A stretch of 64,000 nt of DNA from Isurus oxyrinchus (taxonomy: Eukaryota): NCBI GenBank assembly GCA_026770705.1, contig JANJGN010000121.1, positions 434,001 through 498,000 on the forward strand. Reading direction: 5' to 3'. A model generated the notes under the pieces. The model was given only the letters and a program-made list of their open reading frames with translations. It was not told where the DNA came from and did not search any database. Both the position numbers and the translations under genes were made by a program. Positions 1-64,000 of the stretch are shown piece by piece. Numbering within the stretch: position 1 is the first letter of the stretch; the number at the start of each line of letters is the position of its first letter.

Positions 1-1070
1 GTGTTTCCCAGCTTTCCCAGCAACTCCACTTCCCAGTTTGCTATACAAGCTGTGAGTTCATCGGAATTCAATTATTTCTCAAACGGTAGATTTGATGTCA
101 TTTTATTGAAAACTTCCTCAGCGCCTCCCTGAAGGGTTTACACTCTCTGGGAAGCAGGAATAGGCTGGATGTTGGGGAGTTCATCTTTTCCCAGAGAGCA
201 GTGATCCTCGGGAATGTGCTGTCAGTGGGTGTGGTGGTTGCTGTTTCTCTGTCGCCTTCAAGAGGGATCTGGAGTGGTTACTGACTGGGGGAGAGATCAT
301 GGAAGCGGAGAATGATACAGCACAGGAGGAGGCCATTCAGCCCATTGAGCCTGTGCCAGGTCTTTCAATGTTCTATCCCATCAGATCCACTAACCACCAC
401 TCCACTTTGCCCCCATCTTCCTCCTTCAAGTGTTTATCCAATTTCCCTTTTGAAAGTTCCTATTGAATCTGCTTCCACTGCCCTTTCAGGCAGAACCTTC
501 CAGATCACAACAACTCGCTCTGTCAAAACAAATTCTCCTCATCTCCCCCTCCGGTTCGTCAATCTGTGTCCCTCTGGTTACCGACCCTCCTGCCCCTTAA
601 ATACATCGATACTGTTCACCTCGACCACTCCCTGTGGGAGCGAGTTCCACATTCTCCCCTCTCTCTGGGTAAAGATTGGAACTGTTTATTAAGCGGGGGG
701 TGTAAGTCCATGGGGGAGTCCATCTCGATCTTGCCCGATTCGCACACGCGTCCGAGATGGATTTCTACCCTGCACTAAACGTTTCCAGAATTTTCTACAG
801 CACAATCCTGTACACAGCGATGGAGAGAAACATTGGACAGGGAGTCCAACAGCACAATGATCCATTCTCACCAATGTTCCACGCTAAGGGGAAAGTTCCG
901 ATTGTCCACTCTTAGAGTGTTTACAATGAAAACATTCATTCCACATTGAATCCCAGTGGATGGGTCAATATTACAGCAAATGTTGCAGTGATATGAAGCT
1001 TGATTGTTCAGCCAGAGTGAGAGATTGAAAGCGGAGAGTCAGTGATGATTTCTTTCTGTGTGTTCTCTAG

Positions 1071-1210
1071 ACAGTGGAGGAGAGATTCTGCACGTGATCC
1101 TGATCCTGGGAATACGAGCTGTGATATTCCTTGTGGCTGTGGTTATCACTATCGCTGGAGTCTGTGTCTGGGAGAGACAAACAGTGAAAGGAAGTCGACA
1201 GACTGTTTGA
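1071..1210 (+). CDS. Terminal transmembrane/short-tail exon of a receptor gene that starts upstream of the window (candidate activating Siglec-like receptor)
   Basis: Acceptor tttctgtgtgttctctag at 1053-1070. Phase-1 translation (x)SGGEILHVILILGIRAVIFLVAVVITIAGVCVWERQTVKGSRQTV* gives a hydrophobic segment with an internal Arg and a 12-aa Tyr-free tail. AATAAA at 2193-2198. The 3' flank is homologous to the 3' flanks of genes B and C. Confidence 0.75.
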
Positions 1211-1234
1211 AGCTTTGTACAAAAACAGTCTCAT

Positions 1235-1835
1235 CATGGAACAGAAGGACGGCATTCGGCCCATCGACTCCATGCTGTCTCTCTGTAGAGCAATCCAGTC
1301 AGTCCCATTCCCCCGCTCTATCCCCGTATCCCTTCAAGTTTATTTCCCCTCAAGTGTCCATCCAATTTCCTTTTGAAATCGTTCATCGTCTCCGCTTCCA
1401 CCATCCTCGTAGGCAGCGAGTTCCAGCTCATTACCACTCGCTGTGTAAAAAAGTTCCTCCTCAAATCCCCCCTCTGCCCAAAACCTTCAATCTGTGTCCC
1501 CCAGTCCTTGTACCATCAGCTAATGGCAACAGCTTCTCTTTGTCTACCTGATCTAAACCCATCATCATCTTGTACACCTCGATCAGATCCCCCCTCAATC
1601 TCCTTTGTTCCAAGGAGAACAACCCCAGCTTCTCCAACCCAACCTTGTAGCTAAAATCCCTCATCCCTGGACCCATTCTGCTCAATCTCCTCCCCACCCT
1701 CTCAAGGACCCTCACTTCCTTCCCAAAGTGAGGAGACCAGAACTGGACACAATACTCTAGTTGTGACCTAACCAGAGCTTTATAAATGTTCAGCATAACC
1801 TCCCTGTGTTTGTACTCAATCCCTCAATTTATGAA
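1235..1835 (-). mobile_element. CR1-type LINE 3' fragment
   Basis: ORF 1461-1796 YKALVRSQLEYCVQFWSP...LEQRRLRGDLIEVYK matches the CR1 ORF2 C-terminus. Confidence 0.9.
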
Positions 1836-2539
1836 AAGCTTATTCTTTCCATCAGCACAAACAGCAATTTCCAAGCGGACTCCCATCAGCAGACAGAGTG
1901 CAATGAAACATCGGCATGCCTGCTTCTTAATGTACGGAGAGAAACCTGGAACGAGAGATTCTCCTTCTTCTCCTCAGCAAGCTGAAACTTTTCCTTATAC
2001 CTGGTGCTCCCCAGTCCTGCTGTGTGGACACATCATAACCACGGCATTGTCTGGCTGTGTGCAGCCAACATGGTCGAATAGGAATGAACAGAAATGTGAC
2101 GTTGCTAAACTCTGTTCTCTGATTGGAATGTGCTTTCTGAATGCTGCACCTTTTTCATGCTGCGATAGATTGTAAGAAGCATTTGGGTTATGAATAAAAT
2201 TACATTGATTAACTCAAGTGATTAAAATGCTCAGCCTGTTCTGTAGATATTTAAAGATTAAAATTCTTATTTTGCTGCAAAATTCTTGGCTCAAAGACAT
2301 TACTTCATGTTGTCACGTTTTCCAATCAGATGAATTCCTCTGTCCATCTTTATAATAGAAATTTCCAATGTAAACATGTCACATTGTAGCTGCACACACT
2401 TGCCAGTGGGTGGTGTGATATCAAAGCTGTCTTGCTGCTGAGAAACAGCGAGAAATATTCCTGTTGTGTGCATGAACTTCATGTTAGCATGAGACACAGG
2501 CATCAGATGCAATTTTGTGCAATTTGTACAATGTTCTTT

Positions 2540-2930
2540 AGACAGCGCAGCACTCCCTCAGTACTGACCCTCCAACAGCGCAGCACTCCCTCAGTTCAGA
2601 CCCTCCTACAGTGCAGCACTCCTTCAGATCAGACCCTCCGACAATGCAGCACTCCCTCAGTTCAAACCCTCAGACAGTGCAGCACTCCCTCAGTTCAGAA
2701 CCTCCGACAGTGCAGCACTCTCTCAGTTCAAACCATCCGACAGTGCAGCACTCCCTCAGTTCAAACCCTCCGACAGTGCAGCTCTCCCTCAGTTCAAACC
2801 CTCCAACAGTGCAGCACTCCCTCAGCTCAGAGCCTCCGACAGTGCAGCACTCCCTCAGCTCAGACCCTCTGACAGTGCAGCACTCCCTCAGTACTGAACC
2901 TCCGACAGTGCTGCACTACCTCAGTACTTC
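2540..2930. repeat. 33-bp minisatellite (cagtgcagcactccctcagtactgaccctccga family)
   Basis: Direct tandem repeats. The same unit recurs at about 7200-7600, 9770-10015, 21490-21595, 23310-23530, 25785-26410 and 49335-49930. Confidence 0.95.
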
Positions 2931-4424
2931 TCCGCCGATGCTGCCAGACCTGCTGAGTTTTTCCAGGTATTTCTGTTTCTGTTTCTGTTTTGGATTTCCA
3001 GCATCTGCAGTTTTTTTGCTTTTAGTGCTGGGCAGTTCCTCAGCAAGGATTCGGGCCACAAAACATTGCGAGTGCTGTGGGTCTGCGCCACGATTTAGAG
3101 AGCTGTGCTTGGCATGCCTATTCTAGTCCCAGTCCAGTGTGGTGGGGACAGCCTGGCAGTCCTGGGTTGGTGGTGCCCAGCATGGTGTGCAGGACGTGGT
3201 CAGTCCCTCACACACGTCGGTCCTGGGGGTGGGTGGCTTGATACTAGGCCGCAGGTGGCACAATCCCAGTCAGGGGAGGCATCTGCAGCCTGTCAGTGGG
3301 GAGCAGGTAATATAGAGGGTAGGGGTGGGGGTGGGAATCGAGGGGGGCCGGTGGTCTCTGTAAGTCACAGTACAATGGGCCTCTAGTTGGAGAGAGGTCA
3401 GGTCTACATGGGGCATTGGGATGTCAACATCAGACAGTCTAGGGAGGAGGACTGGGATGTCAACCCCGAACACAATAAGATCAAGGATTAGAGAGGAAGG
3501 GAGGAGACTGATTGGAAGGAGGGGAATGTGCACATTATGCTCCTCCAGCACGATGGGAGGGACTGTGTTGGTTACGGGGGTTGGGGGGGGTGAAGTGGGA
3601 GGGGATAGAAGCTTACCTGGTGGTATTGCCTCAGCCTCACCCTTTTTCAAGCTGATCCAATGTCGCAGTTGAAGAATAAGCTACAAAACAAATTGGCAGG
3701 GGAGGTCTCCCAGGGCCTGTGGGAGACATCACCCACTGCATCTTCGGCCTGTTTGAAGGGGCACCCGAACAATTCCGGCTTTTCCAAATGATGAGGAAGA
3801 CACAGCTGCACCCCGAGTCCCCTACTGGGGATCCAGAAGGTTACAATAGTGCTGCGAGGGACTCATGGGCTCCACAGTGACTCCCTAATTAGCGACTGGA
3901 AGGTTTATGTTCATTTATCTTTATTATCCGTTCATATTGAGCAATGGAGCTCCTGATTTGTCACCTTTCTGTACCTCGTCCAATGCTTCTGTTATCAGGA
4001 CTTCCACATCGATGTGAAAGAGCCATGATGATAGCAGACAGTCGCACAATGGGAATGGCACTAGGCCAGTGATCCAGAGGCCCAGGTGAATGCTTTGAAG
4101 GCACGGGTTCAAATCCCACCACGGCAGCTGGAGGAATTTCAATTCGATTAATCAATAAATTTAATTGATTGATACATTTTTTTCTTATTCATTTCAGGGA
4201 TGTTGGTGTCACTGACTAGGCCAGTATTTGTTGCCCATCCCCAATTGCCTTTGAGAACATCTGGATATCTGAGTTAGGATCAGGAGTAGGTCACTCAGTC
4301 CCTCGAACCTGCTCAGCCATTCAGTAAGATCATGGCTGATCTGATTGTCACCTCAACCTCACATTCCTGCCTACCCCCAATGACCTTTCACCCCCTTGTT
4401 AATCAAGAATCTATCTAGCTCTGT

Positions 4425-5620
4425 GGAAGGGGAGCCAATCAATCGGGCTGCTTTGTCCTGGATGGTGTCGAGCTTCTTGAGTGTTGTTGGAGCTGCACTC
4501 ATCCAGGCATGTGGAGAGTATTCCATCACACTCCTGACTTGTGCGTTGTAGATGGTGGACAGGATTTGGGGAGTCAGGAGGTGAGTTACTGTCTGCAGGG
4601 TTCCCAGCCTCTGACCTGCTCTTGCAGCCACAGTGTTTATATGGCTGGTCCAGTTCAGTTTCTGCTCAATGGTAACTCCCAGGATGTTGATATTGGGGGA
4701 TTCATTGATGGTAATGCCATTGAATGTCAAGGGGCGATGGTTATGAATGGTCTGTGGAATATTCTGGTACAAAATTTCAACACTCGGACTCCAGATGCAA
4801 TATTCAAGTGGTTCCTTTATTAGGCATGTGGGGAGCAAACGCTGGGCAGTCCAGGCGCTTCTCCACCGAGGTTCAAATGAGCACAGTTTATATATTTTTA
4901 CTCTCAGTTACAAGGTAATGGTATTAGTTAGACAAAGGCCACAGCACAACGACCCTCCGGTGGGCTAATAATTGTGTTCTTGTACAGTAATTACAGGGCA
5001 GAGACTGGCTATTGTCCTTTTGAGACAGCAAAGAATCTATGTTTGTTCAATACAAAAGGTTTCCGGGGGCTGACTGGATGTGGTTCAAGGCCATCGGACG
5101 GTGTGAAATAACCTTCCCCATTTCTTGATTGAGTCACCCAGTGTCCTTGTGTGTGTGTCTCCCATTTCCTCATTGCAAATTTCCAACTGAGCCCTTTGTA
5201 CAGGTTTTTAAGTTTTCACGTAAGGATGTGTACGCTTTGGCGCCCTAGCTGCTGGTCCTGGCTGGCTCTTGAACATAAATCCAAATTTTCTGCATCTTCA
5301 ATTAGATTCTCTCTTGTTGGAGCTGGTCATTGCCTGGTACTTGTGTGGCATGAATGTTACTTGTCACCTGTCAGCCCAAACCTGGATGTTGTCCAGGTCT
5401 TGCTGCATTTGGACATAACTTGCTTCAGTATCTGAGGAGCCGTGAATGGTGCTGAACATTGTGCAAACATCAGCAAACATCCCCACTTCTGACCTTATGA
5501 TGGAAGGAAGGTCATTGATGAAGCAGTTGAAGATGTTTGAGCCTAGGACACTACCCTGAGTAACTCCTGCAGTGATGTCCTGGAACTGAGATGATTGACC
5601 CCCAATAATCACAACCATCG
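4425..5620 (-). mobile_element. CR1/L2-group LINE reverse-transcriptase fragment, split by a solo LTR
   Basis: ORFs 4371-4838 (LGVTIEQKLNWTSHIN...MEYSPHAW) and 5364-5618 (GVTQGSVLG...FINDL...MFADV). Confidence 0.85.
4744..5300 (-). mobile_element. Solo LTR, ERV-like
   Basis: 557 bp with TGAA...TTCA termini and a near-TSD (gtta/atta) interrupting the LINE. On the minus strand TATATAAA (~4887-4894) is followed by AATAAA (4817-4822). Confidence 0.7.
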
Positions 5621-6623
5621 TTGGTGTTGTTATGTAGTGGAACTAGAGAGGTTATAGCAGTTATGAGAACATTAAGCAAACAGCAGCAAGAATTGAACAC
5701 CTACGTTGTGGTTTATGAAAAGGTTTTCAACCTGGTCAACTGGTAAAATCTGTTGAAAGTGGGCTATCATGGCGTGTGCCCTTTGGGAGATATTTGTAAC
5801 AACGTTCTCGATGTCGGAACAGCTTGCATTGAACAAATCTGATCTTTACCCAGAACTTCAGAGGAAGGGGGGACAATTGTTCCCTGGTGTGGGGGGCATG
5901 GTGGGGGGGGGGGAGGGTGAGGGAGAGACAAGTAGCCTGAAATACCAAGCCAGACACTTTGTGAAGACAAAAGTTGTTTATTCATTTTTTTTCACAAATC
6001 ATAATCTTTACAATTAAAGTCCCGACAAGATAATGGTGAATCATGAACACATTGTCGGGGTGAATCTGTGCCCGGGAGCATAAAGCAGCAAAATCAGGGG
6101 CCCGCTTTACATCTCTCTGAATTTTAACTATCATTAACCCCAGTAACATCCATTCAAATGACTTAGTCATAAGATTCCTCACACATTCACTTGCACACTC
6201 ACACACCCACACCCACACAGACACACTGACACACTCACTCATTCACATTGACACACACATATTGACAGTCACACACACACACACACACACACGCTCATAA
6301 AGACAGACACAAACACAGTCACGTGAGGTGAATAGTGTCGATGTATTTAAGGGGAAGCTGGATAAACACACGAGGGAGAAATGAATAGAAGGATATGGTG
6401 ATGGGGTGAGATGGAGAAGGGGTGGGCGGAGACTCGTGTGGAGCAGAAACTCCAGCATGGAACAGATGGGCCGAATGGCTTCTTTCCCTGCTGTAAAACG
6501 CAGGTAAAGTTTCAGTTGGAATTAATGAACAGGGCCTGTGTGAAATAGATTGCTAAGCAGTAGATAAGGAGGGGAGAGGCTGTGGCATGGTGCAGGATGA
6601 CCTTGCGTGAATGAGGCCAGGGT

Positions 6624-6740
6624 CTAATATCTACAGCAGAGACCACAAGTCTCATTTGGTTCTCTCCAATTACAGCAGTTACAGCAGAATCTGCAGAGCT
6701 GCTGTCTGCCCATTCTCTTCTGGCGCTGCAGCAAGGAGCC
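6624..6740 (-). CDS. HAMP: Hepcidin-like gene exon 3: furin site plus 8-Cys mature peptide
   Basis: Acceptor ctcctgcttttccag. Phase-0 translation GSLLQRQKR-MGRQQLCRFCCNCCNWREPNETCGLCCRY*. The C-x2-CC-x-CC-xn-CG-x-CC pattern after R-x-K-R is the hepcidin signature. Confidence 0.92.
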   Translation of the reverse strand, partial: GSLLQRQKRMGRQQLCRFCCNCCNWREPNETCGLCCRY

Positions 6741-7880
6741 CTGGAAAAGCAGGAGGACAATAGGTGAGAACATTCCGGAAAGAAAGAAGGCATCATTTCA
6801 ATCAGGCGCGTCATTGGAAGGAGGATGGCGCATTTCTATAGCGCCTTTCCCCTCCTCAGGATGGCCCAAAGTGTTCCACAGCTGAAGGAAGGACTTTTTC
6901 TGAAGTGGGCTCACCGCTGTAATGTAGGAAACGCAGCAGGCAATTCACGCACAGCAAGATCCCACAAACAGAAATGTGATAATGGCCCCGATTTTCAAAT
7001 TTTTACCAATGTCAGTTGAGGGATAAATGTTTGCCCCAGGAAAGCGGACATAACTGCATCCCATCCACCCCCCACCACCCCCTCCACACATACCCCCAAC
7101 TCCTGACGCACTTCATTTAAATTGTGGCCATGGAATCCTCTACATCCATCTGAGAGGGCAGATGTTGTCTCAGTTTAACATCTCATCTGAAAGACAGCGC
7201 CTTCAACAGTGCAGCACCCCCTCAGTACTGACCCTCCGACTGTGCAGCACTCCCTCAGTACTGACCGTCTGACAATGCAGCACCCCCTCAGTACTGACCC
7301 TCCGACTGTGCAGTCCCCCGCCGGTACTGACCCTCTGACAGTGCAGCACTCCCTCAGTACTGACCCTCTGACAGTGCAGCACCCCCTCAGTACTGACCCT
7401 CCGACTGTGCAGCACTCCCTCAGTACTGACCGTCTGACAATGCAGCACCCCCTCAGTACTGACCCTCCGACTGTGCAGTCCCCCGCCGGTACCGACCCTC
7501 TGACAATGCAGCACTCCAAGACTGACCGTCTGACAATGCAGCACCCCCTCAGTACTGACCCTCCGACTGTCCTGCCCCCCCGCCGGTACTGACCCTCCGA
7601 CAGCTCGGTAATTTCTCAATTACGCCTGGTGGTCCTTTTAACTCAGAGCTGAGAGTTGCAGAGAATCGAGCAGACACCCTGAACTGACACTTGCAGTGCA
7701 AGTACTGGGAGTGCGCTGGTCATTATCATGCTGCTGTCTGTGGGATCTTACAGTGCGCCAATGGCTGATTCTTTTCCCACAGTACATCAGTGACCTCACA
7801 TGAAAGAAAAAAAGCACTTGATTGTCTGCGAAACAGTTTGGGACGTCCTGATGTGTTGGAAGGCGCTAGAGAAATGCAAG

Positions 7881-8029
7881 AGTTGACGTTTCGAGTCCTC
7901 ATGACCCTTCTGAGGACTCGAAACGTCAACTCTTTTCTTCTCCGCCAATGCTGCCAGACCTGCTGAGTTTTTTCAGGTAATTCTGTTTTTGTTTTGGATT
8001 TCCAGCATCCGCAGTTTTCTTTGTTTTTA
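7881..8029 (+). mobile_element. Penelope-like terminal fragment with inverted 5' end and 14-bp TSD, in hepcidin intron 2
   Basis: tagagaaatgcaag is duplicated at 7867-7880 and 8030-8043. Perfect 24-bp inverted arms at 7878-7901/7911-7934. The body resembles the 3' end of the GIY-YIG element near 56540-56600. Confidence 0.7.
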
Positions 8030-9302
8030 TAGAGAAATGCAAGTCCTCTTTGTCTTTCACTCGATCCTCTAAGGTGTCTGTTGATTAACCAGCCTCTCGG
8101 TGTTTGATGTAGGCCTGGTTATAAACAGTTAGAAGGATCAAATATCAAAAGTGCTTTGGCTGACAGTCAAACCGATTGTGCATTCGGAGAGATTAGATAC
8201 GGTCTGCGCACAATGACTCCAGTCTCTGGCACTGACTGCCGCCTGGGGTCTCCCTTCCACATAACACTCACAACCTGCATTTACACAGCGCCTCTGACAT
8301 TGCAAAATGTCCCAGCCCACATTACCGGAGCGTAAATCAGAGAGAAGTCTAACACTGAGTCACATATGGAGATATTAGGGATAGGTGACCAAAAGCTTGG
8401 TCAAAGATGTCAGTTTTTAAGGAGCGTCTTAAAGGAGAGAGAGAGAGAGAGGCAGAGAGGTTAAGGGAGGGTATTCCGGAGCTCAGGGCCCCAGGCAGCT
8501 GAAGGCACGGCCACCAATGGTGGAGCGATGGGAATCAGGGGGACCCGGGAGATGCAGTAATGTCAGAGATTTTGGAGGAACATCGGGACCAGAGGAGGTG
8601 TTCTCCTGCTCCATATCTCTCTCTCTCTTCCTCTCATCCACTCCTCCTCTCCCTGTCTCTCTCTCCTACTCTTCCTCTCAATTGCCCTCTCTCCCAATCT
8701 TTCTCTCCTCTCTCCCTTTTCCTGTCTCTCTCCCTCTCTCTCTCCCTGTCTCCTTCTCCCACTCTGTATCTCTCCCTCTCTCTCACACTATTTTTGTAAC
8801 TTTCGCTCACTCTGTAACTCTCCCTTCCCTGTTAATTTCTCTCTCTTGGACAATCTCTCTTCCCTTTTCACTTTCCCTCACTCTGCATCTCTTTAATTTC
8901 TCCCTCTGTCACTCTCTCCCACCTATGTTCTTTCCCTTTCACCCCTCCCCGTCCCACTCTCTGTCTCTCTCTTCCAATCCCTCCCTCCCCCATTCCATCC
9001 CTCTCTCCGACTCTCGACTCCCAGCCTCTCTTTAACCCACTCCCAGGCTGGATCAGTCTCCCTCTCACTATTCCCGGCGTGGGTTACATTTAAAATTCCT
9101 GTGGGGATATGTTCACTTCCTTGGAATTGCCTCTTCCCAGCTTTGCAAAAAAAGTTGGGGGGGGCGGGGGGCTCGATTTCAAACCTGCCTCCTGAGTATA
9201 ACCGAGACAGACTGCCACTGAAATCAGCTTGAAATCAGAAAACTTTCTGTGGAAGAAACGAGCAGGGAGAAACCTTAAAATAAGGAATGAATTTCCACCT
9301 AC

Positions 9303-9359
9303 CGTGTCCGGGGAATCCACAGATTTCTCAATCGTCGAAGAACCTAAAGCAGTGTCAAC
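9303..9359 (-). CDS. HAMP: Hepcidin-like gene exon 2 (acidic pro-region)
   Basis: 57 nt, phase 0-0, acceptor ttctttctttttgcag, donor ACG|gtaggt. Encodes VDTALGSSTIEKSVDSPDT, in frame with exon 3. Confidence 0.8.
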
Positions 9360-10079
9360 CTGCAAAAAGAAAGAATTTATCAGGGAGAAAGTGAGAGGAG
9401 GATTGAGGGAGAGGGAGAGAGAGAGAGAGAGAGGTACAGGAGAGAGAGGGGGAGGAAGACAGACTTGCATTTCTCTAACGCCTTTCACCACATCCCAAAG
9501 CATTTCACAGCCACTGAAGGATGTTTTTGAAGTGCACTCACACTGTAGGAAATGTGGCAGCTGATTTGTGCACAGCAAGATCCCACAAATAGCAATGTGA
9601 TCATGGCCTAGATCATCTGTTTTTGGTGATGTTGGGTGAGGGATAAATATTGGTCCCAGGACACCGGGGAGAACTCCCCCTGCTCTTCCTCCAAATAGTG
9701 GCTGTGGGATCTTTCACACCCGCCCGAGAGGGCAGACGGGGGACTCGGTTTAATGTCTCATTCAACATTGTTGCGCTCCCTCAGTACTAACCCTTTGACA
9801 CTGCAGCACTCGCTTAGTATTAACCCTTCGATAGTGCTGCGCTCCCTCAGTACTGTCCCTCCGTCAGTGCAGCTCTATTTCAGTTCTAACCCTTCGACAC
9901 AGCAGCACTCCCTCAGTACTGACCTCCGACAGTATAGCACTCCCTCAGTACTGTCCCTCCAATAGTGCAACACTTCCACACTACTGACCCTCTGAGAGTG
10001 CAGCACTCCCTCAGCACGGAGCGTTGATCTACATTATGGGACTGAATTCCCTGGAGTGAGACTCAGACCAGTGATTTAG

Positions 10080-10970
10080 GTAGGGTTGTGGGGGCTGGAG
10101 GAGGTTACAGAGATAGGGAGGGCTGTAGAGGCTGTAGGAGCTTACAGAGAAAGGGAGGGTTGTAAGGGCTGTAGGAAGTTACAGAGATAGGGAGGGTTGT
10201 AGAGGCCGTAGGAGGTTACAGAGATGGGGGAGTTGTGGGGGCTGGAGGAGGTTACAGAGGTAGGGAGGTTTGTTGGGGCTGTAGGAGGTTAAAGAGATGG
10301 GGTGGTTGTGGGGGCTGGAGGAGGTTACAGATGTAGGGATGGTTGTAGAGGCTGGAGGAGGTTACCAAAATAGACACTGCTGTAGGGGCCACAGTAGGTT
10401 ACAGAGATAGGGAGAGTTATAGTGTGGAGAGGAGGTTTTCGAGTTCAGGAGGATTATAGGGGCTGGATGAGGTTACAGTGATTGTGAGGGTTGTGGGGCC
10501 TGGAGGATTTTACAGAGATAGGGAGGGTTGTAGGGTCTGGAGCAGGTTACAGAGATAGGGAGGGTTGTAGGGTCTGGAGCAGGTTACAGAGATAGGGAGG
10601 GTTGTAGGGTCTGGAGGAGGTTACAGTGATCGTGAGGGTTGTGGGGCCTGGGGGAGGTTACAGAGTTAGGGAGTGTTGTGGGGACTGTAGGAGGTTACAT
10701 AGATAGGGAGGGTTGTCGGGTCTGGAGGAGGTTACAGAGATAGGGAGGGTTAAAGGGACTGAAGGAGGTTACAGAGATAGGGAGGGTTGTAGAGACAGTA
10801 GGATGTTACAGAGATAGGGATTGTTGTAGGGGCTGGAGGATGTTACAGAGATAGGGAGGGTTGTAGGGGCTGGAGGAGGTTACAAAGATAGGGAGGGGTG
10901 TAGGAGCTGGAGGAGGTTACAGAGATAGGGAGGGTTGTAAGGCCTGGTGGAGGTTACAGAGATAGGGAGT
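10080..10970. repeat. 35-bp minisatellite (ggaggaggttacagagatagggagggttgtaggggct)
   Basis: Direct tandem repeats. Reverse-complement arrays at about 13630-13865, 50055-51390 and 55210-55400. Confidence 0.95.
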
Positions 10971-11146
10971 CGCTGAGGAGGGATTGAAAACAAGAATGAG
11001 AATTTCAGGGGAAATGACAGAAGGAAATGATGTTAAATTCTTAGAGGGCGACAATATTAAAGGCACGAACATAATAATATCAAACTGCGGAAGAGACCAG
11101 TCTATCTGGGTGGTAGACGTAGAGTCATGTGCAAGAAACACCTCAC

Positions 11147-11263
11147 CCAGAGGGACATCTCTTAGCTTAACCTCGACAAGGAGAAGAAGTGACTCAGCTG
11201 CAGGGAGAGCAGCAAAGTCAGAGTGAACAAGACAAGTCGCCATTTCATCTGGGAGCTTCCCAT
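11147..11263 (-). CDS. HAMP: Hepcidin-like gene exon 1 (signal peptide), with a lesion as assembled
   Basis: MGSSQMKWRLVLFTLTLLLSLQLSHFFSLSRLS*EMSLW|gtgagg. Hydrophobic signal peptide ~70 bp downstream of a TATA box. In-frame TAA at 11164-11162 precedes the phase-0 donor; alternatively AGG|TTAAGC at 11170 is a dead GTAAG donor. Confidence 0.75.
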
Positions 11264-11332
11264 CTCTGCCTGTCTCTTCTGATCTTCTGGCTCTGCTTTG
11301 ATGCTTTGGTTTGTAACTAGAGGAGCTTCCTG

Positions 11333-11546
11333 CTCTTATACCTGAAACACTTGAAGGGGACAGCCGCGGGTGGGTAGCTGTGTGGTATCACACCCATTTC
11401 TGGATATTGCAGTGTCGATGTTCCCTGTCCCACTGGCCTGGGACCAGCAGTAAGGTCACTGGGACATTGACTGTCTGGCGCCGAGAACTATCAGTCCCTC
11501 CGCAACGCCCTTCACCTTGTGCAAATATGTGTTCATATTGATGCAA
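11333..11546 (-). promoter_or_regulatory. Hepcidin-like promoter: TATA box, BMP-responsive element, C/EBP-type sites
   Basis: TATAAGAG at 11340-11333. GGCGCC at 11477-11482 abuts a Smad element (minus strand TCGGCGCCAGAC). TTGTGCAA at ~11517-11524 and TGATGCAA at ~11540-11547. Only a degenerate STAT-like TATCCAGAA at ~11398-11406. Confidence 0.6.
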
Positions 11547-11939
11547 CACAACATAGCAAAAACATAGGGGCTGGTTCTTATGTCGGCAAATCAGGTGAAG
11601 CGCACGCCCCCTAACCCCTTACTCCTCTCATTGCTCCTCCTTCCTGCCAGACACTTACTATTTTACAAATTGTGTGCGTTGCTTTTATTTCGGACAAGGG
11701 GCCTCGAGGGGGAACTGATTTACGCTGAGGTTTAGGGGTTAACAGCCATGTCATGTGTTGATCGGTCAGTGTTTACCATGTGGAGACTGTCTGTCACCAG
11801 CTTTGTTAATGGTTTATCCAGGAACATTGAAGGGCATGAACGTTCTTGCTTTGTATGGAACAAGTTACCAACTGGGTTCAGTCATCGACTCAGACTCACA
11901 TCAACATAAACTGGCTTCTGACAGGTAAGTTTCTATTAC

Positions 11940-12530
11940 ATAAGGGTAGGAGGAGGCCATTTGGCCCCTCGAGCCTGCTCCACCATTCAAAGAGTTCATG
12001 GCTGATCTGCAAACTAGCCCCATATGCCTTTGTCCCATCTCCTTTAATACCTTTGGATAACAAAAATCTATCAGTCTCACAGGTTTAAAATGAACAACTT
12101 GATCGTGCATCAGTTCCTGTTTGGGGAAGAGAGTTCCAAATTTCTCCCACCCTTTGTACTTCCTAATTTAATTCCTTTTTAGGCTCTGACCCCGAGTCCC
12201 AGACTCCCCCCAACCAGGGGAAATGGTTTCTCTTTATCGCCCCCGATCTGTTCCCCTTAATATCATGCGAACATTCATCAAATCTCCTGCTTAACATTCT
12301 AACTTCCAGGGAATACAAGCCGAGTTTGTGTTTAATCTCTCCTTGTGATTTAACCCTTGGAGTCCCGGTCTCATTCTGGTAAACTGACACTGCTCTCCCT
12401 CCGAGGTCAATATATCCTTCCTAAGGTGTGGGGCCCAGAATGTCTCACAGTGACTCCAGGTGTGGTCTAGCCAGGGCTTTATGTAGACTGAAGCATGACC
12501 TCTGCCCCCTTATATTCTAATCCGTGAGAT
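11940..12530 (-). mobile_element. CR1-type LINE 3' fragment
   Basis: Degenerate LGLYSLEVR and GLEYKGAEVMLQ motifs plus a CR1-like 3' tail. Confidence 0.75.
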
Positions 12531-14119
12531 AGAAAGGGCAGAGTTCCAGAATTGTTGTGTTTATTCGACAACAGAATAACAGAGGAAGGTTTCCTCTCTG
12601 CCCTCTTCAGCCCCACTGGGAAGGTCAGGATGAGAAGGTTGGGCTGGGTCCCCTGTACTGGACACTCGCTGAATCTTCCAATGATAGTTCTGGGCTGGAT
12701 TTCAAAACGCATAGACAAGGATTCAGTGTTCCATCACATTCTGCCTTTGTCTCTTTTCCTCTCGTTCTCTTTCTCTACCATCCTCTCTCTCTATCTATCT
12801 ATCTTTCTCCTCATTCTCTCCTGCTTCATCTCTATCACTTTCTTTCTACTTCTTTGTGTGTCTCTGTCTGTCTCTCTCTCTCACTCTTTCTTTCCTTGTC
12901 CTTATCTCTTTCAGTGTCTCCCTCTTTCTCTCTCTCTCTCTCTCTCTAAATGTGCCCCTCTCTAACAGTTTGGCCCAGTACTCTTATTTCCCTGTTTTAC
13001 TGGTGTTCCATTTGAAGGTATACAAGACCAGATCAGACCAGAATGTTTATTTTCCAGTGTTTACTGTGTTTTTTTCATTCTGGGTGTCTCTCGACTCTGT
13101 CTGTCCCTCTCTGTCCTTTTATTTCATTCTTTCATGTGATGTGGACATCACTGCCCAGGCCAGCATTTATTGCCCAACCCTAATTGCCCTTGTTCAGAGG
13201 CCACTTTTTAAAAGTCAACCACATTGCTGTGGGTCTAGAGTCACATGTAGGCCAGACCAGGTAAGGACAGCAGATTTCCCTCCCTAAAGGGCATTTGTGA
13301 CCCAAATACAAGAATCGGCAATGGTTTCCTGGTCATCATCGGACTTTTAATTCCAGGTTTTTATTGAGTTCAAATTCCACCAACTGCTGTGGTGGGATTC
13401 TAACCAGGGTCCCAGGACCATTACACTGGGTCTCTGGATTACTGGTCCAGTGAAAATACCATCAGGCCAACACCTCCCCACTCTTCCCTTCCACCATCTT
13501 TCATACTTGTTCTGTCTCTCTCTCACTCTCCTTCTCTCTTCTCCCTCTCTCAGTCTCTCTCTGTCTCTCAATCTCTCTATCGCTCTCTATCTCCTGGAGG
13601 CTCTCTCTCTGACTGTCTCCCTCCCTATATCTGTAACCTCCTCTCTCTCTCCCTTTCCTCCAGCCCCTACAACCCTCCCTAAGGCAGCCTCCACCTGCCT
13701 CTACAATCCTCCCCATCTCTGTAACCACCTTCAACCCCGACACCCCTCCCTATATCTGTAACCACCTCCAACCCCCACAACCCTCCCCATCTCTGTAACC
13801 ACCTTCAACCCCTACACCCCTCCCTATCTCTGTAACCTCCTCCAGCCCCTGTAACCCTCCCTATCTCTTGAAGGGTTCTCAAAATTCCCACATTTTCCAT
13901 ATCATCAAGAAGGATATCACTTTTGCACCTTTAAACTGCTGAGTTAAGTGGAAAACCCTGCAGACAGGAGGCTGGGGCCATGAAGGCCCAAAACCAGTTG
14001 TCTGCTGCACTTTGTGACAAGCCCCAAATAAGTCCAAGGTCTAGAACCCAGGGAGTGGGAGCGATTCAGACGGCTCAGAAGTCGCAGGTGAAGCTGACAC
14101 ACACCACCACACCCTACAA

Positions 14120-14620
14120 GGGGCTGAATGGCCTCCTCCTGTTCCTGTGTAATGGGCTTCAGTGGCTGAATGGGCCTCGTCCTTTTTCTGTGTAACAGGC
14201 TCAATAGGGCTGAATGGGCCTCCTCCTGTTCTTGTGTAACAGGCTCGAGGGGGCTGAATGGGCCTCCTCCAGTTCCTGTGTAACAGGCTTGAGGAGCTAA
14301 ATGGGCCTCCTTCCGTTCCTGTGTAACAGACATCAGTGGCTGAATGGGCTTGCTCCTGTTCCTGTGTAACAGTCTTGAGGGGGCTGAATGGCCTCTTCCT
14401 GTATCTGTGTAATAGGCTCAATGGGCTGAATGGCCCCCTTCTGTTCCTGTGTAACAGTCTCGAGGGGGCTGAATGGGCCTCTTCCTGTTCCTGTGTAACA
14501 GGCTCGAGGGGGCTGAATGGGCCTCTTCCTGTTCCTGTGTAACAGTCTCGAGGGGGCTGAATGGGCCTCTTCCTGTTCCTGTGTAACAGGCTCGATGGGC
14601 TGAATGGCCTCCTTCTGCTC
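14120..14620. repeat. ~43-bp minisatellite (gggggctgaatgggcctcttcctgttcctgtgtaacaggctcga), derived from a LINE/SINE tail
   Basis: Direct tandem repeats. Confidence 0.9.
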
Positions 14621-14874
14621 TGTAAAATTGTTGTGATACTGTAACTGCCTCTTTGGTTTCATTCAGCTGAATCTTCAGCTCTTCAGTCTCTTCCTTGTAT
14701 CTCTTGCCTTCCTCCTGGAACATTGGACATGGTTGGGTCTTCCCTGCCAACTGTTTCTTCAGTTTGCTCAGAGCGGCACAGAATTCGCTTTCTTTCTCTT
14801 CAGGATTTTCCAGTGGAACCAACTCTGACCTGAGGGACACTTGCAGCCTGTGAGGATGCTTCAATTCTTCAAAC

Positions 14875-15980
14875 TCATTCCGAGATACACTCTCATATTC
14901 CCCCAGCAACTCAGCAACTCCTCCAGTGAAACATTTCAGAGCAGCTGAGCTTGGTTTTCTGGAACCAGTCTCGGCCCAGAAGACTAGGGCCCTCACCTGT
15001 CGCTATGATCACTGGAAGCTGGGCTGTCTGCTGCCTGTAGGACACAGGTACTGGGATGAGGTCCTTTCCCTGTATGGATTCTCCAGTGTGTGTCTTCAGC
15101 TGATCCATTGTTGGCTCTAAATTCAGCGTCTGGGTTCCTTCATTTAGCTGTTTAAATGTGGGCTCTTCCACCACTGTGTCTGAGGCTCCCGTATCTGCCC
15201 CATTACTAGTGGCTGCCCATTCACTTGGGTTGTGATGGTTATAGGTTCAGTTTTTACCACTGTGACATTGGACAGGGAATAGACATCGGTATCAGCAGCT
15301 TCAGGCTCTGTGATATTATTCACTTCCATCATGTTGGTGCACTGTCTGATGGGCTGTCTCGATTTCACCCTGCATTGCTTTATTACCCGCCCCTTTGTTG
15401 TGGCAGTGATGGCATTCTGCTCCCTTGAACCTGCAGGTGTCCGGTACGAGCTCACTCCCCCCCACATCGAGAACAGACCAACTTCGGAGTTGCTGCTGAA
15501 ATACTCCCACGAAACCTTTTAGTTTCTGGAGCGGCAGAGACTGTCTCTCGCTTGGCGGCTGTCTCTCTCTCTCTCTCTCCAGTTTGAGCCTCACGCCCGG
15601 TGGTTGTTTCCTGTCCCAGCTGAGGACTGGTGCCATGTTGTACATCCTGTAAATCCCGCCAGTCTCTCCCAGCACTTTCCATGCCTGGCGCTATTTCCAT
15701 GGTGCACTTCAAATCGATGTCGTCTTCTGCAAGTAAACGGCTCTGAATGGCGTTGGGGTGAACGACACAAACCAATCGGCCCCGCAACATGTCATTGAGT
15801 GTGTCTCCGAGGTCCCAGTGCTCAGTCACCTGCTTCCACTTCACTGTATAGGTTGCGATGGACTCACCCGGGGCCCTTACTCTGGAGTTAAACTTAAACC
15901 TCTGCATTATTACCCACGGCTTCAGCTGAAAACACATCTTCATGAGGACGACTAATTGGTGAAAAGATTTAGAATTGGGT
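14875..15980 (-). mobile_element. Ty3/Gypsy LTR-retrotransposon internal fragment (gag, zinc knuckle, protease), frameshifted, no LTRs visible
   Basis: QRFKFNSRVRAPGESIATY...LNDMLRGRLVC (gag), CHHCHNKG (knuckle), DTGAS at 15195-15181 (protease), GPSLLGRDW. Confidence 0.9.
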
Positions 15981-17149
15981 GTAATACACGTCACTGTCTT
16001 CAGCTCTGAGACTGTCAATCCTCACCAAACAATTCTTCCCTTCCAAGTTCCCAATTATTTTAGCACGTCCCACGAATGTGGCCACCCCATAATTGGCATC
16101 TTTGGTGTATGTGATGGTATATTTCCATCTATACCAATATTTATACCAAGCTCCGTGCAGTGCTGTGTAAGAGTGGGAAGGAAAGTCAAAGCTACACGGA
16201 ATAACCACACAAGAGCTGCTGATGGCCCTCCGAGGCAGCGCCTTCATAGACCGTCCCTCTGACGTCACTCCTGAAAGGCAACGAGGGAGGGGACTGAACA
16301 TCAAAAAGCAGAATATTACTTCAATGGAGAGAGGCAGCAGAATGCGGTACAGAGGGATCTGGGTGTCCTTGTACATTAATCACAGAAAGTCAGCATTCAG
16401 GAACAGCACAGAATGAGGAAGGCAAGTGGAATGTTGGCCTTTATTGCAAAGGGCTGGAGTATAAAAGGAGGGAAGTCTTGCAACAGCTGCACAGGGCGTT
16501 GGTGAGATTGTATCAGGAGCAGTGTGTACAGTTCTGGTCTCCTTACTTAGGGAGGGATAGACTCTGCATTGGAGGCAGCTCAGAGGAGGTTCACTGGGCT
16601 GATTCCTGGGATGAAGGGGGTTTGTCTTATGAGGAAATGTTGAGCAGGTTGGGCCCTGTATCCATTGGAGTTTAGAAGAATGAGAGGTGATCTTATTGAA
16701 ACATATAAGATTCTGAGGTGGTGGGGGGTTTGACAGGGTGGATGCTGAGGGGATGTTACCCCTTGTGGGGGAATCCTGTGAAGCAATAAGGATGTTTTAC
16801 TGCATTAAAGGGCTATATAAATGCACTGTCATTCCTATTGAAACAAGCTCTCTGATGCACAAACAGAAAATGCTGGAAAAACTCAGCAGGTCTGACAGCA
16901 TCTGTGGAGAGAGAAACAGAGTTGTTGTTTCGAGTCCGTATGAGGCTTTTGCTTTTGCTAAATTCTCTGACTCGCTATTCGCTCACTCTCTGTGTGATCA
17001 CTAACCCTGTTCTCTAAAATTAAATGTTCACTTCCTCATTCCAGGAAAGAATCCAATTCCCTGAGTTCCGATCAGTAATGAATTTGTACCTTGCAGCAAG
17101 CTGATGAAGATCAATATCAGACCGACCTCTCCCATCTTCAGTTCCTCAT
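15981..17149 (-). pseudogene. Gene A: MAG/Siglec-like gene remnant (leader exon plus truncated V-set exon)
   Basis: Leader CDS 17135-17090 MGEVGLILIFISLLQ-G|gtac (acceptor at 17150). The V exon from 16270 reads GVTSEGRSMKALPRRAISSSCVVIPCSFDFP...HGAWY...FVGRAKIIGNLEGKNCLVRIDSLRAEDSDVYY, then runs into Gypsy gag and stops. No downstream C2 or TM exons found. Confidence 0.85.
16345..16775 (+). mobile_element. CR1-type LINE fragment
   Basis: QLHRALVRLYQEQCVQFWSPYL motif. A similar fragment lies at 63160-63980. Confidence 0.85.
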
Positions 17150-17399
17150 CTAAATGGAAATGATAAAGACAGAGACTTTTTCATAAATTGTCCCCAGCGT
17201 TTCTTCCTCAAACAACAACTTGTGGTTAAATGGCACCTTTCAGTGAGTTAAACAGCCCCAGAGAATAAACTAATGTCAAGACAAGGAAGGAGAGATTGAG
17301 AAGGGACATCGCAAACCGATTCACCAAACACGGCAAAAATTCATTGTTCCCTCACTCCCTGTGCTGGGTGTCCAGCTTTTTCTCTCAGTGAGTTTAGTC

Positions 17400-18635
17400 C
17401 TCACAATCTCTATCTATCGCACTCTTCTGCTCTATCTCTCTCTCACACACACATTCTCTCTCTAACACTCACAATCTCTCTCTATCACACTCTTCTGCTC
17501 TATCTCTCTCTCTCTCACACTCACACATTCTCTCTCTAACACTCACTATCTCTCTCGATCACACTCTTCTGCTCTGTCTCTCTCTCTCTCTCACACACAT
17601 TCTCTCTCCAACACTCACAATCTCTATCTATCGCACTCTTCTGCTCTCTCTCTCTCTCTCTCACACTCACATTCTCTCTCTAACACTCACAACCTCTCTC
17701 TATCGCACTCTTCTGCTCTATCTCTCTCTCTCACACACACACATTCTCTCTCTAACACTCACAATCTCTCTCTATCACACTCTTCTGCTCTATCTCTCTC
17801 TCTCTCACACACACACACATTCTCTCTCTAACACTCACAATCTCTCTCTATCACACTCCTCTGCTCTATCTCTCTCTCTCACACACACACATTCTCTCTC
17901 TAACACTCACAATCTCTCTCTATCACACTCTTCTGCTCTCTCTCTCTCTCACACACACACACATTCTCTCTCTAACACTCACAATCTCTCTCTATCACAC
18001 TCCTGTGCTCTATCTCTCTCTCTCACACACACACATTCTCTCTCTAACACTCACAATCTCTCTCTATCGCACTCTTCTGCTCTATCTCTCTCTCTCACAC
18101 ACACACACATTCTCTCTCTAACAAACACAATCTCTCTCTATCGCACTCTTCTGCTCTCTCTCTCTCTCACACACACACATTCTCTTTCTAATACTCACAA
18201 TCTCTCTCTATCACACTCTTCTGCTCTATCTCTCTCTCTCACACACACACATTCTCTCTCTAACACTCACAATCTCTCTCTATCGCACTCTTCTGCTCTA
18301 TCTCTCTCTCTCACACACACACATTCTCTCTCTAACACTCACAATCTCTCTCTATCACACTCTTCTGCTCTATCTCTCTCTCTCTCACACACATTCTCTC
18401 TCTAACACTCACAATCTCTCTCTATCACACTCTTCTGCTCTATCTCTCTCTCTCACACACACACATTCTCTCTCTAACACTCACAATCTCTCTCTATCAC
18501 ACTCTTCTGCTCTATCTCTCTCTCTCTCTCACACACACACATTCTCTCTCTAACAAACACAATCTCTCTCTATCGCACTCTACTGCTCTCTCTCTCTCTC
18601 TCACAAACACAATCTCTCTCTATCGCACTCTACTG

Positions 18636-18666
<31 letters not shown>

Positions 18667-20940
18667 TCTCTCTCTAACACTCACAATCTCTCTCTGTCAC
18701 ACTCTTCTGCTCTCTCTCTCTCTCTCACACACACACATTCTCTCTCTAACACTCACAATCTCTCTCTATCACACTCTTCTGCTCTATCTCTCTCTCTCAC
18801 ACGCACACATTCTCTCGCTAACACTCACAATCTCTCTCTATCACACTCCTCTGCTCTCTCTCTCTCTCACACACACACATTCTCTCTCTAACACTCACAA
18901 TCTCTCTCTATCACACTCTTCTGCTCTATTTCTCTCTCTCTCTCACACACACATTCTCTCTCTAACACTCACAATCTCTCTCTATCGCACTCTACTGCTC
19001 TCTCTCTCTCTCACAAACACAATCTCTCTCTATCGCACTCTTCTGCTCTCTCTCTCTCACAAACACACATTCTCTCTCTAACACTCACAATCTCTCTCTA
19101 TCGCACTCTTCTGCTCTATCTCTCTCACACAAACACACATTCTCTCTCTAACACTCACAATCTCTCTCTATCACACTCCTCTGCTCTATCTCTCTCTCTC
19201 ACACACACACATTCTCTCTCTAACACTCACAATCTCTCTCTATCACACTCCTCTGCTCTATCTCTCTCTCTCACACACACACATTCTCTCTCTAACACTC
19301 ACAATCTCTCTCTATCGCACTCTTCTGCTCTATCTCTCTCTCTCTCACACACACATTCTCTCTCTAACACTCACAATCTCTCTCTATCACACTCCTCTGC
19401 TCTATCTCTCTCTCTCACACACACACACATTCTCTCTCTAACAAACACAATCTCTCTCTATCACACTCCTCTGCTCTATCTCTCTCTCTCACACACACAC
19501 ACATTCTCTCTCTAACACTCACAATCTCTCTCTATCACACTCCTCTGCTCTATCTCTCTCTCTCACACACACATTCTCTCTCTAACACTCACAATCTCTC
19601 TCTATCGCACTCTTCTGCTCTATCTCTCTCTCTCTCACACACACACATTCTCTCTCTAACACTCACAATCTCTCTCTATCGCACTCTTCTGCTCTATCTC
19701 TCTCTCTCACACACACATTCTCTCTCTAACACTCACAATCTCTCTCTATCACACTCTTCTGCTCTATCTCTCTCTCTCTCACACACACACATTCTCTCTC
19801 TAAAACTCACAATCTCTATCACACTCTTCTGCTCTATCTCTCTCTCACACACACACATTCTCTCTCTAACACTCACAATCTCTCTCTATCACACTCTTCT
19901 GCTCTATCTCTCTCTCATACACACACATTCTCTCTCTAACACTCACAATCTCTCTCTATCACACTCCTCTGCTCTATCTCTCTCTCTCTCACACACACAT
20001 TCTCTCTCTAACACTCACAATCTCTCTCTATCGCACTCTTCTGCTCTCTCTCTCTCACAAACACACATTCTCTCTCTAACACTCACAATCTCTCTCTATC
20101 ACACTCCTCTACTCTATCTCTCTCACTCACACACACACATTCTCTCTCTAACACTCACAATCTCTCTCTATCGCACTCTTCTGCTCTATCTCTCTCTCTC
20201 TCACACACACATTCTCTCTCTAACACTCACAATCTCTCTCTATCACACTCCTCTGCTCTATCTCTCTCTCTCACACACACACACATTCTCTCTCTAACAA
20301 ACACAATCTCTCTCTATCACACTCCTCTGCTCTATCTCTCTCTCTCACACACACACACATTCTCTCTCTAACACTCACAATCTCTCTCTATCACACTCCT
20401 CTGCTCTATCTCTCTCTCTCACACACACATTCTCTCTCTAACACTCACAATCTCTCTCTATCGCACTCTTCTGCTCTATCTCTCTCTCTCTCACACACAC
20501 ACATTCTCTCTCTAACACTCACAATCTCTCTCTATCACACTCTTCTGCTCTATCTCTCTCTCTCTCACACACACACATTCTCTCTCTAAAACTCACAATC
20601 TCTATCACACTCTTCTGCTCTATCTCTCTCTCACATACACAAACATTCTCTCTCTAACAAACACAAACTCTCTCTATCGCACTCTTCTGCTCTCTCTCTC
20701 TCACAAACACACATTCTCTCTCTAACACTCACAATCTCTCTCTATCACACTCCTCTACTCTATCTCTCTCACTCACACACACACATTCTCTCTCTAACAC
20801 TCACAATCTCTCTCTATCACACTCTTCTGCTCTATCTCTCTCTCACACACACACACATTCTCTCTTTGACACTCACAATCTCTCTCTATCGCACTCTTCT
20901 GCTCTCTCTCTCTCTCTCTCACACACACATTCTCTCTGTC
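17400..20940. repeat. ~70-bp CT/CA-rich compound minisatellite, ~3.5 kb
   Basis: Unit aacactcacaatctctctctatcacactcttctgctcta(tc)n(ac)nattctctctct repeated tandemly, grading into CT/CA low-complexity sequence up to ~21420. Confidence 0.97.
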
Positions 20941-22318
20941 TCCCTCCCTCAAATACATTGTCTCTCTCTCTCTGACACAAACACTCTCTCACACACTCAC
21001 ACACTTTCCCTAAAACTAACACAATCTCTCTTTCTGTCAAGCACACACTCTCTCTCACACACACACACTCTCTCTCTCAGACACACACATTCTCTCTCTC
21101 TCAAACATTTAACATTTCTCTTCATCTCGATCTTCTGCTGTCTCCCTCTTTCTCTCCCTCGCACACACACACACTCTCTGTCACAAACACACTCTCTCTC
21201 CCACACAATCTCTCTCACAGACACTCTCTCTCACACACTCACACTCTCTGTCACAAACACACGCTCTCTCCCACACACTCTCTCTCACACACTCTCACAT
21301 GCACACTCTCTCCCTCATATACAAACACTCTCCCTCACACATGCACACTCTCTATCTCTTTTTCTCTCTCACACAGTCTCTCTGTCTCTCTCTCTCTCTC
21401 AGACACTCTCTCTCTCTCTGATACAGAATGTTTTAAGACCTGCTCATGATTTCAGCTCAAAACCCAGGTAGATTCTCCCCAGTGAGGGAGTAGTGAGGGA
21501 GTGCTGCACTGTCAGAGGATCAGTACTGAGGGCGTGCTGCACTGTCAGAGGGTAAGTACTGAGGGAGTGCTGCACTGTCGGAGGATCAGTACTGAACACA
21601 ATGTCCATTCAGAACAGCTCGGTCCCCGATCAGAGAAACAGCCTCAGACAGAACCAACTGACGCTGGAATCCATACAATTCATCAACGTGTTGGGAGTTA
21701 GTTTGATGTCGGAGATGGAGTGTTACTGGGAAGGATGGAACCCGTCAGGATGAACAGCTCGATGTACGACAAGGAAAGGATGAGCTAAGAGGGGTTGGTC
21801 ACGGACAGACGGAGCATGTGAAGACTCAACAAGCTAATGGCAGGTGAAGAGCTGGAAAGGTGTCTTTTCAACACAAGGTTTAGACACAGAACTCGATGTT
21901 TGATCGGGTATTTCAAACCAGAGAAACTCTTTACAGGGTGACTGGACCTTGTCAATAATCCATCCAGCCAACCTCGCCTGGAGATTAGTCCAATATTAGT
22001 CACTAAACCGAGTCCCCCGTCTGCCCTCTCGGGCGGGTGTGAAAGATCCCACAGCCACTATTTGGAGGAAGAGCAGGGGGGAGATCTCCCCGGTGTCCTG
22101 GGACCAGTATTTATCCCTCAACCAACATCACTAAAAACAGATGATCACATTGCTGTTTGTGGGAGCTTGCTGTGCGCTAATTGGCTGCTGCGTTTCCTAC
22201 ATTACAACAGTAACCACACTTCGAAAAAAGGGTGAACTCACTTGTGAAGTGTTCTGGGACATCCAGAGACCATGCTGTACAGAAGAGATTTGACAGGAGC
22301 AGCAAGTGTTTTACTTAC

Positions 22319-22570
22319 AGGAGAATGAGTCCCCAGGGTTGTAGAGTCAATCCTGTCAGATGAATGTCTAACTGGAGACACTTCAGGGAGCTGATCTAAT
22401 TCTGGAAATGTTCAGTTTACCAGGATCGGAGGAGAGATGATCTTCCTCTCCTGACTGCATCGGACACGAGGTGAACTGGCTCTGGGAGGAGGGTCAGTGT
22501 TAACCCAGTTTTTCTGTGTTTGAGGGAGATGTGAAACTGGGGAAGTCACGTGGTTTTTTGGTGTGGTAAC
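22319..22570 (-). promoter_or_regulatory. Candidate non-coding first exon and promoter of gene A
   Basis: Donor CCT|gtaagt at 22318. Clustered GGGGAAGT (ETS, 22539-22546), CACGTG (22547-22552) and TGTGGT (RUNX, 22562-22567). Gene A's leader exon has an acceptor, so an upstream exon is required. Confidence 0.4.
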
Positions 22571-22750
22571 TCCATGTCTTTATTTGGTGCAGCACTCATT
22601 TAGTTCATGTCGTTGTTTCAATGCTACAAAACCACAGTGCATTCTGGACTATTTCTGCCTGACCTGCTGTCAGATACACACAGTCTGACAGAGAGGCGGA
22701 AAAGTGGTCCCTAGCAACGTGTGTAACTGTGAACTCGGCTCAGTCAGAAT

Positions 22751-22786
<36 letters not shown>

Positions 22787-23569
22787 ATGCACACTCACAC
22801 ATGCACACATACCCTCAAACACACACTCTTTTGCACAAACACTTTCTCTTTCACACACACACATACACACACACACTCTCTCTCTCACACACATGTTCTC
22901 TCTCACTCCCTCTCTCAAACGCACAATCTCCCTTTCTCTCAATCTCACACACACACTATCACATACACAAATACTCTCTCACAGACACACACTCTCTTTT
23001 GCACGCAAACTATCTCACACATACATTCTCTCTCTATCTTTCTCTCTCACACGTATACTGTCTCTCACTCTCACATAGACATTCTCTTTCTCTCACACAC
23101 TCTCTCACACACACAAGCTACCTCCCTCTCTCATGCACACACACTCTAACTCTCTTTTGCTCTCTCACACATACACACTCAGTCTCTCACACATACATTG
23201 TCTCTCTCTCTCTCACACAAACGCACTCTCTCTCTTCGAGATGGAAGGTTGGTGTTTTGAGACCATGTCAAGGTTTCAGCTCAAAATGCGGACGGACTCT
23301 CCCCAGTAAGGGAGTGCTGAGGGAGTGCTGCACTGTTGGAAGGTCAGTACTGAGGGAGTGCTGCACTGTCGGAGGGTCAGTACTGAGGGAGTGCTGCACT
23401 CCCAGAGGGTCAGTACTGAGGGAGTGCTGCACTCCCAGAGGGTCAATGCTGAACGAATGCCACACTGTCAAAGGGTCAGTGCTGAGCGAGTGCTGCACTG
23501 TTGGAGGGTGAGCGTTGAGGAAGTGCTGCACTGTCACTGTCACTGACCATCCGACAGTGCACTGTCACC

Positions 23570-25165
23570 TAGGCAGGTGGAGATTATTCCATCACACTCC
23601 TGACCTGTGCCTTGAGGTTGATGGACAGGCTTTGGGGAGTCAGGAGATGAGTTACTCACCACAGGATTCCCAGCCTCTGGCCTGCTCTTGTAGTCACAGT
23701 GTTTATATGGCTAGTCCAGTTCAGTTTCTGGTCAACGTTAACCCCCAGCGTGTTGAGAGTGGGGGATTCAGCAATGGTGATGCCATTGGACATTAATGGG
23801 AGATGGATATATTCTCTCTGGTTGGAGATGGTCATTGCCTGGCACTTGTGTGGCATGAATGTTACTTGCCACTTGTCAGGCCAAGCCTGGATATTGTCAA
23901 GGTCTTGCTGCATTTGGACATGGACTGCTTCAGCATCTGATGAGTCATGAATGATGTTGAACGTTGTGCAATCATCAGCGACCTTCCATAATTCTGACCA
24001 TCTGATAGAATGAATGTCATTGATGAAGCAGCTGAAGATGGTTGGGCCTAGGACACTACACTGAGCAACTCCTGCAGTGATATCCTGGAACTGAGATGAC
24101 TGACCTCCAACAACCACAACCACCTTCCTTTGTACTTGGTATGAATCCAATGAGTGGAGAGTTTTCCCTGTGACATGACATGGCAGATGATGTGTGCTTG
24201 GTGCTCCAAATCCACAAGGGAAAATTGGTCATGCTATCACAATAGTTTTGCAATTTGTATTTATTATAAGAAGCGTGCACTGAATTCAGGAGTAATGAGA
24301 TGACCACAACCTTTAGAGATTTTAAAAATTGGATTAAGATATTTATTAACAAAATAAAAGATTTCAAGCACAGACATAATACCACAGTTAGTTACAGCTA
24401 AAATATATTCTCAAATTCCTAATTAACCTGACTCCCAGTTACAGAGCCCGTTTAATGCAACAGTCGAAAATAAGATTTTAGATTAAAAACAAATCCAGTG
24501 AGTTAACACAGCACACACTTGACAGTGGAATTCTAAATGGATTTCTCCAACTTTATTTACTGAACATAACAGACTTATGCACAAATGCCTGGAGGCTTCT
24601 TCAAGCCTGTTTCACACACTCCTGTTAGATCTTACATGGCCCCAACATAGCCTTTCATTCTCCTTTATACATGTTTCTCTCTCTTTGATGTGTAAATTCT
24701 TTGGAACTGTACCTTTCCCATAATATAAACTTTCATGTTGCCAATATTGTCAATGAAGTTTGGGTAAAATTAAAAAAAACTCCTTAGCTTTGCTTATTGG
24801 GCTTGTCCTAAACAGACCAACATCCCTTTGAAATCAAAACAACCCCTTCACACCTTACATGTTAACACAGCCTCCATGTGTTCTCATTAGCATTTCAAGT
24901 ACATTTCTACATCTAGCTTCTTTTGATAATCTCAAGCTTGCAGTCTACCTGACTCCAGATGTAATTAAACCACACAGACAGATCCATCTACACTCACACT
25001 CATAAACCTACTTTAAAACAAACCAGGAAAATATTAAGCAAATTATTATACTTTCGTACCACCCCTGATTCCCATTGACTCCAGTTATGCTCGGGCTCCT
25101 AGATGCCACACTCGGTCAAATGCAGCCATGATGTCAAAGGCAGTCATTCTCGTCTCACCTTGTAT
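23570..25165 (-). mobile_element. CR1/L2-group LINE RT fragment with nested solo LTR
   Basis: ORF 23656-24150 GVAQCSVLGPTIFSCFIND...ADD...QQDLDNIQAW. Confidence 0.85.
24169..25061 (-). mobile_element. Solo LTR (Gypsy-like), related to 44080-44908 and 51475-52201
   Basis: TG...CA-bounded AT-rich insert interrupting the LINE. Shares 3' blocks (ctgaattca; ttttcccttgtggattt) with the other copies. Confidence 0.65.
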
Positions 25166-25352
25166 TAACAGATGTAACATTATACATAATTCATAAGCTT
25201 CTCACAATCTTTGACAGCATGGAAAAAGGTGCAGCATTCAGAAAGCTCACTCAGAACCAATAAAAAAAAGTTGAGCAACATCATATTTCTGTTCATTACT
25301 ATTTGGCCATGTTGGCTGCACACACCCCACAGCCCCGCTCCCTGTTTCACAC

Positions 25353-25601
25353 TCAGTTTTTCTGGAACCTGATCTGTGCGTATTCCGTGTCCTCGCTCCT
25401 GTGCACAGTCCTGTCACCGCCGGGCAGCTTTGAAAAGTTGATGTTGGCGTAGAAAAGCTCGTCTGGTTTGTCGGAGTTCCCATGTCCAACATCGCCTCCC
25501 ACTGGACCTTCAGAGAGACCCCGGGGAGCTGGGGTCTCCCCCTCACTAGTTGTGTCTCTGGTTGTGTTCCGGGGCTCAGTAATCAGCACGTTCTGTTTAC
25601 C
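25353..25601 (-). CDS. Gene B last exon: ITIM (LFYANI) and distal ITIM-like motif (TEYAQI)
   Basis: GKQNVLITEPR...PDELFYANINFSKLP...EDTEYAQIRFQKN*; acceptor tctctgtag. Confidence 0.9.
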   Translation of the reverse strand, partial: GKQNVLITEPRNTTRDTTSEGETPAPRGLSEGPVGGDVGHGNSDKPDELFYANINFSKLPGGDRTVHRSEDTEYAQIRFQKN

Positions 25602-26620
25602 CTACAGAGAAATGGAAACAGAAGACATCCTCACATCATTTACTGGCACTGATAGGGTTAAATTATTGTGCAGCCTCATTAGTGTCAGTCGTGTCTCAGT
25701 GGGTTTAAGCCTTTTTTCACTCTCTTTCTCTGTCTCTCTTTCTCTCTCGCTTTCTCTCTCTCTTTATAATTTAATCTCTATCACACTCCAACAGTGCAGC
25801 ACTCCCTCAATACTGACCCTCTGACAGTGCAGCACTCCCTCAATACTGACCCTCTGACAGTGCAGCACTCCCTCAATACTGACCCTCCGACAATGCAGTA
25901 CTCCCTCAGTACTGACTCTCTGACAGTGCAGCACTCCCTCAGTACTGACCCTCCAACAGTGCAGCACTCCCTCAATACTGACCCTCTGACAGTGCAGCAC
26001 TCCCTCAATACTGACCCTCTGACAGTGCAGCACTCCCTCAGTACTGACCCTCTGACAGTGCAGCACTCCCTCACTACTGACCCTCCGACAGTGCAGCACT
26101 CCCTCAGTACTGACTCTCTGACAGTGCAGCACTCCCTCAGTACTGACCCGCTGACAGTGCAGCACTTCCTCAGTACTGATCATCCGACAGTGCAGCACTC
26201 CCTCAGTACTGACCCTCCGACAGTGCAGCACTCCCTCAGTAATGACACTCTGACAGTGCACAACTCCCTCAGTACTGACCCTCCGACAGTGCAGCACTCC
26301 CTCAGTACTGACCCTCCGACAGTGCAGCACTCCCTCAGTACTGACACTCTGACATTGCAGCACTCCCTCAGTACTGACCCTCCGACAGTGTAGCACTCCC
26401 TCACTACTGACATCAGGTGCCTTGTCATTATTGTGTTCAGATTTCTGGTCAAAGAGCGAGTGATGGAGGGTGACAGCGGCTGGGAGCGAGAGACAGTGCT
26501 GACCACTGAGCCATTGCTTCACAGGGAGATATCTGTGTGTAACCCGGCTGGGAATCTGGGACACGTGTTGTCTACACACTGAGGTTGAAGCTTTGAAGTG
26601 AGTGTAAACAGCTCCTGTAC

Positions 26621-26702
26621 CTGGTGCTTCACAGAGAGTGACCTGGGGTTCAATGCAATGTCACTGGTCCCTGAAACTCTCTCCTGCGTCGCTGTCTTTC
26701 TC
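26621..26702 (-). CDS. Gene B cytoplasmic exon 1
   Basis: 82 nt, phase 2-0, (K)RKTATQERVSGTSDIALNPRSLSVKHQ|gtacag; paralogous to 52337-52418. Confidence 0.85.
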
Positions 26703-27582
26703 CTGCAATAACACAATATCACACTGTGGTTATCATATAGCTGAGAGTCAGTGCAGCACAGACACAGAGCCCACTGTAACCGTACAGCAACGGCTGGACT
26801 GTCTCTAGTTCCAATAAGGGGTATCAGCGTGACATCACTATAATGGAAGTGTGTCATGTGATCCAATCTCAGTTTGACATTTGCTTTGAGCAGAGCACAC
26901 ACTCACAGCTCTGATGCCTTCAATCTTTCTCCATATGTATAACTGTTCTCGTGCCGAGTCTTGATAAACAAATCATTAACATTCTCACCAAATCCCCTAT
27001 GAGTGATTGGTGTTTTCTGTCTTATACAGTAAATAAGCCTAAGGTATAATATCATTATAATGACACGCCATATCTTTGACCCCCCCCTCCACCCCTGCTC
27101 TTCCCCCCATAGCCCTTCAAATGTTCCCCCTTCAAGTATTTATCCAATTCCCCTTTTGAAAGATCCTATTGAATCTGCTTCCACCGCCCTTTCAGGCAGC
27201 ACCTTCCAGATCACAGCAACTGATTATTATTCATCTGGATAACGGGCAATGAAAAACACTCTCTGGATCATAAGGGACAAAAGAGACCAGTTACGGAGAG
27301 GCATCTGGCGCTTAACACAAGGGAAACAATCACCGACTTCAGGAAAGAACATTGAAGCAAATATCAATCCAGGAGTAATCGTGCAGAGTGAGGAATCTCT
27401 GAGTCTCGTGATTGTTTACCTGGATACAGGACAATGAAAGGTTCTCTCCGGATCAGAGTGGACACAGGGATCACTTACAGAGAGGGACCTGGTGCTGATC
27501 CCAAGGGAAACAATCACCGACTTAAGGAAAGAACATTGAAGCAAATGTTTATATTAAAATCAAGTTAAATCTTCAGACTTAC

Positions 27583-27679
27583 TTTCTCACACAGATGAAG
27601 ATGAAGATTCCAGCCAGGAAAACACTCAACATGATCCCAGCCGTGAACAATCCTACTGTCCATTTACTGGAGTCTCTAC
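27583..27679 (-). CDS. Gene B transmembrane exon
   Basis: 97 nt, phase 1-2, RDSSKWTVGLFTAGIMLSVFLAGIFIFICVRK|gtaagt; uncharged TM. Confidence 0.9.
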
Positions 27680-28234
27680 CTGTAAAAACAGCCATTAATT
27701 ACTGCACTACAGGTTTACAATGATGCTCCGATGTATCTCGAGAAGCGATACACTCACTCAGTGTCTAAATACTCATTCTCGGGCAATGCTGACATTTATT
27801 GTCCATCCCTAGTTTCCCCTTGAGAAGGTGGTGGGGAGTCTTCCTCCTGAACCACTGGTTTGTCCCAAACTGGGAGACCAGTTCAGAGGGCAGGTGTGAG
27901 TTAACCATGTTGGTGTCTGAGACTGGAGTCACATCCACATCGAGACATGCTTCCCTCCCTTAAAGGGTATGTAGTCTCTACACATGTAACAACCAACCTC
28001 ATTGAAATAATCAACTATCAGGTCATTATCACACGGTGGTTTGCGGGATCTTGCTGTGCACAAATCAGTACCTGTGTTTCCTACATTACAAAAGTGTGCT
28101 TACTTCGATAATGCTTCATTGGCTGTTGAATGTTTAGTAATTTCTAAGCAATTTATGAATACAGGTGTTGCATTTCAAAGTAATCCATGTAACATTTATA
28201 TATATTTATCAATTAAAGAATGAGAAGTTCAGCA

Positions 28235-28440
28235 ATTAAAAGGGTTGTTCAGGACAGTTAGAGAGAGAAAGGTCGTCAAGTACGGAGATTGGAAACGAAG
28301 ACCTGACAGCCTTGTCCTCACAACCATTGAAGGAGAAACTGAGAGCAAAAACAGAAAGGGAGAGGAAAAATTGGGTGTGTGGATAACGTGGACTGAGCGA
28401 GGATTGAAGAAAACTGGATTAAAAACAACACGATCCCAAT
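28235..28440 (+). mobile_element. RTE-clade LINE 3' remnant (paralogous copy at 56603-56880)
   Basis: RERKVVKYGDWKRRPDSLVLTTIEG. The longer copy begins MLRISWMDRKTNEW, typical of the RTE C-terminus. Confidence 0.7.
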
Positions 28441-28481
28441 GGCTCCACGGAGACAACAAACAAATGTATCTCCACACTCAC

Positions 28482-28763
28482 ATTCCACAGTGATGGTTAT
28501 GAACCCCTCCACTGCTCCATGTTCATTCTCTGCCACACACTGATAGTCTCCAGTGTCCCTGGATGTAACGTGAGGAATCACCAACCACAGCTCATTGTTG
28601 GAACTTGTTCTGTTCATTGGGACATTAAGATGTCGCCACGTCAGGTTAGAAGCTGGGAAGCTCTCGACAGAGCAGATTATCATTGTAGAATTCCCCTCAA
28701 TTATATTGATCGATGAAGCGTTAATCATATCAAGAGAAGTAAATGAGAGATTCTGTGGAGCAT
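28482..28763 (-). CDS. Gene B tandem C2-set Ig exon, unit 8
   Basis: 282 nt, phase 1-1, DAPQNLSF...CSVESFPASNLTW...DTGDYQCVAENEHG...ITVE. Confidence 0.9.
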
Positions 28764-29453
28764 CTAAGAACAAATCAAGTGTTTAAAAGTGAGCAAGCAC
28801 AGTTTACAGCAAGACTCCATGCATCATCTCTCTGTATCTGATGTCTGTATGCATAGCCAGGTCCCTCCACTCCATATAACTTCCATTGTCAAATTTATAG
28901 TGGGCACTGCCTATGTAAACAGTCAAACTGCAGTTACATTCTCCCACCAGTAGAGGTGCTGTCCACCTAGAATGAAAGAAACTTTCACATCCTCAGGATA
29001 TACCCAAGGGCTTGACAGGCAATGATTGTATTTGATTGATGGAGCACTGAGGGGTAAATCTACAATTCTCTGTTCAGGAGGTTGCTCATCCAATTCAGGG
29101 TCTTGTTGATCTGGAGTTTACCTTCCTTCAACACAGAATCGGAGCTGATACCGAGACTCCAGTGCAGCACTGAGAGAGGACAGGGAACTCACACATGTGT
29201 TTGTGTTTGTGTGTTTTAGTGTGTTTGTGTTTCTGCACAAGAGAGTATGTTTATGTGTGCGTGTGTGTATGTGTTTGTGCATGTGTGCGTGTGCCTGTTT
29301 GTATACATCTGTGCATGAGTGAGTGTGTGCATGTGTATGTCTATGTGTGTGCACATGTGATTGTGTGTGTGAGTTGAGTGTGTGTGTGTTTCTGTGTATG
29401 TGTTTCAACATGCATCACTGTGTGTGTAAGTGTGCGTGTATGTGTCTACACAT

Positions 29454-29492
<39 letters not shown>

Positions 29493-29518
29493 TGATGTTG
29501 AAGTTTGCAGTAACTCAC

Positions 29519-29800
29519 GTTCCACAGTGATGGTTATGAACCCCTCCACTGCTCCATGTTCATTCTCTGCCACACACTGATAGTCTCCAGTGTCCCTGGA
29601 TGTAACGTGAGGAATCACCAACCACAGCTCATTGTTGGAACTTGTTCTGTTCATTGGGACATTAAGATGTCGCCACGTCAGGTTAGAAGCTGGGAAGCTC
29701 TCGACAGAGCAGATTATCACTGCAGCATTCCCCTCAATTATCTTGATCGATGAAGCGTTAATCATATCAAGAGAAGTAATTGATGGGTTCCGTGGTGCAT
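29519..29800 (-). CDS. Gene B tandem C2-set Ig exon, unit 7
   Basis: 282 nt, AG/GT intact, open frame. Confidence 0.9.
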
Positions 29801-30786
29801 CTAAATACAAATAAAGGTTTCATTGTGAGCAAACACAGTGCACAGCAAGACTCCATGATACATCTCTCTCTATTTGGTGTCTATGTGCATTTCAAGGTTT
29901 CTTTCCTGTTTTAAGTTCCTATGTCAACTTTTATAATGGTCACTGCCAGCGTTTTTCTTTTTGTACATTCATGGGAAGTGGATGTATCTATCTAGACCAG
30001 CATTTATTACCCATCCCTAATTGCCCTTGAGGAGGTGGTGGTGAGTTTTTCACCGCCACAGAATTCCCAGCCTCTGACCGGCTCCTATAGCCACAGTTTT
30101 ATTGACCGGTCCAGTTAGTTGTTTGGTTAACACCCCCCAGGATGTTGATCGTGGGGGATTCAGTGATAGTAAACTCACTGAACATCAAGGGGAGATGGTT
30201 AGATTCTCTCTTGTTGGACATGTTCACTGCCTGGTACTTGTGATGCATTAATTCTCATTTCTCAGCCCAAGCTGAGTGTTATTCAGCTCTTGCTGCATGT
30301 GGATATGTAAACTGTCACGCTGTAATTACAGCCTTCCACCAGAGGAGACACTGTTGGGCTAGAAGAAAAGAAAATGTCTTTCACATCATCAGGAGGTTCA
30401 CAGGGATTTGACAGTGGAGGAATTGCTTTAGAATAATGGGGTATTGAGTGATAAACCTACAATTCTCTGTGCAGGGGGCTGCTCGTCCAATACAGGGTCT
30501 TGTTCAGCTGATGTCGTCAGTGTTTCAGAGCAGAATCTGGAGCAACACTCCAGTGCAGCACAGGGAGAAGAGACAACTCACACATGTCTGTGTGTGTGTG
30601 AGCAAGCACACGTGTGATTCTGTGTATGTTTCCTTCTGTGTGTGTGAGCATGCAGGTGTACACACCTGTGCACATGTGGGATTGCACATGAATGCTTGTT
30701 TGTGTGCACGTGTCTGTGTGTGTGTGTGTATGTGTGTGTGTGTGTGTGTGTATGTGAGAGTAATGTTGAAGTTTGTGTTAACTCAC

Positions 30787-31068
30787 GTTCCACAGTGATG
30801 GTTAGGAACTCCTCCACTGCTCCATGTTCATTCTCTGCCACACACTGATCGTCTCCAGTGTCCCTGGATGTAACGTGAGGAATCACCAACCACAGCTCAT
30901 TGTTGGAACCTGTTCTGTTCATTGGGACATTAAGATGTCGCCACGTCAGGTTAGAAGCTGGGAAGCTCTCGACAGAGCAGATTATCTCTGCAGAATTCCG
31001 CTCAATTATATTGATCGATGAAGCATTAATCATATCAAGAGAATTAATTGAGAGATTCAGTGGAGCAT
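30787..31068 (-). CDS. Gene B tandem C2-set Ig exon, unit 6 (DTGDDQC variant)
   Basis: 282 nt, open; Tyr-corner Y replaced by D. Confidence 0.88.
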
Positions 31069-31776
31069 CTAAAAACAAATAAAGATTTTAATGTGAGCAA
31101 GCAGCGTGCACAGCAAGACTCCATGCATCATCTCTCTGTATCTGATGTCTGTATGCATTTCCAGATACCTTCCCTCCATATAACTTCCACTGTCAAATTT
31201 ATAATGGGCACTGCCTATGTAAACAGTCAAACTACAGTTACATTCTCCCACCAGTAGAGGCGCTGTCCACCTAGAATGAAAGAAACTTCCTTGCACATCC
31301 TCAGGATTTTGCCAAGGGCTTGACAGGCAATGAATTGCATTTGATCGATGGAGCTCTGAGGGGCAAACCTACAATTCTCTGTTCAGGAGGTTGCTCCATC
31401 CAATTCAGGATCTTGTTGATCTGGAGTTTACCTTCCTTCAACACAGAATCGGAGCTGATACCAAGACTCCAGTGCAGCCCTGAGAGAGGAGAGGGACCTC
31501 ATGCGTGCGTATGTGTGTGTTTGTGTTTCTGCACAAGTGAGTGTGTTTGTGTGTGTATGCACGCATGTGTCTGTGTGTGCGTGTGTGTATGTGTTTTGCA
31601 TATGTTTGTGTGTCTTTGTGTATACGTCTGTGCATGAGTGAACGTGAGTGCATGTGTATGTCTATATGTGTGCCTGTGTGAGTGTGTGCGTGTGAGTTGA
31701 GTGTATGTGTGTTTCTGTGTATGTTTTTGCACGTGTATGACTGTGTGTGTAAATGTGCACGTATGTGTCTACACAT

Positions 31777-31833
<57 letters not shown>

Positions 31834-31876
31834 TGTGTGCGTGTGTGAGAGAGATGTTGAGTTGGCATTAACTCAC

Positions 31877-32158
31877 GTTCCACAGTGATGGTTATGAACC
31901 CCTCCACTGCTCCATGTTCATTCTCTGCCACACACTGATAGTCTCCAGTGTCCCTGGATGTAACGTGAGGAATCACCAACCACAGCTCATTGTTGGAACT
32001 TGTTCTGTTCATTGGGACATTAAGATGTCGCCACGTCAGGTTAGAAGCTGGGAAGCTCTCGACAGAGCAGATTATCACTGCAGAATTCCCCTCAATTATA
32101 TTGATCGATGAAGCGTTAATCATATCAAGAGAATTAATTGAGAGATTCAATGGTGCAT
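31877..32158 (-). CDS. Gene B tandem C2-set Ig exon, unit 5
   Basis: 282 nt, AG/GT intact, open frame. Confidence 0.9.
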
Positions 32159-32846
32159 CTATATATATATAGAAAGATTTTAACGTGAGCAACAGAGTGC
32201 ACAAGACTCCATGCATCATATCTCTGTATCTGATATCTGAATGCATTTCCAGGTAACTTCCCTCAGGATAAGGTCTTATGGCACATTTATAATTGACACT
32301 GCCTATGTAAACTGTCACACTGCAATTGCATTCTCCCACCAGCAGAGGTGTTGCCCATCTAGAATGAAAGAAGTTTGCTTTCACATCCTCAGGATTTCGC
32401 AAAGGGCTGGACAGGCAATTAATTGTATTTGATCGATGGAGCACTGAGGGGTAAATCTACCATTCTCTGTTCAGGATTTTGCTCATCCAATTCAGGGTCT
32501 TGTTGATCTGGAGTTTACCTTCCTTCAACACAGAATCGGAACTCATACTAAGACTCCAGTGCAGCACTGAGAGAGGACAGGGAACTCACGCGTGTGTATG
32601 TGTGTGTTTGTGTTACTGCACATGTGAGTGTGTTTGTGTGTGTATGCACACATGTATCTGTGTGTGTGCATGCGCGTGTGTCTGTGTGTCTACGTCTGTC
32701 CATGAGTCAGAGTATGTGCATGTGTGTGTCTATGTGTGGGCATGAATATGTGTGTGTTTGAGATGGGTGTGTATTTTCCTGTGTATGTGTTTGTACGTGT
32801 ATGACTGTGTGTGTATAATTATGCATGTGTGTGCTTACACACGTGT

Positions 32847-32887
<41 letters not shown>

Positions 32888-32945
32888 TGTGTGTGTGTGT
32901 GTGTGTGCGTGCGTGTGAGTGATGTTGAAGTTTGCGTTAACTCAC

Positions 32946-33227
32946 ATTCCACAGTGATGGTTATGAACCCCTCCACTGCTCCATGTTCATTCTCTGCCAC
33001 ACACTGATAGTCTCCAGTGTCCCTGGATGTAACGTGAGGAATCACCAACCACAGCTCATTGTTGGAACTTGTTCTGTTCATTGGGACATTAAGATGTCGC
33101 CACGTCAGGTTAGAAGCTGGGAAGCTCTCGACAGAGCAGATTATCACTGCAGAATTCTCCTCAATTATATTGATCGATGAAGCGTTAATCATATCAAGAG
33201 AATGAATTGAGAGATTCTGTGGGGCAT
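32946..33227 (-). CDS. Gene B tandem C2-set Ig exon, unit 4
   Basis: 282 nt, AG/GT intact, open frame. Confidence 0.9.
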
Positions 33228-33976
33228 CTAAAAACAAATAAAGATTTTAATGTGAGCAAGCAGCATGCACAGCAAGACTCCATGCATCATCTCTCTGTAT
33301 CTGATGTTGGAATGCATTTCCAGGTACCTTCCCTCAGGAAAAAATACTGTCACATTTATAATGGGCACTTCCTATGTAAACTGTCACACTGCAGTTGCAT
33401 TCTCCCACCAGCAGAGTTGCTGTCCACCTAGAATGAAACAAACATCCTTTAACACTCTCAAGATGCCCCCAAGGGATTGAAAGCCCGTGAATTGTATTTG
33501 ATCGATGGAGCACTGAGGGGTAAATCTACAATTCACTGTTCAGGAGGTTGCTCCATCCAATTCAGGGTCTTGCTGATCTGGAGTTTACCTTCCTTCAACA
33601 CAGAATCAGAGCTGATACCAAGACTCCAGTGCAGCACTGAGAGAGGAGAGGGAGCTCACACTTGTGTGTGTGTGTGTGTATTTCTGCACAAGTGAGTTTG
33701 TATTTGTGTGTATGCGCGTGTTTGTCTGCGCATGTGTGGGCACGCGTGTGTATGTGGGTCTTGTGTGTATATCTGTGCTTGAGTGAGTGTGTGTGTATAC
33801 GTGTGTCTACGTGTGCGCATGAATGATTGTACGTGTGAGTTGAGTTTGTGTGTGTTTCTGTGTATGTGTTTGAACGTATGTTTGTGTGTAAGCGTGCATG
33901 TTTGTGTCTACACATGAGTGTTTTTGCATGTGTGTCTGTGTTTGTGTGTGTGATGTTGAAGTCTGTGTGCACTCAC

Positions 33977-34258
33977 ATTCCACAGTGATGGTTATGAATC
34001 CCTCCACTGCTCCATGTTCATTCTCTGCCACACACAGATAGTCTCCAGTGTCCCTGGATGTAACGTGAGGAATCACCAACCACAGCTCATTGTTGGAACT
34101 TGTTCTGTTCATTGGGACATTAAGATGTCGCCACGTCAGGTTAGAAGATGGGAAGCTCTCGACAGAGCAGATTATCACTGCAGAATTCCCCTCAATTATA
34201 TTGATCGATGAAGCATTAATCATTTCAAGCGAAGTAAATGTGAGATCCTGTGGTGCAT
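33977..34258 (-). CDS. Gene B tandem C2-set Ig exon, unit 3
   Basis: 282 nt, AG/GT intact, open frame. Confidence 0.9.
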
Positions 34259-34847
34259 CTAAAAACAAATCAAGTGTTTAATGTGAGCAAGCTCAATTTA
34301 CAGCAAGACTCCATGCATCATCTCTCTGTAACTGATGTCTGTATGCAATTCCGGGTACCTTCCCTCCTTATAACTTCCACTGTCAAATTTATAATGGACA
34401 CTGCCTATGTAAACAGTCAAACTGCAGTTACATTCTCCCACCAGTAGAGGTGCTGTTCACCTAGAATGAAAGAAACTTTCACATCCTCAGGATTTTGCCA
34501 AGGGATTTACGGGAATGAATTGTATTTGATCGATGGAGTACTGAGGAGTAAATCTACAATTCTCTGTTGCTCATCCAATTCAGGGTCTTGCTGATCTGGA
34601 GTTTACCTTCCTTCAACACAGAATCAGAGCTGATACCAAGACTCCAGTGCGGCACTGAGAGAGGAGAGGGACCTCATGTGTGTGTATGTGTTTGTGTTTA
34701 TGTTTCTGCACAAGTGAGTGTGTTTGTGTGAGTATGCACGCATGCGTCTGTGTGTGCGTGTGTGTGTGTTTGCGCATATGTGAGTGTGTCTTTGTGTATA
34801 TTTCTGTGCATGAGTGAATGTGTGTGTATGTTTATGAGTATGTGTGT

Positions 34848-34880
<33 letters not shown>

Positions 34881-34904
34881 ATGTTGAAGTTTGCAGTAAC
34901 TCAC

Positions 34905-35186
34905 ATTCCACAGTGATGGTTATGAACCCCTCCACTGCTCCATGTTCATTCTCTGCCACACACTGATAGTCTCCAGTGTCCCTGGATGTCACGTGAGGAA
35001 TCACCAACCACAGCTCATTGTTGGAATTTGTTCCGTTCATTGGGACATTAAGATGTCGCCACGTCAGGTTAGAAGCTGGGAAGCTCTCGACAGAGCAGAT
35101 TATCACTGCAGAATTCCCCTCAATTACATCAATCGATAAAGCGTTAATCACACCAAGAGAAGTAATTGAGAGATTCCGTGGTGCAT
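34905..35186 (-). CDS. Gene B tandem C2-set Ig exon, unit 2
   Basis: 282 nt, AG/GT intact, open frame. Confidence 0.9.
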
Positions 35187-35786
35187 CTATAAACACAGAA
35201 AGATTTTAATATGAGCAAATATAGTGCACAGTAAGACTCCATGCATCATGTCTCTGTGTCTGATGTCTGAATGCATTTCCAGGTACATTCCCTCAGGATA
35301 AGAACTTATTTCACATTTACAACGGGCACTGCCTATGTAAACTGTCACACTGCAGTTACATTCTCCCACCAGTGGAGGTGTCCATCTAGAATGCAGGAAA
35401 CTCCCTTTCAGATCCTCAGGATGTCCGCAAGGGCTTCAAAGGCAATGAATTGTATTTGATCGATGGAGCACTGAGGGGTAAATCTACAATTCACTGTTCA
35501 GGAGGTTGCTCCATGCAGTTCAGTGTCTTGATGATCTGGAGTTTACCTTCCTTCAGCACAGATTCGGAGCTGATACTGAGATTCCAGTGCAGCACTGGGA
35601 GAGGAGAAGGAACCCACATGTTTTTGTGTGTGTATGTGTGTGTTGGCTTGTGTGTGTATGTTTCTGTAAAATAAGGATCTGTGTGTGTGCACGCACTCAT
35701 GTGTGTTTGTGTGTGTGTGCGCACATGTGTCTGTCTATGCATGTGTGTGTGTGTGCTTGTGTGAGTTGAGATTGTGTATGTTTCTG

Positions 35787-35828
<42 letters not shown>

Positions 35829-35858
35829 GGAGTGATGTTGAAGTTTGCATTAACTCAC

Positions 35859-35951
35859 ATTCCACAGTGATGGTTATGAACCCCTCAATTATATTGATCG
35901 ATGAAGCATTAATCATATCAAGCGAAGTAAATGAGAGATTCTGTGGTGCAT
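35859..35951 (-). CDS. Gene B C2 unit 1, internally deleted in frame (93 nt)
   Basis: DAPQNLSFTSLDMINASSINIIEG/FITITVE: 189 nt missing, both splice sites kept. Confidence 0.75.
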
Positions 35952-36170
35952 CTAAGAACAATTAAAGATTTCATTGTGAACAAGACTCAGTACTGAGGGA
36001 GTGCTGCAGTGTTGGAGAATCAGTATTCAGGGACTGCTGCAGTGTCAGAGGTGAATTTGTATCAGTTAAAGACTATTGATTTGTTGCTAAACACAATGCA
36101 GTTGTGGGATCTTGCAATGTACTATGTAGAGCTTTCTAGCTAATGTAGAATGAAGGGTGTCCATTCTTAC

Positions 36171-36467
36171 CTTGCACAGTTAGTATGAGGGTCCGCTCCG
36201 ATGAAACAGATGGATATCTCACTCTGCAGCTGAGTGTGTGTCCGTGGTGTTTGAGTGATGGGATGAGGGTCAGAACAGAAGTATAGGTCAGAGTGACACC
36301 ATGCTGAGTTACAGTGTTTGAGACTGATCCAGGTACGTCAGTGGGAGTGTCCCAGGTTAAGACAGGTGCTGCTGTTCCATTGCACGTTGTGTTGAAGGTG
36401 CAGCTTACATCCACACGCTTTCCTGCAATAATTTCAGCAGGGAATATCGTGGGTTTATCTGTGAAAT
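36171..36467 (-). CDS. Gene B domain 2 (Siglec-type C2-set)
   Basis: 297 nt, DFTDKPTI...SCTFNTTCNGTAAPVLTW...HHGHTLSCRVRYP; has the extra Cys typical of the Siglec D1-D2 disulfide. Confidence 0.92.
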
Positions 36468-36719
36468 CTAACAGACAGAAAATGGATCCTTTTAGAGAAA
36501 TATAATGTGAAGCATCAGTTCAAATAGAAATCACAGTCCCACAAGAGAAAGCACTTTTACAAGGATGATATCAGAACTGAGAGGTTACAATGATCAGGAA
36601 AGATTTTCTTGCTCTTTGGCAGTAGTGTTTCTGTCTCTCAGCTTAATACACGTTCACTCCGAGACATGTGAATTGAGAATACTGGATGAGAGAAGAGGCT
36701 CAGACCAGAGATTGGAGTT

Positions 36720-36851
36720 AAAAGCAGAATACTGCGGATGCTGGAAATCTGAAACCAAAACAAAAATTGCTGGAAAGACTCAGCAGGTCTGACAGTATCA
36801 GTGGAGAGGAAGACAGGGTTAACGTTTCGAGTCCGTATGACTCTTCATCAG
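36720..36851 (-). mobile_element. Penelope-like terminal fragment with hammerhead-ribozyme core
   Basis: Minus strand CTGATGA-AGAGTC-ATACG-GACTC-GAAAC-GTT at 36851-36821. Confidence 0.6.
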
Positions 36852-37327
36852 ACCAGAGGTTTGAGTTCACTGGCTTCTCATTTCCTCAGTGATCTGGGTG
36901 ATTTATCACCTTGTGGTTTGTTGGATCTTGCTGTGCACAAACTGCCTGCTGTGTTTAACATCTGTGACCACAATTCAGGAATAATTTCATTGGCTGTGAA
37001 GGGATTTGGATCCTCCTGAGGTGGTAAATTGCGCTGCAGAAATGCACATCTTTCTTTTATCGATACGTCAGACTTTTAAACAGGACAGGAGAGATTGATG
37101 GGAGTGGATAACCTGATAATACAGTTAATGCTTTTCATCATTGATATTAAAGTAATTATTAGAGGTTGCTTTAGGACTGAACTGGAAGCTATCAGCAGGT
37201 TATGGAGAATGAAGACAATGTGTTATAATAACCTGTGTTTTGTGTTAATATGTAAACGTCACAGTTTGTGTTATTTCCCATTGAGTGTTGAATGTGAATT
37301 GTTGAGTAATTATAACACAGCACTTAC

Positions 37328-37693
37328 CAGAAACGTGAAGCTGGGTTACAGGATAGTAGCTGTAACTATTCCTGCTGTCAAATTCTATTCTGAAAAAATA
37401 AGGTCCCGCATCTTCCCGTCTGATGTTATTTATAATCAGAGAACAGTCACCATCTTTCAGGTCTCCAGACAGCCGGGTCCGATGGTGGAACCGTGGTAAC
37501 TCGTGACTGTGATCCTTGGAGTGAAAGGCTATAGACGATGTTCTCCATTCCTCATTATTAAACCAGACTCCAACTCGTGGTTGGTTTTCCAAATGTGATG
37601 GATAACTGTAATGACAGGGAATCTGTACACAGGAACCTTCCTGCGCTGTCACCTCTCGTGGAGTGTCACCTTTCCACTCTTGTTACAGTCCAA
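37328..37693 (-). CDS. Gene B sialic-acid-binding V-set exon (premature stop near 5' end)
   Basis: VGL*QEWKGDTP...SCVQIPC...W...GDCSLIINNIRREDAGPYFFRIE. Siglec Cys pattern, no F-strand Cys, essential Arg in FRIE. Confidence 0.9.
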
Positions 37694-39054
37694 CTGGGGA
37701 GAGAAATATCAATATTTAACTCTGGATGTTTTTTCGATCCACTAGACTTGATATCCACCCCCTCCATCACTGGGGCACATTGGCTGCAGTGTGGACCATC
37801 TACAGGACACACAAGGAACTCCCCAAGGTTTCACAATGGATGGAAGAGAATCTTGGACGCAGGAGTGGACAAGTTCATTCTACATTGGCTCATGGTCCTC
37901 AGGAACCTGTTTAGCTTTTTTTCAAATTATTCATTCATGGGATTTATTGCCCATCCCATGTCCATCAGAGGTATTTAAGAGTCAACCACATTGCTGTGGG
38001 TTTGGAGTGACATGTAGGCCAGACTGGGTAAGGGTGGCAGATTTCCTTCCCTATAGGTGATCAGTGAACCAGGCTTTTTAATCCCATTCATCTGCTGTGA
38101 TAGGATTCACACCCAGGGCCCCAGAGCATCACCCTGGGCCTCTGGAATACGAGCCCAGTGACAATACCTCTCTGCTACCGCTTCCCCTTAGTGAAGCCAG
38201 TCTTCCACCCAACACAGTGTCTACAAGACCAACCAATTGAGATCCATTCAGTGCAGATTTACAAGACAGGACAATGGATTAGGAGCCCTCAGAACTCCCC
38301 CCATTATCACCGTCATGAATCACTAATTAGCCTAACATTCTTGTCTGCCCTTCAACACAGCTGATTGGCTAATCTGATTCAATCTGATTGGTGTTCATTC
38401 CCTCTTCAATGTTTAAGGAATCACCAATCACTCGGCCTCTAGTTATTCTCCTGCCCACAAGAGGGAACATTCTCTGTCTACCCAGTCAATCAAAACCTTT
38501 CATCTAATCCTAGTGGTGCTTGAGTATATAGTCGGGAATCCAGGGCAATGGAGCCTCAGGAGAAGAGATGGAAACCCTGTGAGGTGGAACGTCACTGAGG
38601 CCATCCGAGTTGAAGCGACTTTTGGAGAGAATTCCAAGGCAAGATCTTCGAAGTTGAAGATTGGAATCCCTCATGAGAGAAACAGAGTTTCAGTGAGATT
38701 GGTTGACTGACAGTGTTCACTGATGTCCGGGTGGGTTGTTGTGAAATCCATGGGCACTATCTTGGTTGCGTTTACAATTTAATGAATAATGTGGCTGTGA
38801 GACCACAGTTTGCCTGTTAATTCACATGAGCTCATGTTAATCCAGAATGTTAGGGTATAAGGTGGATATTGTGAATTATTTTATCTTTCTGAGCTGGTGC
38901 AGTAAAGTTTATTTTTGTTTGTTTAAAAGCCATGGAATCTTGTAGCTTTATTCTCTTTGCAAGCATCTTAAATCTCAAACCTCGTCTACTTGAAACAAAA
39001 TATTATTGGTTCCTAACTGTAAATTATCAAAAAAAATTGGGTGCCTGTTCCTCC

Positions 39055-40305
39055 ATCAGCAACTCTTCAGAATCCTGCTGAAGTCACGGATATTTCAGAA
39101 GGACAGGGAACAAGAAGTTTCTGGTATCAGCGTTTTGTGTGGGGCCCAGTTCAGTTTGAACAAATAAACAACACCATCTTTGAAAGTCATGAACCCACCA
39201 CAGCGGCACCTCCGACACATGCAGAGCTCAGGCGAGAGGCGCTTTGTTAGTGTGTTTCACAGTGTCTGCTGGAGTAGGGTCAGTGCTGAGAGGGTCTGCT
39301 CAAGGATCATAACAACCTGCACTTGCACCTTCCAAGTAATAACATTTTGTAAATGTATTCATTCATGGGATGTGGGCGTCGCTGCCAAGGCCAGCATTTG
39401 CTGCCCATCTCTAATGTCCCGTGACATAATCTCTGTAGCAGAGTAGAGACAATCATGATCACTCAGGATATTTGACATCTATCCACATGAGCAGCTTTAC
39501 CTTCCTTCTCTCTTTCAGTTATCTTACTCCCTTATTGAAGTTTCTAGCATGGTGAGAACTGGATGGTTTGCTCGGACATTTCAGAGGAACCACGTTGCTA
39601 TGAGTCTGGAGTCACATGTAGGCCAGACCAGATATAGACGGCAGATTTCCTTCCCTAAAGGCCATTAGTGAACCAAATGGGTGTGTATGACAATCGATGA
39701 TAGTTTCATGGTCTCCATTACTGAGACTAACTCCCATTAGTGTAAACAGAGTGAACAGTTTTCCATTGATCCCACCTTTCCCGTTCTCTCCGGTATTTTA
39801 CACACTATTGCTCGATAATTTGATTCTGACAAGGACCCATTGGAAAATCATGGACCCCAGTTAGACAACCAATGGAATAAGGAATCTCTTTGGATCCTCA
39901 TTGTCTAAGGAATCTCTTTGGATCCTCATTGTCTGAAGAATCTCTTTGGATCCTCATTGTCTAAGGAATCTCTTTGGATCCTCATTGTCTAAGGGATTAT
40001 TTCTGATCCAAACCCCATATTGTTGTATTGTTGATTCCAATGCAGCATTGTAGACTGACTTGTCCCCAAGCTCAGCACTGACCCTACTCCAGCAGACACT
40101 GTGAAACACACTAACAAAGCGCCTCTAGCCTGAGCTCTGCATGTGTCGGAGGTGCCGCTGTGGTGGGTTCATCACTTTCAAAGATGGTGTTGTTTATTTG
40201 TTCAAACTGAACTGGGCCCCACACAAAACGCTGATACCAGAAACCTCTTGTTCCCTGTCCTTCTGAAACATCTGTGATTCAGCAGGATTCTGAAGATTTG
40301 CTGAT
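39055..40305. repeat. ~235-bp inverted repeat pair (39055-39290 / 40071-40305)
   Basis: Arms are reverse complements with only scattered mismatches. The ~780-bp spacer includes four copies of a ~28-bp unit at ~39880-39995. Confidence 0.92.
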
Positions 40306-41179
40306 AAGGGTCTTAAATTGTCTGATTGTTGAATGATACAGCACAGGAGGAGCTCATTTGACCCATCGTGCATGTGCTGGCTCTTTCCCAATTCCTCTCC
40401 AGCACCTTTCACACATCCCTGCAAATTTCCCTTCAAGTGTTTATCCAGTTCCCCTTCTGAAAGTTCCTGTTGAATCTGCTTCCACCGCCCTTTCAGGCAG
40501 TGAGTCAATGGTCTCTCTCTGAGCTGCAAAGTGCTCAGATTCTGTGAAATTTAAACTCTGCAGCAGATCAGAGACACTCATGATAACTCAGAATATTTGA
40601 CAGTTTTACACACGGACAGCTTTACCTTCCTTCTCTCTTTCAGTTATCTTGCTCCCTTATTGAAGTATCTAGCAAGGTTAGAATGGACAGGAAGTGTGAC
40701 ACTGAACAGCCTGCCTATTCTAGGAGCTGCTGTGCTGTCTTCATGGGAAATTCTGATTAAAATCAGCAAAAGACACAAATTTCAGATTATTGCTATCAGG
40801 ATCCTAGAACCTGGATAGATTTCATCCCCCAGCTTTTATCCCTGATTTTCAGCTCAACCCATCCCTCCCCATCTCTCACTGACCAACACTCGACATCACC
40901 TGAAGTTTAAGATTCTGCTCTCGCTGCTACAATTCTGCCTAAGCCTGTAACCTCCTCCAGCCCCTACAACCCTCTGAGATCTCTGCTCTCCCCCAATTTT
41001 GCTGTCAGACAGGGAGTCAGTGTATATCAGTGAGCACAGGGGTGATGGGTGAATGGGACTTGGTGTGAGTTTGTACACTGGCTCACTGCTGAATCGGTTC
41101 TCAATCACAGCTCAATAAGAATGCTATTTTACAAAGACTATTAACCCCTTAGATCTGTCCGAGCTGACGATGATATTAC

Positions 41180-41219
41180 CTTGGAGAAGTGACAGGAAGA
41201 AGTAAGATTTCCCGATCAT
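41180..41219 (-). CDS. Gene B leader exon (proximal copy)
   Basis: MIGKSYFFLSLLQ-G|gtaat; exon acceptor at 41262; non-coding exon donor GG|gtaagt at 41669. Confidence 0.85.
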
Positions 41220-41669
41220 TGTCCACTCCCAGATATTTCCTCAGCTTCTAACTCTGAAGTTCTGAAAGAGAAAGGAGTTAATGAGACTTCACCTCTTGTC
41301 CGACAGCTCTCGAGAGATCAGAACTGCTTTTACACAATGTCTTCACAGACTAATTTGATTCTCGGTGGGATGATAGATGCTCTGCAGAGAGTTACAAGGC
41401 TTTAAGGAAGAAAAACAATGAAGGATTTGCATTTCTATACAACCTTTCACCTCCTCAGGGCATCCCAAAGCTCATGTCACTCCAATTCCCTCGCCCCTTG
41501 AGCTATAAGGATGTTCTGTACAACAGACTTGACCCTCACACCCAGATCTCAATAATCAGTCGAAATCTTTCAAAGGCATCGATCATTGGAATCTGTCTTT
41601 ATAAAGTCACAACATCAACAAAGGACGGTGTTGGTGGTGGAAGTGAATTCCAATCGTTCTGTTACTTAC

Positions 41670-41810
41670 CCAGGACCTGTCCGACTGCTCGCCTGGGGAG
41701 GAACTGCCCACACGCTCTGCTTGGGCTGAATGACCTCTTCCTGTGCTGCTCCCTCTGTGTATTTAATGAGAAAGGGTGGATGTGTCACTTTGAGACAAAA
41801 TGAGGAAGTT
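41670..41810 (-). promoter_or_regulatory. Gene B non-coding first exon and ETS/PU.1-type site (duplicate at 43423-43562)
   Basis: Strong donor plus AAAATGAGGAAGT (core 41802-41809); no obvious TATA at the expected distance. Confidence 0.5.
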
Positions 41811-42946
41811 GGAACAAAGTGAGTGAACCGCACTTTGCTGTGCACTGTCAGTAAACCCTGTGTCTGTATAAGAATATAAGAACAGAACAAGTAGGATCAG
41901 CTGGACAATCTGACATTTTCATTCCTTATATTCCATCCACTCATTTTTTTATCCACTCACTGAAACTATTTATCTCCCTCTGCAGCCTCTTTGTGTCCTC
42001 CTCACAACCAGCTTTCCTGCACAGCTTATATATTTGCTACCTATCTTCACCATACAGTCAGAAAATCTGTCTACAGTACAGTCAGTCTCTTCATCCAAGT
42101 CACTAATGTAGATTGTGAATAGTTGAGGCTTTGAAATATCTGTCTAATTATTCCCACGCTCAGCTCTACTCTCTCCTCCACAGCCCTGCAAAATGTCCCC
42201 TTCAAGTATTTATCCAGTTCCCCTTCTGAAAGTTCCTGTTGAATCTGCTTCCACCGGCCTTTCAGGCAGTGAGTCAATGGTCTCTCTCTGAGCTGCAAAG
42301 TGCTCAGATTCTGTGAAATTTAAACTATGCAGCAGATCAGAGACAATCATGATAACTCAGAATATTTGACAGTTTTACACACAGACAGCTTTACCTTCCT
42401 TCTCTCTATCAGTTATCTTGCTCCCTTATTGAAGTATCTAGCAAGGTGAGAATGGACAGGAAGTGTGACGCTGAACAGCCTGTCTATTCTAGGAGCTGCT
42501 GTGTTGTCTTCATGGGAAATTCTGTCTAAAATCAGCAAAAGACACAAATTTCAGGATATTGCTATCAGAATCCTAGCACCTGGATATATTTCATCCCCCA
42601 GTTTGTATCCCTGACTTTCTGCTCAACCCATTACTCCCCGTCTCTCACTGACCAACACCCGACATCACCTGAAGTTTAAGATTCTCCTCTAGCTGTTACA
42701 ATCCTGCCTAATTGTGTAACTGTCTCCAGCCCCTACAACCCTCTCAGATCTCAGCTCTCTTCCAATTCTGCTGTCAGACAGGGAGTCAGTGTATTTCAGT
42801 GAGCACAGGGGTGATGGGTGAATGGGACTTGGTGTGAGTTTGTACACTAGCTCACTGCTGAATCGGTTCCCTATCAGAGCTCAATAAGAATGCTATTTTA
42901 CAAAGACTATTAACCATAAATCTGTCCAAGCTGACGATGATATTAC

Positions 42947-42986
42947 CTTGGAGAAGTGACAGGAGGAAGTAAGATTTCCCGATCAT
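42947..42986 (-). CDS. Duplicate leader exon (distal copy)
   Basis: MIGKSYFLLSLLQ-G|gtaat; splice sites intact. Confidence 0.75.
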
Positions 42987-43799
42987 TGTCAACTCCTAGA
43001 TATTCCATTAGCTTCTCACTCTCAAACTCTGAAAGAGAAAGGAGTTAATGAGACCTCACCTCTTGTCCGACAGCTCTCGTGAGATCAGAACTGCTTTTAG
43101 ACAAGACTTACTTGATTCTCCATGGGATGATAGGTGCTCTGCAGAGAGTTACTAAGCTTTCAGAAAGAAAAACTATGTAGGGTTTGCATTTCTGTAGCAC
43201 CTTTCACCACCTCAGTATGTCCCAAATCTCATGACCCTGCACTTCCCTCATCCCTTGAGCTAGAAAGATGTTCTGTACAACTTGAGCCTCACACCCAGAT
43301 CTCAATAATCAGTAGAAATCTTTCAAAGGCATCAATCATTGGAATCTCTCTTTATAAAGTCACAACAACAACAAAGGACGGTGTTGGTCGTGGAAGTGAA
43401 TTCCAATCGTTCCGTTACTTACCCAGGATCTGTCCGACTGCTCGCCTGGGGAGGAACTGCCCACACGCTCTGCTTGGGCTGAATGACCTCTTCCTGTGCT
43501 GCTCCCTCTGTGTATTTAATTAGAAAAGGCTGATGTGTCACTGTGAGACAAAATGAGGAAGTTGGAACAAAGTGAGAGAACAGCACTTTGCTGTGCACTG
43601 TCAGTAAACCCTGTGTCTGTATAAGAATATAAGAACAGAACAAGTAGGATCAGCTGGACACCCTGACATTTTCATTCCTTATATTCCATCCAATCATTTT
43701 TTTGTCCCCTCGCTGAAACTATTAATCTCCCTCTGCAGCCTCTTTGTGTCCTCCTCACAGCTTGCTTTCCTGCTCAGCTTATATATTTCCTACCTATCT

Positions 43800-46560
43800 T
43801 CACCACACAGTCAGAAAATCTGTCTACAGTACAGTCAGTCTCTTCATCCAAGTTACTAATGTAGATTGTGAATAGTTGAGGCCTCAGCACTGATCCCTGT
43901 GGCTCTCCACTAGTTACAGTTTACCAAGCTGAAAATCACCCATTTATCCTGGCTCTCTGTTTCCTGTCAGTTAGCCAGTCCTCTATCCATATTAATATAT
44001 ACCCCCCAACACCATCCAATTTCACCCTGTGCAGTATCCTTTGATGTGGGGCCTTATTGAATGCCTTTTGGAAATGCAATGTCATGAAGAGATACTTGTG
44101 CGTAACATGTGCTTGGAAATTATTTTTTAAAATAGAATTCTAGTGGTGGTCCATGTATAGGTGTGTGTCTGGGTGTGTCTTAATTGGATTAAAGCCAGCT
44201 GGTCTGTGTGCTTTGATGTTTAGTAGTTTTGAGATGTTAATTGGGTGAATTGTGAGGAGAACAGTAAAGTGTTCATTTGCAATTGTTGAATAAACCATTC
44301 CAGACTGGGGGTAAAATCTTGCACCTAGTTAGAAGGAGCCAAAAGATGGGTTTTTTCTTGAACTTACTAATGAAATTGGTGCTATGAAAGGGGGTTTTAT
44401 TGTTCGACCAGCTGGAGTTCAGAAGACCAAGTGATACAATGGAAAATTTACATTCAAAAGGAAAGCTAGCTATATAAAGGAAGGAGTTTGTGTGTGTGAG
44501 GCAGGAGCATTTCAGACCTAACCAGCCTGTAGCCTCCAACCAACTTGCAAAGGAGCCTCATTCGGAATTCGTAATGTCAAATGTGCTTTGCCTGGTGTCT
44601 ATATTATGTCAATGGTTCATTGTTGCCTTAGTAGAGATTTACATGGGGTTGATTAATTTGGTGATTTGTTAAAAAGTTATTATAATAGTTATTTGTAGCC
44701 AATGTGTATGTGTTAATTTTGTTGTTAAATTAATAAATGGTTTATTTAGTTTTATATAAAAAAACCCATAAGCCTCGGTGGTCTTATTCCTACTGAATTC
44801 AAAGTCTTCATCTCGAAATTACAAATAGCAAAATTAGGTTATGACAGTTGTTTCAATTTTCCCTCTGGGATTTGAACAACTCAGCCTTTACCCTTGGCTG
44901 TGTCATAGTCCCTAATACACCACATCTACATGTTCTCCTTTATCCAATCCACTTGTTACATCCTCGAGGAAATCTAATTATTTTTTCAAACATGATATCC
45001 CTTTCACAAACCCATGTTGACTCTGTCTGATTGAATTATGGTTTTCTAAATGTCCCGCTGCTCCCTCCTTCATAATGAATTCTGGTATTTTCCCAATGAC
45101 AGATATTAGACTAACTGACCTGTGGTTTCTTGCTTTCTGCCTCCTCCCTTTATTGAACAGAAGTGTTTTATTTATGTTTTTCCAATCCACTGGGACCTTC
45201 CCATAATCTAAGGAATTCTGGAAGATTACAACCAATGCATCCACCGTCTCTGCAGCCATTTCCTTTCAGACCCTCACATTCAGGCCGTCTGCTCCATGGG
45301 ACTTGTCAGCATTTGTCTCATTAGTTTTCTTAATACTTTTTCTCTGGTGATAGTGATTGTTTTATGTTCCTCCCTCCTTGTTGCACCGTGACTTTCTCCT
45401 GCTATTGGGATGGTTTTAGAGATTTTTACTGTGAAGACAGACACAAAATTCTTGTTGAAAGTCTCTGTCATTTCCTTGTTTCCCATTATTAATTCCCCAG
45501 TCTGATTTTCTATATGTCCCATTATTACTGGAGCTTCTCTCTTATTTTAATGTACAACATCTCACTGTCATTGTTTATGGTTCTTGCTAGTTTACTCTCA
45601 TATCATCATTTCTGCCTCCTTATATTTCTCCCCTCACTTTTCTGGTTTCTCAAATATTCCCAATCTCCAGCCTATCACTCAGCATCCCAACATTGCCGGC
45701 TTTATCTCAGAATTGGATACCGTCCTTAGCTTCCTGAGTTAGCCGCCGATGCTCCATCCTTTTTATAGATTCTTTCTTTCTTACTGGAAAATATCTTCAT
45801 TGGAATTTATGAAACATCTCTTTAGACGCCTATTACTCCTCATCTACACACACCCCCCCTTTAACCTGCTGTCCCACTCCACTTGGGCCGACTCTGCTTT
45901 TAACCCTTGTAATTGTCTCTAGATAAGTTTATGACACTAGTTTCAGAACCAAGTTTCTAATTTGAATATTAAATTTCAACACCGTATGATTACTCTTCCC
46001 TTGAGGGTCCTTTACAATGAGATGTTAATTAGTCTTGTCTCATTAAACATTGCCAGGACTAAAACAGCCTCTTCCCTGGTTGGTTCCACATTGCATTGTT
46101 CTAAAATACTGTCCTGAATACAATTGCTGAAAGCTACATTTGCTAATTTGAGTTGTCTAATCTGTATGACGATTGAAAACTCCCATGATTATTGTGGTGC
46201 CTTTCACACAAACCTCCGCATGTATTGATTTATAATCTGTCCCTGCAGTGTAACTACTATCAGGGGGGAGTGTAAACCAACCCATCAGAGATTTCTTTCC
46301 CTTGTAATTTCTTATATTCACCCAAACTGACTGTGCATCTTGACATCTGAGCCAAGATCATTTCTCACTACTTTACAGGTCTCATCTTTTATTAAGGGAG
46401 CTATCCCACCTCCTTTTCATTTTTCCTATCCTTTCAAAGATTCCAAATATCCTTCAATTTTCAATTTCCAACCTTGGTCACCTTGCAACCAACTCTCTGC
46501 AGTGTCCATCTTATCGTACCCATTAATCTCTATTTGTGCTATAACTTCATTTATTTTGTT
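43800..46560 (-). mobile_element. Degenerate CR1 LINE ORF2 with nested solo LTR
   Basis: DALVVIFQNSLDYGKVPVDWK...SQHGFVKGISCL; GNKEMTETFNKNFVSVFT. Confidence 0.85.
44080..44908 (+). mobile_element. Solo LTR (Gypsy-like)
   Basis: Starts TGTCATGA, ends TGTGTCATA, internal TATATAAA and AATAAA; colinear with 51475-52201; interrupts CR1. Confidence 0.75.
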
Positions 46561-46579
46561 CCAACTTTATGTTTTATAT

Positions 46580-47320
46580 ATTCATTCTTCCATGGGAAGT
46601 GGGCATCACTGGCTAGGCCAGCATTTATGGCCCATCCCTAATTACCTTGAGAAGGTGGTGGTGAGCTGCCTTCCTGAACCTCTGCACTCCATGTGGTGTA
46701 GGTACACCCACAATGCAGTTAGAGAAGGAAGTCCAAGATTTTGACCAACTGGCAGTGAAGGGACGGCGATATATTTCAAAATCAGGATGATGTGTGTCTT
46801 GGAGGGGAACTTCCAGGTGGTGGTGTTCCCCTATGCCTGCTGCCCTTGTCCTTCTCAATGGTAGAGGTCGTGGGATTGGGAGGTGCTGTTGAAGGAACCT
46901 TGCTGAGTTGCTGAAGTTCATGTTGTAGATGGGACACACTGCTGCCACTGTGCATTGACGATGGAGGGAGTGAGTGTTGCTGTGGTTGAGGGGGAGCCAA
47001 TCATGTGGGGCTGCTTTGTCCAGGGTGGTGTCGGGCTTCTTGAGTGTTGTTGGAGCTGCACTCATCCAGGCAAGTGGAGAGTATTCCATTCACACTCCTG
47101 CCTTGTGCTATGTTGATGATGGACAGGATTTGAGGAGTCAGGAGGTGAGTTACTCACCGCAGGATTCCCAGCCTCTGAGCTGCTCTAACTGTCATAGCAT
47201 TTATGTGGCAGGTCCAGTTCACTCTCTGGCCTATGGTAACCCCCAGGATGTTGATATTCGGGGATTCAGTGATGGTGCTGCCATTGAATGTCAAGGGGCT
47301 TGGTTAGACTCTCTCTTGCG
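46580..47320 (-). mobile_element. CR1/L2-group LINE 3' fragment
   Basis: MEYSPLAWMSAAPTTLKK; same family as 4425-5620 and 52550-52990 (+). Confidence 0.85.
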
Positions 47321-48568
47321 TGCATTCAGATTAAGAACCTTTCTGTCTTTTCCCCATTTCCCCTACTCTGACCTTATTTGCTGGGACACTGGTTGGTGCT
47401 GGTTTCAGTCTCAGTTTGTCTCAGTTGGTCACACTCTGGCCTCTGTCTCGAGACTGATGTTCCCTCTTGGTAGTGACAGTGATGGGGGTGTTGGGGAGAG
47501 TGTGGATATTGACCCCACTGGTCCCCCTCCCCCACTCCGCCATTCTATCCTGGGAGACCCGCCAGGATCCTTGTTCCAGCTGCGATGGGCAGCCCTTCCA
47601 CACTTTCCTGTCGGTCCCGCACTTCATGTGTAAAAGCGCTAAGTTAGAGCAGGGATGGGGAAATGAACAGGGGGCATGGGATGAGTGTGGGGGTCTCACA
47701 GCCAGAACTGACCCTACCCTCAACTCTGTGGAGGGGGGGAGGTTTCACCAGCTCTCTGTCTTAACAGCATCGTAACCACAGTGTGAAGATTGTCCCCATT
47801 CCCTGTATCTTAATAATATTGTAAAGACAACTGGGAGATGTGCTGCAGTCTCTGAGAAAGAATTTGGTGTGCCTACAGCACTACCACTGGCAAGAGAGTG
47901 TAAGTACAGTGTGACATGTTTACATGGGAAATTTTCATGATAAATGTGGACACAGGAATTTACATAATTTGGTGGGGAAATGCAATGACATGAATTAACA
48001 GATTGGAGAAGGGAGGTTGTCCCAGAGTAGGATATTTAATAAAAATATATCTGTACAGAGTTTTCTGGGCATTTAAATCCCTTGTGACAATAAATGTAAT
48101 ATTATAGAAAATGCAAAGGCTTCTTGTAATCTATCACAGAATAAACTAGTTGCAGAACTCAGAAAGCACATTCTAAAATGTTAACAAGGTTCAGTGACAT
48201 CACATTTCTGCTAATTACTATTCAACCATGTTGGCTGCACGCAGTCAGGCAGTCCCTCGGTTGTGATGTGTCCACACAGCAGGACTGGGATGCATCAGCA
48301 TCAAAGGACATGCTTAGTTGTTGCCGTGCAATGCATTTATTGCGAGCCTGTTGCACACACGCCCTGTCAAAGGAGTATCCATGGTTCCATTCTGAATCGA
48401 GGCAGGTCCAAGATACTCCAACAACTTGCATTTGTATAGCACACTTAATGAGGCAAACTGTCCCAGAGCTCTTCAGGGGATTGTTAAACACATATAAATC
48501 CATCTCTGAGACACATAATGAGATATTAGGGACAGATGACCAAAAGCACAGTTAACCAAGGCAGTTAA

Positions 48569-48753
48569 NNNNNNNNNNNNNNNNNNNNNNNNNNNNNNNN
48601 NNNNNNNNNNNNNNNNNNNNNNNNNNNNNNNNNNNNNNNNNNNNNNNNNNNNNNNNNNNNNNNNNNNNNNNNNNNNNNNNNNNNNNNNNNNNNNNNNNNN
48701 NNNNNNNNNNNNNNNNNNNNNNNNNNNNNNNNNNNNNNNNNNNNNNNNNNNNN
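48569..48753. other. Assembly gap
   Basis: Run of N. Confidence 1.
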
Positions 48754-48940
48754 TCCGCAATGTCGCAGCATCAAGTCGTCACTGGGGAAACATTACATTC
48801 CAAACCACACCAACCGCAGACCCATTCAGTCCCTTCCTCCCTCTCTCCCCCTCTCCCCCAGTGGGTTGTCTCATGTTCCAAGGAATCATAATCCCGGCCC
48901 CCACCCACAAACCTCCTCACCCCCTCTCCCCATTTCACAC

Positions 48941-61914: not shown

Positions 61915-62726
61915 CTAACACACAGAGAATGGATCCTTTTAGAGAAATATAACATGAAGCATCAGTTCAAATAGAAAGCACAGTCCCACAAGAGAAAGCA
62001 CTTTTACAAGGATGATATCAGAACTGAGAGATTACAACGATCAGGAGAGAATTTCCTATTTTCAGACTTAGTGGAGTTTCTGTCTCTCAGATGAATTCAC
62101 TTCCACTTCGAGACAATTGAATTGACAATCCCGGGTGAGGGTGGGGGAGCAGCTCACAGTTCCTGACACACTGGCTTGTTACTTTCTCCGAAATCTGCCA
62201 GATTTAAATTCTATCCTGTTCCCAGCAGGAGAGAATCCATTTGAACCAATCACTGAACCGGCATCTAAAACAGATGATCAGGTTATTGATCACATTGCTG
62301 TTTGTGGGAGCTTCCTGTGAACAAATTGGCTGCTGTGTTTCCCATATTACAACAAGGGTTACATTTCAAGAATTATTTCAATGGTTGTGAATCCATGTGC
62401 AACGTACAGAGGTGGTGAAAGGCGCTATAGAAATACAAATCTTTCTTTTGCTCATATGTAAGAATTTTAAACAGGATTAGGGAGATTGATGTAAGTGGAT
62501 AACGTGATAACATTGATGGACACAGTCAATACATTTAATCACTGATATTAAAGTGAGTATTAGAGGTTGTTTTAGGACTGAACTGGAAGCTATCACCAGG
62601 TTATTGAGAATCAGACAGTGTGTTATAATAAACTGTGTTTGTGTTAATATGTAAATGTCACAGTTTGTGTTATTTCCCATTGAGTGTTGGATGTGAATTG
62701 TTGAGTAATTATAACACAGCACTTAC

Positions 62727-63095
62727 CAGAAACGTGAAGCTGGGTTACAGGGTAATAGTTATGGCTCGGACCATTGTCAAATTCTATTCTGAAAAAATAA
62801 GGTCCTGCATCTTCCCGTCTGATGTTGTTTATAATCAGGGAACAGTCGCCATCTTTCAGGTCTCCAGACAGCCGGGTCCGATGGTGGAACCGTGGTAACT
62901 CGTGACTGTGATCCTTGGAGTGAAAGACAATGGGAGCCCAGGGAATATGTTTCTCATTATGAAACCAGACTCCACCTCGCGGTTGGTTTTCCAGACACGA
63001 TGGATAACTGTAATGACATGGAATCTGTACACAGGAACCTTCCTGCGCTGTCACCTCTCGTGGAGTGTCACCTTTCCACTCTTGTGAGGGTTCAG
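62727..63095 (-). CDS. Gene C sialic-acid-binding V-set exon (intact); leader exon outside the window
   Basis: AEPSQEWKGDTP...SCVQIPC...GDCSL...DAGPYFFRIEFDNGPSHNYYPVTQLHVS|gtaagt. Confidence 0.93.
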
Positions 63096-63159
63096 CTGGG
63101 GAGAGAAATATCAATATTTAACTCTGAATGGTTTGTGGATCCAATAGACTTAAAATTTA

Positions 63160-63980
63160 CAGATGAGGCTGAATTGGGGGGATGGTCAATACTGAGGAGA
63201 ATGGCAACAAATTATTTTGGCAAGATGAATAGAAAAACAGGATATTATTTAAATGGAGACAGGCTGCAGAATGCAGTACAGAGGGATCTGGGTGTCCTTG
63301 TACATGAATCACAGAAAGTCAGCATTCAGGAACACCACGGAATGAGGAAGGCACGTGGAATGTTGGCCTTTATTGCAAAGGGATGGAGTATAAAAGGAGG
63401 GAAGTCTTGCAACAGCTGCACAGGGTGAGATTGTATCAGGAGCAGTGTGTACAGTTCTGGTCTCCTTACTTAGGGAGGGATAGACTTGCATTGAAGGCAG
63501 TTCAGAGGAGGTTCACTGGGCTGATTCCCGGGATTAAAGGGTTTGTCCTGTGAGGAAATGTTGAGCAGGTTGGGCCTGTATCCATTGGAGTTTAGAAGAA
63601 TGAGGGGTGACCTTATTGAAACATATCCGATTCCGAGGGGGCTTGACAGGGTGAATGCTGGGAGGATGTTTCCCCCTCGTGGGGGAATCTAGAACCAGGG
63701 AGCACAGTTTCGGAATGAGTGCTCTCCCATTTAAGACTGAGATGAGGAGGAATTTCCTCTCTCAGAGTGGCGCTAGCCTGTGGAATTCTCTTCCCCAGAG
63801 AGCAGTGGAGGCTGGGCCATTGAATAGACTCAAGGCTGAGTGAGGCAGGTTTTTGATCGACAAGGGAGTCAAGGATTTGGGGGACAGGCAGGAAAATGGA
63901 GTTAAGGCCACAACCAGATCAGTGAGAGCAGGCTCGAGGGGCCGAATGGCCTGATCCTGTTCCTATTTCTTATGTTCCTA
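63160..63980 (+). mobile_element. CR1 LINE 3' fragment
   Basis: YYLNGDRLQNAVQRDLGVLVHES...; RRNFLSQ...LWNSLPQ. Confidence 0.9.
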
Positions 63981-64000
63981 CATTCTTACCTTCTTAAAAT

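What the first reader, a model, noticed from the sequence alone, without database searches (positions are those of the whole stretch)
6624..11340. Cryptic three-exon hepcidin-family gene embedded in a Siglec/MAG cluster
Seen: minus-strand exons 11263-11147 (signal peptide), 9359-9303 (acidic pro-piece) and 6740-6624 (RQKR plus 8-Cys peptide), with phase-0 introns and a TATA box. All three are too short for the ORF track. Established: hepcidin has this three-exon prepropeptide layout, and human HAMP lies next to MAG and CD22. Inference: this is a probable chondrichthyan hepcidin or hepcidin paralog. It sits downstream of three Siglec-like genes and tail-to-tail with a fourth receptor, so it may have been duplicated along with the receptor cluster. 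I cannot tell from here whether it has been described.
Basis: partly seen in the sequence, partly recalled or inferred. Interest (0 to 1): 0.92.

Follow-up and report, generated by a model that had tools for sequence, protein, structure and literature searches.

The report
Shark-type hepcidin gene, donor site broken
This is a real three-exon gene for a hepcidin-type small cysteine-rich defence and iron peptide, lying beside Siglec immune-receptor genes, but in this assembly one base at its first splice site is wrong, so this copy may be dead.

Summary
Exon 3 (6740-6624, minus strand) matches Pfam Hepcidin above the curated cut-off (31.6 bits against 27). It has an RQKR cleavage site and all eight cysteines.

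Spliced contigs in run X1 confirm the exon 2/exon 3 junction exactly (9303|6740, GT..AG).

The RNA form gives 31+19+38 = 88 codons in frame. In the window, however, intron 1 starts TT (11170-11169), not GT. No canonical in-frame donor exists, so this copy as assembled cannot make the peptide. Whether that is a real null copy or a base error remains open.

The mature peptide is "type 2"-like. It shares the core CRFCCNCC..PN..CG.CCR with sea bass hamp2, lacks the Q-S-H-L-S-L iron-regulatory N-terminus, and has an 8-residue loop. A sibling transcript in X1 reads RQKR|MSHLSICMYCC, which is type-1-like.

The neighbours are CD22-like Siglec exons, as next to human HAMP.

The scan has already noted several sibling hepcidin genes on other pieces of this genome. 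Verdict: a new member of a known family, of moderate interest.

The parts
11334..11340 (-). TATA box (TATAAGA), 77 nt upstream of the ATG
   Evidence: Read directly. X1 contig cover falls off in bin 11294-11450 (table 2), which fits a transcription start near 11310.
11171..11310 (-). Exon 1: a 5' UTR of about 47 nt (start approximate) plus CDS 11263-11171. The CDS is 31 codons and forms a signal peptide with a basic n-region and a 12-residue hydrophobic core.
   Evidence: Translation. The 3' end is set by the X1 joint 9359|11171 (9 contigs, table 5).
11169..11172 (-). Lesion at the exon 1 donor. The window reads AGG|TTAAGC where the RNA junction requires AGG|GT. It is either G>T at intron position +1 (11170) or the loss of one G from a GGG run.
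   Evidence: table 5 reports the joint ends as CT..AA on the plus strand, which is TT..AG on the minus strand. One search shows no canonical in-frame GT donor free of a stop. Donor 11172|11171 shifts the frame to a stop after 35 residues, and donor 11147|11146 includes the TAA.
9360..11170 (-). Intron 1 (1811 nt), mostly satellite: a 37-bp unit x24 at 10077-10969 and a 33-bp unit at 9776-10014
9303..9359 (-). Exon 2: 19 codons, acidic propiece, phase 0 at both ends
   Evidence: Both ends match X1 joints.
6741..9302 (-). Intron 2 (2562 nt, GT..AG), containing a 33-bp satellite at 7206-7603 and a TC-rich tract
   Evidence: table 5 (joint 6739/9302, cut +1, CT..AC on the plus strand, 9 contigs)
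6624..6740 (-). Exon 3 coding part: end of the propiece, RQKR convertase site, a 29-residue mature peptide with 8 Cys, and the stop codon
   Evidence: Pfam PF06446 Hepcidin scores 31.6 bits (cut-off 27), E 2e-7. It aligns to sea bass hepcidin 1S6W with all Cys matched.
5955..6623 (-). 3' UTR of about 670 nt (end approximate), with a (CA/TG)n tract at 6194-6317 and the poly(A) signal AATAAA at 5982-5977
   Evidence: X1 contigs lie over the whole stretch down to the 5900-6085 bin (table 2).
11472..11482 (-). GGCGCC followed by CAGACA, 219 nt upstream of the ATG. It resembles a BMP-responsive element next to a SMAD box. This is inferred only.
   Evidence: Motif scan. A 6-mer like this is expected by chance about once per 4 kb, so the support is weak.
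37248..37652 (-). Neighbour: first Ig (V-set) exon of a CD22-like Siglec gene, with the YFFRIEF sialic-acid arginine motif
   Evidence: Pfam Ig_CD22 45.5 bits and V-set 44.1 bits; translation
62647..63114 (-). Neighbour: first Ig (V-set) exon of a second CD22-like Siglec gene
   Evidence: Pfam V-set 45.3 bits and Ig_CD22 38.8 bits
15972..16376 (-). Neighbour: weak V-set exon of the nearest upstream Ig receptor gene. It lacks the Siglec arginine motif.
   Evidence: Pfam V-set 20 bits, below the cut-off; translation

Best explanation
The locus is a hepcidin-family gene with three exons on the minus strand. Exon 1 encodes a signal peptide, exon 2 an acidic propiece, and exon 3 the RQKR convertase site plus a 29-residue, eight-cysteine mature peptide.

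In a closely related animal or gene copy (run X1) exactly this exon set is spliced in frame into an 88-codon message of about 1 kb. The contigs over the exons are far deeper than those over the introns.

The peptide belongs to the 'type 2' sort of hepcidin. It has the CRFCCNCC..PN..CG.CCR core of sea bass hamp2 and lacks the N-terminal Q-S-H-L-S-L / DTHFPI motif that type 1 hepcidins use for ferroportin. Its hairpin loop is 8 residues instead of 4-5 and carries an N-E-T sequon. I infer that it acts mainly as a secreted, disulfide-locked cationic host-defence peptide, released from its propiece by a furin-type convertase. A sibling gene (RQKR|MSHLSIC...) would serve as the iron hormone.

In this assembly the copy carries a single-base lesion at the exon 1 donor (TT instead of GT). 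I take this to be real rather than a base-call error, which makes this copy a null allele or a very young pseudogene in a multi-copy family. The rest of the gene is untouched.

Shown: family membership, exon junctions, the lesion in the assembled sequence, and the CD22-like neighbours. Inferred: the antimicrobial role, that the lesion is real, and the division of labour with the sibling.
For: - **Family.** Pfam Hepcidin matches exon 3 alone above the gathering score. All 8 Cys and the core align with PDB 1S6W, sea bass hepcidin. The hamp1/hamp2 peptides and the type 1 motif are quoted in PMC8502971.
- **Junctions.** Spliced contigs in X1 show joints 6740|9303 (GT..AG, 9 contigs) and 9359|11171 (9 contigs). 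Two variant joints keep the same frame (tables 5 and 5c).
- **RNA signature.** X1 exon bins are 100-500 times deeper than intron bins (table 2).
- **Lesion.** The window has no canonical in-frame donor, and the two available GT donors lead to early stops.
- **Sibling.** An X1 loose end at 6711 translates to RQKR|MSHLSICMYCC (table 7).
- **Intact remainder.** The TATA box, Kozak context, acceptors and AATAAA are all intact.
- **Neighbours.** Neighbouring V-set exons hit Ig_CD22.
- **Lesion more likely real.** In a multi-copy family a real disabling mutation is a priori commoner than an assembly error landing on one of two critical bases. An ancestral AGG|GTAAGC (a substitution) would be a far stronger donor than AGG|GTTAAG (a deletion), and substitutions are the rarer kind of assembly error.
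Against: - X1 is not the animal or copy in the window. Its intron contigs differ by about 1.4% (25 differences in about 1840 nt, table 8). So X1 shows what an intact version does, not what this copy does.
- No read-level DNA evidence for base 11170 was obtained. Unspliced X1 contigs across 11170 were not among the rows shown.
- The lesion is the only defect, which an assembly error would also explain.
- Contig depths are not a proper measure of expression, and the tissue is unknown.
- No antimicrobial or ferroportin assay exists for this peptide. L6 and F9 of the mature peptide occupy the positions of human I6 and F9, so some ferroportin activity is not excluded.
- The large protein searches found no close relative, so conservation across species was not shown.
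Confidence: 0.55

Rival explanations
1. The gene is intact and functional in the animal. The T at 11170, or the missing G, is an assembly or base-call error, or a rare allele of the sequenced individual.
For: Everything else in the gene is intact: promoter, ATG context, exons 2 and 3, both acceptors, the second donor and the poly(A) signal. X1 contigs matching the window's exons and 3' UTR almost letter for letter are spliced in frame. A minority of X1 depth carries the window's own letters at 6099 (about 2%) and at 9304 (the junction with ACG has depth 2475, against 13927 for ATG). So a window-like copy appears to be transcribed and correctly spliced at exon 2/3 (tables 3 and 5). The window has two N gaps, so the assembly is not flawless.
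Against: An error hitting exactly the donor dinucleotide is improbable a priori, at about 1e-5 per base for modern assemblies. If the ancestral donor was GTAAGC, the change is a substitution, which is the rarer kind of assembly error. Organism-B runs X5, X7 and X8 show little or no cover of these exons. The one X5 exon 1 contig differs at 4 of 90 letters, so it comes from a sibling (table 8).
Confidence: 0.33
2. This copy is spliced as it stands through a non-canonical TT..AG (or GT..CA) intron and yields the in-frame message.
For: The X1 joint maps to 11171|9359 with ends TT..AG in window coordinates. No differing letter at 11170 appears among the rows shown for X1 (tables 3-5).
Against: From established knowledge of spliceosomal introns, position +1 G is almost invariant and G>T there abolishes use of the site. 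There is no U12-type donor consensus. Tables 3 and 4 were truncated, and X1 differs from the window in its introns, so its donor sequence is simply unknown.
Confidence: 0.03
3. The peptide is the animal's iron-regulatory hormone (a ferroportin ligand), not mainly an antimicrobial paralog.
For: It lies at the HAMP-type position next to CD22-like Siglecs. X1 contigs over it are very deep, as expected of liver hepcidin. A GGCGCC plus CAGACA motif sits upstream. Hydrophobic residues stand at mature positions 6 and 9.
Against: The N-terminus MGRQQL lacks the Q-S/I-H-L/I-S/A-L motif (PMC8502971) and the H3/F4 equivalents of human hepcidin. A sibling transcript with MSHLSIC is a much better candidate for that role. 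The core is identical to sea bass hamp2.
Confidence: 0.2
4. It is a chance cysteine-rich ORF or another peptide family (LEAP-2, defensin), not hepcidin.
For: Only 38 residues carry the signal. The PDB match alone has E 0.26, and the large-database searches gave nothing.
Against: The Pfam Hepcidin score is above the curated cut-off. The full 8-Cys register, the RQKR site, the three-exon layout confirmed by spliced contigs, and a single occurrence in six frames of 64 kb all point to hepcidin.
Confidence: 0.01

Closest known systems
Teleost type 2 hepcidin (hamp2), e.g. sea bass hamp2 / PDB 1S6W
   Same: Both share an identical CRFCCNCC core, a P-N in the loop with an N-x-S/T sequon at the same aligned place, and a CG.CCR[FY] C-terminus. 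Both lack the iron-regulatory N-terminal motif. Both belong to a family with several copies that differ in the mature peptide (scan notes).
   Different: The loop between Cys5 and Cys6 is 8 residues (NWREPNET) against 5. The mature peptide is 29 residues against 26 for sea bass hamp2. The host is apparently a cartilaginous fish, whereas hamp2 is described in ray-finned fishes. Orthology against convergence was not tested. In the window the first donor is broken.
Human HAMP (hepcidin-25) and teleost type 1 hepcidin (hamp1)
   Same: Both have the three-exon prepropeptide gene, the furin-type RX(K/R)R site, eight cysteines, and a position beside CD22/MAG-type Siglec genes. The human gene order is from my own knowledge. 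PMC4453067 confirms only the HAMP-USF2-FFAR linkage.
   Different: The N-terminus is MGRQQL instead of DTHFPI or QSHLSL, so ferroportin binding is doubtful. The loop is longer.
Hepcidin expansions in Larimichthys crocea and other perciforms (PMC6240063, PMC3325200)
   Same: These are tandem or multi-copy hepcidin genes whose mature peptides diversify while the pre-pro parts stay alike. The X1 sibling shares the propiece sequence up to RQKR-M and then diverges completely.
   Different: This is a different vertebrate class. Here the copies are reported (in unchecked scan notes) to sit inside Siglec clusters.
Nurse shark plasma hepcidin (PMC9207270)
   Same: It shows that elasmobranchs make and secrete hepcidin, and that genome annotations can miss it: no ortholog was found in the whale shark protein set.
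   Different: No sequence was available in the held text or supplement, so the relation to this peptide is unknown.

Membership tests
Hepcidin (Pfam PF06446) | Profile match above the curated gathering score | tested here: met
   Exon 3 alone scores 31.6 bits against a cut-off of 27, E 2e-7, covering profile positions 24-52 of 53.
Hepcidin (Pfam PF06446) | Eight cysteines in the register C-x2-CC-x-CC-x(n)-C-G-x-CC | tested here: met
   All eight are present and aligned to 1S6W. The x(n) loop is 8 residues instead of 4-5.
Hepcidin (Pfam PF06446) | RX(K/R)R proprotein-convertase site directly before the mature peptide | tested here: met
   RQKR lies 29 residues before the stop.
Hepcidin (Pfam PF06446) | Three-exon gene: signal peptide, then propiece, then cleavage site plus mature peptide, spliced in frame | tested here: inconclusive
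   The feature is met in the RNA contigs of X1 (joints 11171|9359 and 9303|6740). In the window's own DNA, intron 1 starts TT and no canonical in-frame donor exists.
Hepcidin (Pfam PF06446) | Beta-hairpin fold locked by four disulfides | tested here: inconclusive
   The single-sequence AlphaFold2 model gave two helices at pLDDT 71 and pTM 0.38. That is not informative for a disulfide-rich peptide without an alignment.
Hepcidin (Pfam PF06446) | Position next to MAG/CD22-type Siglec genes and USF2, as for human HAMP | tested here: inconclusive
   CD22-like first-Ig exons lie at 37248-37652 and 62647-63114. USF2, LSR and a definite MAG were not found in the window.
Type 1 (iron-regulatory) hepcidin | N-terminal Q-S/I-H-L/I-S/A-L (fish) or DTHFPI (human) motif at the start of the mature peptide | tested here: not met
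   The mature peptide starts MGRQQL. The motif definition comes from PMC8502971. A sibling transcript in X1 does carry MSHLSI.
Type 2 (antimicrobial) hepcidin | Lacks the iron-regulatory motif, keeps the 8-Cys core, and occurs in several diversified copies | tested here: met
   The motif is absent and the core is identical to sea bass hamp2. The presence of several copies rests on one X1 loose end and variant joints and on unchecked scan notes.
Type 2 (antimicrobial) hepcidin | Common descent with teleost hamp2 (orthology) | not tested
   No hepcidin sequences from other species were returned by the searches, so no tree could be built.
Type 2 (antimicrobial) hepcidin | Antibacterial activity; induction by infection | not testable with these tools
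   This needs the peptide and assays. The tissues and treatments of the runs are coded.

The most novel reading that the evidence does not exclude
Elasmobranchs evolved their own diversified, type-2-like hepcidin subfamily, with a long sequon-bearing loop and no ferroportin motif. It sits next to a type-1-like iron hormone and arose by repeated duplication together with the Siglec cluster. The split into hormone and antimicrobial forms, so far described in ray-finned fishes, would then be either much older or convergent. The window would hold one freshly inactivated member of this birth-and-death family.
Probability: 0.35. Interest if true: 0.6.

Novelty: new member of a known kind. Interest (0 to 1): 0.42.

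Why it matters
Hepcidin is the master iron hormone of vertebrates and also an antimicrobial peptide. Its history before bony fishes is poorly documented. In the paper library searched here, the only direct mention for elasmobranchs is a plasma proteome hit, and the gene is easily missed by annotation because its exons are tiny and its introns are full of satellites.

A curated gene model shows that the HAMP-Siglec neighbourhood goes back to the root of jawed vertebrates. It also gives a concrete pair of peptides, MGRQQL... and MSHLSIC..., with which to test when the hormone and defence roles separated. For this particular copy the practical message is a caution: as assembled it cannot be spliced in frame.

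Tried and rejected
- **The search for homologous proteins.** I searched the 57-residue uninterrupted frame around exon 3, scoring residues 18-57. No candidate shared three words. This says little, because the words are short and Cys-rich.
- **The search of protein representatives.** With exon 3 as query, the only hit was a 577-aa repeat protein (P0001) with no hepcidin features, which I rejected as spurious.
- **ESM Atlas.** The best score was 0.76, to an unnamed plant cluster, so it gave no lead.
- **AlphaFold2 on exon 3 alone.** The model was helical and of low confidence. I did not use it and ran no fold search.
- **Rfam on 5000-12500.** Nothing found.
- **Second copy in the window.** A search for a second hepcidin exon, or any duplicate of the promoter or exons, found none; only (CA)n matches turned up.
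- **Nurse shark supplement.** It does not mention hepcidin.
- **Alternative start ATG 11243.** With donor 11172 this start reads in frame into exons 2-3. I rejected it because it lies behind two upstream ATGs, the first in good context, and gives no signal peptide.
- **Joined model.** The 88-codon spliced model was not sent to any search or folding tool, and exons were searched apart by reference. In one search pieces of the window were joined inside a script only to read the frame after each possible donor.
- **Taxon.** The taxon of the genome could not be checked because organism names are coded.


Full report
**What is in the sequence**

On the minus strand, 6740-6624 translates without interruption into the end of a propiece, the convertase site RQKR, a 29-residue peptide with eight cysteines, and a stop. 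Stretch 9359-9303 gives a 19-residue acidic piece. An ATG at 11263 opens a typical signal peptide, with a TATA box 77 nt upstream.

As written, the three-exon, phase-0 model does not translate.

**Family**

Exon 3 alone matches Pfam Hepcidin (PF06446) at 31.6 bits, above the curated cut-off of 27, with E 2e-7.

Against solved structures the only hit is sea bass hepcidin 1S6W. The E-value is weak (0.26) because the sequences are short and Cys-rich. The alignment is nevertheless clear: CRFCCNCC is identical, P-N is matched in the loop, CG.CCR is matched at the end, and all eight cysteines are in register.

The full cysteine pattern occurs once in the six frames of the 64 kb window. I regard family membership as settled.

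**Transcript evidence**

One sequencing run of a related sample (X1, organism A) lies over the whole locus. Its contigs over the three exons and a 3' UTR of about 670 nt are 100-500 times deeper than those over the introns (table 2). The tool warns that contig depth is a poor measure. I use it only to say that this run behaves like RNA.

More important are the joined contigs.

- Nine contigs join 6740 to 9303, with GT..AG ends on the minus strand.
- Nine contigs join 9359 to 11171.
- Two variant joints differ by one letter each. One is a silent change in the last exon 1 codon; the other changes V to G at the first exon 2 codon. Both keep the same register (tables 5 and 5c).

Read that way, exon 1 has 31 codons (11263-11171), exon 2 has 19 and exon 3 has 38. 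That is 88 codons in frame. The poly(A) signal AATAAA is at 5982-5977. Both introns consist largely of 33-bp and 37-bp satellites, which is why the gene looks buried.

**The lesion**

In window coordinates the intron implied by the 11171|9359 junction starts TT (11170-11169) and ends AG (joint ends CT..AA on the plus strand). Shifting by the one ambiguous letter gives GT..CA, which is no better.

A list of every GT after the ATG shows no canonical donor that is both in frame and free of a stop. Donor 11172|11171 (AG|GTTAAG) shifts the frame to a stop after 35 residues.

So the window differs by one base from what the RNA requires. There are two candidate changes:

- G>T at intron position +1, with an ancestral AGG|GTAAGC, which is a strong donor.
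- Loss of one G from GGG, with an ancestral AGG|GTTAAG, which is a weak donor.

I favour the substitution, on splice-site strength.

X1 is not the window's animal or copy. Its intron contigs differ at 25 of about 1840 letters (table 8), and it differs at 6099 and, in its major form, at 9304. X1 therefore shows that an intact version exists and is spliced as modelled. It does not show that this copy is.

Runs of organism B (X5, X7, X8) barely cover the exons. The one X5 exon 1 contig differs at 4 of 90 letters, so it comes from a sibling gene.

I could not read the base in raw DNA. My estimates are: real lesion (null allele or young pseudogene) about 0.55-0.6, assembly or base-call error about 0.33, and non-canonical splicing about 0.03.

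**What kind of hepcidin**

PMC8502971 gives the sea bass peptides and the rule. Type 1 hepcidins carry Q-S/I-H-L/I-S/A-L at the N-terminus and act on iron. Type 2 hepcidins lack it, are diverse, and are mainly antimicrobial.

The window's peptide starts MGRQQL and shares its whole core with sea bass hamp2. Its loop between the fifth and sixth cysteine is 8 residues (NWREPNET) instead of 4-5, and it holds an N-E-T sequon where hamp2 has N-M-S.

A loose end of an X1 contig follows the window up to RQKR-M and then continues as SHLSICMYCC (table 7; translated). So the same sample expresses a sibling with a type-1-like start and the same propiece.

My best reading is a division of labour. The sibling is the candidate ferroportin ligand. 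The window's type is a secreted, furin-processed, disulfide-locked host-defence peptide. This is inference by analogy; nothing here tests activity.

**Surroundings**

Upstream on the same strand lie three Ig-receptor genes. Two of their first exons hit Pfam Ig_CD22 (45.5 and 38.8 bits) and carry the Siglec YFFRIEF arginine motif. The nearest one is a weak V-set exon without that arginine.

Downstream, a plus-strand ORF ending at 1210 encodes a transmembrane segment with an arginine and a short tail.

That human HAMP lies beside MAG and CD22 is my own knowledge. The library paper I read confirms only HAMP-USF2-FFAR (PMC4453067). USF2 and LSR were not seen in the window. There is no second hepcidin copy in the window.

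**Prior knowledge**

In the paper library, hepcidin combined with cartilaginous-fish terms gave essentially one relevant paper. Hepcidin was detected in nurse shark plasma and had no ortholog in the whale shark protein set (PMC9207270). Its supplement holds no sequence.

Multi-copy, positively selected type 2 hepcidins are well described in teleosts (PMC3325200, PMC6240063).

The scan itself has noted several further 'hidden three-exon hepcidin' genes on other pieces of this genome. Some were said to sit in Siglec clusters and to differ mainly in the mature peptide. These are unchecked notes. The X1 sibling and the variant joints are my only independent support for several copies.

**Searches that gave nothing, and limits**

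The large protein searches found no relative. For a 38-residue Cys-rich query that is not evidence of novelty. The single-sequence structure model was uninformative. The spliced 88-codon model was not submitted to any search or fold tool, and exons were searched apart by reference. The genome's taxon could not be verified.

**Verdict**

This is a genuine hepcidin-family gene with a corrected gene model. It is of the type-2-like sort, sits in a conserved Siglec neighbourhood, and carries a one-base defect at the first donor in this assembly. It is a new member of a known family. Interest is moderate, and would be higher if the shark-specific expansion and the type 1/type 2 split are borne out genome-wide.

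Noticed in passing
window 6711 (loose end of an X1 contig, table 7): A transcript in run X1 shares the propiece up to RQKR-M with this gene. It then reads SHLSICMYCC, a type-1-like (iron-regulatory) hepcidin start. Its gene is not in this window.
   Followed up: partly
window 28318-35961, minus strand: Eight tandem, nearly identical Ig (I-set/Ig_3) exons of one Siglec gene, each followed by a (CA/TG)n tract that reads as HTHTHT in translation. A ninth similar exon lies at 56665-57177 in the next gene.
   Followed up: partly
window 37245-37652 and 62644-63114 against 15969-16376, minus strand: Two V-set exons carry the Siglec sialic-acid arginine motif YFFRIEF. The V-set exon nearest the hepcidin gene has YYTQF instead and scores below the Pfam cut-off. 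It may be a non-lectin or decayed member.
   Followed up: no
window 1058-1210, plus strand: An ORF with a hydrophobic segment containing an arginine (…ILILGIRAVIFLV…), a short tail without tyrosine motifs, and a stop. It looks like the last exon of an activating-type receptor converging on the hepcidin gene.
   Followed up: partly
window 7206-7603 and 9776-10014; similar coding-like repeats at 2432-3126, 23268-23543, 25764-26579 and 49056-49931: A 33-bp satellite that translates as ...PTVQHSLSTD... is scattered through the window, including both hepcidin introns. A separate 37-bp satellite (24 copies) fills 10077-10969.
   Followed up: partly
window 11472-11482, minus strand: GGCGCC immediately followed by CAGACA, about 140 nt upstream of the TATA box. 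It resembles the BMP-responsive element plus SMAD box of mammalian HAMP promoters. It could be chance.
   Followed up: partly
window 5955-11310 against X1 contigs (tables 3 and 8): X1 differs from the window at about 1.4% of intron letters, but at only about 2 of about 990 exon and UTR letters (6099 and 9304). This includes a 670-nt 3' UTR that holds a repeat insertion. The contrast is unexplained; gene conversion among copies or a mixture of copies in the contigs are possibilities.
   Followed up: no
window 6505 (loose end of an X1 contig, 255 letters): A variant 3' UTR in X1 leaves the window's sequence exactly where a dispersed-repeat-like element begins (…gccattcggcccat…). This suggests a sibling or allele without that insertion.
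   Followed up: no
window 14418-16018, minus strand: Gag-like retroelement ORFs lie directly beside the V-set exon at 15969-16376. LINE reverse-transcriptase fragments are at 1461-1796, 4371-4838 and 23656-24150.
   Followed up: no

Follow-up and report, generated by a model that had tools for sequence, protein, structure and literature searches.

A probable lineage-specific long-loop hepcidin paralogue in a MAG-CD22 neighbourhood of a shark genome

The segment described here represents exon 3 in a hepcidin-family gene made up of three exons, situated in a conserved hepcidin/Siglec neighbourhood of a cartilaginous-fish-like genome. The reading that I favour, as a probable though by no means secure one, is that of a lineage-specific hepcidin paralogue with an enlarged hairpin loop in a MAG-CD22 neighbourhood, most likely with a role other than that of the iron hormone, whose copy in the window (the whole 64-kb stretch of DNA analysed in this study) is probably dead or null. 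The hepcidins of cartilaginous fishes are almost undescribed; the literature on shark hepcidin yielded only a passing mention, in a study of nurse shark plasma, and a search of the full-text literature for the peptide string found no paper. Hepcidin and the site at which it binds ferroportin are believed to have arisen jointly in early jawed vertebrates (PMC8235187).

On the minus strand, 6624-6758 translates into ...LLQRQKR, followed by a 29-residue peptide and a stop codon, and the plus-strand frame at the coordinates of the peptide gives an unrelated translation. The features of the mature peptide and its immediate surroundings are the following.

6627..6713, minus strand: predicted mature peptide of 29 residues with 8 Cys (translation, Pfam Hepcidin, alignment to PDB hepcidins)
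6624..6626, minus strand: stop codon after the mature peptide (translation)
6714..6725, minus strand: RQKR propeptide-convertase site, of the form RX(K/R)R (sequence)
6648..6671, minus strand: enlarged hairpin loop NWREPNET, from Cys14 to Cys23 (HMMER alignments)
6648..6656, minus strand: N-E-T sequon, residues 20-22, adjoining Cys23 (sequence)

The peptide begins with M-G-R-Q-Q-L-C, which leaves six residues before the first Cys, and its cysteines occupy positions 7, 10, 11, 13, 14, 23, 26 and 27, with the conserved Gly24 after the sixth Cys. Between Cys14 and Cys23 lie the eight residues NWREPNET. Arg occurs four times and Glu twice, and the only N-X-T sequon, eight residues from the C-terminus, has its Asn at residue 20. 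The nominal charge is +2, with a computed pI of 8.2. The convertase site conforms to the RX(K/R)R motif as described (PMC8960508), and a minimal R-X-X-R site, RMGR, overlaps RQKR three residues downstream; a second cleavage at this site might possibly give a 26-residue form starting with Q-Q-L-C. With four disulfides, the computed mass is 3483.0 Da for the 29-mer and 3138.6 Da for the 26-mer. The original prediction, which had been made from the bare sequence, described a 29-residue peptide with eight cysteines, an eight-residue loop containing N-E-T, 4 Arg and 2 Glu, and all of this is read in the minus-strand translation letter by letter, with the Pfam match as additional evidence for the peptide.

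The Pfam Hepcidin family (PF06446) is matched with 31.3 bits and an E-value of 2.6e-07, above the curated cut-off of 27, and in this match 34 query residues are set against profile positions 23-52, 30 of the 53 in the profile. The cysteine pattern of the family, C-x2-CC-x-CC-loop-C-x2-CC, is present with a loop of 8 residues instead of 4-5. When PDB chains were searched with phmmer, the alignments to bass hepcidin (1S6W) and to human hepcidin (1M4F) each had a four-residue gap falling exactly within the loop, so that the comparison of loop length with vertebrate hepcidins, which had been proposed as a check, gives four extra residues with respect to these two chains. The core CRFCCNCC is identical to that of bass hepcidin, and the CG-x-CCR end aligns with the bass and the human chains. 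Within the loop, P-N-E-T aligns with bass P-N-M-S-G, which makes N-W-R-E, immediately behind the fifth Cys, the best candidate for the inserted residues. The loop had been called doubled, which holds in comparison with human hepcidin (4 residues) and fails in comparison with fish hepcidins, whose loop has 5 residues and is exceeded by 3.

The N-terminus was compared with the part of human hepcidin that contacts ferroportin, where the epitope comprises the first nine residues, with His3, Phe4, Ile6 and Phe9 as the bioactive patch (PMC7915682). At the aligned positions the shark peptide carries R3, Q4, L6 and F9, with Cys7 retained as well, which bears out the suggestion that His3 and Phe4 had been lost from the ferroportin-binding patch. 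The motif QSHL/DTHFP, which marks the iron-regulatory class of hepcidins (PMC8960508, PMC7915682) and provides His3 together with a hydrophobic position 4, is absent from the long-loop peptide. With the iron-hormone class, i.e. human HAMP (hepcidin-25) and teleost HAMP1 (QSHLSLC), the gene nevertheless shares the Pfam family, the three-exon structure, the signal peptide, the pro-region, the RX(K/R)R site, the C-x2-CC-x-CC ... C-x2-CC framework with its CG-x-CC end, the six residues before the first Cys, a hydrophobic position 6, Phe9 and the neighbourhood with MAG/CD22-type genes. It differs from this class in the missing His3, and with it the X-X-H metal motif, in the missing hydrophobic position 4 and in the 8-residue loop instead of one of 4-5 residues, and its mature peptide, at 29 residues, exceeds the 19-27 that have been reported (PMC8960508).

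Teleost HAMP2, represented by bass hepcidin (1S6W), is similar in other respects. It has the same CRFCCNCC core and the same CG-x-CCR-aromatic end, and it likewise lacks QSHL/DTHFP, is multi-copy and occurs beside a canonical type; a low positive charge (in some of its peptides) and an N-x-S/T-like sequon in the loop are found there too. However, HAMP2 peptides have short N-termini and a loop of 5 residues, whereas the shark peptide has a full-length N-terminus and a loop of 8. As HAMP2 has been reported only in acanthopterygian teleosts (PMC8960508), the long-loop gene of the shark would be an independent duplication and not an orthologue.

Transcription was followed in four public runs of Logan contigs, two from organism A (X1 and X2) and two from organism B (X5 and X6). 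All four are labelled RNA by guess only, and contigs cannot assign transcripts to a gene copy; still, intron-less GT..AG joints at the very high depth of X1 identify that material as cDNA. The gene model that follows from these contigs is given below.

11334..11340, minus strand: TATAAGA, resembling a TATA box, some 70 nt upstream of the ATG (sequence; its function is presumed)
11263-11261, minus strand: start ATG in good context, with A at -3 and G at +4 (sequence)
11171..11263, minus strand: coding part of exon 1, 31 residues with a hydrophobic signal-peptide core (RNA register; high depth in bin 11172-11345 of X1)
9360..11170, minus strand: intron 1 according to the RNA contigs, with non-canonical ends in the window copy, TT..AG or, after a shift of one base, GT..CA
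9303..9359, minus strand: exon 2, 57 nt, pro-region VDTALGSSTIEKSVDSPDT in the RNA register (RNA contigs, sequence)
6741..9302, minus strand: intron 2, GT..AG, with a 33-bp tandem array and interspersed repeats (RNA joint)
6624..6740, minus strand: coding part of exon 3, with a 3'UTR that continues below 6300 (acceptor AG just upstream of 6740; RNA joint)

The joint 6739->9302, when shifted one base to the right, leaves CT..AC, i.e. GT..AG on the minus strand, and is present in nine contigs of X1 and one of X2. The joint 9359->11171 is likewise found in nine X1 contigs, with one base that fits on either side. A spliced contig of 444 nt (record 10 of X2) covers 6345-6739 and 49 nt of exon 2 with 2 mismatches, and thus the whole mature-peptide region. 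The word depth in X1 is 3.5-8 x 10^5 over exon 3 and the 3'UTR, 1.6 x 10^5 and 2.9 x 10^5 in the bins of exon 2 and exon 1, respectively, against about 10^3 in most intron bins outside repeats. As seen in the RNA, the precursor comprises 31 residues from exon 1 (11263-11171), 19 from exon 2 (9359-9303) and 38 from exon 3 (6740-6627), i.e. 93+57+114 coding nucleotides or 88 codons, within the range of 81-96 residues reported for hepcidin prepropeptides (PMC8960508). The transcripts thus have the three-exon prepropeptide layout, with RQKR and two joints of the GT..AG type, whereas the copy in the window has a defective donor at exon 1.

No variant with a sizeable share of the depth is listed within the mature-peptide codons (6627-6713), compared with a variant of 22% at position 6481, from which it follows that the dominant transcripts encode exactly this peptide. 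From minor variants of the joints, no fewer than three additional expressed versions of the sequence can be recognised, none of which departs from the register; the in-between letters CC, CG and CA correspond to V>G at the first codon of exon 2, a synonymous AGG>CGG and R>W. The intron contigs of X1 differ by 0-2% from the window, which fits transcription mainly from near-identical paralogues, and the very strong transcription of the long-loop form presumably comes from such other copies. A blastn comparison of the three exon regions with the window returned self-matches only. Contigs from X5 and X6, which look like DNA, cover 6517-6945 (exon 3 and the intron boundary) at about 95% identity, and a relative, organism B, therefore holds a similar gene.

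A second type of hepcidin is transcribed in the same run. One X1 contig aligns from 6711 upward, the start of exon 3, and continues into 38 unaligned bases, of which the 30 that are shown read, when reverse-complemented, AGC CAC CTC TCG ATC TGC ATG TAC TGC TGT. In the frame that follows ...KRM, this gives S-H-L-S-I-C-M-Y-C-C, in which the N-terminus has six residues, position 3 is His, and positions 4 and 6 are hydrophobic, a match to the QSHL/DTHFP motif of the iron-regulatory class (PMC8960508, PMC7915682). Although it is one contig only, it indicates that a canonical, His3-bearing hepcidin is transcribed too, which makes the long-loop form a paralogue; the gene of the S-H-L-S-I-C type lies outside the window. 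Whether all chondrichthyan hepcidins share the loop and the N-terminus had been raised as a check on novelty, and within this animal the N-terminus is not common to all hepcidins, which fits a derived paralogue with a role other than that of the iron hormone. In the 5' part of exon 3, the canonical and the long-loop types are identical at 90% of the nucleotides or more, as would fit a duplication within the shark lineage and not orthology with teleost HAMP2. This suggests that the long-loop gene may be an analogue of HAMP2, not a member of it by descent.

The gene had been treated as a working one, and in this respect the prediction fails for the copy in the window, as the in-frame splice of the RNA is incompatible with its exon 1 donor as assembled. 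The lesion is located as follows.

11170..11172, minus strand: lesion site at the exon 1 donor, GAGG·TTAAG in the window as opposed to GAGG|GT as required by the RNA

The transcripts read ...TCGAGG-GTTGAC... across the junction. On the minus strand, 11176-11165 reads ...TCGAGG TTAAGC..., and the exon 2 acceptor in the window copy reads ...TTTTTGCAG|GTTGAC..., so that the window copy would need a TT..AG or a GT..CA intron; no GT-AG pair that gives the RNA junction was found in it. The canonical GT at 11171-11170 together with the AG at 9361-9360 yields one base fewer and reads ...SLS-R-LTLL-stop, with the stop in exon 2, and canonical splicing of the window copy is thus predicted to give a frameshifted product of 35 residues. 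Two histories would fit these letters: the expressed copies may have GAGG|GTAAGC, a near-consensus donor, with the first base of the intron changed from G to T in the window, or they may have GAGG|GTTAAG, with the loss of one G in the window copy. Two ways to rescue the copy were considered and discarded. A downstream donor, CTCTGG|GTGAGG near 11147, is out because the RNA joints put the donor at 11171/11172, upstream of an in-frame TAA, and the ATG at 11243, which would share the frame of exon 2 if the canonical sites were used, provides no signal peptide.

The copy in the window is therefore probably dead or null, unless the base at 11170/11171 is an assembly error. The latter would make the locus an intact gene with an erroneous base call, and one strongly expressed source of the peptide, which I consider somewhat unlikely, although several observations would be accommodated by it: the listed exon positions match the dominant transcripts except for the junction base (at 6481, the T of the window is the more frequent letter), the intron contig 7087-7231 matches the window perfectly, and the promoter, the context of the ATG, the acceptors and the remaining open reading frame are all intact. 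However, GAGG·TTAAG is unambiguous in the window sequence, and most intron contigs are 1-2% away from the window copy. That the segment would be a chance open reading frame or non-coding sequence, and not a hepcidin at all, is almost certainly wrong and can be regarded as already refuted by the Pfam score above the cut-off, the deep spliced transcripts and the 8-Cys pattern, of which the six-frame translation of the window holds a single instance, where about 1.5e-05 would be expected by chance. All that speaks for it is that the large-database searches returned no homologues. Among 1.8 billion proteins, for which the 38-residue exon 3 query is too short to reach significance, the protein representatives gave one match, a translated simple repeat of 577 residues; the best score in the ESM Atlas, 0.76 to a plant cluster, is uninformative; and the homologue word search with the 49-residue exon 3 ORF and residues 18-57 of a 57-residue reference produced no candidate sharing three words, a blank that is uninformative with such short queries.

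With regard to the favoured reading of a long-loop paralogue, the precursor would consist of a signal peptide, a short pro-region, the RQKR convertase site and the 29-residue peptide. By homology with human hepcidin, in which the disulfides are Cys7-23, 10-13, 11-19 and 14-22 (PMC7915682), the peptide is expected to fold as a disulfide-laddered hairpin with Cys7-Cys27, Cys10-Cys13, Cys11-Cys23 and Cys14-Cys26, where N15-T22 would form an enlarged tip through the four extra residues and E-P-N-E would be a likely turn. The structure prediction that had been proposed for the peptide was carried out with AlphaFold2 and gave a helical model instead of a hairpin (mean pLDDT 71, pTM 0.38), and such single-sequence models are unreliable for small disulfide-rich peptides. 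With His3 and Phe4 of the ferroportin patch lost, a role as iron hormone is unlikely for the long-loop peptide, and weak or no activity on ferroportin would be expected; it may instead serve host defence or another role, as teleost HAMP2 does. For a peptide that acts on membranes, the net charge of +2 is low, and a HAMP2-type peptide with similar values, +2 and a pI of 8.23, has been published (PMC8960508).

Alternatively, the long-loop peptide could still regulate iron as a hormone, or serve as a partial agonist, with a shark ferroportin that has co-evolved as its target. The very high depth is as expected of a liver hepcidin, and the retained six-residue spacing, L6, C7, F9 and aromatic C-terminus make some ferroportin activity conceivable; moreover, the ferroportin of cartilaginous fish has the equivalent of C326, and some of these fish have a second ferroportin (PMC8235187). 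Nonetheless, I hold this to be unlikely, as Arg and Gln stand in place of His3 and Phe4, whose role is established for the human peptide (PMC7915682), the run that contains the long-loop transcripts contains the canonical S-H-L-S-I-C type as well, and second hepcidin genes of fish reportedly take no part in iron regulation (PMC8235187). A different proposal concerns the N-E-T sequon: Asn20 would be N-glycosylated, and the glycan would provide a new receptor interaction, for instance with the neighbouring Siglecs. The sequon is a valid one at the tip of the enlarged loop, STT3B, which prefers NXT, glycosylates sites within 50-55 residues of the C-terminus (PMC3613688), and MagT1 aids sites close to cysteines (PMC4137057). 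At only eight residues from the C-terminus and with a disulfide Cys adjacent, however, the site combines the conditions of low occupancy; such sites need post-translocational STT3B and MagT1 and are often used incompletely (PMC3613688, PMC4137057). Neither is the sequon a special feature, as had been supposed, since bass hepcidin carries N-M-S at the aligned position of its loop, and a sequon in a loop of eight residues has a chance expectation of a few percent. The natural bass hepcidin was reportedly isolated unglycosylated, at the mass of the unmodified peptide. In addition, the proximity of Siglec genes is accounted for by ancestral synteny (in part PMC4453067), as set out below, and the glycan and Siglec ideas, quite improbable to begin with, thus find no support here. 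The most far-reaching proposal, a shark-amplified hepcidin class with an enlarged and possibly glycosylated tip, a remodelled N-terminus and a target other than ferroportin, be it a receptor, a lectin/Siglec or a microbe, seems to me very improbable; if true, a hepcidin of a new class would be among the most abundant liver transcripts.

The genes near the hepcidin were identified from Pfam matches, and the relevant features of the window are these.

28318..37652, minus strand: CD22/Siglec-like gene (Pfam matches)
37245-37652, minus strand: V-set/Ig_CD22 exon of this gene (Pfam)
36136-36414, minus strand: C2-set exon of this gene (Pfam)
28318-35196, minus strand: seven near-identical Ig_3 C2 exons of this gene (Pfam)
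62644-63114, minus strand: second V-set/Ig_CD22 exon, near the end of the window (Pfam)

The CD22/Siglec-like exons are on the same strand as the hepcidin gene, and the arrangement agrees with a HAMP-region neighbourhood. CD22 is adjacent in the mammalian HAMP/MAG locus. HAMP in mammals is found at a locus shared with USF2 and FFAR2, with MAG near FFAR2 (PMC4453067); no USF2 was seen in the 64-kb window. As the neighbourhood is conserved, the adjacency of the Siglecs is inherited synteny, which supports the orthology of the locus and not a functional link. The connection between the peptide and the Siglecs that had been suggested thus dissolves into the conserved HAMP-MAG-CD22 neighbourhood. 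A Pfam search with 17 further large open reading frames of the window gave no family; one window ORF had a Usg-like match below the cut-off. Weak fragments of RVT_1 (25.8 bits) and of an integrase core (16.6 bits), at 23656-24150 and 58848-59195 and below the Pfam cut-offs, are probably decayed retroelements, judging from these matches.

If true, a shark duplicate with a changed N-terminus and a larger loop, next to a canonical type, would constitute a second, independent split between hormone and defence peptide, comparable to that of HAMP1 and HAMP2 in teleosts. The hairpin tip would also be seen to tolerate an insertion of four residues, which could be useful for the engineering of hepcidins. 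For genome annotation, these observations mean that ORF-based tracks miss such genes, that the genes are multi-copy, and that some copies, including the one in the window, look defective. Hepcidin is known to circulate in the plasma of the nurse shark from a proteome study, in which no whale-shark orthologue was found, an example of shark hepcidin genes being missed by annotation (PMC9207270).

Some minor observations concern the introns and the 3' end of the gene. The joints 6739->7959 and 8113->9302, both GT..AG on the minus strand and each present in one X1 contig, suggest a minor isoform with a cassette exon of about 154 nt (7960-8113) in intron 2, which overlaps a highly repeated element (7866-8039). 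Tandem arrays of 33 bp belonging to the same unit family are present in both introns, at 7206-7603 (12 copies) and 9776-10014 (7 copies), and their very high contig depth in all four runs identifies them as a genome-wide repeat. A 37-bp satellite with 24 copies and 81% matches occupies 10077-10969 in intron 1, just downstream of exon 1, and gives rise to periodic pseudo-ORFs of 34 residues. At the other end of the gene, a (CA)n-rich microsatellite lies at 6194-6317, and the 3'UTR reaches at least 6300, the depth being still very high in the 6300-6473 bin.

Follow-up and report, generated by a model that had tools for sequence, protein, structure and literature searches.

How can a gene gain and lose whole exons that stay almost identical to one another while the introns between them drift apart? 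The question is raised by an array of immunoglobulin (Ig) exons in the shark Isurus oxyrinchus, which lies in a 64-kb stretch of contig JANJGN010000121.1 (the window, to which all coordinates refer). A sequence-only reading had attributed the array to unequal crossover assisted by the TG microsatellite at its exon boundaries. We think it probable that several hundred clustered paralogues exchange sequence by unequal crossing-over and conversion that start in the shared exon core, and that this is how stalk length changes.

The gene that carries the array (gene B, here the array gene) is encoded on the minus strand. Its predicted exons begin with a candidate leader (signal peptide) exon at 41180-41219, which has a second copy at 42947-42986, followed by a Siglec V-set exon (37328-37693), a C2-set exon (36171-36467; PF08205), and an in-frame, 93-nt stalk-exon remnant (35859-35951). 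Seven stalk exons of 282 nt come next, at 34905-35186 (Ig_3/I-set type), 33977-34258, 32946-33227, 31877-32158, 30787-31068, 29519-29800, and 28482-28763; the fifth has Asp in place of Tyr in its DxGxYxC motif, and the sixth and seventh originate in a subfamily of 11-13 units. A transmembrane (TM) exon (27583-27679), encoding a helix without a charged residue, a first cytoplasmic exon (26621-26702), and a last exon (25353-25601) bearing an ITIM-type LFYANI and an ITIM-like TEYAQI complete the gene, which totals nine full Ig domains.

The exon array described earlier is real, its eight exon ends being the first coordinates just given for the remnant and the seven stalk exons. All eight are flanked by AG/GT, in phase 1-1, and spaced at 928-1268 bp; only seven are full length, however, the remnant having lost 189 nt, including both cysteines, between GAGGGG repeats and keeping 31 amino acids with two sequons. 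Sequons in the full domains number 3, 3, 4, 4, 4, 3, and 5, in agreement with the earlier figure of about four. Within the seven introns between stalk exons (28764-35858), a pure (TG)8-19 tract starts about 36 nt behind the donor and is followed by a degenerate TG part and a spacer of about 400 nt. The TG-rich part spans 228-399 nt and the spacer 394-409 nt, with a single exception of 758 nt. The tract that had been placed at every boundary is thus found in 7/7 inter-stalk introns, but none lies behind the last stalk exon.

Siglecs have an odd cysteine pattern, with three in the V domain and three in the adjoining C2 domain. As read from the sequence, the shark GSCVQIPC and GDCSL align to Siglec-5 cysteines, and the C2 domain has three. 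The V-set domain scores above the cut-off for PF07686 and PF24518, and its top PDB matches are Siglec-5, CD33, and MAG, with the scores of CD33-related Siglecs, MAG, and sialoadhesin falling within 6 bits of one another; for the stalk domain, MAG is the best Siglec match. Criteria given for Siglecs include an essential arginine on the F strand and an ITIM tail or charged TM residue (PMC4384638). The essential Arg is present, YFFRIE of the shark V domain aligning to YFFRVE of Siglec-5, and both tail motifs are in frame. With this V domain, a C2-set domain, a TM helix, and an ITIM tail, the array gene is, by its predicted protein, an inhibitory Siglec with a stalk.

This particular copy is probably a pseudogene, because a TAA at 37683-37685, in the V exon, interrupts the precursor at codon 17. 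It is the sole stop in 1065 codons, occurs in one of the 84 V starts sampled, and has a single exact match in the genome. At position 37684, all covering contigs from four sequencing runs read a sense codon, although such contigs drop rare variants; the TAA may be a private allele or a base error. Twelve of 16 close paralogues are open, and the working genes would be these open paralogues.

By exact matching, the array gene is one of several hundred clustered paralogues. The genome holds 459 matches to a C2 30-mer (a lower bound on cluster size), 360 to V, 795 to a 45-mer from the stalk core, and 133 to the ITIM tail; the reversed stalk-core 45-mer gives none. The 795 matches rule out a homogenized core special to the array gene. 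Copies of the stalk exon are 90-99% identical and are repeated 0-13 times per gene. In 1.064 Mb of contiguous DNA, a TM exon is reached downstream of 18 of 42 C2 exons, and these 18 genes have 0 (three genes), 1 (six), 2 (three), 3, 7, 8 (two), 11, or 13 units; paralogues range from 2 to 15 Ig domains. The remnant exon defines a subfamily of about 40 genes, nine of them on one contig. When the 20 paralogues nearest in V were retrieved, it occurred in 16, of which 11 have seven units and the rest 5, 8, 9, 10, and 10. The seven-unit order of the array gene itself recurs at 11 other loci on five contigs. Seven units is both the commonest count and conserved in position, from which we infer that most copies arose by whole-gene duplication.

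Against this shared order, paralogues whose V exons are 97-100% identical have 5, 7, 8, 9, or 10 units. These differences in length, together with clean single-switch junctions (for example, 126/126 informative sites), support unequal crossing-over as what alters stalk length in these sequences, as had been proposed.

The near-invariant cores and variable 5′ ends noted earlier are evident in the array gene, where units differ from one another by 0-8 nt over exon nt 91-282 and by 5-13 nt over nt 1-90. Core pS is 0.013 and pN 0.016, compared with a pS of 0.119 in the exon 5′ part and 8-17% divergence in the spacers, so that divergence at core synonymous sites is about one-ninth of that in the exon 5′ part and introns; with pN close to pS, the ratio gives no support for protein-level selection on the core. 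Family-wide, the diversity minimum lies at exon nt 61-255, with higher values toward both ends, nt 256-282 included, and the 24 nt behind the donor reach intron-level divergence (0.21-0.25). Because synonymous divergence is 1.3% in the core versus 8-17% in introns, the core appears to be kept uniform by gene conversion across the whole family.

Exchange seeded in the exon core would begin with mis-pairing of copies there, because the core is the only stretch (about 200 nt) of near-perfect homology between units. Such exchange would keep the core uniform while introns diverge and travel as blocks, and the phase 1-1 exons would leave every crossover product in frame.

Whether length serves the protein is a separate matter. 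It is quite possible, if not our favored view, that stalk number drifts as a neutral by-product of a recombination-prone cluster, length having no selected function. Tandem duplication affects leader, V, stalk, and tail exons alike, each in some paralogue; no TM follows downstream of 24 of the 42 C2 exons, and the array gene copy combines a stop with a core pN close to pS. On the other hand, stop codons are absent from 173 of 176 full-length stalk exons, 12 of the 16 close paralogues are open, and gene models in ten other shark and ray species again have long stalks, of 4-10 units. This alternative concerns function and can coexist with a core-seeded mechanism. If length does matter, long glycosylated stalks would be predicted to raise the sialic-acid-binding head over the cell's own glycans and to favor binding in trans. 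We offer tentatively, as a possible but rather doubtful extension, that this is a modular Siglec cluster of several hundred genes in which exon-anchored recombination shuffles heads, stalk count, and tails, setting nearly the same head at 2-15 domains, and in which selection acts on a length that varies from one individual to the next, as a dial for sensing self (cis) or foreign (trans) sialic acids.

The proposal that (TG)n behind each exon starts or ends exchanges and so drives the accordion is unlikely. Its attractions are the pure tract in every internal intron and the precedent of goldfish GT microsatellites, for which frequent recombination is reported (PMC5948810); a break within the tract could also be resolved in the adjoining exon. 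Of nine junctions, hand-picked from breaks in class order (a tenth, with a poor fit of 37/57, was left out), one maps 9-10 nt behind the donor, one across the TG tract, and one in the spacer, but six lie inside the exon, at nt 223-260 (126/126 informative sites), 194-223 (111/113), 74-248 (88/93), 34-194 (133/138), 25-31 (123/132), and 216-262. With the exon's share at 27%, P = 0.015 for six in nine; for the two junctions that lie at the short donor-plus-TG segment or cross it, P = 0.09. Breakpoints were not found concentrated in the microsatellite, with at most 2/9 at the tract in this small set. An automatic scan, whose triplets are non-independent and which is blind to junctions deep in the spacer, left out 3 of 20 triplets for poor fit, two of them touching the pure tract. 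The donor segment and the degenerate TG part are linked (NMI 0.56) about as weakly as the exon's two sides (0.61), as would be expected if exchanges ended at the tract.

Other parts of the family argue against the microsatellite as main route. Homogenization does not extend to the 24 nt separating exon from tract, and diversity has already risen again at the exon's 3′ end. The TG-free C2 exon is homogenized to an equal degree, differing by 2.0%, versus 7% and 31% in its flanks (pS 0.025, pN 0.017; 42 exons); five V repeats of 2.3 kb have no (CA/TG)n above 2, yet are tandemly expanded, and the leader was duplicated in tandem without a tract. The tract may play a minor role.

That purifying selection on the protein alone holds the core invariant, making conversion unnecessary, is very unlikely. 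The core does code for the cysteine-bearing strands, and the N-terminal 20 amino acids are more variable in most other species also, but the roughly ninefold deficit at synonymous sites and the grouping of stalk domains by lineage rather than position speak against it. Assembly expansion, the hazard raised earlier, is scarcely credible, for although this is a single assembly in which some contigs may be alternative haplotypes, every intron is distinct (8-17%), the seven-unit order repeats elsewhere as described, with nine remnant-bearing genes on one contig, and other species have similar arrays.

Counting domains in related species, as the earlier reading had suggested, yields V-C2-(stalk)n models with 4-10 units in ten other sharks and rays; in NCBI and UniRef these elasmobranch models bear the automatic names "sialoadhesin-like," "hemicentin-like," and "CD22-like." Their stalk domains cluster by lineage (24 label changes versus 63.7 when shuffled) in a tree made by a quick method with few supported forks. 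In three runs guessed to be RNA, for which the queries were the V, C2, and remnant exons, the V-C2 joint appears in 3/3 and the C2-stalk joint in 2/3; stalk-stalk joints occur in RNA-type runs and are not listed for the DNA run. These contigs are family-level, and their depth gives no copy number; they show spliced transcripts for the Siglec family rather than for the array gene copy or its remnant exon. In the literature on Siglecs in sharks, cartilaginous fish, and fish, our search, mostly of open-access journals, found no account of the expansion.

The array gene has in common with MAG and the CD33-related Siglecs (Siglec-5, CD33, Siglec-8, and Siglec-10) a V-set domain with the essential Arg, a C2-set domain, further Ig domains, a TM helix, and an ITIM plus ITIM-like tail, a likeness of architecture. 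As in the CD33-related group, where Siglec-5/14 and Siglec-11/16 are described as clustered and subject to gene conversion (PMC13358205), the shark genes are clustered and appear to undergo conversion. Unlike them, they run to hundreds of copies, with one stalk exon repeated 0-13 times; reported counts are 14 human Siglecs (PMC12953582) and 4-5 CD33-related genes in three small primates (PMC4384638). The likeness to sialoadhesin (Siglec-1/CD169) proposed earlier holds for reach, in that both set a single V domain atop a long stalk of Ig domains, but not for the tail. Sialoadhesin has 17 Ig domains, compared with nine in the array gene (2-15 in paralogues, with at most 13 stalk units sampled); its domains are old and diverged, and it is not known to carry an ITIM, in contrast to the shark gene's ITIM tail and young, near-identical repeats.

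In LPA KIV-2, CR1, and tenascin-X, symmetric exons are gained and lost by unequal crossover and homogenized, as the shark stalk exons appear to be. The shark case differs in that homogenization extends across hundreds of genes, is restricted to the exon middle, and leaves introns as distinct blocks shuffled around the core. The recombination mechanism itself is ordinary; the array offers a clean example of concerted evolution that is confined to an exon and whose junctions can be mapped.

To our knowledge, Siglec repertoires have been studied almost only in mammals, with about 5-15 genes. With no fewer than 459 C2 exons and an identical ITIM-tail motif present 133 times, the shark cluster is more than ten times the mammalian repertoire. 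Because near-identical heads occur on 5, 7, 9, and 10 units, nature supplies a series of lengths in which reach could be related to cis and trans binding in an inhibitory Siglec. Truncation of sialoadhesin is a precedent for such an effect: reach is given as about 33 nm at full length and about 14 nm for six domains, and forms of four or fewer domains are described as not binding red cells (PMC10027830).

In neighboring gene C, the single stalk exon (56931-57212, minus strand) lies beside a stretch of 219 Ns. Two paralogues, both single-unit, bridge that stretch with about 245 nt, which rules out extra stalk units inside it and confirms the one copy noted earlier.

The stalk array of gene B, a minus-strand Siglec gene, consists of eight stalk-type exons at 28482–35951 of the window, spaced 928–1268 bp apart, all with AG/GT ends and phase 1-1. 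The sequence-only reading counted eight C2 units here; seven are full length (282 nt), and the eighth is a remnant (35859–35951, minus strand) of 93 nt, encoding 31 aa without cysteines after in-frame loss of 189 nt between two GAGGGG motifs. All seven internal introns share one layout: a short post-donor segment, pure (TG)8–19, degenerate TG sequence, and finally a 394–409-nt spacer (758 nt in one exception). The intron after the last stalk exon lacks a TG tract, and the tract once placed at every boundary is thus a feature of internal introns. Units differ by 5–13 bases at exon nt 1–90 and by 0–8 at nt 91–282, in keeping with the near-invariant cores and variable 5′ ends described from sequence. 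Each stalk domain bears three to five sequons, where about four had been estimated, and the 912-aa ectodomain bears 30.

Gene B comprises, in order, leader, V-set, C2-set, remnant, seven stalk, TM, and two cytoplasmic exons, which join into 1065 codons. Its V domain matches PF07686 and PF24518 in a profile search, aligns best with Siglec-5, CD33, Siglec-8, MAG, and sialoadhesin, and retains the essential Arg; the tail contains LFYANI and TEYAQI. At the level of sequence, gene B qualifies as an inhibitory Siglec by criteria in the available portion of PMC4384638. Its closest annotated proteins are from basking shark and white shark. We rejected sialoadhesin as its identity. Sialoadhesin requires more than four domains for red-cell binding (available portion of PMC10027830); the shark paralogues range from 2 to 15 domains. 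The leader region of gene B is tandemly duplicated (41180–41219 and 42947–42986; ∼1.75 kb, 7.7% divergent). The sole internal stop in its 1065 codons is a TAA at codon 17, shared by none of the other 83 among 84 sampled V-exon starts and seen once genome-wide. The gene B copy is thus probably a pseudogene, or the TAA base an error. Of 16 close paralogues sharing the remnant, twelve are free of stops and frameshifts across the non-leader exons examined.

Gene B belongs to a large family. In the Isurus oxyrinchus genome, a stalk 45-mer has 795 exact matches, 30-mers from the V, C2, and TM exons have 360, 459, and 192, and an ITIM 27-mer has 133, with zero for reversed-pattern controls; these are lower bounds on exon copies rather than genes, and alternative haplotypes may account for some of the contigs. 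The remnant junction recurs at 40 loci at ≤1 mismatch. A contiguous 1.064-Mb sample has 42 C2 exons, of which 18 reach a TM exon, with 0–13 stalk units. Among the best 20 of 40 listed V paralogues, seven units are present in 11; five others have 5, 8, 9, 10, and 10, one has two, and three have none. The neighboring gene C was read as having a single stalk copy beside a gap, and its stalk is indeed one unit, since two paralogues cross the equivalent of its N stretch in ∼245 nt. The domain counts in related species that had been proposed as a check gave, among at least 120 homologues listed, 4–10 stalk units with 79–96% identity within the protein in ten other shark and ray species, all from automatic gene models.

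Between gene B units, spacers diverge by 8–17% (the insertion-bearing spacer set aside) and the exon 5′ part by 10% (pS 0.119), versus 1.8% for the core (pS 0.013, pN 0.016). This low synonymous divergence points to conversion, rather than protein selection alone, behind the uniform core. Across 176 family stalk exons, diversity is minimal at nt 61–255 and rises toward both ends, and the 24 nt just past the donor diverge by 0.21–0.25 family-wide; a rise on both sides gives no indication that homogenization originates at the TG tract. The C2 exon, which has no adjacent tract, shows the same pattern, diverging by 2.0% (pS 0.025) where its two flanks diverge by 7% and 31%. A unit phylogeny had been proposed as a check; a rapidly built tree covering 85 stalk domains, few of its forks well supported, groups them by lineage (24 label changes versus 63.7 when shuffled).

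Unequal crossover assisted by the microsatellite had been proposed to tune stalk length. Paralogues do differ in unit number, and we could map nine junctions from hand-chosen events, a tenth being dropped for poor fit (37/57). Six lie in the exon: a 5-unit deletion (nt 223–260; 126/126 sites), two 10-unit gains (nt 194–223, 111/113 sites; nt 74–248, 88/93 sites), an 11-unit array (nt 34–194; 133/138 sites), a 13-unit array (nt 25–31; 123/132 sites), and the loss of a terminal remnant (nt 216–262). Outside it are a 9-unit gain at donor +9/+10 (103/103 sites), a junction across the TG tract (169/177 sites), and, within the spacer preceding unit 6, gene B's own switch to the 11–13-unit subfamily (57/63 sites). 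The exon is 27% of the unit (six of nine, P = 0.015); donor plus tract account for two of nine (P = 0.09). In an automatic scan of non-independent triplets, 13 of 17 well-fitting ones touch the exon, and of the three excluded from the initial 20, two touch the tract. No (CA/TG)n above 3 occurs in five V-exon repeats of 2.3 kb or in the duplicated leader region, so the tract is unnecessary for tandem gain in this shark Siglec family. It is possible that it plays a minor role in exchange, since recombination at GT tracts has precedent (available portion of PMC5948810). The mosaic recurrence of introns was borne out: units of paralogue arrays retain positional identity while introns shift as blocks, and the degenerate TG part is linked to the next spacer (NMI 0.83) more than the two exon sides to each other (0.61).

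The large cluster, variable unit number, exon-centered junctions, and low core pS are established. We propose that mis-pairing and conversion would begin in the core, because it is the sole long near-perfect homology between units. Exchange there would keep the core uniform while introns drift, phase symmetry would leave crossover products in frame, and each new array would have spread through whole-gene duplication. The glycosylated 7–13-domain stalk is predicted to lift the head past the cell's own sialic acids. Conversion among Siglecs is already known (available portion of PMC13358205), and the literature searched yielded no description of this shark expansion; Siglecs receive a single mention in the available text of a whale shark paper (PMC8455134). 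The array is real, its mechanism ordinary, and its scale unusual.

No sequencing run is listed on record as RNA, and we took three runs from two samples to be RNA. All three contain V-C2 joints, and two from one sample also contain C2-stalk, stalk-stalk, and V-V joints. Ends, wherever given, are GT-AG, and the DNA run had no exon joints listed. Spliced transcripts therefore exist at the family level, attributable neither to the gene B copy nor to remnant inclusion.

Elsewhere in the cluster, up to seven tandem V exons precede one C2 exon (contig C52:1871396–1888400, loci L099–L100, and others) in microsatellite-free 2.3-kb repeats, and gene models in other sharks and rays have 2–7 V domains. 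V-exon variation sits family-wide in loops around the sugar-binding face, on a nearly fixed framework, with the essential Arg replaced by Thr, Ser, or Lys in some copies. A divergent V-type exon (15972–16379, minus strand; ∼30% identical to Siglec V, with Thr at the Arg site) occurs eight times in the 1.06-Mb sample, scattered through the cluster. Many genes on contigs C121 and C52 carry two tail exons in two or three tandem copies (e.g., L045, L050–L051, L105–L106); alternative tails may differ in signaling, as LYANPQ replaces the ITIM YANI in some and LYANTQ does so in gene C. A second TM exon type, 61–65% identical with Lys near the helix end, lies at C121:522221 and five other sites in that sample, in genes of 1–2 stalk units near which no ITIM exon was found; these are possible activating partners. 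The 24 of 42 C2 exons there with no downstream TM are mostly followed by the same 5′-truncated stalk exon (84–98% identical to the core), suggesting truncated or secreted forms. Gene C retains a decayed stalk-exon 3′ end (58040–58075) adjoining LINE-/retroelement-like DNA upstream of a TG tract. The window also contains a minisatellite of ∼49 copies of a 72-bp CT/CA-rich unit (17400–20937), others with 33-, 37-, and 44-bp units, and an inverted pair of ∼200-bp copies ∼900 bp apart (39240–39300 and 40060–40260).
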